Shown: positions 1-64,000 of the stretch, piece after piece
How positions within the stretch are numbered: position 1 is the stretch's first letter
How the letters are laid out: each line of letters begins with the position of its first letter
DNA from: Planctomycetota bacterium
GTDB lineage: Bacteria > Planctomycetota > UBA1135 > UBA2386
DNA: 64,000 nucleotides
Reading direction: 5' to 3'
Assembly (NCBI GenBank): GCA_046290465.1
Contig: JBKAGP010000001.1
Location: 5,760,001-5,824,000 of the forward strand
Notes under the pieces: generated by a model
What the model was told of the DNA's origin: nothing
What the model saw: the letters and a program-made list of their open reading frames with translations, nothing else
Databases searched by the model: none
Program-made: the position numbers and the translations under genes

Positions 1-70
1 GCAGCGATCGGGAACGCCGCCAGATCCGAGAGCACGCAGTGTGCGTGTGACCTCTTCGAGCCCTCCAGGT

Positions 71-329
71 TCATCGCAAGGGGCCGACCGTCTTCGGCTG
101 CACTTCGAGCACTTCCGCGATCGCGTCGCATTCCGGCTGCGGCTCGCAGGGCGATATTCGCGCGAAGCACCAGGCGTGCCTGCGTGCTGCGACCGCGAGC
201 GAACTTCTGCAGCTCGCGACGCTCGTCGTTCGTCAGTGTGATCGGAATGCAGCTACTCGCATCGCGTCGGCCTCACAAATAGCCAACGCAGCACGCTCCG
301 CATGCTTGCATCTATTTCCGATGCCTAAG

Positions 330-333
<4 letters not shown>
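71..333 (-). mobile_element. IS630-family relic: frameshifted transposase N-terminus (ATG at 262) plus probable decayed left end finishing at CTAG 330-333
   Basis: Minus strand reads MRVAA / PITLTNDERRELQKFARGRSTQARLVLRANIALRAAAGM / DAIAEVLEVQPKTVGPLR* across two frameshifts, matching the IS630 N-terminal HTH pattern. The element end abuts CTAG, a typical IS630 target context. Confidence 0.75.
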
Positions 334-1817
<1,484 letters not shown>

Positions 1818-1959
1818 CGAGCGGCGCCTGCAGCCGTGGTGGGGGTCTCGTTCATCGAGCGCAGCTTACGGCGGGCGACCGCCGGTCCGTGTGCACAAAG
1901 CGGCTCGCGGCACGCGATTCGCATGCGCGGGCGGCCAGCGGACCAGCGGTTGGGCGTCG

Positions 1960-2322
1960 CTAGGCCCGCAGCATCGCGCCGAGCCAGTGCGCCTGGATGC
2001 CGACCAGCGGCATCACGACCACGCAGGCGGCGGCGACGTCGCGGCGCCGCAGGCGGCGAGCCGCGAGCAGCAGGGCGGCGGCGAGCAGCAGGGTCGCGAT
2101 GCCACCGAAGACGTAGAGCTCGACCACGCGGGTCGCCCCGAACGGCTGCGCGATGGCGCAGCCCGGCAGCCACGCCGGCACGATCGGCAGCAGCTGCAGG
2201 TAGGTCGCGACGGACTGCTCGTTGCCGGTCAGCGGGCCGACGGCGAACGGCACCAGGGTCGGCAGGTAGAGCGCCAGCAGCGTGATCGCGATCGCCTGCT
2301 GCCACGGGCGCCGCGCCGTCAC
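1960..2322 (-). CDS. Small hypothetical membrane protein
   Basis: 120 aa, 3-4 hydrophobic segments; 4-nt overlap with the upstream gene. Confidence 0.65.
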   Translation of the reverse strand: MTARRPWQQAIAITLLALYLPTLVPFAVGPLTGNEQSVATYLQLLPIVPAWLPGCAIAQPFGATRVVELYVFGGIATLLLAAALLLAARRLRRRDVAAACVVVMPLVGIQAHWLGAMLRA

Positions 2323-2675
2323 GCGCCGCCTCCGCGCGCGGCCCGCAGCGCCGCCAGCCGCGGCGCGCGCGCCGCGATCTGCTGTTCGTAGCGCTGCCGG
2401 GCGGCCGTCACCTCAGAGTCCAGCTGGGCGCGTTCGTCGGCATCGACGCACGCGTCGAGCAGATCCTGCAGCCGCAGCCACTCCTTGCGCGCCTCGAGCT
2501 CCGGCGGCACGAAGCCGTTGGACTTCAGCAGCAGGTAGCTGGTGCGCAGCTCGTCGGGCACCGCGGTGACGTCCTCGAGTTCGAGCGGCCGGCCGCTGCC
2601 CGGCAGGCCGCGGAACACGCCGTCTCGTTCGGCGCGCTGCAGGCGTTCTTCGACGATCCGCTCGAACGGCTCCAT
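2319..2675 (-). CDS. DUF1992 (YhdN/DnaJ-associated) domain protein
   Basis: ERIVEERLQRAERDGVFRGLPGSGRPL...VPDELRTSYLLLKSNGFVPPELE. Confidence 0.88.
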   Translation of the reverse strand: MEPFERIVEERLQRAERDGVFRGLPGSGRPLELEDVTAVPDELRTSYLLLKSNGFVPPELEARKEWLRLQDLLDACVDADERAQLDSEVTAARQRYEQQIAARAPRLAALRAARGGGA

Positions 2676-2755
2676 CGCCCGATCCTACCGCCGATCGGGG
2701 CGCTGTGGATCCGAACGGCCCACGCCGGTCGCGTCGGTGGCCCGAGCCGGCCCGG

Positions 2756-3142
2756 TCAGCGCGGTGCCGATGCCAGCGGCGGGTCCGCCGGGGCCTGCAT
2801 CTGCTGCAGCGACTGCAGCAGGCTGACGCGCCAGCCGTCCAGTTCGCGCACGGCGACCATCGGGGTGCGCAGCTCGCCGCAGCGCAGCGGCACGACGGCG
2901 CGGCGATCGTCGAGGTGGCGGGCCGCGCCGACCTCGTAGGGGCCGAGGTCGCGGTAGTCGATGCGCGGGCCGCGGCGCCGTTCGTCGGCCACCAGGCAGC
3001 TGCACGCGGCGTGCTGGTCCCCGGCCCGCCCGGCCTCGACGAACCTGCGCACGGCCGCCTCGGGCGTGCCGCTGCCGGCGGCCGGCGCGGACGGACCGCA
3101 TGCGGCGGGCAGCAGCAGGCACAGCACGGCGAGCAGGCGCAT
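2756..3142 (-). CDS. Hypothetical lipoprotein (NTF2/DUF4878-like)
   Basis: MRLLAVLCLLLPAAC lipobox; TPEAAVRRFVEA start and ELDGWRV end; start moved to ATG 3142. Confidence 0.7.
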   Translation of the reverse strand: MRLLAVLCLLLPAACGPSAPAAGSGTPEAAVRRFVEAGRAGDQHAACSCLVADERRRGPRIDYRDLGPYEVGAARHLDDRRAVVPLRCGELRTPMVAVRELDGWRVSLLQSLQQMQAPADPPLASAPR

Positions 3143-3251
3143 GCTCCGACATCGAGTCGGCGCCGGGGCGACTGGAGCGCGGCAGCGGCGGTGGCTCGAT
3201 GCGGGACACATCGGCCTTGCCGCCGCGCGTTCCCCTCGCCACCATGCCGGC

Positions 3252-3920
3252 ATGAAGGACCTGTTGCCCGCGGTCGAGATCGATCCCGCCGGAACGGCGC
3301 GCGCGTCGGTCGTCTGGCTGCACGGCCTCGGCGCCGACGGCCACGACTTCGCGGCGATCGTGCCCGAGCTGCGTCTGCCCGACGAACTGGGCGTGCGGTT
3401 CGTGTTCCCGCACGCGCCGTCGATCCCGGTGACGATCAACGGCGGCATGGTGATGCCGGCCTGGTACGACATCGCCGAGGTCGACCTGCAGCGCCGCCAC
3501 GACGAGGCCGGGGTGCGGGCCTCGGATCGGCAGGTCCGGGCGCTGCTCGCGCGCGAACACGAGCGCGGCGTGCCGTGGGACCGCATCGTGCTGGCCGGGT
3601 TCTCGCAGGGCGGCGCGATCGCGCTGTTCACCGGGCTCAGGCATCCGCAGCGGCTGGCCGGCGTCATCGCGCTGTCGACCTACCTGGTCGTCGGCGAGAG
3701 CTTCGAGGCCGAGCGTTCGGCGGCCAACCAGGACGTGCCGATCCTGCAGGCGCACGGCAGCCTCGACCCGATGGTGCCGATCGAGCGCGGTGAGGCCGCG
3801 CGCGCCGTGCTCGATCGGCACGGTTACGACGTCGCCTTCCACTCCTACCCGATGCCGCACAGCGTCTGTCCCGAAGAGATCGCGACCGTTCGGGAATTCC
3901 TGGTGCGCGTGCTGGGTTGA
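3252..3920 (+). CDS. Phospholipase/carboxylesterase (alpha/beta hydrolase)
   Basis: WLHGLGADG, MPAWYDI, GFSQGG nucleophile, HGSLDPMV, MPHSV. Confidence 0.95.
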   Translation: MKDLLPAVEIDPAGTARASVVWLHGLGADGHDFAAIVPELRLPDELGVRFVFPHAPSIPVTINGGMVMPAWYDIAEVDLQRRHDEAGVRASDRQVRALLAREHERGVPWDRIVLAGFSQGGAIALFTGLRHPQRLAGVIALSTYLVVGESFEAERSAANQDVPILQAHGSLDPMVPIERGEAARAVLDRHGYDVAFHSYPMPHSVCPEEIATVREFLVRVLG

Positions 3921-3926
3921 GTCCAT

Positions 3927-4733
3927 GTGAGCGCGTTGATGAACCAGCCCGGTTTCGACCAACTGCAACGACGCCTGCAGCCGCTGCGCGAGCGCCTGCT
4001 CGCGCATCCGGTCTACGCCGCCCTGCGAACGGTCGGGGACCTGCGCACGTTCCTGTCGCTGCACGTGTTCGCGGTGTGGGACTTCATGTCCCTGCTCAAG
4101 GCCCTGCAGCGCCGGTTGACCTCGCTCGACGAGGTCTGGCGACCGGTCGGGGATCGCGATGCGCGGCGGCTGGTCAACGAGATCGTGCTCGGCGAGGAGA
4201 GCGACGAGGTGCAGGGCCGCTACGTCAGCCACTTCGAGATGTATGTCGAGGCGATCCATCAGGCCGGCGGCTCGACGGCCGCGATCGACGCGGTGTTCGC
4301 GCGGCTCGATGCCGGCGACGACGTGCTGACGGCGCTGTCGGCGGCGCCGGTTGCGGCGCGGCGCTTCTCGACCACCACGTTCGAGGTGGTGCGCAGCGGC
4401 TCGCTGCCGGCGATCGCGGCGGCGTTCACGCTCGGGCGCGAGGACGTGATCCCGTCGATGTTCACCGAGCTGGTCCGCGACCTGCACCGCCAGGGTCGCG
4501 CCGACACGAGCCTGCTGGTCGACTACCTGGATCGCCACATCGAACTCGACGGCGACCACCACGGGCCGATGGCCGCCCGGCTGTTGGCGAGCGTCTGTGG
4601 CGACGACGAGGGGCGCTGGCGCGAGGCGGAGCAGGCCGCGGCGGCGGCGCTGCGTGCGCGCATCGAGCTGTGGGACGCCGTGCTGGCCGCGCTGGCTGGG
4701 CAGGCGCCCACTGGCGACGCTACTTCGCGTTGA
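3927..4733 (+). CDS. DUF3050 heme-oxygenase-like protein
   Basis: HVFAVWDFMSLLKALQ, NEIVLGEESD, SHFEMY, GREDVIP, YLDRHIELDGDHHGP. Confidence 0.92.
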   Translation: MSALMNQPGFDQLQRRLQPLRERLLAHPVYAALRTVGDLRTFLSLHVFAVWDFMSLLKALQRRLTSLDEVWRPVGDRDARRLVNEIVLGEESDEVQGRYVSHFEMYVEAIHQAGGSTAAIDAVFARLDAGDDVLTALSAAPVAARRFSTTTFEVVRSGSLPAIAAAFTLGREDVIPSMFTELVRDLHRQGRADTSLLVDYLDRHIELDGDHHGPMAARLLASVCGDDEGRWREAEQAAAAALRARIELWDAVLAALAGQAPTGDATSR

Positions 4734-6321
4734 GCTCGACCTCGAAGTCTTCGGCCAGGGCGTGCGCCCGGTCGGTCGGCATCGGCCCGTCCCACGGCCA
4801 GGTCGCGTTGACGTAGTCGGGCAGGTTGAGCAGCATGCCCTCGGCGCCGCGCAGGTGCAGCGTGCGCGCCGGCATCACGTCGGTCGCGCGCCACAGGCCT
4901 TCGACGTGCCACTGCTGGCCGTGGTCGTGGCCGAGCACGCGGGACCAGACGCCGCCGCGCACGGGCTGCACGATTGGGTTGCTGGTCGCCGCGTTCTTGG
5001 CGATCTCGACGTCGTAGTCGGTGACCATCGACGCGGTCTCGCCGACGAACGCGTGCGCCGGCAGGCCGGCGACCAGCGGCTGCACGATCGCCAGCGACGG
5101 CCGTTCGCCGCGGGCCTTGCGGGTGATGCGCAGCTCGGCCGCCTGCAGCTGCGCGTCGGCGAGTTCGCGCAGCGCCCGCTCGGCGCGCGCGCACGCCGCC
5201 ATGTCGTCGTCGACGACCAGGGTCGGGCCGTACATCGCGACGGTGCCGTCGTCGCCGCCGAGGAACGACGCCAGTGACTGCGGCGACAGCACCGGCAGCT
5301 CGGCGACCGGGCCGAAGTCGCCGCGCTCCTCGCCGGCGAACGGGCCGGCGTAGACCGAGAACCGGGCCGGCACCTGGGCCTGCCACGCGCTCGCCGGGAA
5401 CACCATCAGGTTGCCCTGCGGCGGGCCGGGCGGCGTGACGATGCGCGCGTGCACCGCGAACAGGAACTGCATGCCGTCCTTACTGGCTTCGCGCGCGCCG
5501 ACGATCAGGCCGTCGCCGCTGCGCACGCGGCCGGCGAAGGTCACGTAGCCGGCGCCTCGGCTGACGAAGTCGACGTTGGGCTTGTCGCCGCCGGTCGCGA
5601 TCTCGACCGCCTCGTCGCCCTCGGCGATCCGCCACGAGCCGTGCAGCAGCAGGTCGTCACCGGGCAGCGCGTGCGCGGTCACCGCGACGCGCACGCCGCG
5701 GAAGCTCGCCTCGACCTTGGGGTCGTGGATGGTCGCCTCCTCGGCGACCTCCGCGTCGAGGTCGCGCACGTACGAGGTCCAGCGCGCGTCGCCGAGCTGG
5801 ACCGAGCCGCCCGGCCGCGTGCTCGCCTTCGCCGACCAGATTGGCGGCGTGTTGGCGAGCCGCGCCTGCATGCTCTTCTGGTCCGACCAGGCGCTCGGCA
5901 GGCCGTTGGCCGGCATCGGCAGGCGGTAGGCGGTGATCTCGATGCTGCGGCTCAGCGCCGCGGCCATCGTGTCGAGGTCGAGCAGGCAGGCGTTGACGGC
6001 CGCCTTGTTGCCGCGCAGCGTCACGCGCGATTCGTCGAAGGCCAGTCGCAGTTCGCCGCTGTCGATCGCCCGCGCGTGGCGGGACTTCAGCACCTTCTCG
6101 ACCCACTCGGGGCTCTCGGCGTCGATCCGCGCCGACGCGTCGCGGGGGAGCTCACGGCGGTCGTCGACCTCGTCGAACGGCCGCTGGTTGCCGCTCTGCA
6201 GCGACGGCGACCGGAACGCCTGCAGCGAACGGACCGCGACGACCCGTTCGTCGGACTGCGCGCACAGCGCGGATACGAGACTCGCCAGCAACAGCATCGC
6301 CCTTAGCATCAGGGCGAGCAT
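4720..6321 (-). CDS. Exported protein with two tandem secretin-like modules
   Basis: Signal peptide; internal repeat SYVRDLDAEVAEEATIHDPKV / SMVTDYDVEIAKNAATSNPIV, each preceded by an N3-like segment. Confidence 0.6.
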   Translation of the reverse strand: MLALMLRAMLLLASLVSALCAQSDERVVAVRSLQAFRSPSLQSGNQRPFDEVDDRRELPRDASARIDAESPEWVEKVLKSRHARAIDSGELRLAFDESRVTLRGNKAAVNACLLDLDTMAAALSRSIEITAYRLPMPANGLPSAWSDQKSMQARLANTPPIWSAKASTRPGGSVQLGDARWTSYVRDLDAEVAEEATIHDPKVEASFRGVRVAVTAHALPGDDLLLHGSWRIAEGDEAVEIATGGDKPNVDFVSRGAGYVTFAGRVRSGDGLIVGAREASKDGMQFLFAVHARIVTPPGPPQGNLMVFPASAWQAQVPARFSVYAGPFAGEERGDFGPVAELPVLSPQSLASFLGGDDGTVAMYGPTLVVDDDMAACARAERALRELADAQLQAAELRITRKARGERPSLAIVQPLVAGLPAHAFVGETASMVTDYDVEIAKNAATSNPIVQPVRGGVWSRVLGHDHGQQWHVEGLWRATDVMPARTLHLRGAEGMLLNLPDYVNATWPWDGPMPTDRAHALAEDFEVELNAK

Positions 6322-6326
6322 AGCCC

Positions 6327-7367
6327 ATGCGTCCCGTCACCAATCCTCCCAACCCGTGGTCGTCCAGCCACACCGAGCTGCTCGGCGAAGCGCCGGACGC
6401 GCAGCTGCAGGTCTACGAGGAGGATGCCGGGTCGATCGTCGCCGAGAACCAGAGCCCGGACATCCCATTCCGCTGGTCGCTCAACCCGTATCGCGGCTGC
6501 TTTCACGGCTGCGCCTACTGCTACGCGCGGCCGACGCACCAGTACCTCGGCTTCGGCGCGGGCACCGACTTCGAGCGCCGCATCGTCGTCAAGCGCAACG
6601 CGGCGGCGCTGCTGCGGCACAAGCTGATGCGGCCGTCGTGGCGCGGCGAGAACCTGGTGTTCAGCGGCGTGACCGACTGCTACCAGCCGCTCGAGGCGAG
6701 CTACCGGCTGACGCGCGCCTGCCTCGAGGTGTGCGCAGAGTTCCGACAGCCGGTCGGCATCATCACCAAGGGCGCGCTGGTCGAACGCGACGTCGACCTG
6801 CTGGCGCGCCTCGCCGAGCACGGGGCGGCGACGGTGTTCGTCAGCGTGCCGTTCGCCGACGCCGAGGACTCGCGGGCGATCGAGCCGTTCGTGGCGTTGC
6901 CCGAGCGACGCCTGCGCGCGCTGCGCACGCTCGCCGATGCCGGCGTGCCGGTCGGCGTCAGCGTCTCGCCGCTGATCCCCGGCCTCAACGACCACCAGGT
7001 GCCGGCGATCCTCGAGGCGGCGCGCGACGCCGGCGCGACGCAGGCGTTCCACGTGCTGCTGCGCATGCCCGGCGAGGTCGAGCAGGTGTTCACCGAACGG
7101 CTGCAGCAGGCGTTCCCGCTGCGCGCCGAGAAGGTGCTGTCGCTGGTCCGGCAGATGCGCGGTGGCCGCCACAACGACGCGCGCTTCGGGTCGCGCATGA
7201 AGGGCGAGGGCGCGCGCTACCAGCTGATCGCGGATCTGTTCGACCGCACCGCGCGTCGGCTCGGCATGAGCGCGCCGCGACCGGCGACCGAGCCGAGCCC
7301 GTTCCGGCTGCCGCACCGGCAGCTCGGGCTGTTCGCCGCCGACCCGTGCGACGGAGGGCCGTCGTGA
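6327..7367 (+). CDS. Radical SAM protein, PA0069/Rv2578c (SplB-like) family
   Basis: SLNPYRGCFHGCAYCYARPTH (CX3CX2C), GVTDCYQPLE, IITKGAL, PLIPGLND. Confidence 0.95.
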   Translation: MRPVTNPPNPWSSSHTELLGEAPDAQLQVYEEDAGSIVAENQSPDIPFRWSLNPYRGCFHGCAYCYARPTHQYLGFGAGTDFERRIVVKRNAAALLRHKLMRPSWRGENLVFSGVTDCYQPLEASYRLTRACLEVCAEFRQPVGIITKGALVERDVDLLARLAEHGAATVFVSVPFADAEDSRAIEPFVALPERRLRALRTLADAGVPVGVSVSPLIPGLNDHQVPAILEAARDAGATQAFHVLLRMPGEVEQVFTERLQQAFPLRAEKVLSLVRQMRGGRHNDARFGSRMKGEGARYQLIADLFDRTARRLGMSAPRPATEPSPFRLPHRQLGLFAADPCDGGPS

Positions 7368-7831
7368 AGGTGCGCCTGTTGACCGTGAGCCACAAGCAGC
7401 CGCGCTGGGTGGTCGACGGCTGCGCCGAGTACGAGAAGCGGCTGCCGCGCGCCTGGCAGTTCCGGCTGGTCGAGATCAAGCCGGAAGCCCGCACCAGCGG
7501 CGCGACCACCGACAAGGTGCAGCGCGGCGAGGCCGACCGCATCCGCCGGGCGCTGCCGAAGAACGCGCTGCTGGTGGCGCTCGACGAGCGCGGCGCGTTG
7601 TGGACGACCGAGCAGTTCGCCGAGCGGATCGAGCGGTGGCAGCAGAGCGGCCGCGACCTCGCGTTCGTGATCGGTGGCGCCGATGGCCTCGATCCCGAGT
7701 TGCGGCGCGAGGCCGACGAGTGCCTGTCGCTGTCGCGCATGGTGATGCCGCACGGCCTGGTCCGGGTCGTGTTCGTCGAACAGCTGTATCGCGCCGCGAC
7801 GGTGATCGACGGCCATCCGTACCACAAATGA
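7364..7831 (+). CDS. rlmH: 23S rRNA (pseudouridine1915-N3)-methyltransferase
   Basis: LDERG, FVIGGADGL, LSLSRMVMPH, EQLYRA...GHPYHK; GTG start overlapping the upstream stop. Confidence 0.95.
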   Translation: MKVRLLTVSHKQPRWVVDGCAEYEKRLPRAWQFRLVEIKPEARTSGATTDKVQRGEADRIRRALPKNALLVALDERGALWTTEQFAERIERWQQSGRDLAFVIGGADGLDPELRREADECLSLSRMVMPHGLVRVVFVEQLYRAATVIDGHPYHK

Positions 7832-9120
7832 ACGTGCCGTCCTCTGAGGTCCGTGTGCACGTCGCCGCGGTGGTGGCGCAGTGCCTCGAACGTGCCCGTG
7901 CACCGGCGGACGCGATGGCGTCGATGCCGGCGCTTCGCGGTGCCTCGCCGCAGCTGCGCGGCGACGTCGCGTCGTGGTCGCTGCGCACGCTGTCCGCGCG
8001 CCTGCGCCTGGAGGTGGCGCTGTCGGGTGTCGAAGGCCAGGAACTGCCGCGCCAGCCGGCCGAGCGCGCCCGGCTGCTGTCGCTGGCGGCGATGGTGGAG
8101 GCGGGGTTGCCGACCGGATCGTGGAGTGCCGGGCTGCCGAGCCGCGAACGGCTCCGTGCTGCGGTCGACGCGATCGACGATCCGATCGCGCGGCTGGCGG
8201 CGCGCGGCGCGGTGCCGCGCTGGCTGGCGTCGCGGTTCGCCGCGGCGTTCGGAGGAGAGGCCGACCAGGTGCTGGCCGGTCTCGGCGAGCCGCCGCCGCG
8301 CACGCTGCGCACCAACCTGTTGCGCGGCGACCGGGACGCGCTGCAGGAGGAGCTCGGGGCCGAAGGGGTCGCGACCGAGCCGGCGCGGTTCGCGCCGACC
8401 GCGCTGCACTGCGTCGACGGGGCCGACCTGTTCGCGACCGACGCGTTCCGCGACGGCTGGTTCGAACAGCAGGACGAAGCCAGCCAGCTGGCGGTGTGGG
8501 CGACCGCGCCGCCGCCCAAGGGCCGGGTGCTCGACCTGTGCTGCGGCAGCGGCGGCAAGACGCTCGGCCTCGCGGCGGCCCTGCGCAACCGCGGTGCGGT
8601 GATGGCGGCCGACGTGCACGCGGGCCGGCTGCGTGAGCTGCGCAAGCGGCTCGCCCGCGCCCGCGTCGACAACGTCGAACCGCGTTCGCTGGACGAAGAC
8701 TGCGAGCGTGTCGAGAGCTTCGCGCGGACCTGTGACCGCATCCTGATCGATGCACCGTGCAGCGGCACGGGCTCGTGGCGGCGCCGCCCGCAGGCGCGCA
8801 CCGCGATCGGAGAACGCGACCTCGACGAGCTGGTCCGGACGCAGCGCGACCTGCTGCTGCGCGCGGCTGGCTGGCTCGCGCCGGGAGCCCGGCTGATCTA
8901 CGCCACCTGCTCGTTGTTGCCCGAGGAGAACGTCGCACAGGTCGACTGGTTGCGTGAGCGCGCGCCGGACCTCGAGCTCGTCCGGCTGGTCGAGATCCTC
9001 GGCCGCGATCGGGCGGCTCCGATCGCCGATGCCACCGGCACGTTCCTGCAGGTCCGCCCGGACCGTCACGGCTGCGACGGCTTCTTCCTGGCGGTGCTGC
9101 GGCGGCCACGCGGGGTTTGA
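7828..9120 (+). CDS. RsmB/NOP (Sun) family m5C RNA methyltransferase
   Basis: QDEASQL, DLCCGSGGKT, DAPCSGTG, YATCSLLPEEN, HGCDGFF. Confidence 0.93.
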   Translation: MNVPSSEVRVHVAAVVAQCLERARAPADAMASMPALRGASPQLRGDVASWSLRTLSARLRLEVALSGVEGQELPRQPAERARLLSLAAMVEAGLPTGSWSAGLPSRERLRAAVDAIDDPIARLAARGAVPRWLASRFAAAFGGEADQVLAGLGEPPPRTLRTNLLRGDRDALQEELGAEGVATEPARFAPTALHCVDGADLFATDAFRDGWFEQQDEASQLAVWATAPPPKGRVLDLCCGSGGKTLGLAAALRNRGAVMAADVHAGRLRELRKRLARARVDNVEPRSLDEDCERVESFARTCDRILIDAPCSGTGSWRRRPQARTAIGERDLDELVRTQRDLLLRAAGWLAPGARLIYATCSLLPEENVAQVDWLRERAPDLELVRLVEILGRDRAAPIADATGTFLQVRPDRHGCDGFFLAVLRRPRGV

Positions 9121-9158
9121 CTCATCGCGGGCGTCGCCGGTTGCCGATCAGGTGGCCG

Positions 9159-11033
<1,875 letters not shown>

Positions 11034-11087
11034 CACCGCATACCGAACCCGGTTCAGGTTGCGCCACCTGGCGCCCGGCGGCGCGCC

Positions 11088-11585
11088 CTACAGGTCGTAG
11101 AACTCGAGGTCGACGCCGAGCACCTGCTTGGTCCACGCGTAGATCTGGCCGGCGTGGCCGGAAGTGTGCTCGAGAACGTGCAGGATCGCCGACAGGCCGT
11201 TCTCGGCGTAGCCCTGGATGGTGCGCGCCGCGAGCAGTTCGTTGACGTCGACCGCGTCGACGGTGTCGCAGGCGTCGCGGTAGACGCGCCCGAGCGCTGC
11301 GGTCATCTCGGCGACGGTGTGCTCGCCCTCGGCGGCGAACTCGGCGTCGCGCTGCCGCCGGTCCTCCAGCTCCGTGAACTCGGCCACGATCCACTGCGTG
11401 GTGTTGCCGCACAGATGCAGGACCAGGTTGCCGACCGAGTTGGTGTTGGCGGACGGGCGCTGCCAGACGCGCTGCTCGCCGAGCAGTTCGGCACAGCGGG
11501 TGATGCGCGGCAACTGCTCCTCGAGCAGCCGCCGACGGAACTCGCGACGAACGGTGGCGACCAGCTGGTCGAGCCGCTCGCTCAC
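11088..11585 (-). CDS. DinB/DUF1572 family protein
   Basis: NSVGNLVLHLCGN, RQRDAEF, HVLEHTSGHAGQI; GTG start overlapping the upstream stop. Confidence 0.88.
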   Translation of the reverse strand: MSERLDQLVATVRREFRRRLLEEQLPRITRCAELLGEQRVWQRPSANTNSVGNLVLHLCGNTTQWIVAEFTELEDRRQRDAEFAAEGEHTVAEMTAALGRVYRDACDTVDAVDVNELLAARTIQGYAENGLSAILHVLEHTSGHAGQIYAWTKQVLGVDLEFYDL

Positions 11586-12052
11586 GCGACCTCGTCCTGC
11601 TCCGCGGCCGCCTTGCCGGCGGCGGTGCTCGTCTCGCCCTGCCGGCGCTCCTTGCGGCGCAGGTCGCCGACCTCCTCCTCGAGCAGCGCCAGCCGCTGCG
11701 CGAGCGTGCGCTGACGGTGGGTCAGGCGGCTGAGCCGGATCGAGAACTGCACGCACAGCGCCATCAGGAACACGATCGCCCCGAAGAACAGCGTCGACGC
11801 CGAGCTCGCGGCGCCGAGCCAGCCGGTGATCGTCAGCAGCAGGTCCTGGTCGAGCGCGAGCACGCACACGGCGACGGCGGTCGCGACCCAGACCCACGAG
11901 TACTCTTCGCGCAGCTTGCGGCGGCGCACCAGCTCGAACACCACCAGCACGACGGCGATCGCGCCGGCGATCGCGACGATGCGCTGGCGGTCGTGCATCG
12001 GTTCGAGGTCGGCGGCGAACGTGGCCGCGAGCTGCAGCGTGGAGCCGATCAC
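11582..12052 (-). CDS. DUF2304 family membrane protein
   Basis: FELVRRRKLREEYSWVW, SIRLSRL...LAQRLALLE; follows a GT2 gene, as is typical. Confidence 0.88.
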   Translation of the reverse strand: MIGSTLQLAATFAADLEPMHDRQRIVAIAGAIAVVLVVFELVRRRKLREEYSWVWVATAVAVCVLALDQDLLLTITGWLGAASSASTLFFGAIVFLMALCVQFSIRLSRLTHRQRTLAQRLALLEEEVGDLRRKERRQGETSTAAGKAAAEQDEVA

Positions 12053-12786
12053 GACGTCCTCGCGACGGTGTCCGCGGTGCGCAGCGGAGTCGGCCGACGG
12101 ATCGGCATCAGCAGCAGCGTCAGCAGCATCTTGTAGCCGTAGTAGGCGATGCGCGCGCCGCGGTGCATCGACAGGCCGCCGATGCGTTCGTGCATCACGA
12201 CCGGCACCTCACGCACGACCAGGCCGCGGCGGTGGTGCTGCACCAGCACGTCGGCGTCGGGGTAGTCCTCGGGGAAGCCGTCGTTGACGACCGAATCGAG
12301 CGCGCGGCGCGACAGGCCCTGGAAGCCGCTGGTGGGGTCGGTGATCCGCGAGCCGATCCAGCGGCTGGCGATCCACGAGAACAGGCGCGTGCCGACGCGG
12401 CGGGCGAAGCTGCTGCGCGGCGCCCGCTGGTCGAGGTAGCGCGAGCCGAGCGCGATGTCGGCGCCCTGGTCGAGCGCGTCGACCAGGCGGGCGAGCATGG
12501 TCGGATCGTGCTGGCCGTCGGCGTCCATCTGCAGCACGCGCTGGTAGCCACCGCGCAGCGCGGCGCAGTATCCCGAGTGCAGCGCCGTGCCGTAGCCGAG
12601 GTTGAACGGGTGGCGCAGCACGCGCGCGCCGGCGGCGCGGGCCTCCATCGCGGTGCCGTCCGGGCTGCCGTCGTCGACCACCAGCACGTCCAGGTCCAGC
12701 TGCTGACGGCGCACGGCGCGCACGACGTCACCGACGCGTCCGGATTCGCAATAGGCAGGAATGACGAGGACGGTGGAAGCGCGCAC
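12049..12786 (-). CDS. Glycosyltransferase family 2 (DPM1-like)
   Basis: VIPAY, VVDDGSPDGT, NLGYG, MDADGQH, DPTSGF; start estimated at GTG 12786. Confidence 0.92.
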   Translation of the reverse strand: MRASTVLVIPAYCESGRVGDVVRAVRRQQLDLDVLVVDDGSPDGTAMEARAAGARVLRHPFNLGYGTALHSGYCAALRGGYQRVLQMDADGQHDPTMLARLVDALDQGADIALGSRYLDQRAPRSSFARRVGTRLFSWIASRWIGSRITDPTSGFQGLSRRALDSVVNDGFPEDYPDADVLVQHHRRGLVVREVPVVMHERIGGLSMHRGARIAYYGYKMLLTLLLMPIRRPTPLRTADTVARTS

Positions 12787-12952
12787 GGGGGGGACTCCCC
12801 CGCAGTCTATGGACGTGGTCGCGCCGCCGCCAATGCTTGTTGCCGATTGCGCAGCGATGCGGCAGAACGCTTCGCCGGGCCCTGCGCTTGCGGCAGAATC
12901 TGCTGGTGGGGGTGGGCCCGAAGGCGCGCCCGACCTACCAGACCGAAAGACC

Positions 12953-13549
12953 ATGTTGATCCGTTTCGTAGCCGTTGGCCTGCTCGGCCTTCTCCTGACC
13001 GCCTGCAGCAGCACCCGCGACACCCGCGTCGACCCGGACGCCGCCGACACCGTGACGGGCACCGGCCTGCAGAGCATGGACATCCGCACGATGGCGCAGC
13101 AGATGGCGGCCGACCTGAAGGCCGACGGGATCCTGGCCGGCGGCAAGGAGGGCGAGCGGGTCTCCTTCTACGTGACCGAGATGAAGAACGACAGCTCGGA
13201 CGTGATCGACAAGGAGATCATCCTGCTCAACCTGCGCACCGAGCTGTTCAAGGCCTACGGCCGCCGCGTTCGCTTCCTCGACCGGTCGCCCGAGGCCAAC
13301 GAGATCACCGACGCCGAGCGCCGCATGAAGGACCGCGGCCAGGTTTCGGGCGTCAACGACAAGAAGATCGCCGGCGGCGACTACGTGCTGAAGGGCGTCA
13401 TGAAGAGTCGCGACCGCCAGGCCGGCCGCCTGCGCTCGTCCTACATCAGCGTCACGTTCGAGCTGACGGACCTGGTGACCCAGGAGCTCGCCTGGACCAA
13501 CAACTACGACATGAAGACCGAGTCGGAGAAGTCGGTCATCAACCGCTAG
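12953..13549 (+). CDS. LpoB-like (PBP activator / CsgG superfamily) lipoprotein
   Basis: LLLTAC lipobox; DIRTMAQQM, MKNDSSDVID, GDYVLKG, FELTDLVTQELAW. Confidence 0.8.
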   Translation: MLIRFVAVGLLGLLLTACSSTRDTRVDPDAADTVTGTGLQSMDIRTMAQQMAADLKADGILAGGKEGERVSFYVTEMKNDSSDVIDKEIILLNLRTELFKAYGRRVRFLDRSPEANEITDAERRMKDRGQVSGVNDKKIAGGDYVLKGVMKSRDRQAGRLRSSYISVTFELTDLVTQELAWTNNYDMKTESEKSVINR

Positions 13550-13556
13550 TTCCGTC

Positions 13557-14807
13557 GTGCCCCGCACCGCCCCGTTGCGCTCGCTGCTGCTGATCCTCTG
13601 CGCGTCGCTGGTCGCGACCGGCTGCTCGATCTCGCAGCCGGACGTGCCGGTGCGTCGCTTCCTCGGCGGCGACTTCGAAGCGGTGCGCGCGTTCGCCGAG
13701 CGGGAGACCGTCGACGGCGACCCCGAGAACCTGGCGCTGCTGCTCAACGTGCAGGGCCAGTGCGAGCTCTACCTCGGCGACGACGCCGCGGCGCGTCGCA
13801 CGCTGCTGCGCGCGGCGCAGATTATGGGCACCTGGGCGACCAGCGGCGGCGAGGCGACCGCCGCGATCGTCGGCAGCGAGAGCAGCAAGACCTACAAGGG
13901 CGACCCGTTCGAGAAGGCGATGAACGCCTTCTACCTGGCCTGCGCCTACCTGCAGAAGGGCGAGCCCGACAACGCCCGCGCGGCGCTGAAGCGCGGCATC
14001 CTGATGGACGCCGAGGTCGGCGACGAGAAGTACCAGGCCGACAACGCGCTGCTGTTCTGGATGGCCGGGCGGATGAGCAAGCTCTACGGCGGCAGCGGCG
14101 CCGACGACTTCTACCGGGAGGCGCGCGAAGCCAACCGGTTTGCGATCGAGCACGGTTCCCGCGGCGACCCCGACAACCCGGTGCTCGCCGACCCCGCAGC
14201 CGGCAACCTGGTGCTGCTGCTGCCGATCGGCCTCGGCCCCGAGAAGTACGGCGATGGCAGCGAACAGGAGCTCGCGCGCTACCGGGCGCAGTCGCACCCT
14301 GCCGTCTCGGCGGTCGCGTCGATCGACGGCCGGCCGATCGGCGGCGCGACGATCCTCAACGACGTCGTCTACCAGGCCCAGACGCTCGGCGGCACCGCGA
14401 TGGAGGGGATCCGCAAGGGCAAGGCGGTGTTCAAGCGTTCGTCGCGGATCTCGGGCGCGATCCTGCTCAACGAGGGCATCCGCAACCGCAACCGCAACAA
14501 GGACAAGGCGCGGGCGCAGGCGATCGCCGGCGGCGCGCTGCTGCTGCTCAGCGTGCTGACGTCGACGGCGGCCGACGTGCGCCACTGGCCGACGCTGCCG
14601 TCGACCGTGCAGGTGATCACCGCCGACGTGCCGCCCGGGCGACACGAACTGGTGGTCGACTTCGTCGACGGTCGCGGCCGTCCGCTGCAGGGGCTGCAAC
14701 ACCGCCTCGTCATCGAGGTTCCGCAGTCGGGCGAAGCCTGGCTGCTGGTCCCGTCGCTGCCGCAGCCGCCGCCGGCGTCGTCCCAACCCGCACCCCCTCG
14801 GCCGTGA
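13557..14807 (+). CDS. COG3014-like TPR lipoprotein
   Basis: LVATGC lipobox; YKGDPFEKAM, ADVRHWPTLPSTVQV; next to the LpoB-like gene. Confidence 0.78.
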   Translation: MPRTAPLRSLLLILCASLVATGCSISQPDVPVRRFLGGDFEAVRAFAERETVDGDPENLALLLNVQGQCELYLGDDAAARRTLLRAAQIMGTWATSGGEATAAIVGSESSKTYKGDPFEKAMNAFYLACAYLQKGEPDNARAALKRGILMDAEVGDEKYQADNALLFWMAGRMSKLYGGSGADDFYREAREANRFAIEHGSRGDPDNPVLADPAAGNLVLLLPIGLGPEKYGDGSEQELARYRAQSHPAVSAVASIDGRPIGGATILNDVVYQAQTLGGTAMEGIRKGKAVFKRSSRISGAILLNEGIRNRNRNKDKARAQAIAGGALLLLSVLTSTAADVRHWPTLPSTVQVITADVPPGRHELVVDFVDGRGRPLQGLQHRLVIEVPQSGEAWLLVPSLPQPPPASSQPAPPRP

Positions 14808-14883
14808 CCCTGCAACCCCATCGCGGCGCCTGCGCTGACCCGCGCCGCGCCGCCCGGACATCCCTCCTGGTCGCCACCACGAC

Positions 14884-16116
14884 ATGAACACCACCTCCAA
14901 CTTGGTCTGCTCCGTCCTCCTCGCGGCTGCCGTTCCGGCCGTCGCCGCCGTCCCCGCCCAGGAAGCGCCGCAGGCAAAGGCTGCCGAGGATGCGCGCAAG
15001 GATGCCTGGAGCGAGGGCTTCGGCCGCGCGCCGAGCTACCGTTCGGCGCTGGCGCAGGCGCTCGAGGACGCGGTCGCCAAGGCCAAGGGGGTGGAGGTCG
15101 CGCGCGGGCCGTCGATCCGCAGCCGGCTGGCGGTCGTCGCCGAGCACGAGGACGGCGAGCAGCGGGGCTTCTTCGACGGCGAGGCCGAGAACGAGCGCGA
15201 GTGGGTGCAGCAGCAGATCGCCGGCTTCGTGCGCAGCTACGAGGTCGACAAGAAGGCCAAGGCCGACGACCGGATGTGGGAGGTGAGCGTGCGCGCGCTG
15301 GTCGCCGGGCTCGACCACCTGGCCTCCGAGCTGGTCATCGAACTGCAGGACAACGACCTGCGCAGCTGGCAGCTCGAGCGCTTCGAGGAGGGCGGCCCCG
15401 GCCGCGCGTTCGATCGGCGCAAGGGCCGCTTCCAGGGGCCGAAGATCGGCGAGTACCTGCGTCGCAGCGGCGCCGTCAAGGTCACCGGCAGCGGCAAGGG
15501 CGTGAACGTTCGCACGGGCACCGAGCGCACCCAGCGCGAGAAGGCCGGCCACCAGCTGATCGCCTCGCACCGCGTGGTGATCGAATGGCAGCCGCTGGTC
15601 GTGCAGTCGCTGGTCGAGAAGCCCAACAAGGCGCGTCCGACCAAGGGGCCGCGGCCCGAGTACATGAGCGGCGGCGCGGTCACCGTCACGCTGAAGGTCG
15701 AGGACCTGGTGCACGACGTCGTGCTGCTCGACGAGACGTTCTCGGTGCCGGCGGACAAGCCGTCGCAGTGGTCGGCGGACCGGCTCGACGCGTTCGTCAC
15801 CGATCTGGTCGACAAGGCCAAGGGCGAGGTCGCGAAGAAGGTGTTCTTCACGCTGCGGCCGCCCGTGGTGATGCGCAAGTGGGCCGGCGACGGCGGCGCC
15901 TGGTTCGTCGAGGCGCGCATGAGTAAGCGGGTCGCCGCCGGCTTCCGCAAGTTCACCGTCGGCAACGACGGTTCGCTGGCCAACCCCGACTGGCAGGACC
16001 TCGCCACCGCGACGCTGGTCGGCGGCAGCGCCCAGTCCTGCACCTTCCGTCTGGCCGACGTCGCCGATGCCTCGCACATCGTTGCCGACGTCAGCCAGGT
16101 CCGTCCCGTCCGGTAG
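14884..16116 (+). CDS. Exported protein with FlgT-N/LPP20-like N-terminal domain
   Basis: Signal peptide; EGFG...ALAQALEDAVAKAKGVEV...GFVRSYEV...EVSVRALV. Confidence 0.6.
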   Translation: MNTTSNLVCSVLLAAAVPAVAAVPAQEAPQAKAAEDARKDAWSEGFGRAPSYRSALAQALEDAVAKAKGVEVARGPSIRSRLAVVAEHEDGEQRGFFDGEAENEREWVQQQIAGFVRSYEVDKKAKADDRMWEVSVRALVAGLDHLASELVIELQDNDLRSWQLERFEEGGPGRAFDRRKGRFQGPKIGEYLRRSGAVKVTGSGKGVNVRTGTERTQREKAGHQLIASHRVVIEWQPLVVQSLVEKPNKARPTKGPRPEYMSGGAVTVTLKVEDLVHDVVLLDETFSVPADKPSQWSADRLDAFVTDLVDKAKGEVAKKVFFTLRPPVVMRKWAGDGGAWFVEARMSKRVAAGFRKFTVGNDGSLANPDWQDLATATLVGGSAQSCTFRLADVADASHIVADVSQVRPVR

Positions 16117-16145
16117 CCGCCGCCACCCGGCGCAACGATCCAACC

Positions 16146-16562
16146 ATGAACGTCCTGCTCAAGCTCGCAAGCCTCTCCGCCCTGACCTTCCTCGCCGCGT
16201 GCGGCGGCACCCGGCCGTGGGCCGCGCTGCCGATCGAGGACGATGCCGAGATGGTCTCCAACGTCGTCATCACCGACGGCGACCTCTACGACGACATCCG
16301 CGTCGGCCGTGCCGGGGTCGAGCGCATCGAGACCAGCAACCAGCTCAAGGTGATGGTCCCGATCCGCAACATCTCGGACCGCACGCTGCAGATCCGCGTG
16401 CAGACGAGCTTCCTCAACCTGCAGAAGCAGCCGATCGGGGACGATACCAACCAGCAGGTCCAGATCCTGAGCCCCGGCATGACGGTCACGCACACCGCGG
16501 TGTCGAAGAAGACCGAGGCGCGCGACTGGACCATGCGCATCATCCCGAACAACAAGTCATGA
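16146..16562 (+). CDS. YcfL/DUF1425 family lipoprotein
   Basis: FLAAC lipobox; LKVMVPIRNISDRTLQIRVQTSF, LSPG, ARDWTMRI. Confidence 0.8.
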   Translation: MNVLLKLASLSALTFLAACGGTRPWAALPIEDDAEMVSNVVITDGDLYDDIRVGRAGVERIETSNQLKVMVPIRNISDRTLQIRVQTSFLNLQKQPIGDDTNQQVQILSPGMTVTHTAVSKKTEARDWTMRIIPNNKS

Positions 16563-17098
16563 ACCCGACCCGCTGCCTGTTGCCGTCGTTGCTGATCGCG
16601 CTCGTCGCGACTGCCTGTGCTGGCCCGGCGCCGCTGCCGCGCCAGCCGCTGGCTCCGGCGGCCGCGCCGACCACCGGGCCCGCCGGCGAAGACGGCCTCG
16701 TCGAGCGGGGCTTCTTCGAGCGGGGCCGCGTGCGGGCCGAGGCGGCCGAGCGGCTCACGCCGGCCGCTCCGACGACCGTGCCGGCCGAGCCGATCGAACC
16801 CAACCCCGCGCGGCCGGCGGCGCCGGTGTTCCGCTCGTTCGTCGAGACGGTCGAGGTTCCCGTCGAGCGGGTCGTCGAGGTCGAGGTCCAGCCGCGCCGC
16901 TACGACCGCTACGACGCCTACGTCGGCAGCCGCCGCGCCTACCGGCGGCGCGGCACCACGCCGTTCCCGATCGGCACCGCCATCGGTGCGGGGGTCGGCG
17001 CGATCGTCGGCCACCAGGACGGTCGCCGCGGTCGCGGGGCGCTGATCGGCAGCGGCATCGGCCTGCTGTTCGACCTCGATCGCTGGTCGCGCTGGTAG
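16559..17098 (+). CDS. Glycine-zipper lipoprotein
   Basis: VATAC lipobox, Pro-rich linker, TAIGAGVGAIVGHQ...GALIGSGIGLL; ATG overlaps the upstream stop. Confidence 0.75.
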   Translation: MNPTRCLLPSLLIALVATACAGPAPLPRQPLAPAAAPTTGPAGEDGLVERGFFERGRVRAEAAERLTPAAPTTVPAEPIEPNPARPAAPVFRSFVETVEVPVERVVEVEVQPRRYDRYDAYVGSRRAYRRRGTTPFPIGTAIGAGVGAIVGHQDGRRGRGALIGSGIGLLFDLDRWSRW

Positions 17099-17114
17099 CG
17101 AGGGCGACGCACGC

Positions 17115-18578
17115 CTAGAGCTGTCGCGGCACCAGTTCGACCTCGACCAGGTCGAGCCAGAAGTCGGCCGGATCGCCGTCCTCGAGGTCGGCGATGACCG
17201 TGAACTGGAAGTCGCCCTCCTTGCTGACGTGCCGCAGGCTCGACGTGCGGAACGTGACCTCCTGCTCGGTCGTCGACGTCGGCGTGAACTCGATCGCTGT
17301 GTCGTAGCGGTTGTCGGCGAGGTTGCGCACCGACATGCGCAGCACCGGCTCGCCGTCGACGCGCGACACCCGGGCCTGCGCGCGCACCCGCACCTCGAAG
17401 ACGTGCTCGGGCTGTTCGACCGGCAGCGATACGCGGCAGTTGATGCCGGCGATCTGCCGGCCGCCGCTCGCGGTCGTGCGCAGGTAGTACTCGTTGCCGT
17501 CGTCGTCCTCGATCTGCGACAGCGCGCCGAACGCGCCGGACGCCAGCACGATCACGATGTTGGCCGCGGTGATGTCGAGCCGCTGCGGTGTGCCGGCGGT
17601 CTCGGCGGCCGGCTGGTCCGGCAGGAAGGCGAGGCCGCCGTAGATCCAGCGCTCGTCCGGCCACAGCAGCGTCGGTTCGCCGGCCGTGCCGGGCGCGTGC
17701 GCGAGCCGCAGCGTCTGGCGGCCGGCGCCCGGCTCGGCGAGCCCGAACCACAGCCGGTCCTGCTGCGGGTCGAAGCGCGGCCACGCCACTTCGCCATCGG
17801 GGGCGAGCCGCACCGTGACCACGCCGCTCGCCACGTCGACGACGCACAGGCTGGCGAGCTGCTCGGACGTGCGGCGCACGAACACGATCTGCGCGCCGTC
17901 CGGGGAGAACGCCGGCTGCCGGTCGCCGTTGCCGCTGCCGACGGTCGCGCCGCCGTCGGTCAGCTGCACTTCGCCGAAGCCGCCGCCGCTGGCCAGGTAG
18001 AGCGTATGGCGGCCGTCCTGGTCGGCGCGGCTGAACACCACCTGGTCGCTGGCGGCCGACCAGTCCGGCTCGCCGTCGGCGAAGCCCATCGGCACCGGCA
18101 CGAACGGCTGCGCGTCGGCGCCGGTGTCGGTGCAGGTCCACAGCTGCGGCTCGCCGTCGCGTTCGCTGACGAACAGCACGCGGCTGCCGTCGGGCGACCA
18201 GACCGGGTGGTCGTCGCGTGCGCCGTTGTTGCTCAGGCGCAGTTCGCCCGAGCTGCCGTCGATCGACGACACGAACAGCTCGCGGCTCGACGGCTGGTCG
18301 TTCTGGCGTTCCCTTGCGAACACGACCCGCGCGCCGTCGGGGTGCAGCGCCGGGCGTGACTCGAAGCCGGTGCGGTCGGCGACGCGGCCGGTGCCGAGGT
18401 TGCGGTACGAGCGCAGCGCCAGCTCGGCGAAGCGGTGCGGCGAGTCGACGCGGGCGCGGCTGACCAGCAGCGCCGGCGGGCCTTCGATCGCCAGCGCCGT
18501 GCCGCCGCCGCCGCCACCGCCGCAGGCGGCGAGCGTCGACGAGATGGCGGCGAGCAGGCTTCGGTGGCGCAGCGACAT
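17115..18578 (-). CDS. TolB-like PD40 beta-propeller lipoprotein with extra C-terminal domain
   Basis: TLAAC-GGGGGGG lipobox; repeated P-x-W/F-SPDG (HPDG, WSPDG, FSPDG). Confidence 0.85.
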   Translation of the reverse strand: MSLRHRSLLAAISSTLAACGGGGGGGTALAIEGPPALLVSRARVDSPHRFAELALRSYRNLGTGRVADRTGFESRPALHPDGARVVFARERQNDQPSSRELFVSSIDGSSGELRLSNNGARDDHPVWSPDGSRVLFVSERDGEPQLWTCTDTGADAQPFVPVPMGFADGEPDWSAASDQVVFSRADQDGRHTLYLASGGGFGEVQLTDGGATVGSGNGDRQPAFSPDGAQIVFVRRTSEQLASLCVVDVASGVVTVRLAPDGEVAWPRFDPQQDRLWFGLAEPGAGRQTLRLAHAPGTAGEPTLLWPDERWIYGGLAFLPDQPAAETAGTPQRLDITAANIVIVLASGAFGALSQIEDDDGNEYYLRTTASGGRQIAGINCRVSLPVEQPEHVFEVRVRAQARVSRVDGEPVLRMSVRNLADNRYDTAIEFTPTSTTEQEVTFRTSSLRHVSKEGDFQFTVIADLEDGDPADFWLDLVEVELVPRQL

Positions 18579-18623
18579 GGGGTCATCGTAGCGCGCTGCC
18601 GCGACAGCCGGTATGACGCGGGG

Positions 18624-19661
18624 GTGCGTGTCTCGGAGTTCGCGTTCGACCTGCCGCAAGAACTGATCGCCGATCGCTCGGTGGAACCGCGCGATCAGGC
18701 GCGCCTGTTCGTGCACGACCGGGGCCGCGGGCAGAGCCAGCATCGGGTCGTCGCCGACCTGCCGGAGCTGCTCGCGCCCGGCGACCTGCTCGTGCTCAAC
18801 GACACGCGGGTGCGGCCGTGGCGCCTGCGCGGCCGCCGCGAGACCGGCGGCGCGGTCGAGTGCCTGCTGCTGCGGCTCGATGGTGAGGTCGGCGAGGCGT
18901 TCGTCAAGCCGTCCAAGAAGCTGAAGGTCGGCGACGAACTGCCGATGGAGGACGGCAGCGTCACGGTCGAACTGCTGCAGGCGTTGGGCGGTGGTCGCTG
19001 GCAGCTGCGCGTGCGGGCCCGCGGCGGCGACGTGGTCGGCGCGCTCGAGCGCTGCGGCCGGGCACCGCTGCCGCCATACGTCGAGCGTCCCGCCGACGAG
19101 GACGTCGCCGGCGATCGCGCGCGCTACCAGACGATGTTCGCCAGCAAGCCCGGCGCGGTCGCCGCGCCGACCGCGGGGCTGCACTTCACCGAGTCGCTGT
19201 TCGAACGGCTCGCGCAGCGCGGCGTCGAACGCGCGTTCGTGACGCTGCACGTCGGCGAGGGCACGTTTGCGCCGATGCGCAGCGAGGTCGTCGAGGAGCA
19301 CCGCATGCACGAGGAGGTCTACGAACTGCCGCCGGAGACCGCCGCCGCGGTGCAGCGCACGCGGGAGCGCGGCGGTCGCGTCGTGGCCGTCGGGACCACC
19401 AGTTGCCGGACGCTCGAGACCTGCGCCAACGACGACGGCACCGTGACGCCGGGCCGCGGCGTGTCGGACCTGTTCTTGTATCCGGGTCGCAGCTTCCGCT
19501 GCGTCGACGCGCTGCTGACCAACTTCCACCTGCCGGAGTCGACGCTGGTGATGCTGGTGGCGGCGTTCGTCGGCCACCGGGAGACGCTGGCGCTCTACCG
19601 CGAGGCGATCGAACGGCGCTACCGGTTCTACTCGTTCGGCGACGCGATGCTGCTGCTGTGA
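18624..19661 (+). CDS. queA: S-adenosylmethionine:tRNA ribosyltransferase-isomerase
   Basis: FDLPQELIA, LNDTRV, PLPPY, AAPTAGLHFT, LHVGEGTF, TNFHLPESTL, YRFYSFGDAML. Confidence 0.97.
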   Translation: MRVSEFAFDLPQELIADRSVEPRDQARLFVHDRGRGQSQHRVVADLPELLAPGDLLVLNDTRVRPWRLRGRRETGGAVECLLLRLDGEVGEAFVKPSKKLKVGDELPMEDGSVTVELLQALGGGRWQLRVRARGGDVVGALERCGRAPLPPYVERPADEDVAGDRARYQTMFASKPGAVAAPTAGLHFTESLFERLAQRGVERAFVTLHVGEGTFAPMRSEVVEEHRMHEEVYELPPETAAAVQRTRERGGRVVAVGTTSCRTLETCANDDGTVTPGRGVSDLFLYPGRSFRCVDALLTNFHLPESTLVMLVAAFVGHRETLALYREAIERRYRFYSFGDAMLLL

Positions 19662-19713
19662 GCGCTGCCGTTGCTGCGGGATCTGGCCGCGAACGCCTCC
19701 GTGCACGAACGCG

Positions 19714-20322
19714 TCAGCGCACGGCGTGCAGCAGTTCGCGAACGGCCGTCGCCGGGTCGTCGTGCTGCAGCACGTAGCTGCTGACGGCGACGCGACGCAC
19801 GCCGGCAATCGCCAGCTGCAGCAGGTTGTCCGGGGTGACGCCGCCGATCGCGAACATCGGCAGCGACAGGTCGTCGCACAGCTCGGCCGCGGCGGCGATG
19901 GCGTCGTGGCCGAGGCCCTCCTGGTAGCCCTTGGTGGCGGTCGCGTGGCACGGGCCGAAGCCGACGTAGTCGGCGCGCGCGGCGTGCGCGGCCTGGATCT
20001 GCTTCAGGTCGTGCGTGCTGACGCCGAGCAGCCGGCCGAACATCAGCTTGCGCGCCGCGTCGGCCGGCATGTCGTCCTGGCCGACGTGCGCGCCGGGACA
20101 CTCGCTGCGCAGCGCCAGCATCACGTCGTCGTTGACGATCAGCGGCACGCTGCGATGGAGGCAACGTTCGCGCACGCGTTCGAAGCGGCTGCGATCGGGC
20201 GCCTTGCTGCGCCACTGCACCAGGTCCACGCCGGCCTCCAGGGCCGCGTCCAGGGTTTCGAGCGGGTCGTGCCGGCACAGCTCCGGCGTGAACAACAGAT
20301 ACAGGCGACCAGGCAGGGGCAT
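19714..20322 (-). CDS. thiE: Thiamine-phosphate synthase
   Basis: VQWRSK, LIVNDD, HVGQDD, GVSTH, DYVGFGP, TATK, AIGGVT. Confidence 0.93.
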   Translation of the reverse strand: MPLPGRLYLLFTPELCRHDPLETLDAALEAGVDLVQWRSKAPDRSRFERVRERCLHRSVPLIVNDDVMLALRSECPGAHVGQDDMPADAARKLMFGRLLGVSTHDLKQIQAAHAARADYVGFGPCHATATKGYQEGLGHDAIAAAAELCDDLSLPMFAIGGVTPDNLLQLAIAGVRRVAVSSYVLQHDDPATAVRELLHAVR

Positions 20323-20373
20323 CGGGGCGGAGCAAACTAGCTCCAGGTCCGGCTTGGGCGTAGTCTTTGGTCC

Positions 20374-21003
20374 GTGTTCGTCGACGCGGTCTGGGCAAAC
20401 GTGCTGGTGTTCGCGGTGGGACAGGCCTTTGCTTGGCTCTACGCGCGCAGCGGCAGGTTCTGGCTCGGTGCCGGTGCGACCGTGACGCTCTGGGTCGCCG
20501 CGGACTGGTGGCTCGTCGGTCGCTACCTGCTCGGCGCGTCGGCCGCGGAACAGGCGCTGCCGGTGGCGATCCTGCAGTTGACCTCGGTCGCGACCACCGG
20601 CGCCTTCCTGTGGGCGCAGGTCCGCCGTCGACAGGGACGCGCGACGCGCGCCGAACGGCACCGTCACGCGATCCAGCGCATGCTCGCCGGGGACCACGAC
20701 GCCGCGGTCGCGACGTTCCGTCAGCTGGTCTGGAGCGACGGCTGGGATGCGGCCGCGTGGGTCGGCCTCGGCGACGCGCTGCGGCGCGCCGGCGACGTCA
20801 CCGCGGCACGCCGCAGCTACGCGCGCGCCGATGCCGTCGACCTCGCCAACGCCTTCGCCGACCTGCTGTCGCATCGCCGCCAGCTGCTCGATCGTCCGCA
20901 GCGGCAGAAGAAAACCGCACCGCCCACTGGCGGGCCCGAGGTCGCAGGCGGCCGGAAGGGGCAGCGGAGAAAGGCCGCTGCCAAGGCCCGATCCGCCGGC
21001 TGA
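20374..21003 (+). CDS. Membrane protein with C-terminal TPR
   Basis: Three TM segments, then AAWVGLGDALRRAGDVTAARRSYARA. Confidence 0.72.
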   Translation: MFVDAVWANVLVFAVGQAFAWLYARSGRFWLGAGATVTLWVAADWWLVGRYLLGASAAEQALPVAILQLTSVATTGAFLWAQVRRRQGRATRAERHRHAIQRMLAGDHDAAVATFRQLVWSDGWDAAAWVGLGDALRRAGDVTAARRSYARADAVDLANAFADLLSHRRQLLDRPQRQKKTAPPTGGPEVAGGRKGQRRKAAAKARSAG

Positions 21004-21120
21004 AGGTCGGTTTTTGTCCGGGCGGCGGTGTGGCACGACGCGCCGTCCGCGTTGCCTGGGACAACCGTGACACGCCTGTGACGCGGTGCTGATACCTTTC
21101 TCTGCCCTCCCTCCATCGTC

Positions 21121-22767
21121 ATGCGCTTCGTAGCCCTTCTCGCGTTCTCCGCCTCGCTGGCGGCCCAAGGTCCTGGTGGTGGCGGCGGCGGCCCGCCGCC
21201 GGCCCTGCCGCCCGTACCGGTGCCGGCCCAGAACCCGATCACGCCGGCCAAGGCCGTGCTCGGCAAGCTGCTGTTCTGGGAGGAGCAGCTGTCGTCGAAC
21301 AACCGCGTCGCGTGCGGCACCTGCCACCGCTTCGAGGCCGGCGGCGGCGACCTGCGCCGCAACCTCAACCCCGGCGTCGACGGCGTGCAGAACACGCCGG
21401 ACGACATCTTCGCGTCGCCGGGACTGCGCCGCAGCGACGACGACAACCACTACATCCCGGACCCGCGCTTCGGCTTCAACAACCAGGTCACCGACCGTCA
21501 GTCGCAGTCGTTCGTGACCGCCGCGTGGTTCACCGACCTGTTCTGGGACGGCCGCGCCGACACGACCTTCGTCGACCCGGACACCGGCAGCGTGCTGATC
21601 CCGCAGGGCGGCGGCCTCGAGAGCCAGGCCGTCGGCCCGGTGCTGTCGTCGGTCGAGATGGCGCACGACGTCCGGCTGTGGTCGCAGGTGACGTCGAAGC
21701 TCGCGACTGCGCGGCCGATGGTCCTGGCGAGCAACCTGCCGGCCGACATGGCGGCGGCGATCGCCAACGACGCGACCTACCCCGACCTGTTCCTGGCGGC
21801 GTTCGGCACGCCCGACATCACCGCCGCGCGCATCGGCCTGGCGCTGGCGACCTACCAGCGCACGCTGGTGCCCGACCAGTCGCCGTACGACCAGTTTGCC
21901 GCCGGCAACCCGGCGGCGATGACGCAGCAGCAGCACCAGGGCTTCATGGTCTTCACCGGTCCCGGCCGCTGCGTGATCTGCCACAGCGGCGGCCTGACCG
22001 CGGACGACCAGTTCCACAACCTGGGCCTGCGTCCGATCGCCGAGGACAACGGCCGCCAGAGCGTCACCAACGCCCCGGCCGACGCCGGCCGCTTCAAGAC
22101 GCCGTCGCTGCGCAACGTCGGGCTGCGCAACAGCTTCATGCACAACGGCCAGTTCACGACGCTGGCGCAGGTGGTGGGCTTCTACAACGGCGGCGGCGGC
22201 CCGTTCCCGCAGAACAAGGACCCGCAGCTGATCCCGCTCGGCCTGAGCCCGCAGCAGCAGGCCAACCTGGTCGCGTTCGTGTCGACGGCGCTGACCGACC
22301 CGCGCGTCGCGCAGGGCCTGCCGCCGTTCGACCGGCCGACGCTCTACAGCGAGACGACGCCGAGCCAGGGGCAGCAGGCCGGCGCTCCGACCGCCGGCAG
22401 CGGCAACCAGTTCCCGCTGATGCTCGCCGGCGTGCCGGCCAACCTCGGCAACCCGGAGTTCAAGCTCGGCATGTTCAACGGCCTCGGCGGTGCGCCGGTC
22501 ACGCTCGTGGTCAGCACCGGGCTGGCGTTCGCCAGCGTCAACGGCATCAACGTCAACGTCGACCTCAATGGCAGCGAACTGCTGATCCCCGGCGTGCTGG
22601 GCGGCACGGCCGGCGTCGTCGGGGACGGCTACGGCACGCTCGCGGTCGGGTTGCCGAACGCACCGTTCCTGGCCGGGCTGTCGCTCTACGCGCAGTGGTT
22701 CGTCTGGGATGCGGGCGCGCCCAACGGCGCCGCCTCGACCCGCAGCGCGCGCCTGCAGCTGTTCTAG
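21121..22767 (+). CDS. Exported diheme cytochrome c peroxidase-family protein (MauG-like) with C-terminal beta-rich extension
   Basis: Signal peptide; CGTCH and CVICH; LGKLLF, FWDGRA, FKTPSLRNV, FMHNG...FY. Confidence 0.92.
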   Translation: MRFVALLAFSASLAAQGPGGGGGGPPPALPPVPVPAQNPITPAKAVLGKLLFWEEQLSSNNRVACGTCHRFEAGGGDLRRNLNPGVDGVQNTPDDIFASPGLRRSDDDNHYIPDPRFGFNNQVTDRQSQSFVTAAWFTDLFWDGRADTTFVDPDTGSVLIPQGGGLESQAVGPVLSSVEMAHDVRLWSQVTSKLATARPMVLASNLPADMAAAIANDATYPDLFLAAFGTPDITAARIGLALATYQRTLVPDQSPYDQFAAGNPAAMTQQQHQGFMVFTGPGRCVICHSGGLTADDQFHNLGLRPIAEDNGRQSVTNAPADAGRFKTPSLRNVGLRNSFMHNGQFTTLAQVVGFYNGGGGPFPQNKDPQLIPLGLSPQQQANLVAFVSTALTDPRVAQGLPPFDRPTLYSETTPSQGQQAGAPTAGSGNQFPLMLAGVPANLGNPEFKLGMFNGLGGAPVTLVVSTGLAFASVNGINVNVDLNGSELLIPGVLGGTAGVVGDGYGTLAVGLPNAPFLAGLSLYAQWFVWDAGAPNGAASTRSARLQLF

Positions 22768-22800
22768 TCCCGCTGCCAGGCCTCTGGCCGCGCCGGTCCG

Positions 22801-23778
22801 TCAGCGGATCAGGCGCGAGTAGCGGTAGTAGGCCTCGAGCGTCAGCGTGCGCAGCGCGGTCGTTTCGACCGAGCTGAAGCCCGGCACCGGCGGCCACATG
22901 TCGGCCGCGTCTGGCGCAAGGTCCTGCGTTCGGACCACGGTCTCGCCGAGCCGCCGCTGCCAGCGCTGCCATGCCTCGCCGCCGAACGGGAACAGCGCGA
23001 ACGAGGTCCAGAACGCCGCTTCCGGCCGCTCGGGGTCGGCCTCGGTCGCCAGCCGCATGGCGAGCTTCTGCAGCTCGGCCTCGGCGTCGTCGCCGAGGCG
23101 CTGCCGCACCAGCAGCAGTGCCGCCCGTTCTCCCGCGGTCGTGGCCGGGTGCGCACCGAACCACGGCAGCAGGTCGGTGGCCGAAGGCGCTTCGACGTCG
23201 AAGCCGAAGTGGCGCGCCGAGTCGCACGCGAGCGCGGCCCAGCAGCTCGCGAGCGGATCCGAAGGCGCGTCGGCCGTCGCGGGCCAGCCGCCGTCGTCGT
23301 TGCGCTGCGCCAGCAGCGCGTCGAGCGCGCGCCCGGCGATGCGGCGCATCGGCCCGCGATACTCCGACACGCCGAACGCCTCGACCAGCGTGTAGGCCGC
23401 GAGCGCCTGCTGCCGGATCGGATCGTCGGCGCTGACGTCGACCGAGCCGTCGTCCTGTTGGCGCTCGCGCAGCCAGCCGACGGCGCGGCGCAGCACGTCG
23501 CGGTCCGGGCCGGCCCGCATCGTGCTGCCGTCGCCGAGCTCGGCCAGCACCGCGAGGCAGGTCTCGCGCAGCCGCGGCTCGCCGTCGTCGTCGGCGAACG
23601 CACCGTCGCTGCGCTGGGTGCGGCGGAACCAGCTGTCCTGCCGCGGGAAGCATCTGTAGATCACGGGCGCCGGCTGGCCCGGTCGCGCTCGCTGCTCCGA
23701 GGTGGCCTGCTGCGGCGGCGGTGGGGGATCCGTCTGGCAGGCGGCCAGCAGTGCCAGCGGGACGAACGGGCGAAGCAT
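22801..23778 (-). CDS. Prenyltransferase/squalene-cyclase-like alpha-alpha barrel lipoprotein
   Basis: LLAAC lipobox; repeats RTQRSDG, WLRERQQDDG, AQRNDDGGW; ends TLEAYYRY. Confidence 0.75.
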   Translation of the reverse strand: MLRPFVPLALLAACQTDPPPPPQQATSEQRARPGQPAPVIYRCFPRQDSWFRRTQRSDGAFADDDGEPRLRETCLAVLAELGDGSTMRAGPDRDVLRRAVGWLRERQQDDGSVDVSADDPIRQQALAAYTLVEAFGVSEYRGPMRRIAGRALDALLAQRNDDGGWPATADAPSDPLASCWAALACDSARHFGFDVEAPSATDLLPWFGAHPATTAGERAALLLVRQRLGDDAEAELQKLAMRLATEADPERPEAAFWTSFALFPFGGEAWQRWQRRLGETVVRTQDLAPDAADMWPPVPGFSSVETTALRTLTLEAYYRYSRLIR

Positions 23779-23821
23779 GCGCGCAGCAACGTAGCGCAAG
23801 GCTCTGGGTTCAGCGGCGAAA

Positions 23822-25705
23822 TCAGCCGATCTCGAATGCGCTGCGGTAGCAGCCGTGCGCCTGCAGGTGGTCGACCAGCGCGCACAGGCCCGCGTCGCTG
23901 GCGATCGTCGCGCTGTCGCCGACCACGGTCAGGTGGCGGCGCGCGCGCGTCAGGGCGACGTTGAGGCGGCGCAGCTCGGCGAGGAAGCCGACCTCGCCGC
24001 GGTCGTTGCTGCGCACCAGCGAGACCACACAGGCTTCCTTCTCACGGCCCTGCAGGCCGTCGACGGTGCCGATCTCGAGGTCCGGGTCGGGCAGCCGTTC
24101 GCGCAGGCGCTGCACCTGCGCGTTGTACGGCGTGATCACGGCGACGTCGCGAGCGGCGACGCCCGCATCGAGCAGGTCCTGCACGATGCGCACCACCAGT
24201 TCGGCCTCGCCGGGGTTGTGCCGGGAGGCCTCGTCCTGCTCGGCGGTCTCCTCGTGGCCGCAGCCGGCGGTGTCGACGAAGCACAGCGGCTCGTCGGTCC
24301 ACTCGTTGGTGGTGACGCCGTCGAGGTCGACCAGGCGATGGCTCGCGACCGACGGCGCGGCGGCGAGGCGGCCGTCGTAGAACGTGGCCGACGACCAGCC
24401 CATGATGCGTTCGTGCATGCGGTACTGCACGGTCAGCATGCGGCCGGCGGCGGCGGTGCCCGGCTGCTCGGCGAGCCGTTCGAACAGCGTGCGCGACAGG
24501 CCGTCGCGGTCGGCCTGCGGCGACAGGATCGTCGGCGGCAGCTGGTGGTGGTCGCCGGCGAGCACGACGCGGTCGGCGTGGCGCATCGGGATCCAGCAGG
24601 CCGCCTCGAGCGCCTGCGCCGCCTCGTCGATGATCACGCGGTCGAAGCTGCGCTCGCCGATGCCGGCCTCGGACGCGCCCGTGGTCGTCGCCAGCACGAC
24701 GTCGGCGCCGTCGACGATGCCGCGCGTGATCGCGCGCTCGAGCTGGCGGCGTTCGCCGCGCAGCTGCCGCAGCTGGTCGCGCGCCGCGAACCGCTCTTGG
24801 CGACCGCTGGCCCGCTGCATCGCGCGCAGCGCCTGGTCGAGGTCGCGCCGGTTGTCGCGCAGCACCTTCTGGTCGGGCGAGCCGGCGACCAGCTGCGCCA
24901 GCGAGACGTCGCGCGCGCCCTGCTGCATGCGCGCCGGGTGCCCGAGGCGAACGACGCGCACGCCGGCTGCGGCCAGCCGTTCGGTCAGGTTGTCGACCGC
25001 CACGTTCGACGGCGCGCACGCGAGCAGCCGTTCGCCGGCGGCGACCGCCTGCCGGCACAGTTCGACCAACGCGGTGGTCTTGCCGGTGCCGGGCGGGCCG
25101 TGGATCCGGGCGACACGAGGCGCCGACAGCGCGGCGGCGATCGCGTCGCGCTGCGAGGCGTCGAGGCCGTCGTCGAACCAGGTCGAGATCGGGGCCGGCG
25201 GTTCGGGTTCGTCGTCCCGTTCGCCGAACAGCACGTCGACGAAGCGGGCGCGGCTACGGTCGGGGTCGCGCGCCAGCTGTTGCAGCGCCTGGTCGAGGCG
25301 GCGGTAGGTCACGTCGGTCGAGACGCGGTCGACTCGCACCACCGGCGGCAGGTCGGCTTCGTCGTCCTCGAGCGCGCAGACGACCTCGCCGCGGCGTACC
25401 CGGACGACGACGGCGCCGATCCGTTCGCGGTCGTCGCGGTCCCTGCGCAGCGCGACGACGTCGCCGGGGCCGAAGCGGTGCGGTGGCAGCTCGCCGCCGC
25501 GGGACGGCCTGAGCACGGCGTGCAGTCGGCCGCCGAAGCCGGGCTCGAGATCCTGGATCTCGAGCCGCAGCAGCGTCGCGCCGCGGGCGACCAGTTCGGC
25601 GTCGGTGCAGGTCTGCAGCAGCCGTTCGCTCTCGGCGATCTCGGCGTCGCGCTCGAGCTGTAGCAGCTGGCGGTGGTGGGCGGCGAACTCGGCGCGGGTC
25701 GGCAT
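23822..25705 (-). CDS. Superfamily 1 Upf1/IGHMBP2-like helicase
   Basis: HGPPGTGKT, APSNVAVDNL, IDEAAQ, GDHHQLPP, QYRM, ITPYNAQ, TVDGLQGREKE, RLNVALTRAR; real start ATG 25705. Confidence 0.95.
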   Translation of the reverse strand: MPTRAEFAAHHRQLLQLERDAEIAESERLLQTCTDAELVARGATLLRLEIQDLEPGFGGRLHAVLRPSRGGELPPHRFGPGDVVALRRDRDDRERIGAVVVRVRRGEVVCALEDDEADLPPVVRVDRVSTDVTYRRLDQALQQLARDPDRSRARFVDVLFGERDDEPEPPAPISTWFDDGLDASQRDAIAAALSAPRVARIHGPPGTGKTTALVELCRQAVAAGERLLACAPSNVAVDNLTERLAAAGVRVVRLGHPARMQQGARDVSLAQLVAGSPDQKVLRDNRRDLDQALRAMQRASGRQERFAARDQLRQLRGERRQLERAITRGIVDGADVVLATTTGASEAGIGERSFDRVIIDEAAQALEAACWIPMRHADRVVLAGDHHQLPPTILSPQADRDGLSRTLFERLAEQPGTAAAGRMLTVQYRMHERIMGWSSATFYDGRLAAAPSVASHRLVDLDGVTTNEWTDEPLCFVDTAGCGHEETAEQDEASRHNPGEAELVVRIVQDLLDAGVAARDVAVITPYNAQVQRLRERLPDPDLEIGTVDGLQGREKEACVVSLVRSNDRGEVGFLAELRRLNVALTRARRHLTVVGDSATIASDAGLCALVDHLQAHGCYRSAFEIG

Positions 25706-25710
25706 GCGCG

Positions 25711-27576
25711 CTACTGCTTCGTCGGCACCGTGATGGTGACCGGCGTCTCGTCGGCCTGGATGCGGAAGTCGGCCGACTGCGCCTTGCCCGCTCGAAACCG
25801 CGCCTCGTAGCTGATGCCCGGCAGATCGAGGAACGCGCAGTGGAACGTGCCGTTCGCGTCGGTGCGCACGCTGTCGATCCAGCTCCAGTTGAGGCTGTTG
25901 GCGACCGACTCGAGGCCCTTGTCGCGTGCGCCGCCACCCGCCCACGTCGAGCTGTGGCAGTCGAGCCGGGCGCCGACGACCGGCTTGCCGTTCTGGTCGA
26001 CCACCTTGCCGCGCATCGCCGGCATCGGCTGCATGCGCAGTTCGCGGCTCTCGTCGCCGTCGAGGTCGAGATCGAGGTGCACCATGTTGCGCTCGTTGCG
26101 GCCGAACACGAACCACTTGCCGGGCTGCAGCAGCAGCGCGACGCGGCCGGCGCTGTCGGTGGTGGTCGACGTCGTCCACGCGTCGCAGCTGTAGTTGCTG
26201 TCCGCTTCGCGGCTGACGAACAGCAGCTCGACGTCGTTGGCCGGGCCGCCGGTGTCGTCGAGCAGCTGCAGCTGCACGGTCCGCAGGGCGCCGACCGCGA
26301 ACTCGAGCTTCTGTCCGTCGAACTTGCGGATGCTGTGCAGCGCGGCGGCGCGGAACGGCGTGCGGCGCTGCAGCTCGGGTTCGACCAAGGTCGCCGTCAG
26401 CGGGTCTCCGACCAGCACCACGTCGACCTCGTCGACCGCACCCTGCAGCTGCGGCACCCGGAATCGCCCGTCGGCGTCGGTGCGCACCGTGTAGAGCAGG
26501 TTCTCGTTCTGCCAGCCGTTGTGCTTGATGTCCTGGATGCGGATGCCGAGGCGCACGCCGACCCGCTGGCCGGCGAGGCCGCGCTGTTCGTCGAGCATCA
26601 GCCTGCCGACCATCGGTTCGGCCGCGGGCATCGTGAACGTCAGCTCCTTCAGCCCTTCGCGTTCGACCTCCTTGCCGTCGAGGAACGGCTTGTCGGTGAA
26701 GCCGGAGTGGGTCGACTTGTGGCCTTCCTTCTCGGCGACGAACAGCAGCCGGTTCCAGCCGGTGCCCTGGAACGGGTCGCGCGCCGTCGGCACGCGCGCG
26801 GCGAGTCGGCCGTCGGCGTCGGTCGCGCCGAGATCGCGCCAGACGTGGCGCGCCGGCAGCGAGACGCCGTGGTTGGTGTAGCCCGAGTAGCCGCCGTCGA
26901 TGCGTTGCCGGATGCGGGCGCCCGCGACCGGCTTGCCGGCGCCGTCGACCGCGCGCAGCGGCACCTGGTGGGGCGCGCGCACGGTCACGGTGGCGGTGGC
27001 CTGCAACGTGCTGTAGGCGCGGCCACCGAGCGGCTGGCCGTCCTTGTCGACGACCTCGAGGTGGACCCGACCGGCCGGCATCGGCGGCAGCTCGCAGGTC
27101 GCGTCCTCGCCGATCTCCACCTCGCTGCCGGTCAGTTCGACCGAGTGCGGCACCAGCCGCAGCCGGAACGGCCGCAGGTCCTGCCACGCCTCGAGGCCCT
27201 TGATGGTCGCCTTGCAGACCGGCCGCGGCTGGTCGGCGCGCAGTTCGACCAGCCGGCCGCTGGTGGTCCAGGTCGTGCTGCTGCAGACGCGCTGGTCGCC
27301 GTCGGGGCCGATCGCCCAGACCAGGTGCAGCGTGCACGGCCGGATGCTGGCGCGGAAGCGGCCGCGTGCGTCGGTCTTGACGACCTCGTGCGCGGCGGCG
27401 CGGTGGCGGCCGTCGGTGATGTCGGGCAGCACGCAGTGCACCTCGGCGCCTTCGATCGGTTGGCCGTCCGCGTCGACGACCTTGCCGAGCAGCGGGCGCA
27501 GCTGCTGGGCGTGCGCGGTGGCGACGCTGAGCGTCAGCGCGGCGAGCAGGAGCGACGCGGAGGAGGCGGTTGGCAT
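25711..27576 (-). CDS. Exported protein with carboxypeptidase-regulatory-like beta-sandwich repeats
   Basis: Signal peptide ...AHAQ; repeated GKVVDADGQPIEGAEV...TDARGRF units. Confidence 0.8.
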   Translation of the reverse strand: MPTASSASLLLAALTLSVATAHAQQLRPLLGKVVDADGQPIEGAEVHCVLPDITDGRHRAAAHEVVKTDARGRFRASIRPCTLHLVWAIGPDGDQRVCSSTTWTTSGRLVELRADQPRPVCKATIKGLEAWQDLRPFRLRLVPHSVELTGSEVEIGEDATCELPPMPAGRVHLEVVDKDGQPLGGRAYSTLQATATVTVRAPHQVPLRAVDGAGKPVAGARIRQRIDGGYSGYTNHGVSLPARHVWRDLGATDADGRLAARVPTARDPFQGTGWNRLLFVAEKEGHKSTHSGFTDKPFLDGKEVEREGLKELTFTMPAAEPMVGRLMLDEQRGLAGQRVGVRLGIRIQDIKHNGWQNENLLYTVRTDADGRFRVPQLQGAVDEVDVVLVGDPLTATLVEPELQRRTPFRAAALHSIRKFDGQKLEFAVGALRTVQLQLLDDTGGPANDVELLFVSREADSNYSCDAWTTSTTTDSAGRVALLLQPGKWFVFGRNERNMVHLDLDLDGDESRELRMQPMPAMRGKVVDQNGKPVVGARLDCHSSTWAGGGARDKGLESVANSLNWSWIDSVRTDANGTFHCAFLDLPGISYEARFRAGKAQSADFRIQADETPVTITVPTKQ

Positions 27577-27649
27577 GGGCGCGATCTTGAGCCGCACCGC
27601 CGATCGCCGCAAGGTCGGCCGGGCAGGATGCCGGATCGATGGGGCGTGC

Positions 27650-28275
27650 GGGTGTCAGGCCAGGCAAGTGGTTGCAGGCGAAGCCGCGTCGCCACAACCG
27701 GCGCAGTAGCACGGTGAGGATTCTTGCGCCGGCAGTCACGGCCCTTCTTGCGGCTGGTCCGCCGGGCGCTGCGGGTCACACGTCGAAGCGCTGCAGGTCA
27801 CTGTCCCTGCCGAGCGACCGGGGATGCTCGGGGCACAATGGAGCATGGTCGTCGCAGGTAGCCGTCGCCGGACTTGCAGATCCCTGCTAGGGATGAGTGC
27901 CAGGTAGCCGCTTGCGCCTGCTTGCCGCGATGGCGCGCGCGTCCGAGCAAATCGGGCATGCCGTGCTCAGCCTGGCCAGCACCTCGGCGTCCAGGCGATC
28001 CGGCTTCCTCGGATGCTGCGAGATCAGCTGCACGCGGCGCGGATGGCTGGTCGAAGCCGCCAACGGCCAGGTGTCGGGCTTCCAGGCTGATTGCGTGCGC
28101 CTCCGCCATGCTGCGAGACCTCCGCCGAGGCCTTCGCGATCGGTCGGACAGGCGCCTTGCTCTGCGACTGCATCCACATCGAGGGGCAGTAGTGAACTCG
28201 GGGTCGCCGGTGTCCAGGCCGATGGTCACGCCGGTGGACCAGTGGACACGCCGAGTCGAGGGGCGGTCGTGCTCC
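27650..28275 (-). mobile_element. IS110-family transposase relic, frameshifted and internally deleted
   Basis: Collinear fragments in shifting frames: VTIGLDTGD; ISLE; RRVQLISQHPRKPDRLDAEVLARL; PDLLGRARHRGKQAQA; GICKSGDGYLRR; GRDSDLQRF; AVTAGARILTVLLRRLWRRG. Confidence 0.85.
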
Positions 28276-28284
28276 AGTTGATGT

Positions 28285-29967
28285 TCAGCCTCCATTGTGG
28301 AGAGGCTGCGCAGGAGCGACCGACCCCCTGATCCGGTTTCCGTCGAGTCGGCGCAGCCGTGCCGCGACGACGAAGTGGTCCATCGATCCCGGGCCGGGCG
28401 CCACGTGCAGCAGGTGCCACGCCTCGGTCTCGAGGACGGCGGTTCCTCGGACGCGATGCCGAACCGGTGCCGAGGCCTCGTGACCGGCGGAGCCTTCCGG
28501 CCACCTCGTGTGCTCCAGCACCGTCTCGATCTTCAGGTGGTGCTCGTCGACACAGGCGATGCGCGCCCGGACGGCGAGGCCGTCTCGGTTTTCGCCTGGG
28601 CTCATGGCCTTCGCCCTGTCGGTGGGGCCCGGGGAGTCTCGGTGCACGCCTGCATCGAGCGAGAAGCCGCGGTGCGGACCGACGATCGCAAGGCACGCGT
28701 GGTTCAGGAGCTTCTCGAGGTCGTCCGGCTTGTCGGCCAGCGCAGCCCATGACCGCTCTCCGGCGATGGTCCCGAATCGTAGCTCGAGCGAGTACTGGCG
28801 TTGCTGGTGCCGAGCCAGGGCGTCCACCATGCCTCGAATGCGAGTCATTGCATCCGTGTCGCAGCGCGCGAGCAACAGACCGTTCTGGTAGCTCATGGTG
28901 AACGGGCTACCGTCCCACTTGTCTGGTTCGATCGTCGAAGTGAGCAGGTCGATGAGTCGCGACTCGTCGATGACCGGCGCGGCTGAATCCTTTTCGATCT
29001 CCGGGAACAGCGGCGCATCGTCGACCCCGGAGCGAGGAACCGGACGAGCGGCACCGGGCATGTTCGCAACGAGTGCGCCGACCGGGAGCACCAGACGGCC
29101 CAGATCACCGATTGCCGTCGATTCCTCAATCGGAGAGGGTGCGATCCAGGCTTCGACCGGCGCAAGTCGCCGCAGGCGCAGGCAGATTGCGTGCCCGCCG
29201 GCCGTGTTGGCTCCGACCAGCAAGCCCTGGCCGTTATTGAGGATGCCCGAGGCACGGACCGCTCCGGACCCGGTTCGTGCCGCCAGGGCAACCAGCAGCT
29301 TGCCATCGTGGGTCCGATTCGCGCGCACCTCCCAAGCCGAATCGGCGGCCTCTTCGCCGGCCTGCCGACGTGCTCCGGACTCGAGACAGATGGGGCATCC
29401 GATCGCGCCTCGACCGAACCACATTCGTCGCGGCTGTGACGCCTGCAGCAACGCGTCGAATCGTGTTCCGTCGAGGACAGGCTGCCGTCCTGCCACAGCG
29501 CCTCCAGGCAGCTCGTAGACCTCGATGAGGACCTGCTCCATCGCGAAACCACGCATCCGATCGAGCACGCTGGCGACCATTTCGTGCATCTCGGGATTGC
29601 AGGTCACCATCAGCAGCCTCGACTCGTCGGTGCGGATTTCGACGCCTTCCTCGAGCCAATAGGTGTAGTCGGTCAGGTGCTGCAGATTGTCGACGAGATC
29701 CGCGAGTTCGATTCCGGCGATCGGATCGTCTCCGGCTTCGGACTTGCGTGGCAGGCCTCTGGCCGCCTCGGAAGCCGGGTCGACTCGGCCATCGAGCGAC
29801 GGAAGGTCGCGGATCTCGTAGGGCGCGAACTCGATGTCGCCCCAGGCGAGCGCCTGAACGTCGTAGATGCGCGTCGACAAGCCGCGCTGCGCGGCGATCG
29901 GCAGGGCGAGCAGGCAGATTGCTGCCCAGACGGCGGCGACGGGCGCCACGGAACTCGATGTGGTCAT
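28285..29967 (-). CDS. Exported protein with two tandem, reduced secretin-like modules
   Basis: Signal peptide; TRIYDVQAL; two N3-like units (LLMVTCNPEMHEMVASVLDRMR...QVLIEV and LLLARCDTDAMTRIRGMVDALAR...QYSLEL). Confidence 0.6.
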   Translation of the reverse strand: MTTSSSVAPVAAVWAAICLLALPIAAQRGLSTRIYDVQALAWGDIEFAPYEIRDLPSLDGRVDPASEAARGLPRKSEAGDDPIAGIELADLVDNLQHLTDYTYWLEEGVEIRTDESRLLMVTCNPEMHEMVASVLDRMRGFAMEQVLIEVYELPGGAVAGRQPVLDGTRFDALLQASQPRRMWFGRGAIGCPICLESGARRQAGEEAADSAWEVRANRTHDGKLLVALAARTGSGAVRASGILNNGQGLLVGANTAGGHAICLRLRRLAPVEAWIAPSPIEESTAIGDLGRLVLPVGALVANMPGAARPVPRSGVDDAPLFPEIEKDSAAPVIDESRLIDLLTSTIEPDKWDGSPFTMSYQNGLLLARCDTDAMTRIRGMVDALARHQQRQYSLELRFGTIAGERSWAALADKPDDLEKLLNHACLAIVGPHRGFSLDAGVHRDSPGPTDRAKAMSPGENRDGLAVRARIACVDEHHLKIETVLEHTRWPEGSAGHEASAPVRHRVRGTAVLETEAWHLLHVAPGPGSMDHFVVAARLRRLDGNRIRGSVAPAQPLHNGG

Positions 29968-29989
29968 GGTTCGTCTCGGGTTCTCGGTA

Positions 29990-31792
29990 TCAGCGCAGCA
30001 AGGCAGTTCGCGCGACCCGAAGGCCCATCAGGCTCGAGGTGTTGGTTTCGGAAACCTGGGCGCGCGCAGCACTACGAAGGGAGCTCTTGCGGTGCCGATT
30101 GAGCAGCAGGCATCCAGCGTTGCCACCGCGCACGACGCGGTGCTTGTTGCCGTCTTCTTCGAAGGCAATCTGTCCGAGGTGGCTCGGGCTCTGTTCGGCG
30201 TAACTGTCCTGGCACAGTTCGTCGACGTTGCCGTGCATGTCGAACAGGCCCCATGGATTCGGTGATCGAATCCCGCAGCGGATCGGCTTCACGTTGCGTG
30301 CCTTCGGGTCGGTCCGGAAGGCCGCCTGCTGCTTGTTGAGGGTGCGTCCGAACGCGTACGGCGTCGTCGTGCCCGCCCTGCAGGCGTACTCCCATTCTGC
30401 CTCGCTAGGTAGCCGCAGGCCGTGCCCGACCTTGTCGAGGAACTTCTGCGCCGAGCGCCAACTGACCTTGGTCTTCGGAAGGCTGCCCTTCTTGCCGGCG
30501 ATCGGCTTGTTCGACATCACCTGCGACCATTGCGAGGCTGTCAGCTCCGTCTCCGCGAGGTAGAAGGCGCTCTCGATCAAGCGCGTGTGCAGGTGCTCGT
30601 TGCTATACCTGCCCGCTTCGTTGGCCGGAGATCCCATCTGGAACGATCCACCCGGCACCAGGACCATGGTGATGCCACTGCGGCGCTCGCGGACTCGCCA
30701 CGGCAGGCCCGAGTCGGCGATTCGTGCCAGGATCGCCTTGTCCTTGACCCGTGCCGGGTCGGGCTGGATCCGCAGGATGTCGGCCCAGACATCGATCGCG
30801 GCCAGTAGCTCCGCGTTGGTCGAGGCTTCCGCTTCTTCGACGTCGTTGTCGAGCGGTATCGGCTCGGGCGCGGGCCGACCGGGGCTTCCCATTCGTGGGC
30901 TTGCCTGACGCGGCCCCGTCGCTCGTTCGTCGAGCCTCCGCAATGGAATGTCGCCACCGGAGTCGCCGTCCCAGATGGACTTCGGCTTCTGCCGGTTCTG
31001 GCTCTGGCGCTTGACGCAGTGGTAGGTGTAGCGCGCCAGTTCGCGGAAGGTGATCCACTTGTCGTCGTTGCTCTCGGCATCTCCGCCCAGACCGAGCAGC
31101 AGGTAGTGCGTGAACAGGCCGTTGCGGATCGGCTGCTGGTGGTGATCCAGCGTCCCGGGCGTCGGTTCGAACGACAGCGTGCCGGGGGCGGTGGAGAACA
31201 GGATGCCCATGCCCTCGGCCTCGAACTGGTCGAGTTCGAATCGGTCGACGTTCGTGTTGCGCGACGGCACATTGCGGCAGGCATCTACGATCAGCATCTT
31301 CTGGCGCGCTTTGCTGAGAGCCATCAGGCGGCGCACGCTGTCGAGGTCGAGTCCGGTGATCGAGAGTCTGTCGGGATCCGTGAACTTCGTGCAGAAAAAC
31401 GGGGCCCCGCCCGGCTCCGAGAAGCCGTGCCCCGAGAGGTAGACCAGCAAGACGTCCTCCGGATCCGCATTGGCGCACATGCGGCGCACCTCGGACAGGA
31501 TCGAGTCCGCGTGGTTCGGTGACCGACGCGTGTCGCTGCGCATTTCGCTAACGGAGAACCCGAGGGTCTTTAAGGTGGCTGCGAGGTCCGCTGCGTCCTT
31601 CTCCGCGAATTGCAGCTCGGTCAGGTGTTCGTAGCGGTCCACTCCGACGACGACCGCGAAGCAGCTGCGGCCGTCTCCACGTTGCTCGCGTGGTACGACC
31701 ATGATGTCCTTGGTGGCCGGGGCCTGGGCATGGGTGGAGAATGCGAGCAGCAGCAGCAGCAGCGCGTTGGAGATCGCTCGAATCGGCAGCAT
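29990..31792 (-). CDS. Exported caspase-family (peptidase C14) protease fused to FGE-sulfatase/SUMF1 domain
   Basis: Signal peptide ...THAQ; VGVDRY, YLSGHG, IVDACRN, NGLFTHYL; then GGSFQMGS, RLPSEAEWEYACRAG, NPWGLFDMHGNV, GLRVAR. Confidence 0.93.
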   Translation of the reverse strand: MLPIRAISNALLLLLLAFSTHAQAPATKDIMVVPREQRGDGRSCFAVVVGVDRYEHLTELQFAEKDAADLAATLKTLGFSVSEMRSDTRRSPNHADSILSEVRRMCANADPEDVLLVYLSGHGFSEPGGAPFFCTKFTDPDRLSITGLDLDSVRRLMALSKARQKMLIVDACRNVPSRNTNVDRFELDQFEAEGMGILFSTAPGTLSFEPTPGTLDHHQQPIRNGLFTHYLLLGLGGDAESNDDKWITFRELARYTYHCVKRQSQNRQKPKSIWDGDSGGDIPLRRLDERATGPRQASPRMGSPGRPAPEPIPLDNDVEEAEASTNAELLAAIDVWADILRIQPDPARVKDKAILARIADSGLPWRVRERRSGITMVLVPGGSFQMGSPANEAGRYSNEHLHTRLIESAFYLAETELTASQWSQVMSNKPIAGKKGSLPKTKVSWRSAQKFLDKVGHGLRLPSEAEWEYACRAGTTTPYAFGRTLNKQQAAFRTDPKARNVKPIRCGIRSPNPWGLFDMHGNVDELCQDSYAEQSPSHLGQIAFEEDGNKHRVVRGGNAGCLLLNRHRKSSLRSAARAQVSETNTSSLMGLRVARTALLR

Positions 31793-32000
31793 GACTATCC
31801 TCGGAGTGCATCAAATCCCGGGATGCGAAGGCGTTCAACCTGTCGAAGGACCATTCGCCCCCAGCGGTCGCGATGTTCTGCGGACCGGGAGTGGGCGCTC
31901 GGGCGGGCGGCCCCACCGTTTTCCCGATCGTGGTCGGAGAGCCATCGGTAACGTGAGAATGGCCGCCCGTTTCGTTCGTCCGGTCCGCAGCCAGGTCGTC

Positions 32001-33368
32001 ATGTCCCATCCCGATCCCAATCCACCCGGCGAAAAGCCGCTGCAGGGCGAGTCCTTGCTGCGCGAAGCCACCGAAGTCGATGGCTTCAAGGTACTGCCGC
32101 CAGCTGTTCTCTACGCTCGAATCGGCGAAGGCGGGATGGGTGCCGTCTTCCGCGGTAGACACTGCCAGTTGGACATCGACGTCGCGGTCAAGTGCCTGCT
32201 GCCGTCGATGAGCGCGGCACGTCCCGAACTCGTGAAGCGCTTCACACGCGAGGCACGGCTCGCAGCCAGCTTGACCCATCAGAACCTGGTTCGAGTGATG
32301 GACGTGCAGCAACACGGGGACTTGCACTATCTGGTCATGGAATACGTCGCCGGTGAGAACGCTGCCGATCGCGTGCGGCGGAAGGGAGCTCTTGGCGAAG
32401 CAGAGGCGCTGCGCATCGTGCTCGGTGCTTGCCGCGGGCTCGCCGAGGCGCACCGGCGTGGCATCGTGCACCGCGACGTGAAGCCCGAGAACGTACTGAT
32501 CGCGACCGATGGACGGGTCAAGCTGGCGGACCTCGGGATCGCGCGGGTTGTCGCGAAGGAGGCCCATGGCTCTGACATCAGCGTTGCCGGCCGCGTCGTC
32601 GGAACGCCCGCCTACATGCCCCCCGAGCAATGGGACACTACCGAGGTCACGCCCGCTGCCGACGTGTGGTCGATCGGCGCGGTGCTGTACTTCCTGCTGA
32701 GCGGTGAGCACGCGATCCCCTCGGGCTCCTACCTCGAGATGGCGCAGCGTGTTCGCGATGAGCCGTTCCCGGAACTGCCGCCTGGCGCTGCCATCCGCGA
32801 GCCGGTCGTCGCGATGCTGCATCGCTGTGTGCAGCGCGACCCTGGTGATCGCTACTCCGACGCTGGCGCACTGCTGTCCGTGTTGCAGCCCCTGGTCGAC
32901 GAGGACGACGCATCGCTGGCCCATACGGTCGAAGCTGGCGCCCCATCGGGGCGCGGCACCGCCATGGTGACCCCGCCGCCGAGGGAAACCGTGCTGAAGG
33001 TCAAGCTCGAGATCGGCGGCAGTGCGGTGGCCGAGGATCCGAGCGCTGGCCAGGAAACCGTGCGCCAGGAGCGCCCGGGTGCGACTGCGGCGACGCGCGC
33101 GAGCGTGGCTCCCGTCGGCGGGGCGACGGAGCCGACACACACGCGTGCGGCGTGTTCGACGTCGCCTGCTGCGGACCGGCGATCGAAGCCGGCCCCGGCA
33201 TCGCCGCATCGTCCACGCTGGCCATGGATCCTGCTGGTCGTGGCGCTGTTGGCCGCCTCGTACGCAGCCTACGAATGGGGGCGCGATGATCGTGTCCATC
33301 CGTTCGAAGGGACGCCCATGCGGCCGATCGACGACGAGCTGCCGGGGGAACTCGGTCGCGGCAGGTGA
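32001..33368 (+). CDS. Membrane-anchored Hanks-type Ser/Thr protein kinase
   Basis: GEGGMGAV, VAVK, HRDVKPEN, DLG, GTPAYMPPEQ, DVWSIG; C-terminal TM WPWILLVVALLAASYAAY. Confidence 0.95.
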   Translation: MSHPDPNPPGEKPLQGESLLREATEVDGFKVLPPAVLYARIGEGGMGAVFRGRHCQLDIDVAVKCLLPSMSAARPELVKRFTREARLAASLTHQNLVRVMDVQQHGDLHYLVMEYVAGENAADRVRRKGALGEAEALRIVLGACRGLAEAHRRGIVHRDVKPENVLIATDGRVKLADLGIARVVAKEAHGSDISVAGRVVGTPAYMPPEQWDTTEVTPAADVWSIGAVLYFLLSGEHAIPSGSYLEMAQRVRDEPFPELPPGAAIREPVVAMLHRCVQRDPGDRYSDAGALLSVLQPLVDEDDASLAHTVEAGAPSGRGTAMVTPPPRETVLKVKLEIGGSAVAEDPSAGQETVRQERPGATAATRASVAPVGGATEPTHTRAACSTSPAADRRSKPAPASPHRPRWPWILLVVALLAASYAAYEWGRDDRVHPFEGTPMRPIDDELPGELGRGR

Positions 33369-33435
33369 GCGCGTGCCGCCGATTCCTTGACGCCTGCGGA
33401 GCTACCGCCTCGAATCTCAGTCGGGTGAAGCCCGG

Positions 33436-34254
33436 ATGCCGGCCACAACACGCACGACCTGCGAAGAGACTTCCTGCACCGAGCACGATGCAGGCGGCTG
33501 CTCGAGTTGGGACGATCAGGGGTTCGAGCTGATGCGGATCCTCCAGGCGAGTCCGCCACAGGAATGCCCGTTCTTCGAACTCGTGTTGCGGCCCAGTGTC
33601 GTCGCCGCGTCACGACGACTGCCTGCCAACATGCAGAACGAGGATCTGCTGAGTGAGGTGGTTCTGCGAGCGCTGTCTCGCTACGGCGGGCGGGGCCCGG
33701 CAAGCGGCGCCGCACCATCGAGACCGGATCAGATTGCGCAGTTCGTCAAGCGTGTTCTGCAGGACGTCAAGCGCCAACAGCGCGGGCGGCGACGCTGCAC
33801 CCAGTGCGTCGCATATCGACCGCACGAAAGTGCAAGTGGTGGCACTTGTACGCGCCAGTACGCGGTGGGCGGGGTTGCGCATGCTCACTGGGATCGCCAT
33901 CTCGACGTACGGGCCGAACCCCATCTCCTGGAGCCGCCTTGTCGCGAGTATGTGGGTTGTTCGACCGTGCCGATGCCGGACGAACAGGCAATCGCGGCAG
34001 CCTCCCAGGGTCGCAGTTCGGTCCGCAAGGAGGGCATGCGTATCGAGCAGCTACAGGAAGCCCTGGCACGGATGATGGCGGAGAACACGCTCCGCGGCCT
34101 ATTGGTCGTGCAGCATCGGATCGATGGCGAGAGCTACGACACCCTTGCAAGGCAGCACGGTCTCAGTCGCGACCAGGTCAAGCGTCGACTTCGTGACGGC
34201 ATGCGGCGGCTGCGAGAACTGATGCGTGATCCTGCCGTGAGCGAGGACTCATGA
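33436..34254 (+). CDS. ECF-type sigma-70 factor with Cys/His-rich insertion
   Basis: Region 2-like NEDLLSEVVLRAL; region 4 DGESYDTLARQHGLSRDQVKRRLRDGMRRLRELM; start uncertain (33436 or 33532). Confidence 0.75.
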   Translation: MPATTRTTCEETSCTEHDAGGCSSWDDQGFELMRILQASPPQECPFFELVLRPSVVAASRRLPANMQNEDLLSEVVLRALSRYGGRGPASGAAPSRPDQIAQFVKRVLQDVKRQQRGRRRCTQCVAYRPHESASGGTCTRQYAVGGVAHAHWDRHLDVRAEPHLLEPPCREYVGCSTVPMPDEQAIAAASQGRSSVRKEGMRIEQLQEALARMMAENTLRGLLVVQHRIDGESYDTLARQHGLSRDQVKRRLRDGMRRLRELMRDPAVSEDS

Positions 34255-35042
34255 GCAACGACCACCAGGACGACTTGCAGCCGACGTTCGATGCGTTGCG
34301 TGCGAAGCTGCGGGACAAGGTCGGCAAGTCCGTTCCGAGTGAAGAACTCGACGCACTGCTCGATGAGCGGGAAAGTGCAGACGAGCGCCGGAGGCTCGCT
34401 CACGCGGTCCTGGCCGACAGGCGTTCGCGAGCTGAGTTCGTACGCCTACTCGCGATCGATCGCGAGATCGCACGCGTGGCTTCGGATGCCGCCGATGTGC
34501 CGACCCCGTCGGCGCCGCCACGGCGTGCGCATTCGTGGATTGTCGGCGCCGGCTTGCTGGCTGCTGCGGCCGGCCTGCTGTTGGTGCTCGTGTTGTCACC
34601 GCCCGGAGCGCCGCAGTGGTCCGTCCAGGTGGTTGGTGCCGAACCGGCGAAGGACCGCAGCTGGCCGGGTATCCGGATTGCGCACGTCGAGGAAGCACTG
34701 GAATTGCGAACCTCGGAGACATCGACTGGCAGCCGGCCAGCGACCCTGCACTGGGTCGCCTACGATTGCCAAACGAGGACGTCCAGGGCCGCGCTGGTCG
34801 AGGTCGGGCAACCGGTAGCGGTCGCTTCCCTGTTGCCGAGCGGGTCCCCGGGTCTGCTGCTGATCGGGGTCACGACGGGCCCTGCCGCGGATCTCGCACT
34901 GCGGCTGCAGGAACTCGCAGCATCGGTGCTCGGTCGTGGTGGCAGGTTCACGACTGCCGCCGAGCTGGCCATGGCCCTTTCTCGCGACGAACCGCCGGCC
35001 TGGGCCGAGTCTGCGGCCGTTTGTTGCGTCCAGGTGCAATGA
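34251..35042 (+). CDS. Putative single-pass membrane anti-sigma factor
   Basis: ATGA overlap with the sigma gene; N-terminal PSEELDALLD...ERRRLAHAV...R resembles an anti-sigma domain lacking Zn ligands; one TM; C-terminal external domain. Confidence 0.68.
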   Translation: MSNDHQDDLQPTFDALRAKLRDKVGKSVPSEELDALLDERESADERRRLAHAVLADRRSRAEFVRLLAIDREIARVASDAADVPTPSAPPRRAHSWIVGAGLLAAAAGLLLVLVLSPPGAPQWSVQVVGAEPAKDRSWPGIRIAHVEEALELRTSETSTGSRPATLHWVAYDCQTRTSRAALVEVGQPVAVASLLPSGSPGLLLIGVTTGPAADLALRLQELAASVLGRGGRFTTAAELAMALSRDEPPAWAESAAVCCVQVQ

Positions 35043-35227
35043 GTCATGCGCCGGGCTCCTGGCCGTTCGGTCGATTCTCGCGGTGGGATTTCGCCCCATC
35101 GTTGCCTGCCGGTCCGCAAGCAGGGTGCATGGCGCATCGTGCCCTATCATCACGCCAGCGAGCCACGGTTCGGATCGTGGACTCGGATCGTGCCGCTATC
35201 GAACCCTCGCAATCCACCGGATCCCGA

Positions 35228-36751
35228 ATGAGACCCACCCATTGCCTCTTCCTCGTCGCCTCCATCGCCATGGCTGCCACCGTGGTCGTAGGTCAGTCCC
35301 AGCGTCCGGGGAAGAACGTCCAGGCTCTCTGCATCGGCATCGACGCATATCGGAGGGGCCCGCTGCCGAATTGCGTGAACGACGCCAAGGACATGCGCAA
35401 GCTGCTGCTGGATAACGGGGTGCCGGCCGGCAACGTGCGGCTGATGGTCGACGAGGAATGCACCCGTCGGGGTATTCTCGGCGCGCTGGAGGAGCTGTCC
35501 GGGCGCGCGAAACCCGGCGACGAAGTGCTGGTGTACTACTCCGGTCACGGCTCGCACAAGCGAGACCGTTCGGGGGACGAACCGGATGGTGCGGACGAGA
35601 CCTGGGTGACCGTGGAACTCGACCAGATTCTCGACGACGAACTCGAGCAGGCGTTTGCCAAGATCCCCGGCACCGTCTACCTCATCAGCGACTCGTGCCA
35701 TTCCGGTAGCGTCAGCAAGGGGATCGAGATCGAGGACGATGAGGAGATTGGCAAGTACTTGTCACCCGAAGAGATCGCCAAGGGTCGGGGTGAACGGGTA
35801 GCGGCGTCCGATTGGCGGCCGCGCGACATCGGCGTCAAGGTCCGCGAGCGCCAGGAGCGTCGCAACGCGTCCGGTGGTTCGGCATCGGCCGGCGGCAGCG
35901 TCGCGGCACGCCTGTTCGCTTCCTGCAGCGACCTCGAGGTCAGCGGTGCATCTCGTCGACGCCGCAACAGCCATTTCACCGGCGAACTGCTACGGGTGCT
36001 GCACGCGACGCGTGGGCGTCGGACGACGTTCGGCGAGGTCCGGGATGCCGTGACCCGGCTGCTGCGCAATCGAGCGTCCCGGTATCCGCAGAACCCGACT
36101 CTGTTTTCCCTGCAGGCCGACCTCGCCATTCCGATGTGGCTCGGCGGTGGTGGGGATTCGTCGCGACCGCAGGCAGCGGGCGCGGAGGCCCGCAATGCGG
36201 CGGCGCGAGTCAACCAGATCGTCGACGGATTGCTACGAAGGACCGCGCGCGCGCCGGCACAGCAACAGGACTGGATCGCCCGCCTTGGTACCCGAGACCG
36301 CCGCTTCGCCTACCGCACGTCGGAGTACCTCGAGCTGGAAGTGTCGTTGCGCGAGGACGCTCCCAAGGTCTGGTTGTGCGTGTTCAATGTCGGCCCGACC
36401 GGCAATCTGACCTTGCTCTATCCCAACGGGCCCGACGGCAATCACCCGCTGAAGGGTGGGCAGACCCTGCACGTAGGTGGACGTTCATCCGAGGTCGAGC
36501 TGCAGCTGAATGGCGAACCCGGACAGGAAGGCATCGTGGCGTTCGCGCTCGAGTGGGACCCGTTCGTCGGTGTCGATTTCGATGCACTGCTCAAGGCGGA
36601 CAATCGATTTCGCTTTGTCAGCGCAGACATGACCAGCGCGCGCCGGCGTGGGGCAGCGACCCTGATGCGTGCGCGCGATATCGGGGTCAAGCCTCGCCGC
36701 CGGGCCGGCGAGGGTTGGAGCAAGGCGGTGCTGACCGTGAGCCACCGCTGA
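35228..36751 (+). CDS. Exported caspase-family (peptidase C14, metacaspase-like) protease fused to DUF4384
   Basis: Signal peptide; CIGIDAY, CVNDA, YYSGHG, DEPDGADE, ISDSCHSG, QNP; C-terminal VFNVGPTGNLTLLYPN...GQEGIVAFA. Confidence 0.92.
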   Translation: MRPTHCLFLVASIAMAATVVVGQSQRPGKNVQALCIGIDAYRRGPLPNCVNDAKDMRKLLLDNGVPAGNVRLMVDEECTRRGILGALEELSGRAKPGDEVLVYYSGHGSHKRDRSGDEPDGADETWVTVELDQILDDELEQAFAKIPGTVYLISDSCHSGSVSKGIEIEDDEEIGKYLSPEEIAKGRGERVAASDWRPRDIGVKVRERQERRNASGGSASAGGSVAARLFASCSDLEVSGASRRRRNSHFTGELLRVLHATRGRRTTFGEVRDAVTRLLRNRASRYPQNPTLFSLQADLAIPMWLGGGGDSSRPQAAGAEARNAAARVNQIVDGLLRRTARAPAQQQDWIARLGTRDRRFAYRTSEYLELEVSLREDAPKVWLCVFNVGPTGNLTLLYPNGPDGNHPLKGGQTLHVGGRSSEVELQLNGEPGQEGIVAFALEWDPFVGVDFDALLKADNRFRFVSADMTSARRRGAATLMRARDIGVKPRRRAGEGWSKAVLTVSHR

Positions 36752-36831
36752 CGCGCGAGGGTCGGATTGACAGGATCGCACGGGTCGAGCAGCCCCGCTG
36801 CATCCGCGGCTCGAGCGTTGCCTGTCGGTAG

Positions 36832-38388
36832 CTACAGGATCTTCTCGGAGATCGTCTTGGCCTGCAGGAACTGCAGCAGGTAGTCCGGGCCGCCGGCCTT
36901 GCTGTCGGTGCCCGACATGTTGAAGCCGCCGAACGGGTGCGCGCCGACCAGCGCGCCGGTGCACTTGCGGTTGATGTAGAAGTTGCCGACGTGGAAGCGG
37001 GCCATCGCCTCCTGCTTGTGCTTGGGGTCGTCCGTGAACACCGCGCCGGTCAGGCCGTACTCGGTGTTGTTGGCGACCTCGAGGCCCTCCTCGAAGTCCT
37101 TGACCTTGATCAGCGCGAGCACCGGCCCGAACACCTCATCCTGCGCCAGCTTCGCGTCGGGCGCGACGTCGGCGAACACGTGCGGCATCACGTAGTGGCC
37201 GTTGCTCGGCGCGTCGTCGCTGCCGACCAGCTGCTTGCCTTCCTTCTTGCCGATGGCGATGTACTCGAGCGACTTCTTCTTCGCGTCGGTGTCGATCACC
37301 GGGCCGAAGTTGTTGCCGTAGCCGGCCGGGTGGTGCGCTTCGATCGCCTCGACCTTCGGCACCAGCTTGCTCTTGAACTCCTCGTAGACGTCCTGGTGCA
37401 CGATCGCGCGGCTGCACGCCGAGCACTTCTGGCCCTGGAAGCCGTAGGCCGCCGCGACCACCGCGTCGACCGCCGCGTCGAGGTTGCAGTCGGCGTCGAT
37501 CAGCATGCTGTCCTTGCCGCCCATCTCGGCGATCAGGCGCTTCATCCACTTCTGGCCCTTCTGCACCTTGGCCGACTGCTCGTGGATCCACAGGCCGACC
37601 TGGCGGCTGCCGGTGAACGAGATGAAGCGGGTCTTCGGGTGCTTGACCATCGCCGCGCCGACGACCTCACCGGGGCCGGTGACGAAGTTCAGCACGTGCT
37701 TGGGCAGACCGGCTTCGTGCATCAGCTCGAGCCACATCGCGGCGACGGCCGGCGACTGTTCGGCGGGCTTCAGCACGACCGTGTTGCCGGCGATCAGTGC
37801 GGCGGCGGTCATGCCGGCCATGATCGCGAGCGGGAAGTTCCACGGCGGGATGACCGCCCCGACGCCGATCGGGATGTAGAGCATCTGGTTGCGCTCGCCC
37901 TCGACCGGCGTGACCAGCTGCGGCTTGCTCGTCTCGAGCATCTGGCCGCAGTAGTACTCGAGGAAGTCGATCGCCTCGGCGGTGTCGCCGTCGGCTTCGG
38001 CCCACGACTTGCCGACCTCGTAGCACAGCATCGCCGAGAACTCGTGCTTGCGTTCGCGCAGCATCTGCGCGGCCTTCATGAACAGGTCGACGCGGTACTG
38101 CACGTCGGTGCGCGACCATTCGCCGAACGCCTCGTGCGCCTTCTCGACCGCGACGTTCGCCTCGGCCTCGCCGAGTTCCTGGTACTTGCCGATCCGCCGC
38201 GACAGCTCGCCGGGGTCGTAGCCCTCGAACGTCTTCTTGCCCTTCACTTCCTCGCCGCCGATCCAGCACGTCCAGGTGCGGCCGAGGTACTCGTCCTGCA
38301 CCTTCTTCAGGGCGGCCTCGAATGCCTGCTTGTTCTCGGGCTGGGAGAAGTCGGTGAACGGCTCGTTGCGGAAGTCGGACAGCTGCAC
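36832..38388 (-). CDS. pruA: L-glutamate gamma-semialdehyde (P5C) dehydrogenase
   Basis: FRNEPFTDFS, EAIDFLEYY, PPWNFP, FTGS, AEMGGKD, GQKCSACSR, EVFGPV, PFGGFNMSGTDSKAGGPDYL. Confidence 0.96.
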   Translation of the reverse strand: MQLSDFRNEPFTDFSQPENKQAFEAALKKVQDEYLGRTWTCWIGGEEVKGKKTFEGYDPGELSRRIGKYQELGEAEANVAVEKAHEAFGEWSRTDVQYRVDLFMKAAQMLRERKHEFSAMLCYEVGKSWAEADGDTAEAIDFLEYYCGQMLETSKPQLVTPVEGERNQMLYIPIGVGAVIPPWNFPLAIMAGMTAAALIAGNTVVLKPAEQSPAVAAMWLELMHEAGLPKHVLNFVTGPGEVVGAAMVKHPKTRFISFTGSRQVGLWIHEQSAKVQKGQKWMKRLIAEMGGKDSMLIDADCNLDAAVDAVVAAAYGFQGQKCSACSRAIVHQDVYEEFKSKLVPKVEAIEAHHPAGYGNNFGPVIDTDAKKKSLEYIAIGKKEGKQLVGSDDAPSNGHYVMPHVFADVAPDAKLAQDEVFGPVLALIKVKDFEEGLEVANNTEYGLTGAVFTDDPKHKQEAMARFHVGNFYINRKCTGALVGAHPFGGFNMSGTDSKAGGPDYLLQFLQAKTISEKIL

Positions 38389-38456
38389 TGGGGGTTCCTG
38401 CGTTGGCGTGGGGAAAATGGGCCAACAGGATGCGGATCGCTGCCCAGAAACGCAAG

Positions 38457-38485
38457 CGACCTGCCGGGAGGTGGCCGGCAGGTCG
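38457..38485. terminator. Strong hairpin, possible terminator between the zinc-ribbon gene and pruA
   Basis: CGACCTGCCGG-7nt-CCGGCAGGTCG, perfect 11-bp stem; only a weak U tract on the minus strand. Confidence 0.45.
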
Positions 38486-38591
38486 TTCGCGGGGATCAGG
38501 TTGTCGGGCGCCCGAGGGCGGAGAAGCCTACCTCACGATGCGGGTTCGTGCGGGGAAGCTTCCTGCCGGGCGGTGGGGTGCTCGGCGCAGC

Positions 38592-38789
38592 CTAGCTCGC
38601 CTGCCACTTGTGGCGCTGCACGGTGTCGTGGAAGGCCTGCTTGTCGTCCCGGTTGAACAGGCGCACGCGGCCGCCGCAGTCGATGCAGAAGCTGTGGTTC
38701 ACGCTCATCAGGAACCGGACGTAGCCCTTGCAGTGGTCGCACCACTTCTGCTCGTTGTAGAACTCGGTGTTGCTCGTCGGGAAGTCCAT
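38592..38789 (-). CDS. Small zinc-ribbon protein (65 aa)
   Basis: MDFPTSNTEFYNEQKWCDHCKGYVRFLMSVNHSFCIDCGGRVRLF; two CxxC; strongly GC3-biased codons. Confidence 0.8.
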   Translation of the reverse strand: MDFPTSNTEFYNEQKWCDHCKGYVRFLMSVNHSFCIDCGGRVRLFNRDDKQAFHDTVQRHKWQAS

Positions 38790-38821
38790 GTTGCTGCGCT
38801 CGTTGGTCACGAACGGTTGAG

Positions 38822-38837
38822 AGCAAGTGGCTTGCCA
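38822..38837 (-). promoter_or_regulatory. Sigma54 (RpoN) -24/-12 promoter
   Basis: Minus strand TGGCAAGCCACTTGCT = TGGCA...TTGCT with exact GG-N10-GC spacing, 32 nt upstream of ATG 38789. Confidence 0.7.
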
Positions 38838-39106
38838 GGTGTCGGAAACCGCGACACGAAATCGTGTTGGAGCCGATGGCAGCGCCGGTTGGCGGCCCGT
38901 GGGGGCAGCTCGTCGGGCGTCGTCGGCGCCGGCGCCGGCGTCGCGACGGCGCGACGGCGGCAGCGGCGGTCGGGGCACGTGCGCAGGCCTGGCTCCGATG
39001 GCACCGGCGCGACACCGCCGCGGTCGCGCAGATCGGACGGTCCGGTGCACGCGACGGTTCGAGGGCACCGCCGCGCGACCGCCTGCAGTCTACCCCACGC
39101 GATCCA

Positions 39107-40228
39107 TCAGACGTCGATCGCGCGACGCAGCTCGTCGCGCACGCGTTCGTCCGGCTCGCGGCGCAGCGCGCGTTCGAGCGACGGGTCGCCGGGCGCGATC
39201 CGGGCCACCGCCCATGCGGCGTGGCCGCGCACCACCGGGTCGTCGTCGAGCATCGCCGCGCGCAGCCGGGGCAGGGCCGCCTCGTCGCGGCGGTTGCCGA
39301 GCACGATCGCCGCGTTGCGGCGCATGCCGGAGCGGGTCGCGCGGCGCATCGCGGTGCCGACGAACTGCGACTGGTAGCGCGCCTCGTCCATCTCGAGCAC
39401 GTCGACCAGCGTCCACGTCTGCACCACCGCGTGCGGCTGCAGGTCCTTCGGCCGGTCGGCGCCGTGGCGTTCGCGCAGGCTGCTGCGCGACGTGAACGGG
39501 CAGACCTCGAGGCAGACGTCGCAGCCGAACAGCCAGTCGCCCTGGGCCTCGCGCAGCGACGGCTCGACGAAGCCGCGTTGCTCGATGGTCGTGTAGCTGA
39601 GGCAGCGGCGCGCGTCGACCTCGAACGGCGCGACGATCGCGCCGGTCGGGCAGGCGTCCAGGCACGCCGTGCACGAACCGCAGGTGCCCGGAGCCGGCGT
39701 GTCGGGCGGCAGCTCCTCGGCGGTCAGCAGCTCGGCGAGCTGCAGGTACGGGCCGTGGGTGGGGGAGATGACCATCGCACTCTTGGCGAGGAAGCCGATG
39801 CCCGCGCGCACGGCGAGCGCGCGTTCGAGCACCGGCACCGCGTCGGTGCCGCCGTTCATCGAGCCGTGCGGCAGGCCCTCGCGTTCGAGCCGCTTGCGCA
39901 GGTCGAAGACGCGGTCCTTGAGCCAGCGGTGGTAGTCGCGGTTGGTCGCGTAGCGCGCGACGCGACCGCCGCCCGCGAGTTCGCCCGGCGGGCCGCCGTA
40001 GTCGACCGCGACCGAGATCGACGAGCGCACGCCGTCGCGCCACCGCGTCGGGTCGAGGATGCGTTCGCGGTTCTGCGCCAGGTAGTCCATCTCGCCGTGC
40101 CGGCCCTGCTCGAGCCAGCTGGCGAAGTGGCCACCGTGCTCGCCGGGGTCGGCCGGTCCGAATCGCACCAGGTCGAAGCCGACGTCGTGCGCGATCGAGC
40201 GGATCGTGTCCGGGCGGACGCCGCTCAC
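39107..40228 (-). CDS. queG: tRNA epoxyqueuosine reductase
   Basis: HGEMDYL, ARYATNRDYH, CGSCTACLDACPTGA, RCLSYTTIE, FGCDVCLEVCPF, RRNAAIVLGN, C-terminal HEAT. Confidence 0.96.
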   Translation of the reverse strand: MSGVRPDTIRSIAHDVGFDLVRFGPADPGEHGGHFASWLEQGRHGEMDYLAQNRERILDPTRWRDGVRSSISVAVDYGGPPGELAGGGRVARYATNRDYHRWLKDRVFDLRKRLEREGLPHGSMNGGTDAVPVLERALAVRAGIGFLAKSAMVISPTHGPYLQLAELLTAEELPPDTPAPGTCGSCTACLDACPTGAIVAPFEVDARRCLSYTTIEQRGFVEPSLREAQGDWLFGCDVCLEVCPFTSRSSLRERHGADRPKDLQPHAVVQTWTLVDVLEMDEARYQSQFVGTAMRRATRSGMRRNAAIVLGNRRDEAALPRLRAAMLDDDPVVRGHAAWAVARIAPGDPSLERALRREPDERVRDELRRAIDV

Positions 40229-41643
40229 ATCAGCACGCCGACCGGCGCGTTCACGAGTCCGTCGGGGATGCCGTCGACGAGGATCTCGCGCACGAAGATC
40301 TCGCTGCCCAGCGACGGGTAGACGCTGACCGTGCCGGAGAGCATGCCGGGCACGGTGTAGAGCTGTCGGTCGTCGACGCAGACGTGCGTGCTGGCGCCGT
40401 CGCTGAAGATCAGGATCTCGTGTTCCTTGCCCTGTTCCAGCACGCGCGGCGCGGTGCGGTGGCAGGCGCCGTTCTGCCACAGGTGGTTCTGGTCCTCGAC
40501 CTCCCAGTTGAGCAGCAGGTTCACCGAGCCGGCGTTGCAGCGGAAGTTGAGGCCCTGCGGGCTCTGGATGCCGCCGCGGATCAGCACCGCGTTCATCGTC
40601 GAGAAGCGCACCCGGTGGGTCGCGAAGTTGTTGGCGCCCTTCGCGGTGCCGACCAGCTGGCCTTGGTGGACCTGCCAGTCGCCGTTCGCGAACGCGAGCT
40701 GGGCGCGATGCTCGTCGCGGGTGAAGCGCAGCCGCGACAGGCCGTCGGCGCGGCACAGGCGATCGCACAGGCCGCGGATCCGGCCGGCGAGGCGGCGGCG
40801 ATCCTGCTCGTCGGCGACCAGGTAGGCGCGCGTCGCACGCTGCATCGCGCAGCGCAACATGCCGGTGCGCATCAGCGGGTGGCGCGCGCGCGCCGCGAGT
40901 TCGACCAGCTGGGAGTCGTCGAGCCGCCTGGCGTCCTGGGTCGGATCGAAGCCGTCCAGGTCCGAGAACAGCGGTCGCAGTTCGCGCAGCACGAACGGCT
41001 CGAGCATGCGGACCTCGCCGTGCAGCAGGCCGCTCGCGACCAGTTCGGCGCGCCACGGCGAGTCGTGCAGGCTGCCCTCGAGCTGCGGGGCGATCGCCCG
41101 CGGGGCGCGCAGGAACGCCAGGCGGTCGCGCACGTGCACGTAGAGCGGCACGTGCTCGGTGCGCAGTGACGCGCGCAGGGCGACGTCGTAGAACGCGTGC
41201 ATCGTGCCGGTGTGCTCGGCGTGGCTGTGGGTGCCCGCGGTGTGGAGCGCTGTCATCGCGATCGAAGCGATCTGCTCGGGTTCGGTGCGGGCCTTGGCCA
41301 TGCGCCGCAGCAGCGCGACGCCGGCGCGGTCCGGGTCGAAGTCGGGCGCGAGCGCACGTTCGTGCTGCATCGCCAGCCACGCGTTGTCGGTGCGCTCGGC
41401 CATCTCGACGGCCTGGCGCCACAGCAGGTAGCGCGTCGCGCGGTCGTCGGCGTCGAACGCCGCGGCCAGCACCAGCGCCGAACCGTTGGAAATGTCGCCA
41501 CCGACGGCCTGCGTGAGGCGCTCGGCCATGGCGCGCACGACGTTGGCCTGGGCCTTGTCGAGTTCTGCGTCGGTCGGCACGCCGCGGTTCTGGGCGAGCA
41601 GCGACGCGGCGCAGCAGAGCACGGTCGGCGTCAGGCGATGCAT
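40225..41643 (-). CDS. Exported hypothetical protein (helical N-terminus, possible lectin/LamG-like C-terminus)
   Basis: Signal peptide ...SLLAQ; C-terminal GDWQVHQGQLVG beta-rich region; overlaps the queG start. Confidence 0.7.
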   Translation of the reverse strand: MHRLTPTVLCCAASLLAQNRGVPTDAELDKAQANVVRAMAERLTQAVGGDISNGSALVLAAAFDADDRATRYLLWRQAVEMAERTDNAWLAMQHERALAPDFDPDRAGVALLRRMAKARTEPEQIASIAMTALHTAGTHSHAEHTGTMHAFYDVALRASLRTEHVPLYVHVRDRLAFLRAPRAIAPQLEGSLHDSPWRAELVASGLLHGEVRMLEPFVLRELRPLFSDLDGFDPTQDARRLDDSQLVELAARARHPLMRTGMLRCAMQRATRAYLVADEQDRRRLAGRIRGLCDRLCRADGLSRLRFTRDEHRAQLAFANGDWQVHQGQLVGTAKGANNFATHRVRFSTMNAVLIRGGIQSPQGLNFRCNAGSVNLLLNWEVEDQNHLWQNGACHRTAPRVLEQGKEHEILIFSDGASTHVCVDDRQLYTVPGMLSGTVSVYPSLGSEIFVREILVDGIPDGLVNAPVGVLM

Positions 41644-41723
41644 GCCGCGCATGCTACCCGTTGCGGCTCAAGCCTGCTGCGGCCGGACGCCGATGCCAGC
41701 GGCGAGCAAGGCCAGGAGTCCGC

Positions 41724-42452
41724 ATGACCACCGATCGCAAGCAAGTCCTCGACCCGGAAACGGGCAGCTACGTGCTGCCGTCGCCGCCGCGCGGCCACCG
41801 CGATCAGTTGGTCACCGACCACGTGGCGGTGCCGCCCGGCCAGGCTTCGACCGCCGAGGTCGCACGCGCCCTCGGCGCGCGCTTCCACGTGCAGGCCGAG
41901 AGCCTGGACCTGTTCCTCGGCGAGCTGCGCGAACGGCTCGAACGGCTCGACGTCGCGATCGCCGAGGACTCGCGCGCGCAGCTGAAGGGAGCGGTGCGCG
42001 AGATCGGCAACGTCGTCGAGTGGTGCGAGGCGGTACAGGGTGAGCTGTTGGCGGAGAGCGAGCGGGCGCAGGGCGGTGAGGAGCCGATCGACCTCGCCGG
42101 ACTCTGCGAGCAGATCGCCGCGTCGCGGCAGGAGATGACCAACCCGATCTCGGTGGTCGCCGCCAGCTCGGCGAGCTGCTGGGGCGAACGCGGGCGGATC
42201 GCGCACGTGTTGCACAAGGCCCTGGACCTGGTCTGGGCACGCACCAGCCAGCGCGGGCTGCGCTGCCTCGAGGTCGAATGGCAGGACGCGGTGCCGTGCG
42301 TGCGGGTGCGCAGCCGCGGCGAGCCGACCGACGATCTCGATCCGGAGCTGGTCGACGCGTTCCGCGCCGCGGCCCAGGCCGCGCGGGTCGCGGTCGTCCC
42401 CGACGAGTTCGGGCCGGGTGGCGCGGGCCTCGTGCTGCGCCTGCCGACCTAG
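41724..42452 (+). CDS. Degenerate histidine-kinase-like protein
   Basis: AGGAG RBS; helical hairpin then EPIDLAGLCEQI...WGERGRIAHVL...GAGLVLRLP HATPase-like outline without N or G boxes. Confidence 0.55.
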   Translation: MTTDRKQVLDPETGSYVLPSPPRGHRDQLVTDHVAVPPGQASTAEVARALGARFHVQAESLDLFLGELRERLERLDVAIAEDSRAQLKGAVREIGNVVEWCEAVQGELLAESERAQGGEEPIDLAGLCEQIAASRQEMTNPISVVAASSASCWGERGRIAHVLHKALDLVWARTSQRGLRCLEVEWQDAVPCVRVRSRGEPTDDLDPELVDAFRAAAQAARVAVVPDEFGPGGAGLVLRLPT

Positions 42453-42631
42453 ACCCGGGCGGTCCGTAGGGGAGGGAGAAGGCCCGCTGCGACGGGCGCC
42501 GCGCAGGCCGGCTTTGCGCTCGACCGCCTTTGCGGTTCTGCGTGTCCGCAGGGTTACTTCCCGGAGACAACTGACTATGGCAAGATATCAGGCGGCCGCG
42601 GAATCCTCCGCGGCGCCCGACAGCCTCCGTC

Positions 42632-43570
42632 ATGTTGCACGTCAACCACACCTCGGTCGATCGAGCTGCTCTGTGTGAGCGCCTGTTCGAGTTGTGGGAG
42701 CAGACCGGCAGCCCCGCCCTGGAAGCCCTGGCTCACGGTCGTCCTCCCTGCGAGGGCGCGTCCGTGGACACCGCTCAGCTGTTCGTCGACTGGGTCAGCA
42801 CCTGCTTGATGGACAGCTACAAGGACACGGGTGACCCCGCCGTGTTCGCGCTCCTGTTCGAGCTGAACCGCGCGTCCTTCCTCTACGCGATCCAGTGCAA
42901 CCTGCGTCGCTCGTACCACCACGTGGATCCGCAGGACGTGCTGCAGGAGGTGTTCCTGAACATCTACCGCTACCCGCACCGGTTCCAGGCGGACCGCGCC
43001 GACGCGTTCCGCGGCTGGGGGCACCGCATCGCGCGCAACACGCTGCTGAAGTTCCTCAAGGGCCAGACGCGCCTCTCGTGCTTCACGGCGATCGACGAGG
43101 AGACCGTGCAGCCCGAGGACGTGCGCGCGCGCCGACCGGATCGCGCGGCCAGCGAGGCCGAGAGCGCGGTCACCGTCAACCACGCCTACATGCTCTACCT
43201 GCAGCTCTACATGCTGCACTTCCAGCGGCTGTCGGCGAAGGAACGCCGTGCGCTGACGATGGTGGAGATCGAGGGCAGCTCGTACCGCGAAGCGGCCGCC
43301 GAACTCGCGATCCGCCTCGAGAACCTCAAGATGGTCATCTTCCGCGGCCGCCGCAAGATCTTCCGCGGCATGGAGCGCTCGCTGGCCGAGCTGCAGGCCC
43401 GCAGCGACGCCGCCGATGCCGGCCAGCAGCCGGCCGCGCGTTCGCAGCGCTCGCTCCGGGCCCGGAGCCGTGGCGACCGTCCGCTGCGTTCTGCCTCGCC
43501 CCGCCCCCTTTTCGACCGAACTCGTCCGCCGCAGGGGAGATTGTGTGACCGCGAAGCCTCGGGCGCCTAG
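42632..43570 (+). CDS. ECF sigma-70 factor
   Basis: DPQDVLQEVFLNIYR, FRGWGHRIARN; LSAKERRAL...EGSSYREAAAEL...IFRGRRKI. Confidence 0.9.
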   Translation: MLHVNHTSVDRAALCERLFELWEQTGSPALEALAHGRPPCEGASVDTAQLFVDWVSTCLMDSYKDTGDPAVFALLFELNRASFLYAIQCNLRRSYHHVDPQDVLQEVFLNIYRYPHRFQADRADAFRGWGHRIARNTLLKFLKGQTRLSCFTAIDEETVQPEDVRARRPDRAASEAESAVTVNHAYMLYLQLYMLHFQRLSAKERRALTMVEIEGSSYREAAAELAIRLENLKMVIFRGRRKIFRGMERSLAELQARSDAADAGQQPAARSQRSLRARSRGDRPLRSASPRPLFDRTRPPQGRLCDREASGA

Positions 43571-43615
43571 TCAGGCCTGAACTTCGCCGATCCCGCACTC
43601 CGCCGGCCTCTCCAC

Positions 43616-44674
43616 ATGCACTCCGCTCCTCACGACAACAAGCCCACCAAGGGCAAGCGTGGGCAGGATCCATGCCTGCAGATCCAGGTGGATCTGTCGG
43701 CGATGCTCGACGGCGAGCTGGATCCGGCGGGCATCCGGCGCGTCACGGTGCATTCGGACGTCTGTCCGACCTGCCGGGCGTTCTTCGACGGCATCCGCGA
43801 GCAGGTCGGCCTGCACCGCAAGCTCGCTGCGGCGATGGTGGTGGCCGACGCCGACGACCAGGTGGCGGGTAAGCGCGACGCGACGCTGCGTCGCCAGCTG
43901 ACCGAGAACCAGCGCAAGCTGTCGCGCATCCTCTACGAGCTGGGCCGCAACTTCACGCTGATGGGGCTGTCGCCGGAGTTCTCCCGCGAGGTCGCCAAGG
44001 AGCCGATGCCGGTGCCCGACATGGCGATGCGCGGCCGCAACCTGCTCGACGAGGTCGCGCGCACGGAAGACGGCGACGTCGACTGGGTCGCCGCGAAGGA
44101 CCTGTTCGACGGCCAGCTGCGCACGCCCGAGGAGAACCTCGCGCGCGGCCAGCGGTTGCTGACCGAGTGTCTGGCGCTGGACCCTGGCAGCGACGACGCG
44201 CGCATCTACCTCGGCCTGGTGCACTACGCCCGCGGCCAGCGCGCGCTCGCCCGCAAGCAGTTCCAGCACGTGCTCGCGCGGTCGTCGGACCTCGTGATGC
44301 GCGGCTTTGCGCTGTCCAATCTCAGTAACATCCACCTGGACGAAGGCGACTGCGACGGTGCCGTCGAGCTGCTGCTCGAACTGGTCGAGTCCGGGGTCGT
44401 CAAGGAGCAGCCGCGGCTCGTCGCCGCACTGTTCAACCTCGCCCTGGCACATGGCCTAAAGGGTTCCTTCGACGAGAGTTTGCGTTGGTTCGAGCGGCTC
44501 CACGGGGACGCTCCGCACCGCCGTCGCTGGGTCTCCCAGGAGCTCTCCCGCCGCAGCCACTTCCTGCACCTCGTGCATACCCACCCCGATGCGCGTGGGC
44601 TCGCCGAGAAGCTCCCGCAGTGGTTTCCCTCCGGTCCTTCCGTACTAGGGAATGGCAGGCTCGGCTACCGCTGA
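43616..44674 (+). CDS. Soluble zinc-binding anti-sigma (ZAS) protein with TPR repeats
   Basis: CLQIQVDLSAMLDGELD...VHSDVCPTC (HxxxCxxC); TPRs ARIYLGLVHY, ALSNLSNIH, ALFNLALAH; no TM. Confidence 0.85.
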   Translation: MHSAPHDNKPTKGKRGQDPCLQIQVDLSAMLDGELDPAGIRRVTVHSDVCPTCRAFFDGIREQVGLHRKLAAAMVVADADDQVAGKRDATLRRQLTENQRKLSRILYELGRNFTLMGLSPEFSREVAKEPMPVPDMAMRGRNLLDEVARTEDGDVDWVAAKDLFDGQLRTPEENLARGQRLLTECLALDPGSDDARIYLGLVHYARGQRALARKQFQHVLARSSDLVMRGFALSNLSNIHLDEGDCDGAVELLLELVESGVVKEQPRLVAALFNLALAHGLKGSFDESLRWFERLHGDAPHRRRWVSQELSRRSHFLHLVHTHPDARGLAEKLPQWFPSGPSVLGNGRLGYR

Positions 44675-44711
44675 TCGTTCGATCGGGTAAGCTGCCGACA
44701 CCCCACCTCCG

Positions 44712-45161
44712 ATGACCCCCATGCTGCGCAACCTGTTCTCGCTCCTCGTGCTCGCCCTGCTGGCGATCCCGGCTCCGGGTGACGAGACCGAAGGCGGTGA
44801 GAACGCGAGCGGCACCGGCGTCTGGATCCTGCCCGCGTGCGCCGCGGTCGATCCGGCCCAGGTCGGCCCGCTGGCCCCGACCCGTAGCACCTTCGTCTGC
44901 AACGACATGAGCAAGCCGGTCGAGATGAAGGTCTCGGCAGCGATGGGCTGCTCGTCGGCAACGATGACCTACGACGTGCTCGGCACCCCGTGCGCCCTGC
45001 ATGTCTCGGGTCAGATCGTCCGGGTCTCGCCCGCGGCGATGGCGGCGCTCAACCAGAGCCCGACCAAGACCGCCACGATCATCGTCAGCGACGCCGCGCA
45101 AAACGGCTACGTGCTGACGGTCAAGGCAGTCGGCACCAGCGTGCACTTCGACTTGAAGTAG
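44712..45161 (+). CDS. Small exported hypothetical protein
   Basis: Signal peptide; GGENASGTGVWILP; beta-rich. Confidence 0.7.
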   Translation: MTPMLRNLFSLLVLALLAIPAPGDETEGGENASGTGVWILPACAAVDPAQVGPLAPTRSTFVCNDMSKPVEMKVSAAMGCSSATMTYDVLGTPCALHVSGQIVRVSPAAMAALNQSPTKTATIIVSDAAQNGYVLTVKAVGTSVHFDLK

Positions 45162-45271
45162 TCGCCGATACCGGAAGCAGACGCCGGTTCTTGGAGCAGA
45201 CGCCGGGACCGGAGCGCGTCGCAGCTCGGCCGGCGCACGCGCCGACGGGCCCCGCCGAGGCGACCCCGCCC

Positions 45272-46057
45272 CTACGCCTGCGCCACCACCCGCTGCATCG
45301 CTGCCGGGTCGTTGGTGCACATCGCGTCGATCCCGAGCGCGCGACCGCCCCGCCAGCCGAGTTCGTCGTCGGTCGTATAGCTGCAGACCAGCAATCCGGC
45401 CGCGTGGGCCCGCTCGACGTCCGTGCGCCGCAGGTCGGTCGCGCGCCAGTGCACCAGACCGGCTTCGAACCCAGCCAGCAGCGCCAGCACCTCGGCGTCC
45501 GGGTGGGCGCAGAACGGATTGGGGCCGAGCGCGCCCAGTGCGAGCCCCGGAGCCAGCCGGCGCACCTCCTGCAGGAATCGCCAGTCGAACGACTGCAGGA
45601 TGACCTGATCGGCGACGCCCAGGGCGTCGAGGGCCGCGACGTAGCTGGCCGCGCGGCCGGCCTTGTGTTCGATCAGCGGCACCGTCTGCGGCAGCATCGC
45701 CGCCAGCGCCTCGGCCAGCGTGGGCACGATCTCGCCGCCGCCGGCGTCGAGCCGCCGCACGTCGGCGAGCGTGCAGTCGGCGACCAACCGGCCCGGCCCG
45801 AACGTGCGCGCCGCGTCGGTGGTGCGGTCGAACGTCGCGTCGTGCACGCAGACCAGTTGGCCGTCGCGCAGTTCGCGCACGTCGAACTCCTGCACGGCGA
45901 CGCCGAGGGACGTCGCGCTCCGGAACGACGCCAGCGTGTTCTCGGGGTGCCGACAGCTCTCGCCGCGGTGGGCCACGACCAGCGGCCGCGGGCGCGGATC
46001 CTCGTGAAGGCGGCGGAAGGCAGGGTGCGAAGATGCGTCGGTCACGGCGTCGGGCAC
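45272..46057 (-). CDS. Glycerophosphodiester phosphodiesterase
   Basis: VAHRG, PENTLASF, EFDV, VHDATFDRTT, VPTLAEAL, IEHK, QSFD. Confidence 0.94.
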   Translation of the reverse strand: MPDAVTDASSHPAFRRLHEDPRPRPLVVAHRGESCRHPENTLASFRSATSLGVAVQEFDVRELRDGQLVCVHDATFDRTTDAARTFGPGRLVADCTLADVRRLDAGGGEIVPTLAEALAAMLPQTVPLIEHKAGRAASYVAALDALGVADQVILQSFDWRFLQEVRRLAPGLALGALGPNPFCAHPDAEVLALLAGFEAGLVHWRATDLRRTDVERAHAAGLLVCSYTTDDELGWRGGRALGIDAMCTNDPAAMQRVVAQA

Positions 46058-46103
46058 GGAAAAGGCGGGCGGGCGTGGGTGATCCTTCCCATAATCGTCG
46101 CCG

Positions 46104-46451
46104 ATGACTCCCGATATCTATCGTGTGATCCACGTGACCTGTGCCCTGCTGCTGTTCCTCAGCCTCGGCGCCGTCGTGTTCGGCCCCAAGGACAGCAAGC
46201 CGCCGAAGTTTGCGATGGTGATGCACGGCATCGCCCTGATCCTGATGGTGGTGGCCGGCGTCGGTGTCGTGCACAAGGACGACGGCGTCGACTGGGGCAA
46301 CTGGCTCTACGCCAAGATCGGCTGCTGGCTGTTCGTCGGCGCGCTGCCGATCCTGGTGCGCAAGGGCATGGTCCCGCGCTTCCTCGGTCTGGTGCTGGCG
46401 CTCGCCGCCGGCGGCGCTGCGGTCTGGCTCGCGATCACCAAGCCGTTCTGA
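46104..46451 (+). CDS. Four-helix membrane protein (SirB2-like)
   Basis: VIHV, MHGIALIL, WLYAKI, ends KPF. Confidence 0.75.
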   Translation: MTPDIYRVIHVTCALLLFLSLGAVVFGPKDSKPPKFAMVMHGIALILMVVAGVGVVHKDDGVDWGNWLYAKIGCWLFVGALPILVRKGMVPRFLGLVLALAAGGAAVWLAITKPF

Positions 46452-46455
46452 TCGC

Positions 46456-47607
46456 ATGGTCGCCGAGCCTGCCGAAGTGCTGTTGCTGGGGCCGGGGCCG
46501 TCGCCGACGAGCCCGGCCGTGCGGCGTGCCCAGTCGCGCCCGCTGCTGGGACACCTCGACCCCGAGTTCGTCCCGATCCTCGACCGCTGCCAGCGCGGCC
46601 TGCGCACGCTGTTCGGCACCGACAACGAACTGACCCTGCCGCTGGCCGGGACCGGGTCGTCCGGCATGGAGGCGATGGTCTGCAACCTGGTCGAGCCGGG
46701 CGACCGGGTCGTCGTCGGCGTGCACGGGGTCTTCGGCAAGCGGTTCGCGGACGCGGTGCAGCGTGCCGGCGGCGAGGCCGTGACGGTCGAGGTGCCGTTC
46801 GGCGAGTCGCTGCGGACCGACGAACTGCTCGATGCCGTGCGCGCCGGTCCGACCCGGCTGTGCGTCGTCGTGCACGCCGAGACCAGCACCGGCGTGCTGA
46901 CCGACCTGCGCGCGATCGCGCCGGGCGTACGCGAGGCCGGTGCGCTGTTCGGCGTCGACTGCGTCACCAGCATCGGCGGGCTGCCGCTCGACTTCGACGA
47001 GATCGGCGTCGACGCGGCCTTCTGCGGCACGCAGAAGTGCCTGTCGGTGCCGCCGGGACTCGCGCCGGTTACGTTCTCGCAGCGTGCGATGGAGCGCGTG
47101 CACGCGCGCAGCCGGCCGGTGCCGTTCTACTTCGACACCCGGCTGCTGACGGGCTACTTCGGCTCGGAGCGCGCCTACCACTACACCGCCCCGGTCAGCA
47201 TGGTCTACGCGCTCGAGGCGGCGCTCGACGAGATCGATGCCGAAGGACTCGACGCGCGCTGCCAGCGGCATCGCGACGTGTCGGCGGCGCTGCGCCGCGG
47301 ACTCGCGCCGCTCGGCCTGGAGCCGCTGGTGCCGACCGAGCGCGCAACGCCGATGCTGACGACGATCCGCTACCCGGACGGCGTCGACGACCAGGCGTTC
47401 CGTGGTCACCTGCGGCGGGTGCACCGCATCGAGGTCGGGGGCGGGCTCGGCCCGCTCGCGGGGCGGGTGTTCCGGGTCGGGCTGATGGGCCACGGGGCCC
47501 GCCTCGAGAACGTGCTGCGCGCGATCGCCGCGTTCGGTGACGCGCTGCAGGCCTGCGGGCGGCGCCCGGACGTCGCCGCCGCGCTCGCGGCCGTGCATGC
47601 CGGCTGA
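46456..47607 (+). CDS. Alanine-glyoxylate / serine-pyruvate aminotransferase (class V PLP)
   Basis: LLGPGPS, GTGSSGMEA, VHAETSTG, DCVTS, GTQKCLSVPPG, RVGLMG. Confidence 0.95.
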   Translation: MVAEPAEVLLLGPGPSPTSPAVRRAQSRPLLGHLDPEFVPILDRCQRGLRTLFGTDNELTLPLAGTGSSGMEAMVCNLVEPGDRVVVGVHGVFGKRFADAVQRAGGEAVTVEVPFGESLRTDELLDAVRAGPTRLCVVVHAETSTGVLTDLRAIAPGVREAGALFGVDCVTSIGGLPLDFDEIGVDAAFCGTQKCLSVPPGLAPVTFSQRAMERVHARSRPVPFYFDTRLLTGYFGSERAYHYTAPVSMVYALEAALDEIDAEGLDARCQRHRDVSAALRRGLAPLGLEPLVPTERATPMLTTIRYPDGVDDQAFRGHLRRVHRIEVGGGLGPLAGRVFRVGLMGHGARLENVLRAIAAFGDALQACGRRPDVAAALAAVHAG

Positions 47608-47634
47608 GCCGGCGCTATGGTGCTTCGCCGAGAA

Positions 47635-48213
47635 ATGAACGACGCCAAGATCCGCGCCACCATCGAAGAGAGCCTCGCGACCAAGCAGCGCTTCCTCGAC
47701 GCCTGCCCCGAGTCCCTGCGCGCGCTGTGCGACGCCGCGGTCGCCGCCCTGCGGGCCGGCGGCAAGCTGATGTTCTGCGGCAACGGCGGCAGTTCGTGCG
47801 ACGCGGCGCACGCCGCCGGCGAACTGGTCGGCTGGTTCGAGCACAAGGACCGGCCCGGCTACGCGGCGATCGCGCTCGGCCACCAGGTGCCGTCGCTGAC
47901 GGCGATCGGCAACGACGCCGGCTACGAGCACGTGTTCGCGCGCGAGGTCGAAGCGATCGGCAAGCCCGGCGACCTGCTGGTCGGCATCACCACGTCCGGT
48001 GGCAGCAAGAACGTCGTCGCCGCCATGCAGAAGGCGCGCGAGATGGGCCTTCGCACCTCCGTGCTGTGCGGCGAGAAGCGCGGTGCGACCGCCGACTTGG
48101 CCGACGTCGCCGTGCACGTGCCGTCCACCAACACGGCGCGCATCCAGGAGTGCCACCTCGTCTGCGTGCACGTTCTGTGTGCCGCGGTCGAGGACGCGTT
48201 CCGCGACGCGTAG
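47635..48213 (+). CDS. gmhA: Phosphoheptose (sedoheptulose-7-P) isomerase, SIS domain
   Basis: CGNGGSSCDAAH, TAIGNDAGY, TTSGGSKNV, TARIQECH; start 47617 or 47635. Confidence 0.92.
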   Translation: MNDAKIRATIEESLATKQRFLDACPESLRALCDAAVAALRAGGKLMFCGNGGSSCDAAHAAGELVGWFEHKDRPGYAAIALGHQVPSLTAIGNDAGYEHVFAREVEAIGKPGDLLVGITTSGGSKNVVAAMQKAREMGLRTSVLCGEKRGATADLADVAVHVPSTNTARIQECHLVCVHVLCAAVEDAFRDA

Positions 48214-48227
48214 CGGGCCGCGCGCGG

Positions 48228-48902
48228 CTACTTGCCCGCCTTCTCCTTGACGCGGAAGCTGGCGCTCCAGACCCCGGCGAGCTGCTGGTCGGGGTGCAGC
48301 GGCCCGTTGATCTGCGTCTCGCTCATCGACCGTGCAGCGGCGCGCCGCAGGACCGCGGCCGGCAGTTCGGTCCCCGGCGCGCCGTCGATCGACTCGACGC
48401 CGGCCGGCTTCGTCACCTGCATCGAGCGGTCGGGCAGCACCTTGTTGCTCCACCGGCGCAGCTTCGGCAGCAGCGCTTCGAGCTCGGCGATCGGCTGCTG
48501 CGACGCGACCACCACGAACGTCGTGGTCGCGCGGATCTCGGCGCGGTTGCTCCAAGAGAGCGGCTTGCCGTCGAGCTTGCCCGGCAGCACCGAACGTCCC
48601 GGCGGCAGCGGGTTGGCGACGTCGGACTCGACGTCCGGCGACGGGAACAGCAGCAGCGTGCCGTCCTCCCGGCTGTGGCTGAACACGTAGGCGTGCCGCG
48701 CCTCGGTGCACGTGAACGACAGCCGGATCGGCGTCTCGGCGGCGAGCTCGTCGTAGTTGCGTGCCTGCGCGAAGTCGTCGGTCGGGCCGACGCGCCAGGT
48801 CGCGGCCGGCACGTTCTGCGAACCAGGCGGCGCCATCTGCCACCAGAGCGCGGCGGCGACCCCGAGGGCGAGCAGCGGCAGCGCGACGGTACGGGCGTTC
48901 AT
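48228..48902 (-). CDS. Membrane-anchored DUF4384-like protein
   Basis: N-terminal TM; IRLSFTCTEARHAYVFS...DGTLLLFPS...NPLPPG...VVVASQQP. Confidence 0.65.
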   Translation of the reverse strand: MNARTVALPLLALGVAAALWWQMAPPGSQNVPAATWRVGPTDDFAQARNYDELAAETPIRLSFTCTEARHAYVFSHSREDGTLLLFPSPDVESDVANPLPPGRSVLPGKLDGKPLSWSNRAEIRATTTFVVVASQQPIAELEALLPKLRRWSNKVLPDRSMQVTKPAGVESIDGAPGTELPAAVLRRAAARSMSETQINGPLHPDQQLAGVWSASFRVKEKAGK

Positions 48903-48982
48903 CCACGGAGCCTAACCTGGCGCCGTGGTCGTCGTCGAGGGATGCTGTGGGGGCCTCGTCCTTCCAACCCTCGGAAACGATC

Positions 48983-50236
48983 ATGCTGCAACGACGGTTC
49001 GTCCACGCGGTCGTGGTGCTCGCCACGCTCACCCTCTGCTGCTTCCCGCTGACCGCGCAGAAGAAGCGGCCGCAGCCGGCCGGAGGTGGTCGCCGGATCA
49101 CCGAGTTCCCGGTGCCCGACGCGGCACCCGTCGACGTCGCGACCGCGACGAAGCTCGCGATGCAGGGGCTGATCGGGCTCGAGGAGGAGGGCGGCCAGTG
49201 GCCCTACGAGGGCGTCTACCGCGAGGATCGCGGCCAGCTGCCGCAGGGCTACCGCGTCGGCGGCACGTCGATCGCGATCCTCGGCATGGTCTGCGCGCCC
49301 GGCTACCGCGACGACGAGGCGCGCGTCGCGGCCGTCGACCGGGCGCTGCGCTTCGTGCTGAAGACGCTCGAGGTCGACCGCATGCAGAAGGGCTTCCAGG
49401 GCGGCTACGACGTGCGCGGCTGGGGCCACATCTACGCGCTGACCTGCCTGCTGCACCTGCAGGACGCCAAGATGGTGCCGAAGGAGCTGGCGGAGCAGGT
49501 CGACAAGAAGGTGCCGTGGCTGGTCGAGACGCTGGTCGAGTCGGCGATCCCGAAGAACGGCGGCTGGAACTACTCGCGCCGCGCTGGCTACATGAGCCCG
49601 CGCAACCGCGCGTCGACGTTCATGACGGCGCCGGCGCTGCAGGCACTGTTCCACGCCAAGAAGCGCGGCCACGCGGTGCCGGACGACGTCGTCGAGCAGG
49701 CGCTCGACGCCCTCGACCGTTCGCGCAGCGTCGGCGGCGGCTACGCCTACGGCTCGTCGTCGCAGAACCGCAACGACATCGAGGAGGAGGACATCCGCAG
49801 CATCATGGACAAGACGCCGTCGGCCGCCGCGCGCGCCGCGGTGTGCGAGACCACGCTGATGCTGGCGGGCCGCGGCAACGCCGAGCGCCACGCCGCCGCG
49901 ATCGACCTGTTCTTCGAGCACTGGGACGACCTCGCGGTGCGCAAGAGCCAGCTCAACACGCACATCCCGCCGTACGGGATCGCGCCGTACTACTTCATGT
50001 TCGGCCACATGTACACGGCGCAGGCGATCGAGCAGCTGGCCGACGCCGACCGGCGCGCCCACTACCGCACCAGGATGCGCGAATACTTGGCGCGCTCGAT
50101 CGAGCAGAACGGCACCTGGAACGACCGCCAGTTCGGCCGTTCGGCCAGCTACGGCACGGCGATGGCGCTGCTGGCGATGCACATGCCGCACCTGCCCAAG
50201 CCGTTCGCGTGGCGGGCGGCGTCCGCGAAGAAGTAG
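48983..50236 (+). CDS. Exported prenyltransferase/terpene-cyclase-like alpha-alpha barrel protein
   Basis: Signal peptide ...LTAQ; GGWNY, GGYAY, YYFMFGHMY, QNGTWND, YGTAMALL. Confidence 0.72.
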   Translation: MLQRRFVHAVVVLATLTLCCFPLTAQKKRPQPAGGGRRITEFPVPDAAPVDVATATKLAMQGLIGLEEEGGQWPYEGVYREDRGQLPQGYRVGGTSIAILGMVCAPGYRDDEARVAAVDRALRFVLKTLEVDRMQKGFQGGYDVRGWGHIYALTCLLHLQDAKMVPKELAEQVDKKVPWLVETLVESAIPKNGGWNYSRRAGYMSPRNRASTFMTAPALQALFHAKKRGHAVPDDVVEQALDALDRSRSVGGGYAYGSSSQNRNDIEEEDIRSIMDKTPSAAARAAVCETTLMLAGRGNAERHAAAIDLFFEHWDDLAVRKSQLNTHIPPYGIAPYYFMFGHMYTAQAIEQLADADRRAHYRTRMREYLARSIEQNGTWNDRQFGRSASYGTAMALLAMHMPHLPKPFAWRAASAKK

Positions 50237-50267
50237 CGGCAGCCGGGGGGCCGCGGCGCCGCGCGGG

Positions 50268-51005
50268 CTACGGCTCGCGGTGCACGAAGTACGGGTTGGC
50301 CTGGTCGGTCGGCATCACCAGGATGTTGTCGAGGTTGACGTGCGCCGGTCGGTTGGCCGCGAACAGCACGCACTCGGCGACGTCGTCGGCGACCAGCGGC
50401 CGGGTGCCTTCGTAGACCTTCGCCGCCTTGTGCTCGTCGCCGCGGAAGCGCACGACCGAGAACTCGGTGTCGACCATGCCCGGATCGACGCTGGTGACGC
50501 GCACGTTCTTGCCGAGCGTCTCCATCCGGATCGCCTCGCAGATCGGCTGCAGCGCGCGCTTGCTGCCGCAGTAGACGCCGCCGCCGACGTAGGCCTTGTG
50601 GCCGGCGATCGAGCCGATCACGACCACGTGGCCGCCGCCGCTGGCGATCATCTGCGGCAGCACCCGGCGCGTGACCTCGAGCAGGCCGAGCACGTTGGTC
50701 TCGATCATCTCGCGCCAGGCCTCGCCGGTGCCTTCGGCGATCTGCTCGGTGCCGCGCGCCAGGCCGGCGTTGTTGACGAGCACGTCGATCGGGCCGTGCG
50801 CGGCGATCGCCGCGTCGACGAACGTCTGCACGCTGGCCGCGTCGGTGACGTCGAGTTGGTGGCAGAACGCGCCGTCGACGACCGCGGGCAGGCGATCGGT
50901 GCGGCGGGCGCCGAGGGACAAGCGGTCACCCTGGGCGGCGAACGCCCGGGCGCAGGCGGCACCGATGCCCGAGCTGGCACCGGTCACGACGACGTGTCGA
51001 CTCAT
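50268..51005 (-). CDS. NADP-dependent SDR oxidoreductase (YdfG-like)
   Basis: TGASSGIG, ARR, NNAG, GSIAG, YCGSK, PGMVDTEFS, PAHVN. Confidence 0.95.
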   Translation of the reverse strand: MSRHVVVTGASSGIGAACARAFAAQGDRLSLGARRTDRLPAVVDGAFCHQLDVTDAASVQTFVDAAIAAHGPIDVLVNNAGLARGTEQIAEGTGEAWREMIETNVLGLLEVTRRVLPQMIASGGGHVVVIGSIAGHKAYVGGGVYCGSKRALQPICEAIRMETLGKNVRVTSVDPGMVDTEFSVVRFRGDEHKAAKVYEGTRPLVADDVAECVLFAANRPAHVNLDNILVMPTDQANPYFVHREP

Positions 51006-51077
51006 GTCGTGAGACGGTAGCGCGATGTGGCGGTGAGGCGAGTTCCTTCAAGCCCCCGGCGCGGAACCGACGATGCC

Positions 51078-52040
51078 ATGGGCATGAGCTACCGCCTGAG
51101 CTACGACATCACCGACCCGCTGACGGGCAGCAAGCACCCGCTGGTGTTGTCCGGCGGAATGTGGCACGGCGACGCGATGCTCTACGAGTTCATGCTGCGC
51201 GACCACGGCCTGTCCGGCCGCATCGAGTGCGACTGGCGCAGCTCCGGGCCGCGCTACACGCTCGACCAGGGCGAGGTGACGGACGACGCGCAGCGCCGCG
51301 CGCTGGAGGCGGTGACGAACGCGCTGGCGCCGTTCTTCACCGGCACGTTCGTGGGCATGACCGACGAACAGCTGGCCGGGCTCTACCCCGGCGACTACCA
51401 CCAGGGCTCGGGCTACTGCGACGAGCAGAGCGAGGTCGAGAAGGAGCTGAAGGGCGCGATCGCCGAGATGGTCGTGCGCGCGCTGCTGCCGGAAAAGGTC
51501 CTCGACGCCGGCTGCGCCGGTGGCCTGCTGGTGCGCGAACTGCGCCAGCGCGGCGCCGACGCCTACGGCTTCGACCACTGCCCGGACCTGGCCGAGATCG
51601 CGGTGCCGGATGCGCGCCCGTTCGTGCGTCAGGGCTCCATCACCGACATCCCGTTCGGTCCCGAGCACGGCTTCGACACGCTGGTCTGCATCGACGTGTT
51701 CGAGCACGTGCCGGAGGACCGCGTGCCGCGCATGGTCGCCGAGTTCGACCGCCTCGGCGTGCAGAACCTCGCGGTGCACATCTCGCACACCGAGATCGAG
51801 CACTTCGGCCACATCACGCTGCGGCCGCTGTCGTGGTGGGACCAGCAGCTCGGCCCGAAGTTCCGTCGCGCCCAGGTCGCCGGCGACCAGCTGCTGGCGA
51901 TCCCGCGGCCGTGGGACCCCAAGCGCGTGCTGCGCATCTACCGCAAGGTCGAGGCGCCGATCGAGATCACGCCGGCGCGTCCGACGTCAGCAGCAGCACG
52001 ATCTGGCGCAGCTGCTCCAGCAGCGTCAGCACCGCGATGA
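51078..52040 (+). CDS. Class I SAM-dependent methyltransferase with unknown N-terminal domain
   Basis: VLDAGCAGG, GSITDIPF, IDVFEHVPE, HITLRPLSWW. Confidence 0.85.
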   Translation: MGMSYRLSYDITDPLTGSKHPLVLSGGMWHGDAMLYEFMLRDHGLSGRIECDWRSSGPRYTLDQGEVTDDAQRRALEAVTNALAPFFTGTFVGMTDEQLAGLYPGDYHQGSGYCDEQSEVEKELKGAIAEMVVRALLPEKVLDAGCAGGLLVRELRQRGADAYGFDHCPDLAEIAVPDARPFVRQGSITDIPFGPEHGFDTLVCIDVFEHVPEDRVPRMVAEFDRLGVQNLAVHISHTEIEHFGHITLRPLSWWDQQLGPKFRRAQVAGDQLLAIPRPWDPKRVLRIYRKVEAPIEITPARPTSAAARSGAAAPAASAPR

Positions 52041-52731
52041 CCAGCACGACGCGGCGCACCGCGTTGGCGCCCTGCTTGACGCTCCACTTGCTGGCGAGGT
52101 AGCTGCCGGCGGCGCAGCCGACCGCCAGCGAGATCGCCGGCGTCCACGTGATCGCGCCCGCGATCGTCAGGCTGGTGGCACTGGTGATCGCGGTGACGAT
52201 GACGACGATCGACTTGGCCGCGTTGACCGACAGCAGGTCGCGGTCGTAGGCCTTCGACAGCACCAACGCGGCGACCAGGCCGGTGCCGACCTGCACGTAG
52301 CCCATGTGCAGGCCGATGAAGAAGCAGCCGAGCGCGCGCTGCCAGAACGGGCTCGGCGTCGTGCTCGCGCGGATCGGCCGCAGCTGCTGGCGGAGCAGCA
52401 GCAGCATCACGACGACCAGATAGCTGCGGAAAACCAGCGGCGGCAGCCCGAGCGCCAGCTGGGCGCCGAGCAGCGCGCCGGGCAGCGCCAGCAGCGCCTG
52501 CGAGAACGCCTGCTTGGGGATCTTGCGGCCCGCGAACACGAAGCCGAGGCACGCGAACGTGCCGACCGCGACGGCGGCGATGCGCGTCGACGGGTTGGCG
52601 GTCTCGAGCGGCAGGTCGAACAGGTATTCGAACGCCATCAACCCGAGCACGCCGGCGCCGCCCGCGATGTTGTTGATCGCGCCCATCGCGACGCCCGCGA
52701 CGACGGTCAGCGCGATCGGCAGCAGGTCCAC
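51967..52731 (-). CDS. Sulfite exporter TauE/SafE family permease
   Basis: GAINNIAGGAG, GYVQVGTG, NAAK; about 8 TM segments. Confidence 0.9.
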   Translation of the reverse strand: MDLLPIALTVVAGVAMGAINNIAGGAGVLGLMAFEYLFDLPLETANPSTRIAAVAVGTFACLGFVFAGRKIPKQAFSQALLALPGALLGAQLALGLPPLVFRSYLVVVMLLLLRQQLRPIRASTTPSPFWQRALGCFFIGLHMGYVQVGTGLVAALVLSKAYDRDLLSVNAAKSIVVIVTAITSATSLTIAGAITWTPAISLAVGCAAGSYLASKWSVKQGANAVRRVVLVIAVLTLLEQLRQIVLLLTSDAPA

Positions 52732-52733
52732 GT

Positions 52734-53723
52734 CTAGTTGCCCAGCAGGTCCTGGACCATCTCGCGCTCACCGACCAGTTCGTTCCAGGTCGCCTGCGCC
52801 TTCTCCTTGGAGAAGTCGTTCATCTCGAGTCCCTGCACGATCTTCCAGTTGCCGTTGCCGTCCGTGGTGCACGGGAACGACGAGATGATGCCCTCGGGCG
52901 TGCCGTAGCTGCCGTCGCTGACGACGCAGATCGACGCCCAGTCGTCCTCGGAGGTGACCGAGTAGAGGCTCTTGGCGTGGTCGCAGGCGGCCTGCGCAGC
53001 CGACATCGCCGACGACTTGCCGCGCGCGTTGATGATCGCCTTGCCGCGCTCCTGCACGGTCGGGATGAACTCGCCCTTCAGCCAGGCGTCGTCGCCGATG
53101 GCCTGCGCCGCCGGCACGCCGTCGATGGTGGCGTGGTGCCAGTCCGGGTACTGGGTGTTGGAGTGGTTGCCCCAGATCGTGACGTTCTTGACCGACGACC
53201 AGTGCTTGCCGGCCTTCAGCGCCAGCTGCGCCTTGGCGCGGCTCTGGTCGAGGCGGGTCATCGCCGAGAAGCGATCCTGCGGCACGCCCTTGGCGTTGTG
53301 CATCGCGATCAGGCAGTTGGTGTTGCACGGGTTGCCGACGACCACCACGCGCACGTCCGGGCCGGCGGCCTCGGCGATCGCCTGGCCCTGGCCGATGAAG
53401 ATCTTGCCGTTGTCCTGCAGCAGGTCCTTGCGCTCCATGCCCGGCCCGCGCGGCTTGCTGCCGACCAACAGGCAGGTGTCGGCGTCCCGGAACGCGACCT
53501 TCGGGTCGTCCGAGCAGGTGACGTCGGCGAGCAGCGGGAACGCGCAGTCGTGCAGCTCCATCTTGACGCCTTCGAGCGCACCGAGCGCCGGCGTGATCTC
53601 GAGGAGCTGCAGGGCGACCTTCTGGTCGGGGCCGAAGATGCCGCCGCTGGCGATCATCGGCAGCAGGGAGTATCCGATCTGTCCGGCGGCTCCGGTCACC
53701 GCCACGCGCTTCACATTGCTCAT
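52734..53723 (-). CDS. mdh: Malate dehydrogenase (type 2)
   Basis: [49 protein letters not shown]. Confidence 0.97.
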
Positions 53724-53772
53724 GGACCCATCGCAAACGGCGGGGGCCGCGCTTTCAAGCGGGACGTGCGGC

Positions 53773-54072
53773 TCAGGCCTCGTCGGAGCCCATCGCGACC
53801 ACGCGGTTCTCGACCAGCGGCGCCAGTTCCTCGTCCAGCACGCGCCGGTACTCCGGATGGCGCAGGAAGATCTCGCAGGCCTCCTTGCTCTCGAACCCCG
53901 AGAACAGCGCCAGGTTGTAGCCCTGGCTCTCGGTCGCGACGTTGTGGGTGACCGTCAGGTGGTCGACCCCGGGCATCGTCTCGATCAGCGCCTGCAGCGC
54001 CTCGCGGGCCGAGCGGACCTTGTCCAGCGAGATGCCGGGCTTCAGCGCGAACAGGATGGTGCAGTGGAACAT
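53773..54072 (-). CDS. Dabb (stress-responsive A/B barrel) family protein
   Basis: HCTILFALK...L..MPGV...F.S......F..HPEY; start ATG 54072. Confidence 0.82.
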
Positions 54073-54163
54073 CGTCGGTCCGGGATCGTCGGGGCGCACC
54101 CGTTCGCACGCAAGCCCGCGGTGGCGCGGCCGGTACGTGAAGACGGGCCGCGACGCGCAGAGC

Positions 54164-54204
54164 GTCATGGCCCGTGTGTCATGGCCCGGTGTGTCGTGGC
54201 CCGT
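54164..54204. repeat. Three short tandem repeats GTC(A/G)TGGCCCG
   Basis: Copies start at 54164, 54178 and 54193; inverted ACGGGCC at 54143-54149. Confidence 0.6.
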
Positions 54205-54225
54205 TCTGGTGCGCGGCCGTGGCGT

Positions 54226-54657
54226 TCAGGCGCCCTTGGCCACGCGCAGCGGTCGTCGCTGGTGCTCTTCTTCGCCACATGGGTGGCCGAAGCAGACGGC
54301 GTCTTCGCCTTCCTGCCAGCAGAAGACGACGTCCTGGCTCTGGTCGCCGGCGATGCGATTCGTCGGCAGGCTGCGGCCCGGGATGTGGACCGTCAGCGGG
54401 TTGGTTCGCAGCACGGTCAGCCCGAGATCCTCGAGCTCGTGCCGGCAGTTGTAGAGAGCCTCGTCGTGCTCCCAGATCCGCGCGTCGAGCTCGGCGAGCT
54501 CACTGCGCAGTCCCTCGGGGGTCTCCGCCGATTCGAGAAGTTCCCGTCGGCGCGCCAGGCCGCGGCGCTCGTTGCGCCGCTCGAGCATCTCGGCGGCGAT
54601 CACTCGCACCAGCTTCAGGACCTCGTTGGCTTCCTTCAGGGTGTAGCGGACGTTCAT
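54226..54657 (-). CDS. DUF2203 family protein
   Basis: YTLKEANEVL, ELEDLG, VFCWQEGE, HPCGE...RRPL; strong AAGGAGG Shine-Dalgarno. Confidence 0.85.
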   Translation of the reverse strand: MNVRYTLKEANEVLKLVRVIAAEMLERRNERRGLARRRELLESAETPEGLRSELAELDARIWEHDEALYNCRHELEDLGLTVLRTNPLTVHIPGRSLPTNRIAGDQSQDVVFCWQEGEDAVCFGHPCGEEEHQRRPLRVAKGA

Positions 54658-54811
54658 TTGGGGCCTCCTTTCGGTGGGCAGTTCTCGGAGCCCAGTGCTA
54701 CGAGACAGTCGTAAGAACGTGCGTTCGACGGTCTTCGTTGCAGTCAACTCCTGCTGATCTGTAGTGTGACGGCCCGCATCGGTTACCAAGCCGAGCGCGA
54801 ACGAAAGTCTC

Positions 54812-56530
54812 ATGACGGAACGCGATGTAATGGATTTCGATGTCGTGATCGTCGGCGGGGGACCCGCCGGCCTGAGCACGGCCATCCACCTGTCCAATTT
54901 GATCGAGCGGCACAACGCCGAGGTCGACAGCTCGGGGGAGGGCGAGAAGCTCGAACCCGAGATCTGTCTGATCGACAAGGCCGCTGAGATCGGGGCGCAC
55001 TCGCTGTCCGGCGCCGTCATGGATCCCAAGGCGCTCGACCAGCTGATGCCCGACTGGCGCACGATGGAGCCGAAGGCGCCGGTCGAGGCCGAGGTGCACG
55101 ACGACTACGTGCTGTGGCTGTCCGAGAAGGGCGGCAGCAAGCTGCCGATCACACCGCCGCCGCTGAAGAACCACGGCAACTACGTGGTCTCGCTCAACAA
55201 GCTGGTGCAGTGGCTCGGCGGCATCGCCGAGGAGAAGGGCATCCAGGTGTTCCCGGGCTTCCCTGCCGCGAAGCTGCAGCGCGACGGCAAGGTCGTGCAG
55301 GGTGTGCAGCTCGCCGACACCGGCGTCGACAAGAACGGCGAGCACAAGGGCAGCTACGAGGCCGGCGGCATCCTCGCCGCCAAGATGACGGTGCTGACCG
55401 AGGGCACGCGCGGCTCGCTGACCAAGCAGCTGGTCGAGGATCTCGACTTGCACGGCAAGAACCCGCAGGTCTACGGCATCGGCGTCAAGGAGGTCTGGGA
55501 GGTCCCGGCCGGCCAGTGCGCGCCGGGTCTGGTCGTGCACACGATGGGCTACCCGCTCGATTCCAAGACGTTCGGCGGCGGCTGGATCTACGGCATGGGC
55601 GAGACGAGCGAGGGCAGGAACCTCGTCTCCGTCGGCATCGTCGTCGGCCTCGACGCGCGCGATCCGACGCTTGACGGCCACCGCAAGCTGCAGGAGATGA
55701 AGCTCAACCCGAAGGTCGCGGCGTTCCTGAAGGGCGGCAAGATGCTGCACTACGGGGCCAAGTCGCTGCCCGAGGGCGGCCTCTACTCGATGCCGAAGAA
55801 CTACGGCGACGGCTTCCTGATCGCCGGCGACAGCGCCGGCTTCATGAACAGCATGCGCCTCAAGGGCATCCACCTGGCGATGCGCAGCGGCATGCTCGCC
55901 GCCGAGACGACGTTCGAGGCGCTGAAGAAGGGCGACTTCTCGGAGGCGACCACCAAGGGCTACGCCGACGCCATCAAGAACGACTGGGCGCACGACGAGC
56001 TGTGGAAGTGCCGCAACTTCCACCAGGGCTTCCACAAAGGGCGCCTGTCGGGCCTGATCAACGCCGGCTTCGCGCAGCTGTTCGGTGGCAAGGGCGCGTG
56101 GTTCTCGGATGAGCTGAAGAGCAACGCCGGCCACACCTACATGCAGAAGGTCTCGGACTACTTCGGCGGCAAGGGCAAGCCCGAGCAGAAGAAGCTGCCC
56201 GAGGACGGCACGCTGACCTTCGACAAGCTGACCTCGGTCTACAGCTCGGGCACGATGCACGAGGAGGACCAGCCGTGCCACCTGGTGGTCAGCGAGCCCG
56301 ACCTGTGCTCGACGCGGTGCGTCGAGGAGTTCGGCAACCCGTGCCAGCACTTCTGTCCGGCGGCGGTCTACGAGATGGAGGAGAAGGCCGGCACCAGCCA
56401 CGGCATCGACCTCAAGATCAACGCGTCGAACTGCGTGCACTGCAAGACGTGCGATATCCTCGACCCCTACCAGGTGATCAACTGGGTCACGCCGGAAGGC
56501 GGGGGTGGCCCGAACTACACCAACCTGTAG
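54812..56530 (+). CDS. Electron transfer flavoprotein-ubiquinone oxidoreductase
   Basis: DVVIVGGGPAG, GAHSLSGA, GIGVKEVW, KGIHLAM, HEEDQPCHL, FCPAAVYE, NCVHCKTCDI, PEGGGGPNY. Confidence 0.97.
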   Translation: MTERDVMDFDVVIVGGGPAGLSTAIHLSNLIERHNAEVDSSGEGEKLEPEICLIDKAAEIGAHSLSGAVMDPKALDQLMPDWRTMEPKAPVEAEVHDDYVLWLSEKGGSKLPITPPPLKNHGNYVVSLNKLVQWLGGIAEEKGIQVFPGFPAAKLQRDGKVVQGVQLADTGVDKNGEHKGSYEAGGILAAKMTVLTEGTRGSLTKQLVEDLDLHGKNPQVYGIGVKEVWEVPAGQCAPGLVVHTMGYPLDSKTFGGGWIYGMGETSEGRNLVSVGIVVGLDARDPTLDGHRKLQEMKLNPKVAAFLKGGKMLHYGAKSLPEGGLYSMPKNYGDGFLIAGDSAGFMNSMRLKGIHLAMRSGMLAAETTFEALKKGDFSEATTKGYADAIKNDWAHDELWKCRNFHQGFHKGRLSGLINAGFAQLFGGKGAWFSDELKSNAGHTYMQKVSDYFGGKGKPEQKKLPEDGTLTFDKLTSVYSSGTMHEEDQPCHLVVSEPDLCSTRCVEEFGNPCQHFCPAAVYEMEEKAGTSHGIDLKINASNCVHCKTCDILDPYQVINWVTPEGGGGPNYTNL

Positions 56531-56620
56531 TCCGCTCGCCCGCCGCGCAGGTGGTTGGCGATCGGCCCGGGTGATTCACCTCGCTCGCAGCGCCCGCCCT
56601 CGTTCGACTGCGCAGCGGGG

Positions 56621-56725
56621 GAAAAGAAGGCGACGGTCGGGATCTCCATTCTCAGCTATCGGTTCTCGCCTGGACGCGGTGCTCTCCAACACCGCGCCTG
56701 CTCCGCGACCGTCGCCTGTCCTTCA
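56621..56725 (-). ncRNA. Candidate structured small RNA between convergent genes
   Basis: Perfect 12-bp closing stem 56628-56639 / 56706-56717; inner 7-bp hairpin 56675-56696; followed by TCTTTT on the minus strand. Confidence 0.35.
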
Positions 56726-56796
56726 GAGGCGGAAAGCAGCCGGAAACGAACGTAGGAACTTCGATTTTTTTCGGCTGCCGGCGAGGCCCACCGGGA

Positions 56797-57486
56797 TCAG
56801 CGCTGCCCGGTCGCCTGGGATCGGTGCACCAGCAGCTCCAGCGGCCCGGCGTCCTGGCGCCGGCGCACGATCGCGTGGCCGAGTTCCGCGACCTCGTCGT
56901 CGCCCAGCATCAGCGGTGCTGCGAACGCCGCGACGAACTCCGCGGCCGAAGGCGCCCGCAGCAGGTGCGAGCCCAGCGAGGTCTGCACGTTGCGCAGGTT
57001 GGCATCCCGCAGTGCGTCGACCAGCTCGACGTCCGACGGCCCCGTGATCGGTCCGAGCCGCTCCTCGTCCCAGCCGAGTTCGAGCCACGCCGCGCGCAGG
57101 TCCGGCAGCATGTCGGCAGCGGGCAGGTCGGCGACGAAGCGGCCGCCCGGCCGCAGGTTGTGGCGCAGCAGTTCGCCGTAGCGCTCGGCCGGCAGCACCG
57201 GGCCCGTATGGGGCGCGACCAGCACCGAGTCGAACGTGCCGAACGTCTCGCTGCCGTCGGTGTCGTGCGCCAGCACGCGCAGCTGCGACAGCGCGCGCGC
57301 GGCGAGTTCCTCTGCCTGCTGGCGGTCGTGCAGCGTCACCGTCAGCTCTCCGGCGTTGCCGATCGCGGCGCGCAGCGCGACCACGTCCTGCAGCCGTGGT
57401 TCCAGCGCCAGCACGCGGTTGCCCTTGCGCAGCTCGAGTCGTTCGAGCGCGCTGTCGAACCACGGCGTCGCGAGCTCGGCGTGCAT
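56797..57486 (-). CDS. Methyltransferase-fold protein with degenerate SAM motif
   Basis: LELRKGNRVLAL, GTFDSVL, NLRPGGRFV outline; no GxG motif. Confidence 0.6.
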   Translation of the reverse strand: MHAELATPWFDSALERLELRKGNRVLALEPRLQDVVALRAAIGNAGELTVTLHDRQQAEELAARALSQLRVLAHDTDGSETFGTFDSVLVAPHTGPVLPAERYGELLRHNLRPGGRFVADLPAADMLPDLRAAWLELGWDEERLGPITGPSDVELVDALRDANLRNVQTSLGSHLLRAPSAAEFVAAFAAPLMLGDDEVAELGHAIVRRRQDAGPLELLVHRSQATGQR

Positions 57487-57538
57487 GGGGGCAGCCTACC
57501 CTTTCGCGACGGTTGCTCTAAGGCAACAATCGGCGCGG

Positions 57539-59077
57539 GTGCGCACGGATCCGAGACAGCTACACGAGCGCAAGTTCGACCTCGTCGTCGTCGGCGCCGG
57601 GATCCAGGGTGCGGCGATCGCGCGCGATGCCGCCGTGCGCGGCCTCGACGTGCTGCTGGTCGACGCCCGCGACGTCGCCGCCGGCACCAGCTCGCGCAGC
57701 AGCCGGCTGGTGCACGGCGGCCTGCGCTACCTGCGCCACGGCCACTTCGCGCTGGTCCGCGAGGCGCTGCACGAGCGCGAACGGCTGCTGCGGCTCGCCC
57801 CGCACCTGGTCCGGCCGCTGCCGATGCTGGTGCCGTTCTTCGGCGACAGCTCGGTCGGTCGCTGGCAGCTGCGGCTCGGAACCTGGCTCTACTCGCGGCT
57901 GGCCGGCCGCTCGACGCTGCCGCGGCCGGAGACCAAGACCGCGGCGCAGGCGCTGGCGGCGTTTCCGGGGCTGCGCGAGCGCGGCCTGCGGTCGGGGCTG
58001 TTGTTCTTCGACGCGCGCACCCAGGACGGCCGCCTGACGCTGGCCAACGTGCGCGACGCGGTGCGGGCCGGCGCCGTCTTCTGCAACCGGGTGCGGGCCG
58101 TCGGCTGCGACGATCGAGGCGTGCGCCTTTGCGCCGGTGGGGACGAACTCACGGTGCGCTGTGCCGAGGTCGTCAACGCGACCGGTCCGGCGGTCGACCC
58201 GCTGCGCCGCGCGCTCGGCGTCGATGGCGACGAGCTGGTGCGCACCAGCCGCGGCAGCCACGTCGTGCTGCCGCCGCGGGCCGGCGAACTGTCGCTGTGC
58301 GCGTTCCTGCCCGACCAGCGCATCCAGTTCGTGGTCCCGCACGACGGCGGCACGCTGTGCGGCACCACCGACGTCGACGACCACCTGGTGTGCGACGAGG
58401 GGCCGCCGCCCGCCGTCGACCTCGACTACCTGTGGGAGGCGCTCGGCTACCTGCTCGAGCCGCCGCCGCAGCCCGACGACGTGCGGTTCGCCTACTGCGG
58501 CTGGCGGGCGCTGCCCAACACCGAGGGACCGCCGGGGGCGCTCAATCGCGAGGGGTTCGTCGTCGGCGAGCGCATCGCCTGCGGCCGGCTGCACACCGTC
58601 GTCGGCGGCAAGCTGACGACGCATCGCTCGTTCGCCGAACGCGCGGTCGCGGCGATGTTCGGGCTCGACCCCGTCTCGCCGACGCGCGACCGGACGCTGC
58701 CCGGTGGCGACGGGCCGCGCGAGGTCGACGATCCGCTGTGGTGGCGCCACGGCAGCCTGGTGCGCGAGCTGCGCGCGCAGATCCGGATGCAGCCCGACCT
58801 CGCCGAGCCGCTCTGCCCGCACCGGCCGCTGCTGGCAGCGGAGCTGGTGCACGCGGTCGCCAACGAGGGTGCGGCTACGTTCGCCGACGCGGTCCTGCGC
58901 CGGCTGATCGACGTGCGCGGGCCGTGCGTCGAACCGGCGTGCCTGCAGCGGGCGCTCGAGGTGTTCGCGCGGGCCGGGGGCGTCGTGGATGATGCGGCTG
59001 CCGAGGTCGCTGCCGTGCACGCCGAACTGCTGCAGCTCACCGGCGACCTGGAGTCCTGGCGACGACGACAACCGTGA
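57539..59077 (+). CDS. glpD: FAD-dependent glycerol-3-phosphate dehydrogenase/oxidase
   Basis: VVGAGIQG, GTSSRSSRLVHGGLRYL, APHLVRPL, VNATG, RGSHVV, GTTD, GGKLTTHR. Confidence 0.9.
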   Translation: MRTDPRQLHERKFDLVVVGAGIQGAAIARDAAVRGLDVLLVDARDVAAGTSSRSSRLVHGGLRYLRHGHFALVREALHERERLLRLAPHLVRPLPMLVPFFGDSSVGRWQLRLGTWLYSRLAGRSTLPRPETKTAAQALAAFPGLRERGLRSGLLFFDARTQDGRLTLANVRDAVRAGAVFCNRVRAVGCDDRGVRLCAGGDELTVRCAEVVNATGPAVDPLRRALGVDGDELVRTSRGSHVVLPPRAGELSLCAFLPDQRIQFVVPHDGGTLCGTTDVDDHLVCDEGPPPAVDLDYLWEALGYLLEPPPQPDDVRFAYCGWRALPNTEGPPGALNREGFVVGERIACGRLHTVVGGKLTTHRSFAERAVAAMFGLDPVSPTRDRTLPGGDGPREVDDPLWWRHGSLVRELRAQIRMQPDLAEPLCPHRPLLAAELVHAVANEGAATFADAVLRRLIDVRGPCVEPACLQRALEVFARAGGVVDDAAAEVAAVHAELLQLTGDLESWRRRQP

Positions 59078-60747
59078 CCGAAACCCCGTTCTCGTTCCCC
59101 TCTTCGTGGCGCTGGCTCGACCGGCCGCCGCTGCGCCTCGACACCGGCCTGCAGGGCCACGTCGCGGTCGTGCTCTACTGGCGGGTCGGCTGCGCGCACA
59201 GCCGGGCGGCGTTGAGCGAGCTGGCGCTGGCGAGCCTGCGCGAGCGGGACCGCGCCGTCGCGTTCGTTGCGGTGCACGTGCCGGTGGAGCCGGGCGAGGA
59301 GGACGACGAGCGCGTCCGGCGCCAGCTGGCGCAGCTGCCGGCGCCGCTGGTCGCCGCCGTCGCGGCCGATGCGGACGAGGTCGACCGGCTGCCGACGATG
59401 GTGCTCGTCGATGCCGCCGGGGTCGTGCAGGCACGTGCACCGGGGGTGCCCCGTCGCCGGCGCCTTCGCGAAGCGGTCGGGGCCCTGTGCCGGCAGGCCG
59501 ACGAGTCCGGCCAGGCGGCGCTGGTGCCGTTCGTGCCGCACGAGACCGGCTCGCGCGGTGGCCTGCGCGCGATCGCGGCGGCGCACGACGGCGAACGGCT
59601 GTGGCTGGCGAGCGCCGGCCAGCGCCGCGTGCTCGCCGTCGACGGCGACGGCAACGTGACCCACAGCTTCGGGTCGGGCGCCTGGGGCAAGCAGGACGGC
59701 GACGCCGCGTCGTGCTCGTTCGCGCTGCCCGCGGCGCTGTGCGTGCACGACGGCTTCGTCGCGGTCGCCGACGCGCAGACCCACGTGCTGCGCGCGATCG
59801 ACGCCGGCAACGGCGACGTGACCACCTGGGTCGGCACCGGCCAGTTCGGGGCCGACGACGTCGGCGGCGGCTACGGTTCCGACCAGCCGCTGTGCAGCCC
59901 GGCCGGCATGGTCAGCCACGACGGCGGCCTGTACCTGTGCCAGACGGGCGTCGAGCAGCTCTGGCAGGTGGACCCGATGACCGGCGCCGCGATGGCCTGG
60001 CTCGGCGCCAACTACGGTGGCGAGGAGTTCCGCCAGCCGGTCGCGCTGGCGCAGGTGGACGACCAGCTGTGGCTGTGCGAGGCGGGCGCCGGAGCGCTGA
60101 CCTGCGTCGACCTCGCCCACGTCGAGGTCCGCGAGCGCCGCTCCGGCATGCAGCGACCCACCGGCGTCGCGGTGGTCGGGGAGCGGATCTTCGTCGCCGA
60201 CGCCGGCCGCGGCGAGGTGCTCGAACGCATCGCCGCCGAGGCGGGCTTGCGCCGCTGCTTCGGTCCGGACGACGGCCTGCGCGAGCCGGTCGCGCTCGCC
60301 AGCGACGGCGAGCGCCTGTTCGTCGTCGACGCGGCGGCCGACCGGGTGTTCGTCGCGACCGTCGGTGAGTCGTTGGGGCCGCTGCAGCCGTTCGAACTGC
60401 ACGGCCTGCCGGAGCCGGCGCGGCTGCGCAGCGGCCCGCGCGCGATGGTGGCGCGGCCATGCCACCTCGCTGAGCACAGCGACGTCACCCTGACGATCGC
60501 GCTGCCGGGCCAGGACGGCGAGACGGTGGTCGTCGACGTCGTCGACGAGGCCGACCCGGTGCTGGCGGTGCCGCGCGACACCGTGGTCGAAGTCCGCGGT
60601 GGCCGCATCGAGGTGCTGCTGCCGATCGCCGAAGGGCTGCTCGGCGCGCTGCGCATCCGCGTGCAGGTCGCCGGCCGCACGCGGCACTACGTGCTGCCGG
60701 TCACGGTCGGGACGGACGGCGCCACCGAGGCCGAACTGGTCGTCTGA
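59074..60747 (+). CDS. Thioredoxin-like + NHL beta-propeller protein (NHLRC2/SOQ1-like architecture)
   Basis: LQGHVAVVLYWRVGCAHS, VAVH, PTMVLVD..G; NHL repeats (GSG..G.QDG, ADAQTHVLRAID, PVALA). Confidence 0.8.
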   Translation: MTETPFSFPSSWRWLDRPPLRLDTGLQGHVAVVLYWRVGCAHSRAALSELALASLRERDRAVAFVAVHVPVEPGEEDDERVRRQLAQLPAPLVAAVAADADEVDRLPTMVLVDAAGVVQARAPGVPRRRRLREAVGALCRQADESGQAALVPFVPHETGSRGGLRAIAAAHDGERLWLASAGQRRVLAVDGDGNVTHSFGSGAWGKQDGDAASCSFALPAALCVHDGFVAVADAQTHVLRAIDAGNGDVTTWVGTGQFGADDVGGGYGSDQPLCSPAGMVSHDGGLYLCQTGVEQLWQVDPMTGAAMAWLGANYGGEEFRQPVALAQVDDQLWLCEAGAGALTCVDLAHVEVRERRSGMQRPTGVAVVGERIFVADAGRGEVLERIAAEAGLRRCFGPDDGLREPVALASDGERLFVVDAAADRVFVATVGESLGPLQPFELHGLPEPARLRSGPRAMVARPCHLAEHSDVTLTIALPGQDGETVVVDVVDEADPVLAVPRDTVVEVRGGRIEVLLPIAEGLLGALRIRVQVAGRTRHYVLPVTVGTDGATEAELVV

Positions 60748-60868
60748 CGCCGGCGTCGGTGCCGGCGCCCACGCCCTGGTGGGACCCGGTGGATACATCT
60801 GTGTGCAATGCGCGTAGTTTGCGTTCACGCGGAGCGCGGGTGAGCAACGCACCCGCACGCCCCTCCGC

Positions 60869-61576
60869 ATGCTCGCCTTCCAGGACCCAACGAGCGGCGC
60901 GTGGCAACAGCTGCGCGACGCCTTCGACCGCACCGGCTACGACTCTGCGCTGACCCTCGCGGTCTACCTCGTCGCCGGTGGTCTGCTCGCCTTCTACGTG
61001 CGGTTGCTCTACCGCCGCACCAGCCGCAACCCGTCGGCGGACTCGGTGGCGCGGGTGTTCCCGCTGCTGACGCTGGTCACGATCGCGGTGATCTCGGTCG
61101 TCAAGGCGTCGCTGTCGCTGTCGCTCGGCCTGGTCGGGGCGCTGTCGATCGTGCGCTTCCGCGCCGCGATCAAGGACCCCGAAGAGCTGGTCTACCTGTT
61201 CTTGTGCATCGGCATCGGCCTGTCGCTCGGCGCCGCGCAGCCGTGGATCGCGATCTCGCTGGTGGTCGCCGCGACGCTGTTCGTGCTGGTGTTCGAACGG
61301 TTCGGCCGCGGCCATCAGGCCGCCGAGGCGTTCGTCACGGTGGTCGGTCCGGCCGGCCGCTTCGTCGGCGACGGACCCGACACGGCGCTCGCGGTCGTCG
61401 ACGACTTGTGCAGCGCCGTCGTCGTGCAGCGCTGCGACCTCGACGGCGACGAGGGCCAGCTGCGGGCGCAGGTCCGGGCGGCACGCGGCCTGCAGACGCA
61501 GCGGCTGATCACCGCGCTGCGGGGGCGGCTGCCCGACTGCCAGGTCTCCTACGTGGATGCGGGGGCGCTCTCGTAG
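60869..61576 (+). CDS. DUF4956 membrane protein
   Basis: VISVVKASLSLSLGLVGALSIVRFRAAIKDPEELVYLF..IGIGL. Confidence 0.92.
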   Translation: MLAFQDPTSGAWQQLRDAFDRTGYDSALTLAVYLVAGGLLAFYVRLLYRRTSRNPSADSVARVFPLLTLVTIAVISVVKASLSLSLGLVGALSIVRFRAAIKDPEELVYLFLCIGIGLSLGAAQPWIAISLVVAATLFVLVFERFGRGHQAAEAFVTVVGPAGRFVGDGPDTALAVVDDLCSAVVVQRCDLDGDEGQLRAQVRAARGLQTQRLITALRGRLPDCQVSYVDAGALS

Positions 61577-62298
61577 TGGTCGCGGTCACCCTGCACGACG
61601 AGGCCGCACAGCGGGCCGACCTGGCGCGTCGCGGCGAGACCAAGTACGCGTTCCGCCGCCACGACGTCGCGACCCTGCGCGCGATGTTGCGGCGGTTCGC
61701 CGATCCGATCGTCTACGCCGACCACGTCTCGACGGTGCGCAGCGCCTACTTCGACGACCTCCGCCTCGGCTCGTGCTACGCCAACCTCGACGGCCTCGGC
61801 GTGCGCAACAAGTTCCGGGTGCGCTGGTACGACCGCGAACGGCCCGACGGCGACTGCTGGTTCGAGATCAAGTGGCGCAACAGCCTCGCGACCGGCAAGC
61901 ATCGCTTCCGGATCCCCGAGGGTGCGGTGCTGGCGCGCACGCCGCTGTGGCGGTGGCCGCGGGCGCTGCGCGCGGCGGTGCCGGAGCGCTTCGGCAGGCT
62001 GCTCGAGAAGATGCAGCAAGCCGTCACGGTGGTCGAGTACCGCCGGGAGCACTTCGCGCTCGGCGACGCCCGGCTGACGCTCGACTACGACCTCCGCTTC
62101 TACCCGCTGCTCGGCTGCCGCGACCTGACGCTGCGCTTCGCCGAGCGCCTGCCTTCGTTCGCGCTGGTCGAGTGCAAGGGACCGCTCGACGGTTCCCGCC
62201 GCGAGCAACGCGTGCTGCGACCGCTCGGCGCGCGCGCGGTGCGCTTCTCCAAGTACGTGACCGCCTGCCAGCGGCTCGGCTACGCCGCCGACATCTAG
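61576..62298 (+). CDS. VTC-domain (polyphosphate polymerase-like, CYTH) protein
   Basis: RGETKY, VRSAYFD, RNKFRVRWY, FEIK, EYRRE, RLTLD, VECK, FSKY; GTG start overlaps the upstream TAG. Confidence 0.9.
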   Translation: MVAVTLHDEAAQRADLARRGETKYAFRRHDVATLRAMLRRFADPIVYADHVSTVRSAYFDDLRLGSCYANLDGLGVRNKFRVRWYDRERPDGDCWFEIKWRNSLATGKHRFRIPEGAVLARTPLWRWPRALRAAVPERFGRLLEKMQQAVTVVEYRREHFALGDARLTLDYDLRFYPLLGCRDLTLRFAERLPSFALVECKGPLDGSRREQRVLRPLGARAVRFSKYVTACQRLGYAADI

Positions 62299-62315
62299 AT
62301 CCGACCTCCGACACC

Positions 62316-64000
62316 ATGAGCATCCGAACCCCCGTCCTGTTCCTGTTCGCAGCCGCATGTGCGGTGTCCGCATTGCCCGCGCAAGGGCGCCGCGGCCGGC
62401 GTGGCCCGCCACGGTCCCCGGTGTTCGAGGCGATCGACATCGACGGCGACCAGCAGGTCTCCGGCGAGGAGATGGACGAGGCGGTGCGTTCCCTGCTGAC
62501 CCTGGATCGCGACGGCGACGGCAACCTGACCACCGAAGAACTGGCGCCGCAGGGCGGCGGCCGCGGGTTCGGGGGGCCGCCGGGCATGTTCGGCATGGAC
62601 CCGCTGCTGCGGGCGCTCGACAAGGATGGCGACGGCGAACTGTTCGAGGACGAGGTCACCGACGCACCCCGGTCGCTCGACCGGCTCGACCGCGACGACG
62701 ACGACGTGCTGACGCGGGCAGAACTCGAAGGAGATCGCGACCGAGGTGGCTTCCCGGGCGGCTTCCCCGGCGGCGGGCGCGGCGGCTTCGGTCGCGGTGG
62801 TCGCGGCGACGGCGGCGGCTACGACGGAACGCCGACGCCCGAGCAGCTGCGGCCCGAAGACGGTCGCGCCACCGTGCCCGATCGCGCGACGTTCCAGGAG
62901 CTGTCGTACCAGGGCAAGGAGGTGATGATCGACACGCACCTCGCCGACCAGGAGTTCGTCAAGTTCCAGATCGAGGACGCGGCCGGCGATGCGCCGCGGC
63001 TGTACTTCATGAACACCAAGAAGCACCGCGCGCACCCGATGTTCATGCAGCTGATTGGCGTCGGTGGCCGCGGTGGCTTCGGCGGCCGCAGCGAGGGCGG
63101 CGACGTGCGCATGCGCGGCGTGCTGGTCTACCGGCCGACGCTGATGTCCCCGAGCAGCAGGCCCGGGCTCTACACGTTCGAGTTCGAACCGAACGACGCA
63201 TACGAGTACGACATGATCCGGATCGCGTTCGACCTGCTCAGCGAGAAGTCGGCCGAACTGCGCGGCAACCTGGCCTACAACCTGCTGACGCTGGCCGCGC
63301 GGCAATACGAGAAGGACAAGGCGGACTACGACCGCACGGGCCTGCCGGTGTTCCGTCCCGACGACGTCTATGGCGAGGTCGCGTTCCTGCCGCTGCACCG
63401 GGCGGAGTCATTCGGCCGGCTGCGCTTGATGCAGCAGGGCGAGCGGCCGTCGCAGCGCGACATCGTGATCTACCGCACGCTGCCCAACGAGATGCCGCGC
63501 GTCGCCGGCGTGCTGACCGCGGTCCGGCAGACGCCGCTGTCGCACGTCAACCTGCGGGCGGTCCAGGACGACGTGCCGAACGCGTTCGTGCACGGGATCG
63601 CCGACGATGCCGCCGTGCAGCGGCTGCTCGGCAAGTTCGTGCGCTACGCCGTGACCGACGGTGGCTACGAGCTGCGCGAGGCGAGCCAGCAGGAGGTCGA
63701 CGCGCACTTCGAGGCGCTGCGCCCGCAGCAAGAACAGGTGCCGCCGCGCGACCTGTCGGTGCGCGAGGTGCGGCCGTTCTCGGCGATCGGCTTCGACGAC
63801 TCGACGAGCTTCGGCGTCAAGGCGTCGAACCTCGCCACCCTGCGCACGTTCGGGTTCTCGGACGGCCGCACGCCGGACGGCTACGCGGTGCCGTTCGCGT
63901 TCTACGACGCGTTCATGAAGCACAACCGCTTCTACGAGATGGCGCGCACGATGATGGCGACGGGCGACTTCCAGCGGGATCCGGAGACGCGCGAACGCGC
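62316..64000 (+). CDS. Exported EF-hand + PEP-utiliser phospho-His + PEP/pyruvate-binding (PPDK_N-like) protein, 3' truncated by the window
   Basis: Own translation from ATG 62316, open to the window end: signal MSIRTPVLFLFAAACAVSALPAQ; DIDGDQQVSGEE, DRDGDGNLTTEE, DKDGDGELFEDE, DRDDDDVLTRAE; QTPLSHVNLRA; GVKASNLATL...PDGYAVPF. Confidence 0.85.
   Translation, partial: MSIRTPVLFLFAAACAVSALPAQGRRGRRGPPRSPVFEAIDIDGDQQVSGEEMDEAVRSLLTLDRDGDGNLTTEELAPQGGGRGFGGPPGMFGMDPLLRALDKDGDGELFEDEVTDAPRSLDRLDRDDDDVLTRAELEGDRDRGGFPGGFPGGGRGGFGRGGRGDGGGYDGTPTPEQLRPEDGRATVPDRATFQELSYQGKEVMIDTHLADQEFVKFQIEDAAGDAPRLYFMNTKKHRAHPMFMQLIGVGGRGGFGGRSEGGDVRMRGVLVYRPTLMSPSSRPGLYTFEFEPNDAYEYDMIRIAFDLLSEKSAELRGNLAYNLLTLAARQYEKDKADYDRTGLPVFRPDDVYGEVAFLPLHRAESFGRLRLMQQGERPSQRDIVIYRTLPNEMPRVAGVLTAVRQTPLSHVNLRAVQDDVPNAFVHGIADDAAVQRLLGKFVRYAVTDGGYELREASQQEVDAHFEALRPQQEQVPPRDLSVREVRPFSAIGFDDSTSFGVKASNLATLRTFGFSDGRTPDGYAVPFAFYDAFMKHNRFYEMARTMMATGDFQRDPETRER

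Follow-up and report, generated by a model that had tools for sequence, protein, structure and literature searches.

The window, meaning the whole 64,000-nucleotide stretch of Planctomycetota DNA analysed here, carries an insert that on balance is best read as a horizontally moved, self-contained ECF cassette with positive feedback, in which exported proteases would release the sigma factor D from its anti-sigma factor E. The island holds its own sigma factor, inhibitor, kinase, and proteases with a motif before each unit, and so is probably a self-amplifying alarm circuit triggered from outside. Its features are as follows.

27625..36830, no strand: inserted island, 9,206 bp, with the pruA 3' end on one side and a carboxypeptidase-regulatory-domain gene on the other
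27625..28284, no strand: non-coding left end of the island, without codon bias; the unconfirmed IS110 relic of the earlier note
28285..29967, minus strand: A, exported protein of 560 aa with secretin-like structure, its gene 22 bp behind B
29990..31792, minus strand: B, signal peptide, C14 protease and FGE-like domain (Pfam), 600 aa
31879..31905, minus strand: promoter-like motif CGCCC-N14-GGTCCGCA, 86 nt before B
31964..31989, plus strand: promoter-like motif CGCCC-N13-GGTCCGCA, 11 nt ahead of the kinase, at the head of the kinase-sigma-anti-sigma unit
32001..33368, plus strand: C, Ser/Thr kinase (Pfam Pkinase) with intact catalytic motifs, 455 aa
33436..34254, plus strand: D, ECF sigma factor, 272 aa, model pLDDT 89
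34251..35042, plus strand: E, class I anti-sigma factor with a four-helix domain, membrane helix and Ig-like outer domain, 263 aa
35092..35118, plus strand: promoter-like motif CGCCC-N14-GGTCCGCA, 109 nt before F
35228..36751, plus strand: F, signal peptide, metacaspase-type C14 domain (H107, C157) and DUF4384, 507 aa

Positions 27625 to 36830 are a true insertion, and the empty site is present in relatives. In one contig (run X9), just 20 other letters separate position 27624 from position 36831, and pruA directly adjoins the carboxypeptidase-regulatory-domain gene in six of nine loci fetched from genus relatives. The island status given in the earlier note is thereby confirmed, and the weaker GC3 bias it described is also real: the six genes have values of 0.78, 0.83, 0.78, 0.70, 0.75, and 0.79 against 0.92–0.97 in the flanking genes (four genes, scored in the right frame) and a genome-wide median of 0.94, with 7.5% of the 3,860 called genes at or below 0.83. 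All six genes are intact ORFs; the IS110 relic said to border them is not confirmed. None of the four open pieces at the left end has a Pfam match, PF01548 (the DEDD domain of IS110 transposases) finds nothing there, a plasmid search gave no hit, and comparison with six IS110 loci from relatives gives a sole transposase-like match of 11 residues (E 0.12). Neither a long terminal repeat nor a target duplication was evident at the island. None of the six genes is a cas gene, in agreement with the proposed independence from CRISPR. The lone CHAT gene of the genome sits 1.9 Mb away, and B and F are the only C14 genes in its 6.6 Mb.

Five of the six genes recur together at a different site in another genus (G488), as the proposal of a co-occurring set predicted. 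That locus encodes a C14-FGE protein, two more C14s, kinase, sigma factor, anti-sigma factor, transglutaminase, and C14-DUF4384; its module genes are 37–53% identical to those of the island and its flanks differ. An orthologue of F occurs in 2 of 339 genomes of the order, in this module both times, and the full module is found in only two genomes with genomic context; the sigma-homologue clusters P0012, P0016, P0020, and P0153-P0159 lack such context. A is outside the shared module, as it is not among the genes called at the G488 locus, and is probably co-transcribed with B. Its likeness to secretins is one of structure, its model reaching TM 0.67 to an Atlas cluster with 82% PF00263, below the Atlas naming bar. 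Domain searches gave no Pfam or NCBIfam match, PF00263 included. A paralogue with 32% identity is present in the same genome.

Both proteases have the fusions attributed to them, C14 with FGE in B and C14 with DUF4384 in F, according to Pfam. The His-Cys dyads (SGHG with DAC or DSC) are kept as H122/C172 in B and H107/C157 in F, and signal peptides, seen by eye and by hydropathy rather than with a dedicated predictor, support a periplasm-facing position. B is 42% identical to its G488 orthologue over 636 columns. C49, D52, S105, H107, D155, and C157 of F are invariant in all nine F homologues (reference TbMCA2 Cys92, Asp95, Ser156, Asp211), and the presumed mature start is Gln in eight of nine. 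Aligned to TbMCA2, F retains the S1 residues D52 and D155, which together with the dyad place it in the C14B class. D123, D136, and D137 match the TbMCA2 calcium site, with the fourth ligand, Asp220, being Lys164 by our own count. F is metacaspase-type, with predicted cleavage after Arg or Lys. A motif of the form [RK]-D-[IV] recurs across the two proteases, as KDIMV at residues 28-32 of B and RDIG at residues 199 and 483 of F. R199, R483, and K164 are invariant in 9/9 F homologues, and the next residue is Asp in 8, 8, and 6 of these, respectively. The pattern was defined after viewing the sequences and amounts to about three independent positions.

The D and E genes overlap by 4 bp, consistent with the overlapping transmembrane anti-sigma candidate of the earlier note. 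The model of D has two helical domains, sigma2 and sigma4 with no sigma3, as in ECF (group 4) sigma factors, and its best structural matches (Foldseek, VIA) are SigH, SigL, and SigW, which uphold the ECF assignment; its match to TIGR02937 has E 3e-6 at 27 bits, below the cut-off of 42.9. E has helices at 3-80, a membrane helix at about 92-115, and an Ig-like ectodomain of about 145 aa, for which no Foldseek match reached E 0.001. Its likeness to RsiW is middling (Z 6.2, rmsd 6.5, 67 aligned), and it aligns with zinc-bearing relatives. The zinc ligands H-x3-C-x2-C, which 19 of the 27 anti-sigmas in the family possess, are absent in E. Pfam finds no match in E, and among 25 anti-sigmas of the family two give weak DUF4384 matches (E 0.024 and 0.04); hhalign of E against F lands on DUF4384 with a probability of only 0.3%. 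The modelled D/E complex scores 0.72, with the best of three controls at 0.00, and so supports the predicted pairing. The mark used is reached by 116 of 157 solved pairs and 2 of 215 mismatched pairs, a calibration that is rough here as own alignments were used. At least 80% of contacts are common to the model runs, and partner pLDDT is 71-73; the pass may stem from likeness to solved sigma/anti-sigma pairs.

A candidate cleavage site in E, K134-D135, lies beyond the membrane helix on a flexible loop and is not followed by Ile or Val. We infer cleavage of E by the proteases, helped by the resemblance of this loop Lys-Asp to their repeated motif. The KD is kept in the G488 orthologue and absent in L050, a third clade locus. 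As the anti-sigma search gave only E and one other cluster, two orthologues are the basis for the site. In other clades, many anti-sigmas have an R-G, R-S, R-D, or R-Y pair in a comparable position, judged by eye.

The motif CGCCC-N13/14-GGTCCGCA is probably the promoter recognised by D, as judged from its placement. Three of its five matches in the genome lie in island intergenic DNA on the coding strand (0.004 expected), and five of seven in G488 are on its island contig. In G451, held out of the motif definition and the same DNA as L050, the only match sits 1.1 kb away from the sigma gene. When called upstream regions were scanned with a weight matrix, the highest scores were those of B (25) and F (24), followed by 17.6 for the gene ranked third; the kinase site was missed, as the gene caller had used an upstream ATG at 31701. 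That start was rejected in favour of 32001. The apparent regulon is the island itself, and no target outside it is claimed. Inspection by eye of sequences from the CHAT-linked clades did not establish a promoter motif common to them.

Taken together, the favoured circuit would work as follows. At rest, the membrane-bound E is predicted to hold D, while the exported C14 proteases would wait outside the inner membrane as zymogens. An outside signal, perhaps caught by the FGE-like domain of B, may set off the processing of B and F behind the Arg/Lys of their [RK]-D-[IV] sites, as suggested by the S1 residues and the conservation of the motif. The active protease would then cut E at K134-D135 as a site-1 step, and a host RseP-type protease would finish the cut and free D; M50 proteases are present in the genome. 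D would transcribe three units, B with A, the kinase with D and E, and F, from CGCCC-N13/14-GGTCCGCA. C may be a second output or a modulator rather than an EcfP-type switch. The likely purpose would be sensing of envelope damage or attack.

It is less probable, although still to be weighed seriously, that the proteases and kinase are outputs only, with D and E sensing alone or via a host site-1 protease and E left uncut. The exported C14s, and in G488 the transglutaminase, would then process one another and have a role in remodelling or defence of the cell surface. The motif precedes the protease genes, as this explanation expects, and L050 keeps sigma factor, anti-sigma factor, and promoter with other cargo. 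As L050 has neither C14 nor KD, the sigma pair can do without these proteases. Peptidase neighbours also vary across the 28 family loci: clan CD in six, M28 in five, trypsin/PDZ in three, S41 in two, HExxH by eye in one, and no peptidase in 11. The scan covered positions +2, +3, -1, and -2 at ≥120 aa (87 proteins plus six of G488); the neighbours came from our own GC-based caller with some antisense mis-calls, so that the peptidase counts are minimum values, and related loci do not count as independent. Against outputs alone, the KD is kept in E at the two loci with the C14 set and missing from L050, and related layouts aim a protease at the anti-sigma factor, as shown for Csx29/Csx30 (PMC10028731) and proposed for DdvA (PMC11506125).

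A further, rather doubtful extension of the circuit is a mobile protease cascade, in which exported metacaspases with swappable sensors activate each other at a single common [RK]-D-[IV] site and cut the anti-sigma factor, with the released sigma factor raising production of all components, a self-amplifying alarm for damage outside the cell. As parts of the same extension, the C14 proteases may be the detached sensor of a kinase without its own ectodomain, and D may belong to an undescribed two-zinc ECF family. The sensor domains concerned are FGE-like, prenyltransferase-like, and DUF4384, plus a dead adaptor in G488.

The cysteines of D form an N-terminal set (C9, C14, C22, C44) and a linker set (C121, C124, C138, C169). 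In other ECFs, the sigma2-sigma4 linker crosses the active-centre region of RNA polymerase. C121, C124, and C138 occur in 68/68 sequences and C169 in 67, while C9, C14, C22, and C44 are found in every ungapped row (55, 55, 60, and 64 of 68). A single-protein search with D gave none of 3,339 candidates; relatives came from profile searches, with only those of 99 matches that have the cysteine linker counted as members, and the tree is a quick version. The L051 locus was dropped as an ordinary ECF, and L050, from the same 4-row profile search, is a true family locus. The family is present in 21 of 401 phylum genomes. No description of an ECF family with two four-cysteine sets was found in the literature, although the planctomycete classifications of Jogler 2012 and Wiegand 2020 may cover it. 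The near invariance of the eight cysteines could indicate a metal- or redox-gated, CorE-like D with the anti-sigma factor and proteases as a second layer, since cysteine-rich parts gate CorE-type sigmas (PMC8999054). This is improbable, as the well-folded four-cysteine sites of the model (pLDDT about 90) would equally fit structural zinc, and an anti-sigma-like gene is present in all 27 family loci with downstream DNA, unlike the CorE group.

C is a membrane kinase as described, with one helix at about 410-425 judged by eye (under the hydropathy cut-off) and an outer tail of ~30 residues. It is 53% identical to the G488 kinase, with which it has RDDRVHP..RPID in common, while its paralogues in the same genome bear long outer regions. 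Truncation of C was rejected, as the G488 kinase has the same short tail. The earlier suggestion that the kinase gates the sigma factor finds no support in its EcfP form, in which C would activate D through phosphorylation at region 2.2, the mode by which PknT acts on EcfP (ECF43). C has intact catalytic motifs, and in both full loci the kinase gene comes immediately before that of the sigma factor. Nevertheless, such a switch is very improbable: where ECF43-type sigmas have a phospho-Thr motif replacing DAED, D reads Q-N-E-D, with the acidic residue kept, and close orthologues read G-D-D, G-E-D, or R-D-D with no switch Thr. Additionally, an anti-sigma factor is present, which is usually missing in ECF43-type groups as described (PMC8999054), and the neighbour scan of the other 26 family loci turned up no kinase. 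Phosphorylation of E, or of another site, by C is possible.

A chance gene collection in a decaying insertion would account for the low GC3 and non-coding left end, sigma genes being frequent in this genome (133 TIGR02937 matches), yet it is largely refuted by G488, where five genes recur together in another genus and the promoter motif is shared; all reading frames are also intact.

The island offers a candidate substrate site (K134-D135), candidate self-processing sites, a modelled D/E pair, and a predicted promoter, and draws attention to an ECF family whose two cysteine clusters include one in the sigma2-sigma4 linker. If the favoured circuit is true, CASP-like protease-to-sigma signalling also exists as a stand-alone, outward-facing mobile module.

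Protease-sigma operons without CRISPR are already in print, in a 2012 metacaspase survey, DdvS/DdvA, and ECF54. The survey (PMC3501461) reports metacaspase-sigma70 operons in Myxococcus, Anaeromyxobacter, Haliangium, Sorangium, Ralstonia, and Fibrobacter and lists C14-FGE fusions and probable signal peptides as common. These operons, the promoter motif, and the sigma cysteine clusters lie beyond the first reading. The island is like the surveyed operons in having C14 genes with a sigma70 and no CRISPR, and differs in its two exported C14s, kinase, and eight-cysteine sigma factor; the passages of the survey compared here give no mechanism, substrate, anti-sigma factor, promoter, or cleavage motif. 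DdvS/DdvA of Myxococcus xanthus (PMC11506125) shares an ECF sigma factor, a membrane anti-sigma factor, and a periplasmic clan CD domain, with a site-1 cut proposed before RseP. However, DdvA is a TPR-CHAT fused to a zinc-binding anti-sigma factor with a CBASS-CRISPR regulon, whereas the island has separate C14 metacaspases, an E with an Ig-like ectodomain and without zinc ligands, and itself as apparent regulon.

ECF54 adjoins CHAT and subtilase genes (PMC7826278, PMC8999054). It is actinobacterial and proposed to work without an anti-sigma factor, unlike D, and the anti-sigmas of ECF25 bear a zinc domain and/or DUF4384; the descriptions of both groups in these sources set D apart, as two cysteine clusters appear in neither. 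ECF43 EcfP/PknT (PMC8999054) likewise has a Ser/Thr kinase gene beside the sigma gene, but D keeps an acidic region 2.2 and has an anti-sigma factor. In the type III-E system of Csx29, Csx30, and CASP-sigma, a clan CD protease cuts the anti-sigma factor (PMC10028731; 10.1101/2022.08.17.504292). Cas7-11, a CRISPR locus, and TPR-CHAT Csx29 are absent from the insert, and the CASP system is cytoplasmic and RNA-triggered through Cas7-11 with a CHAT protease, whereas the island proteases are exported. Nonetheless, the CASP sigma sites lie inside the locus in autoregulation, as the island motif does, and one Csx30 tail group is DUF4384.

The island at 27625-36830 of the window is a true insertion. 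In six of nine loci from genus relatives, pruA lies directly before a carboxypeptidase-regulatory-domain gene without the island; of the remaining three, one stops too early and two have different neighbours. The empty site is found on a contig of run X9 with a nearly identical pruA, where 27624 is linked to 36831 via 20 other letters. Six intact genes lie in 28285-36751 (B, C, and F assigned by Pfam):

Within 28285-36751, minus strand: A, secretin-like
Within 28285-36751, minus strand: B, C14 protease with FGE domain
Within 28285-36751, plus strand: C, Ser/Thr kinase
Within 28285-36751, plus strand: D, ECF sigma factor
Within 28285-36751, plus strand: E, membrane protein (anti-sigma), overlapping D by 4 bp
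Within 28285-36751, plus strand: F, C14 protease with DUF4384

Their GC3 is 0.70-0.83 against a genome median of 0.94, and the island is one of nine runs of at least four low-GC3 genes in this genome. The earlier note's description of the locus holds apart from an IS110 relic, which searches did not confirm. Further long low-GC3 runs (G000:C1:2933147-3013040, 3421485-3433686, and 3994599-4035647 of the host genome) are probably further islands. A 32% paralogue of gene A lies at G000:C1:5174811-5179586, near two genes of weak codon bias. At 42632-44671 of the window there is a second sigma70-type gene (TIGR02937 match 42884-43360); the next gene probably encodes a zinc anti-sigma.

A related module occurs on one strand and with different flanks in G488, a genome of another genus in the host's taxonomic family. 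Its C14-FGE protein is 42% to B, its kinase, sigma, and anti-sigma 53%, 45%, and 37% to C, D, and E, and its C14-DUF4384 protein 52% to F. Gene A is absent from this module, which adds a C14 protein lacking both the catalytic Cys and the N-terminal motif and a C14-prenyltransferase-like fusion, extra cassette modules at L061:6331-7227 and 4143-6209. It also adds an exported transglutaminase-elicitor protein (PF16683) with a TPR-like part, whose gene has a promoter motif to itself (L060:8713-10683). Among 339 genomes of the order, an F orthologue was found only in these two; seven further clusters of F homologues (31-52%) are known as sequences without genomic context.

A word search with D gave no close match and a weak match in one of 40 relatives. 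Iterated profiles found its family in 21 of 401 phylum genomes (E 1e-15), and in 69 clusters (E 1e-10) among 1.84 billion representatives, about 65 of which carry the cysteine pattern as read by eye. An alignment of 68 rows shows the linker cysteines C121, C124, and C138 in all rows and C169 in 67; the N-terminal C9, C14, C22, and C44 are present in every row ungapped at that position. The model of D (pLDDT 89) best matches ECF sigmas, and we infer that D holds two zinc sites. In a quick tree, D's clade comprises 11 rows (SH-aLRT 99); it occurs in three of 91 taxonomic-family genomes, the host, G488, and a third relative, G451.

In each of the 27 family loci whose sequence extends downstream, an anti-sigma-like gene comes next after the sigma gene. 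H-x3-C-x2-C is found in 19 of these anti-sigmas and absent from eight, including E. Two family loci carry a short soluble zinc anti-sigma of 84-87 aa without a membrane helix (L100:9348-9599, L102:9234-9494). The model of E has four helices and a membrane helix, with an Ig-like domain on the outer side. The complex model of D with E(1-90) scored 0.72 vs. 0.00 for the best of three controls. It passes a mark, rough here, that solved pairs attained in 116 of 157 cases and mismatched pairs in 2 of 215. Runs share at least 80% of contacts, which extend to sigma2 and sigma4 of D, with a partner pLDDT of 71-73. As sigma/anti-sigma pairs are textbook complexes, this pass may be owed to resemblance to solved structures.

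GGTCCGCA occurs in seven of ten intergenic stretches compared in the window and G488, each time with CGCCC 13-14 bases upstream. Of five exact matches in the host genome, three are coding-strand sites ahead of B, C, and F, and two lie within genes. Control spacer lengths yield about 1.5 matches per genome, hence 0.004 are expected in 9.2 kb. In G488, five of seven matches are on the island contig, one preceding a divergent exported gene. At L061:9688-12727, two divergent exported proteins follow a plus-strand copy and are probably further regulon members. Because the window and G488 sites defined the motif, G451, which was not used, is the real test; its single match in 5.7 Mb lies just 3' of the anti-sigma gene, before the next gene's likely start, with a chance of about 0.2% for a 10-kb window by our own arithmetic. 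As many as 79 of 91 taxonomic-family genomes have scattered matches, and a reversed control is of the same order, so only clustering counts. Every site combines two unlike halves at a fixed spacing, lies on the coding strand, and stands 7-109 bases upstream of a start, consistent with a -35/-10 pair. The island has no regulator other than D, and we infer that D reads CGCCC-N13/14-GGTCCGCA. A short tandem repeat, two copies of TCGGATCGTG, lies at 35168-35191 of the window between the motif and the start of F.

Linkage to proteases is strong in some clades of the D family and no rule for the family as a whole. A clan CD neighbour is present in six of 28 family loci (two C14, four TPR-CHAT); of the other 22, ten have another Pfam peptidase, one an HExxH read by eye, and in 11 none was found. 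The G451 locus has no C14 gene; besides sigma and anti-sigma it encodes two proteins that are probably exported, one of which shows HExxH by eye. The host genome has no C14 genes other than B and F, and its sole CHAT gene, an exported TPR-CHAT, also lies downstream of an ECF sigma and a membrane anti-sigma (G000:C1:3897047-3900566; GC3 0.86-0.90, near-native). The genome has 133 sigma matches, so this placement taken alone is mild evidence. In G023, a family sigma/anti-sigma/TPR-CHAT triad sits amid reverse-transcriptase-like, HRDC-like, and two TIR-NACHT-FGE-type genes (L003:356-5581 and 12141-19431), arranged as in a diversity-generating retroelement; patatin and TIR-like genes are also in the region. 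Downstream of three family loci (L035, L036, L040) lie exported trypsin/PDZ (HtrA-like) genes in tandem.

F most closely resembles Geobacter GSU0716, plant MC4, yeast Yca1, and TbMCA2. It retains three of four calcium ligands and the S1-pocket residues named in PMC4357240, where metacaspase specificity is given as Arg/Lys. The pattern [RK][DN][IV][GMLAV][VP], post hoc and with partly homologous sites, occurs seven times in the five C14 proteins with a catalytic dyad that the window and G488 loci encode, zero times in the other nine proteins of these loci, and at a genome background of 0.054 per 1,000 residues. In F homologues, Asp follows R199 in 8/9, R483 in 8/9, and K164 in 6/9; F itself has Gly after K164. 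B and its relatives carry the motif directly after the signal peptide. In E, K134-D135 lies in a low-confidence modelled loop outside the membrane; the G488 anti-sigma has PKDP at this place and that of G451 has neither. From sequence, these motifs and K134-D135 may be processing sites.

Kinase C belongs to a host subfamily and is 56% to a paralogue. Its four nearest subfamily members have long outer regions, two with FGE-like ends by eye, and the outer part of C is a short conserved tail only. Speculatively, the exported C14-FGE protein could be a detached sensor of C. The earlier proposal that the kinase gates the sigma factor did not survive for the EcfP type, defined by a phospho-Thr motif replacing DAED; D has QNED.

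The transcriptional half of the circuit is graded as probable, and the proteolytic half as plausible. The literature searched gave no account of the eight-cysteine sigma family or its promoter, nor of a cassette in which several metacaspases share one site. Related arrangements are described: metacaspase-sigma70 operons in 2012 (PMC3501461); DdvS/DdvA, in which the anti-sigma itself carries a periplasmic clan CD domain (PMC11506125); CASP, with protease cleavage of the anti-sigma and autoregulation (PMC10028731; 10.1101/2022.08.17.504292); and ECF54 and ECF25, which have parts in common with the island (PMC7826278; PMC8999054). The island operates like these systems and, by the features tested, is a member of none.
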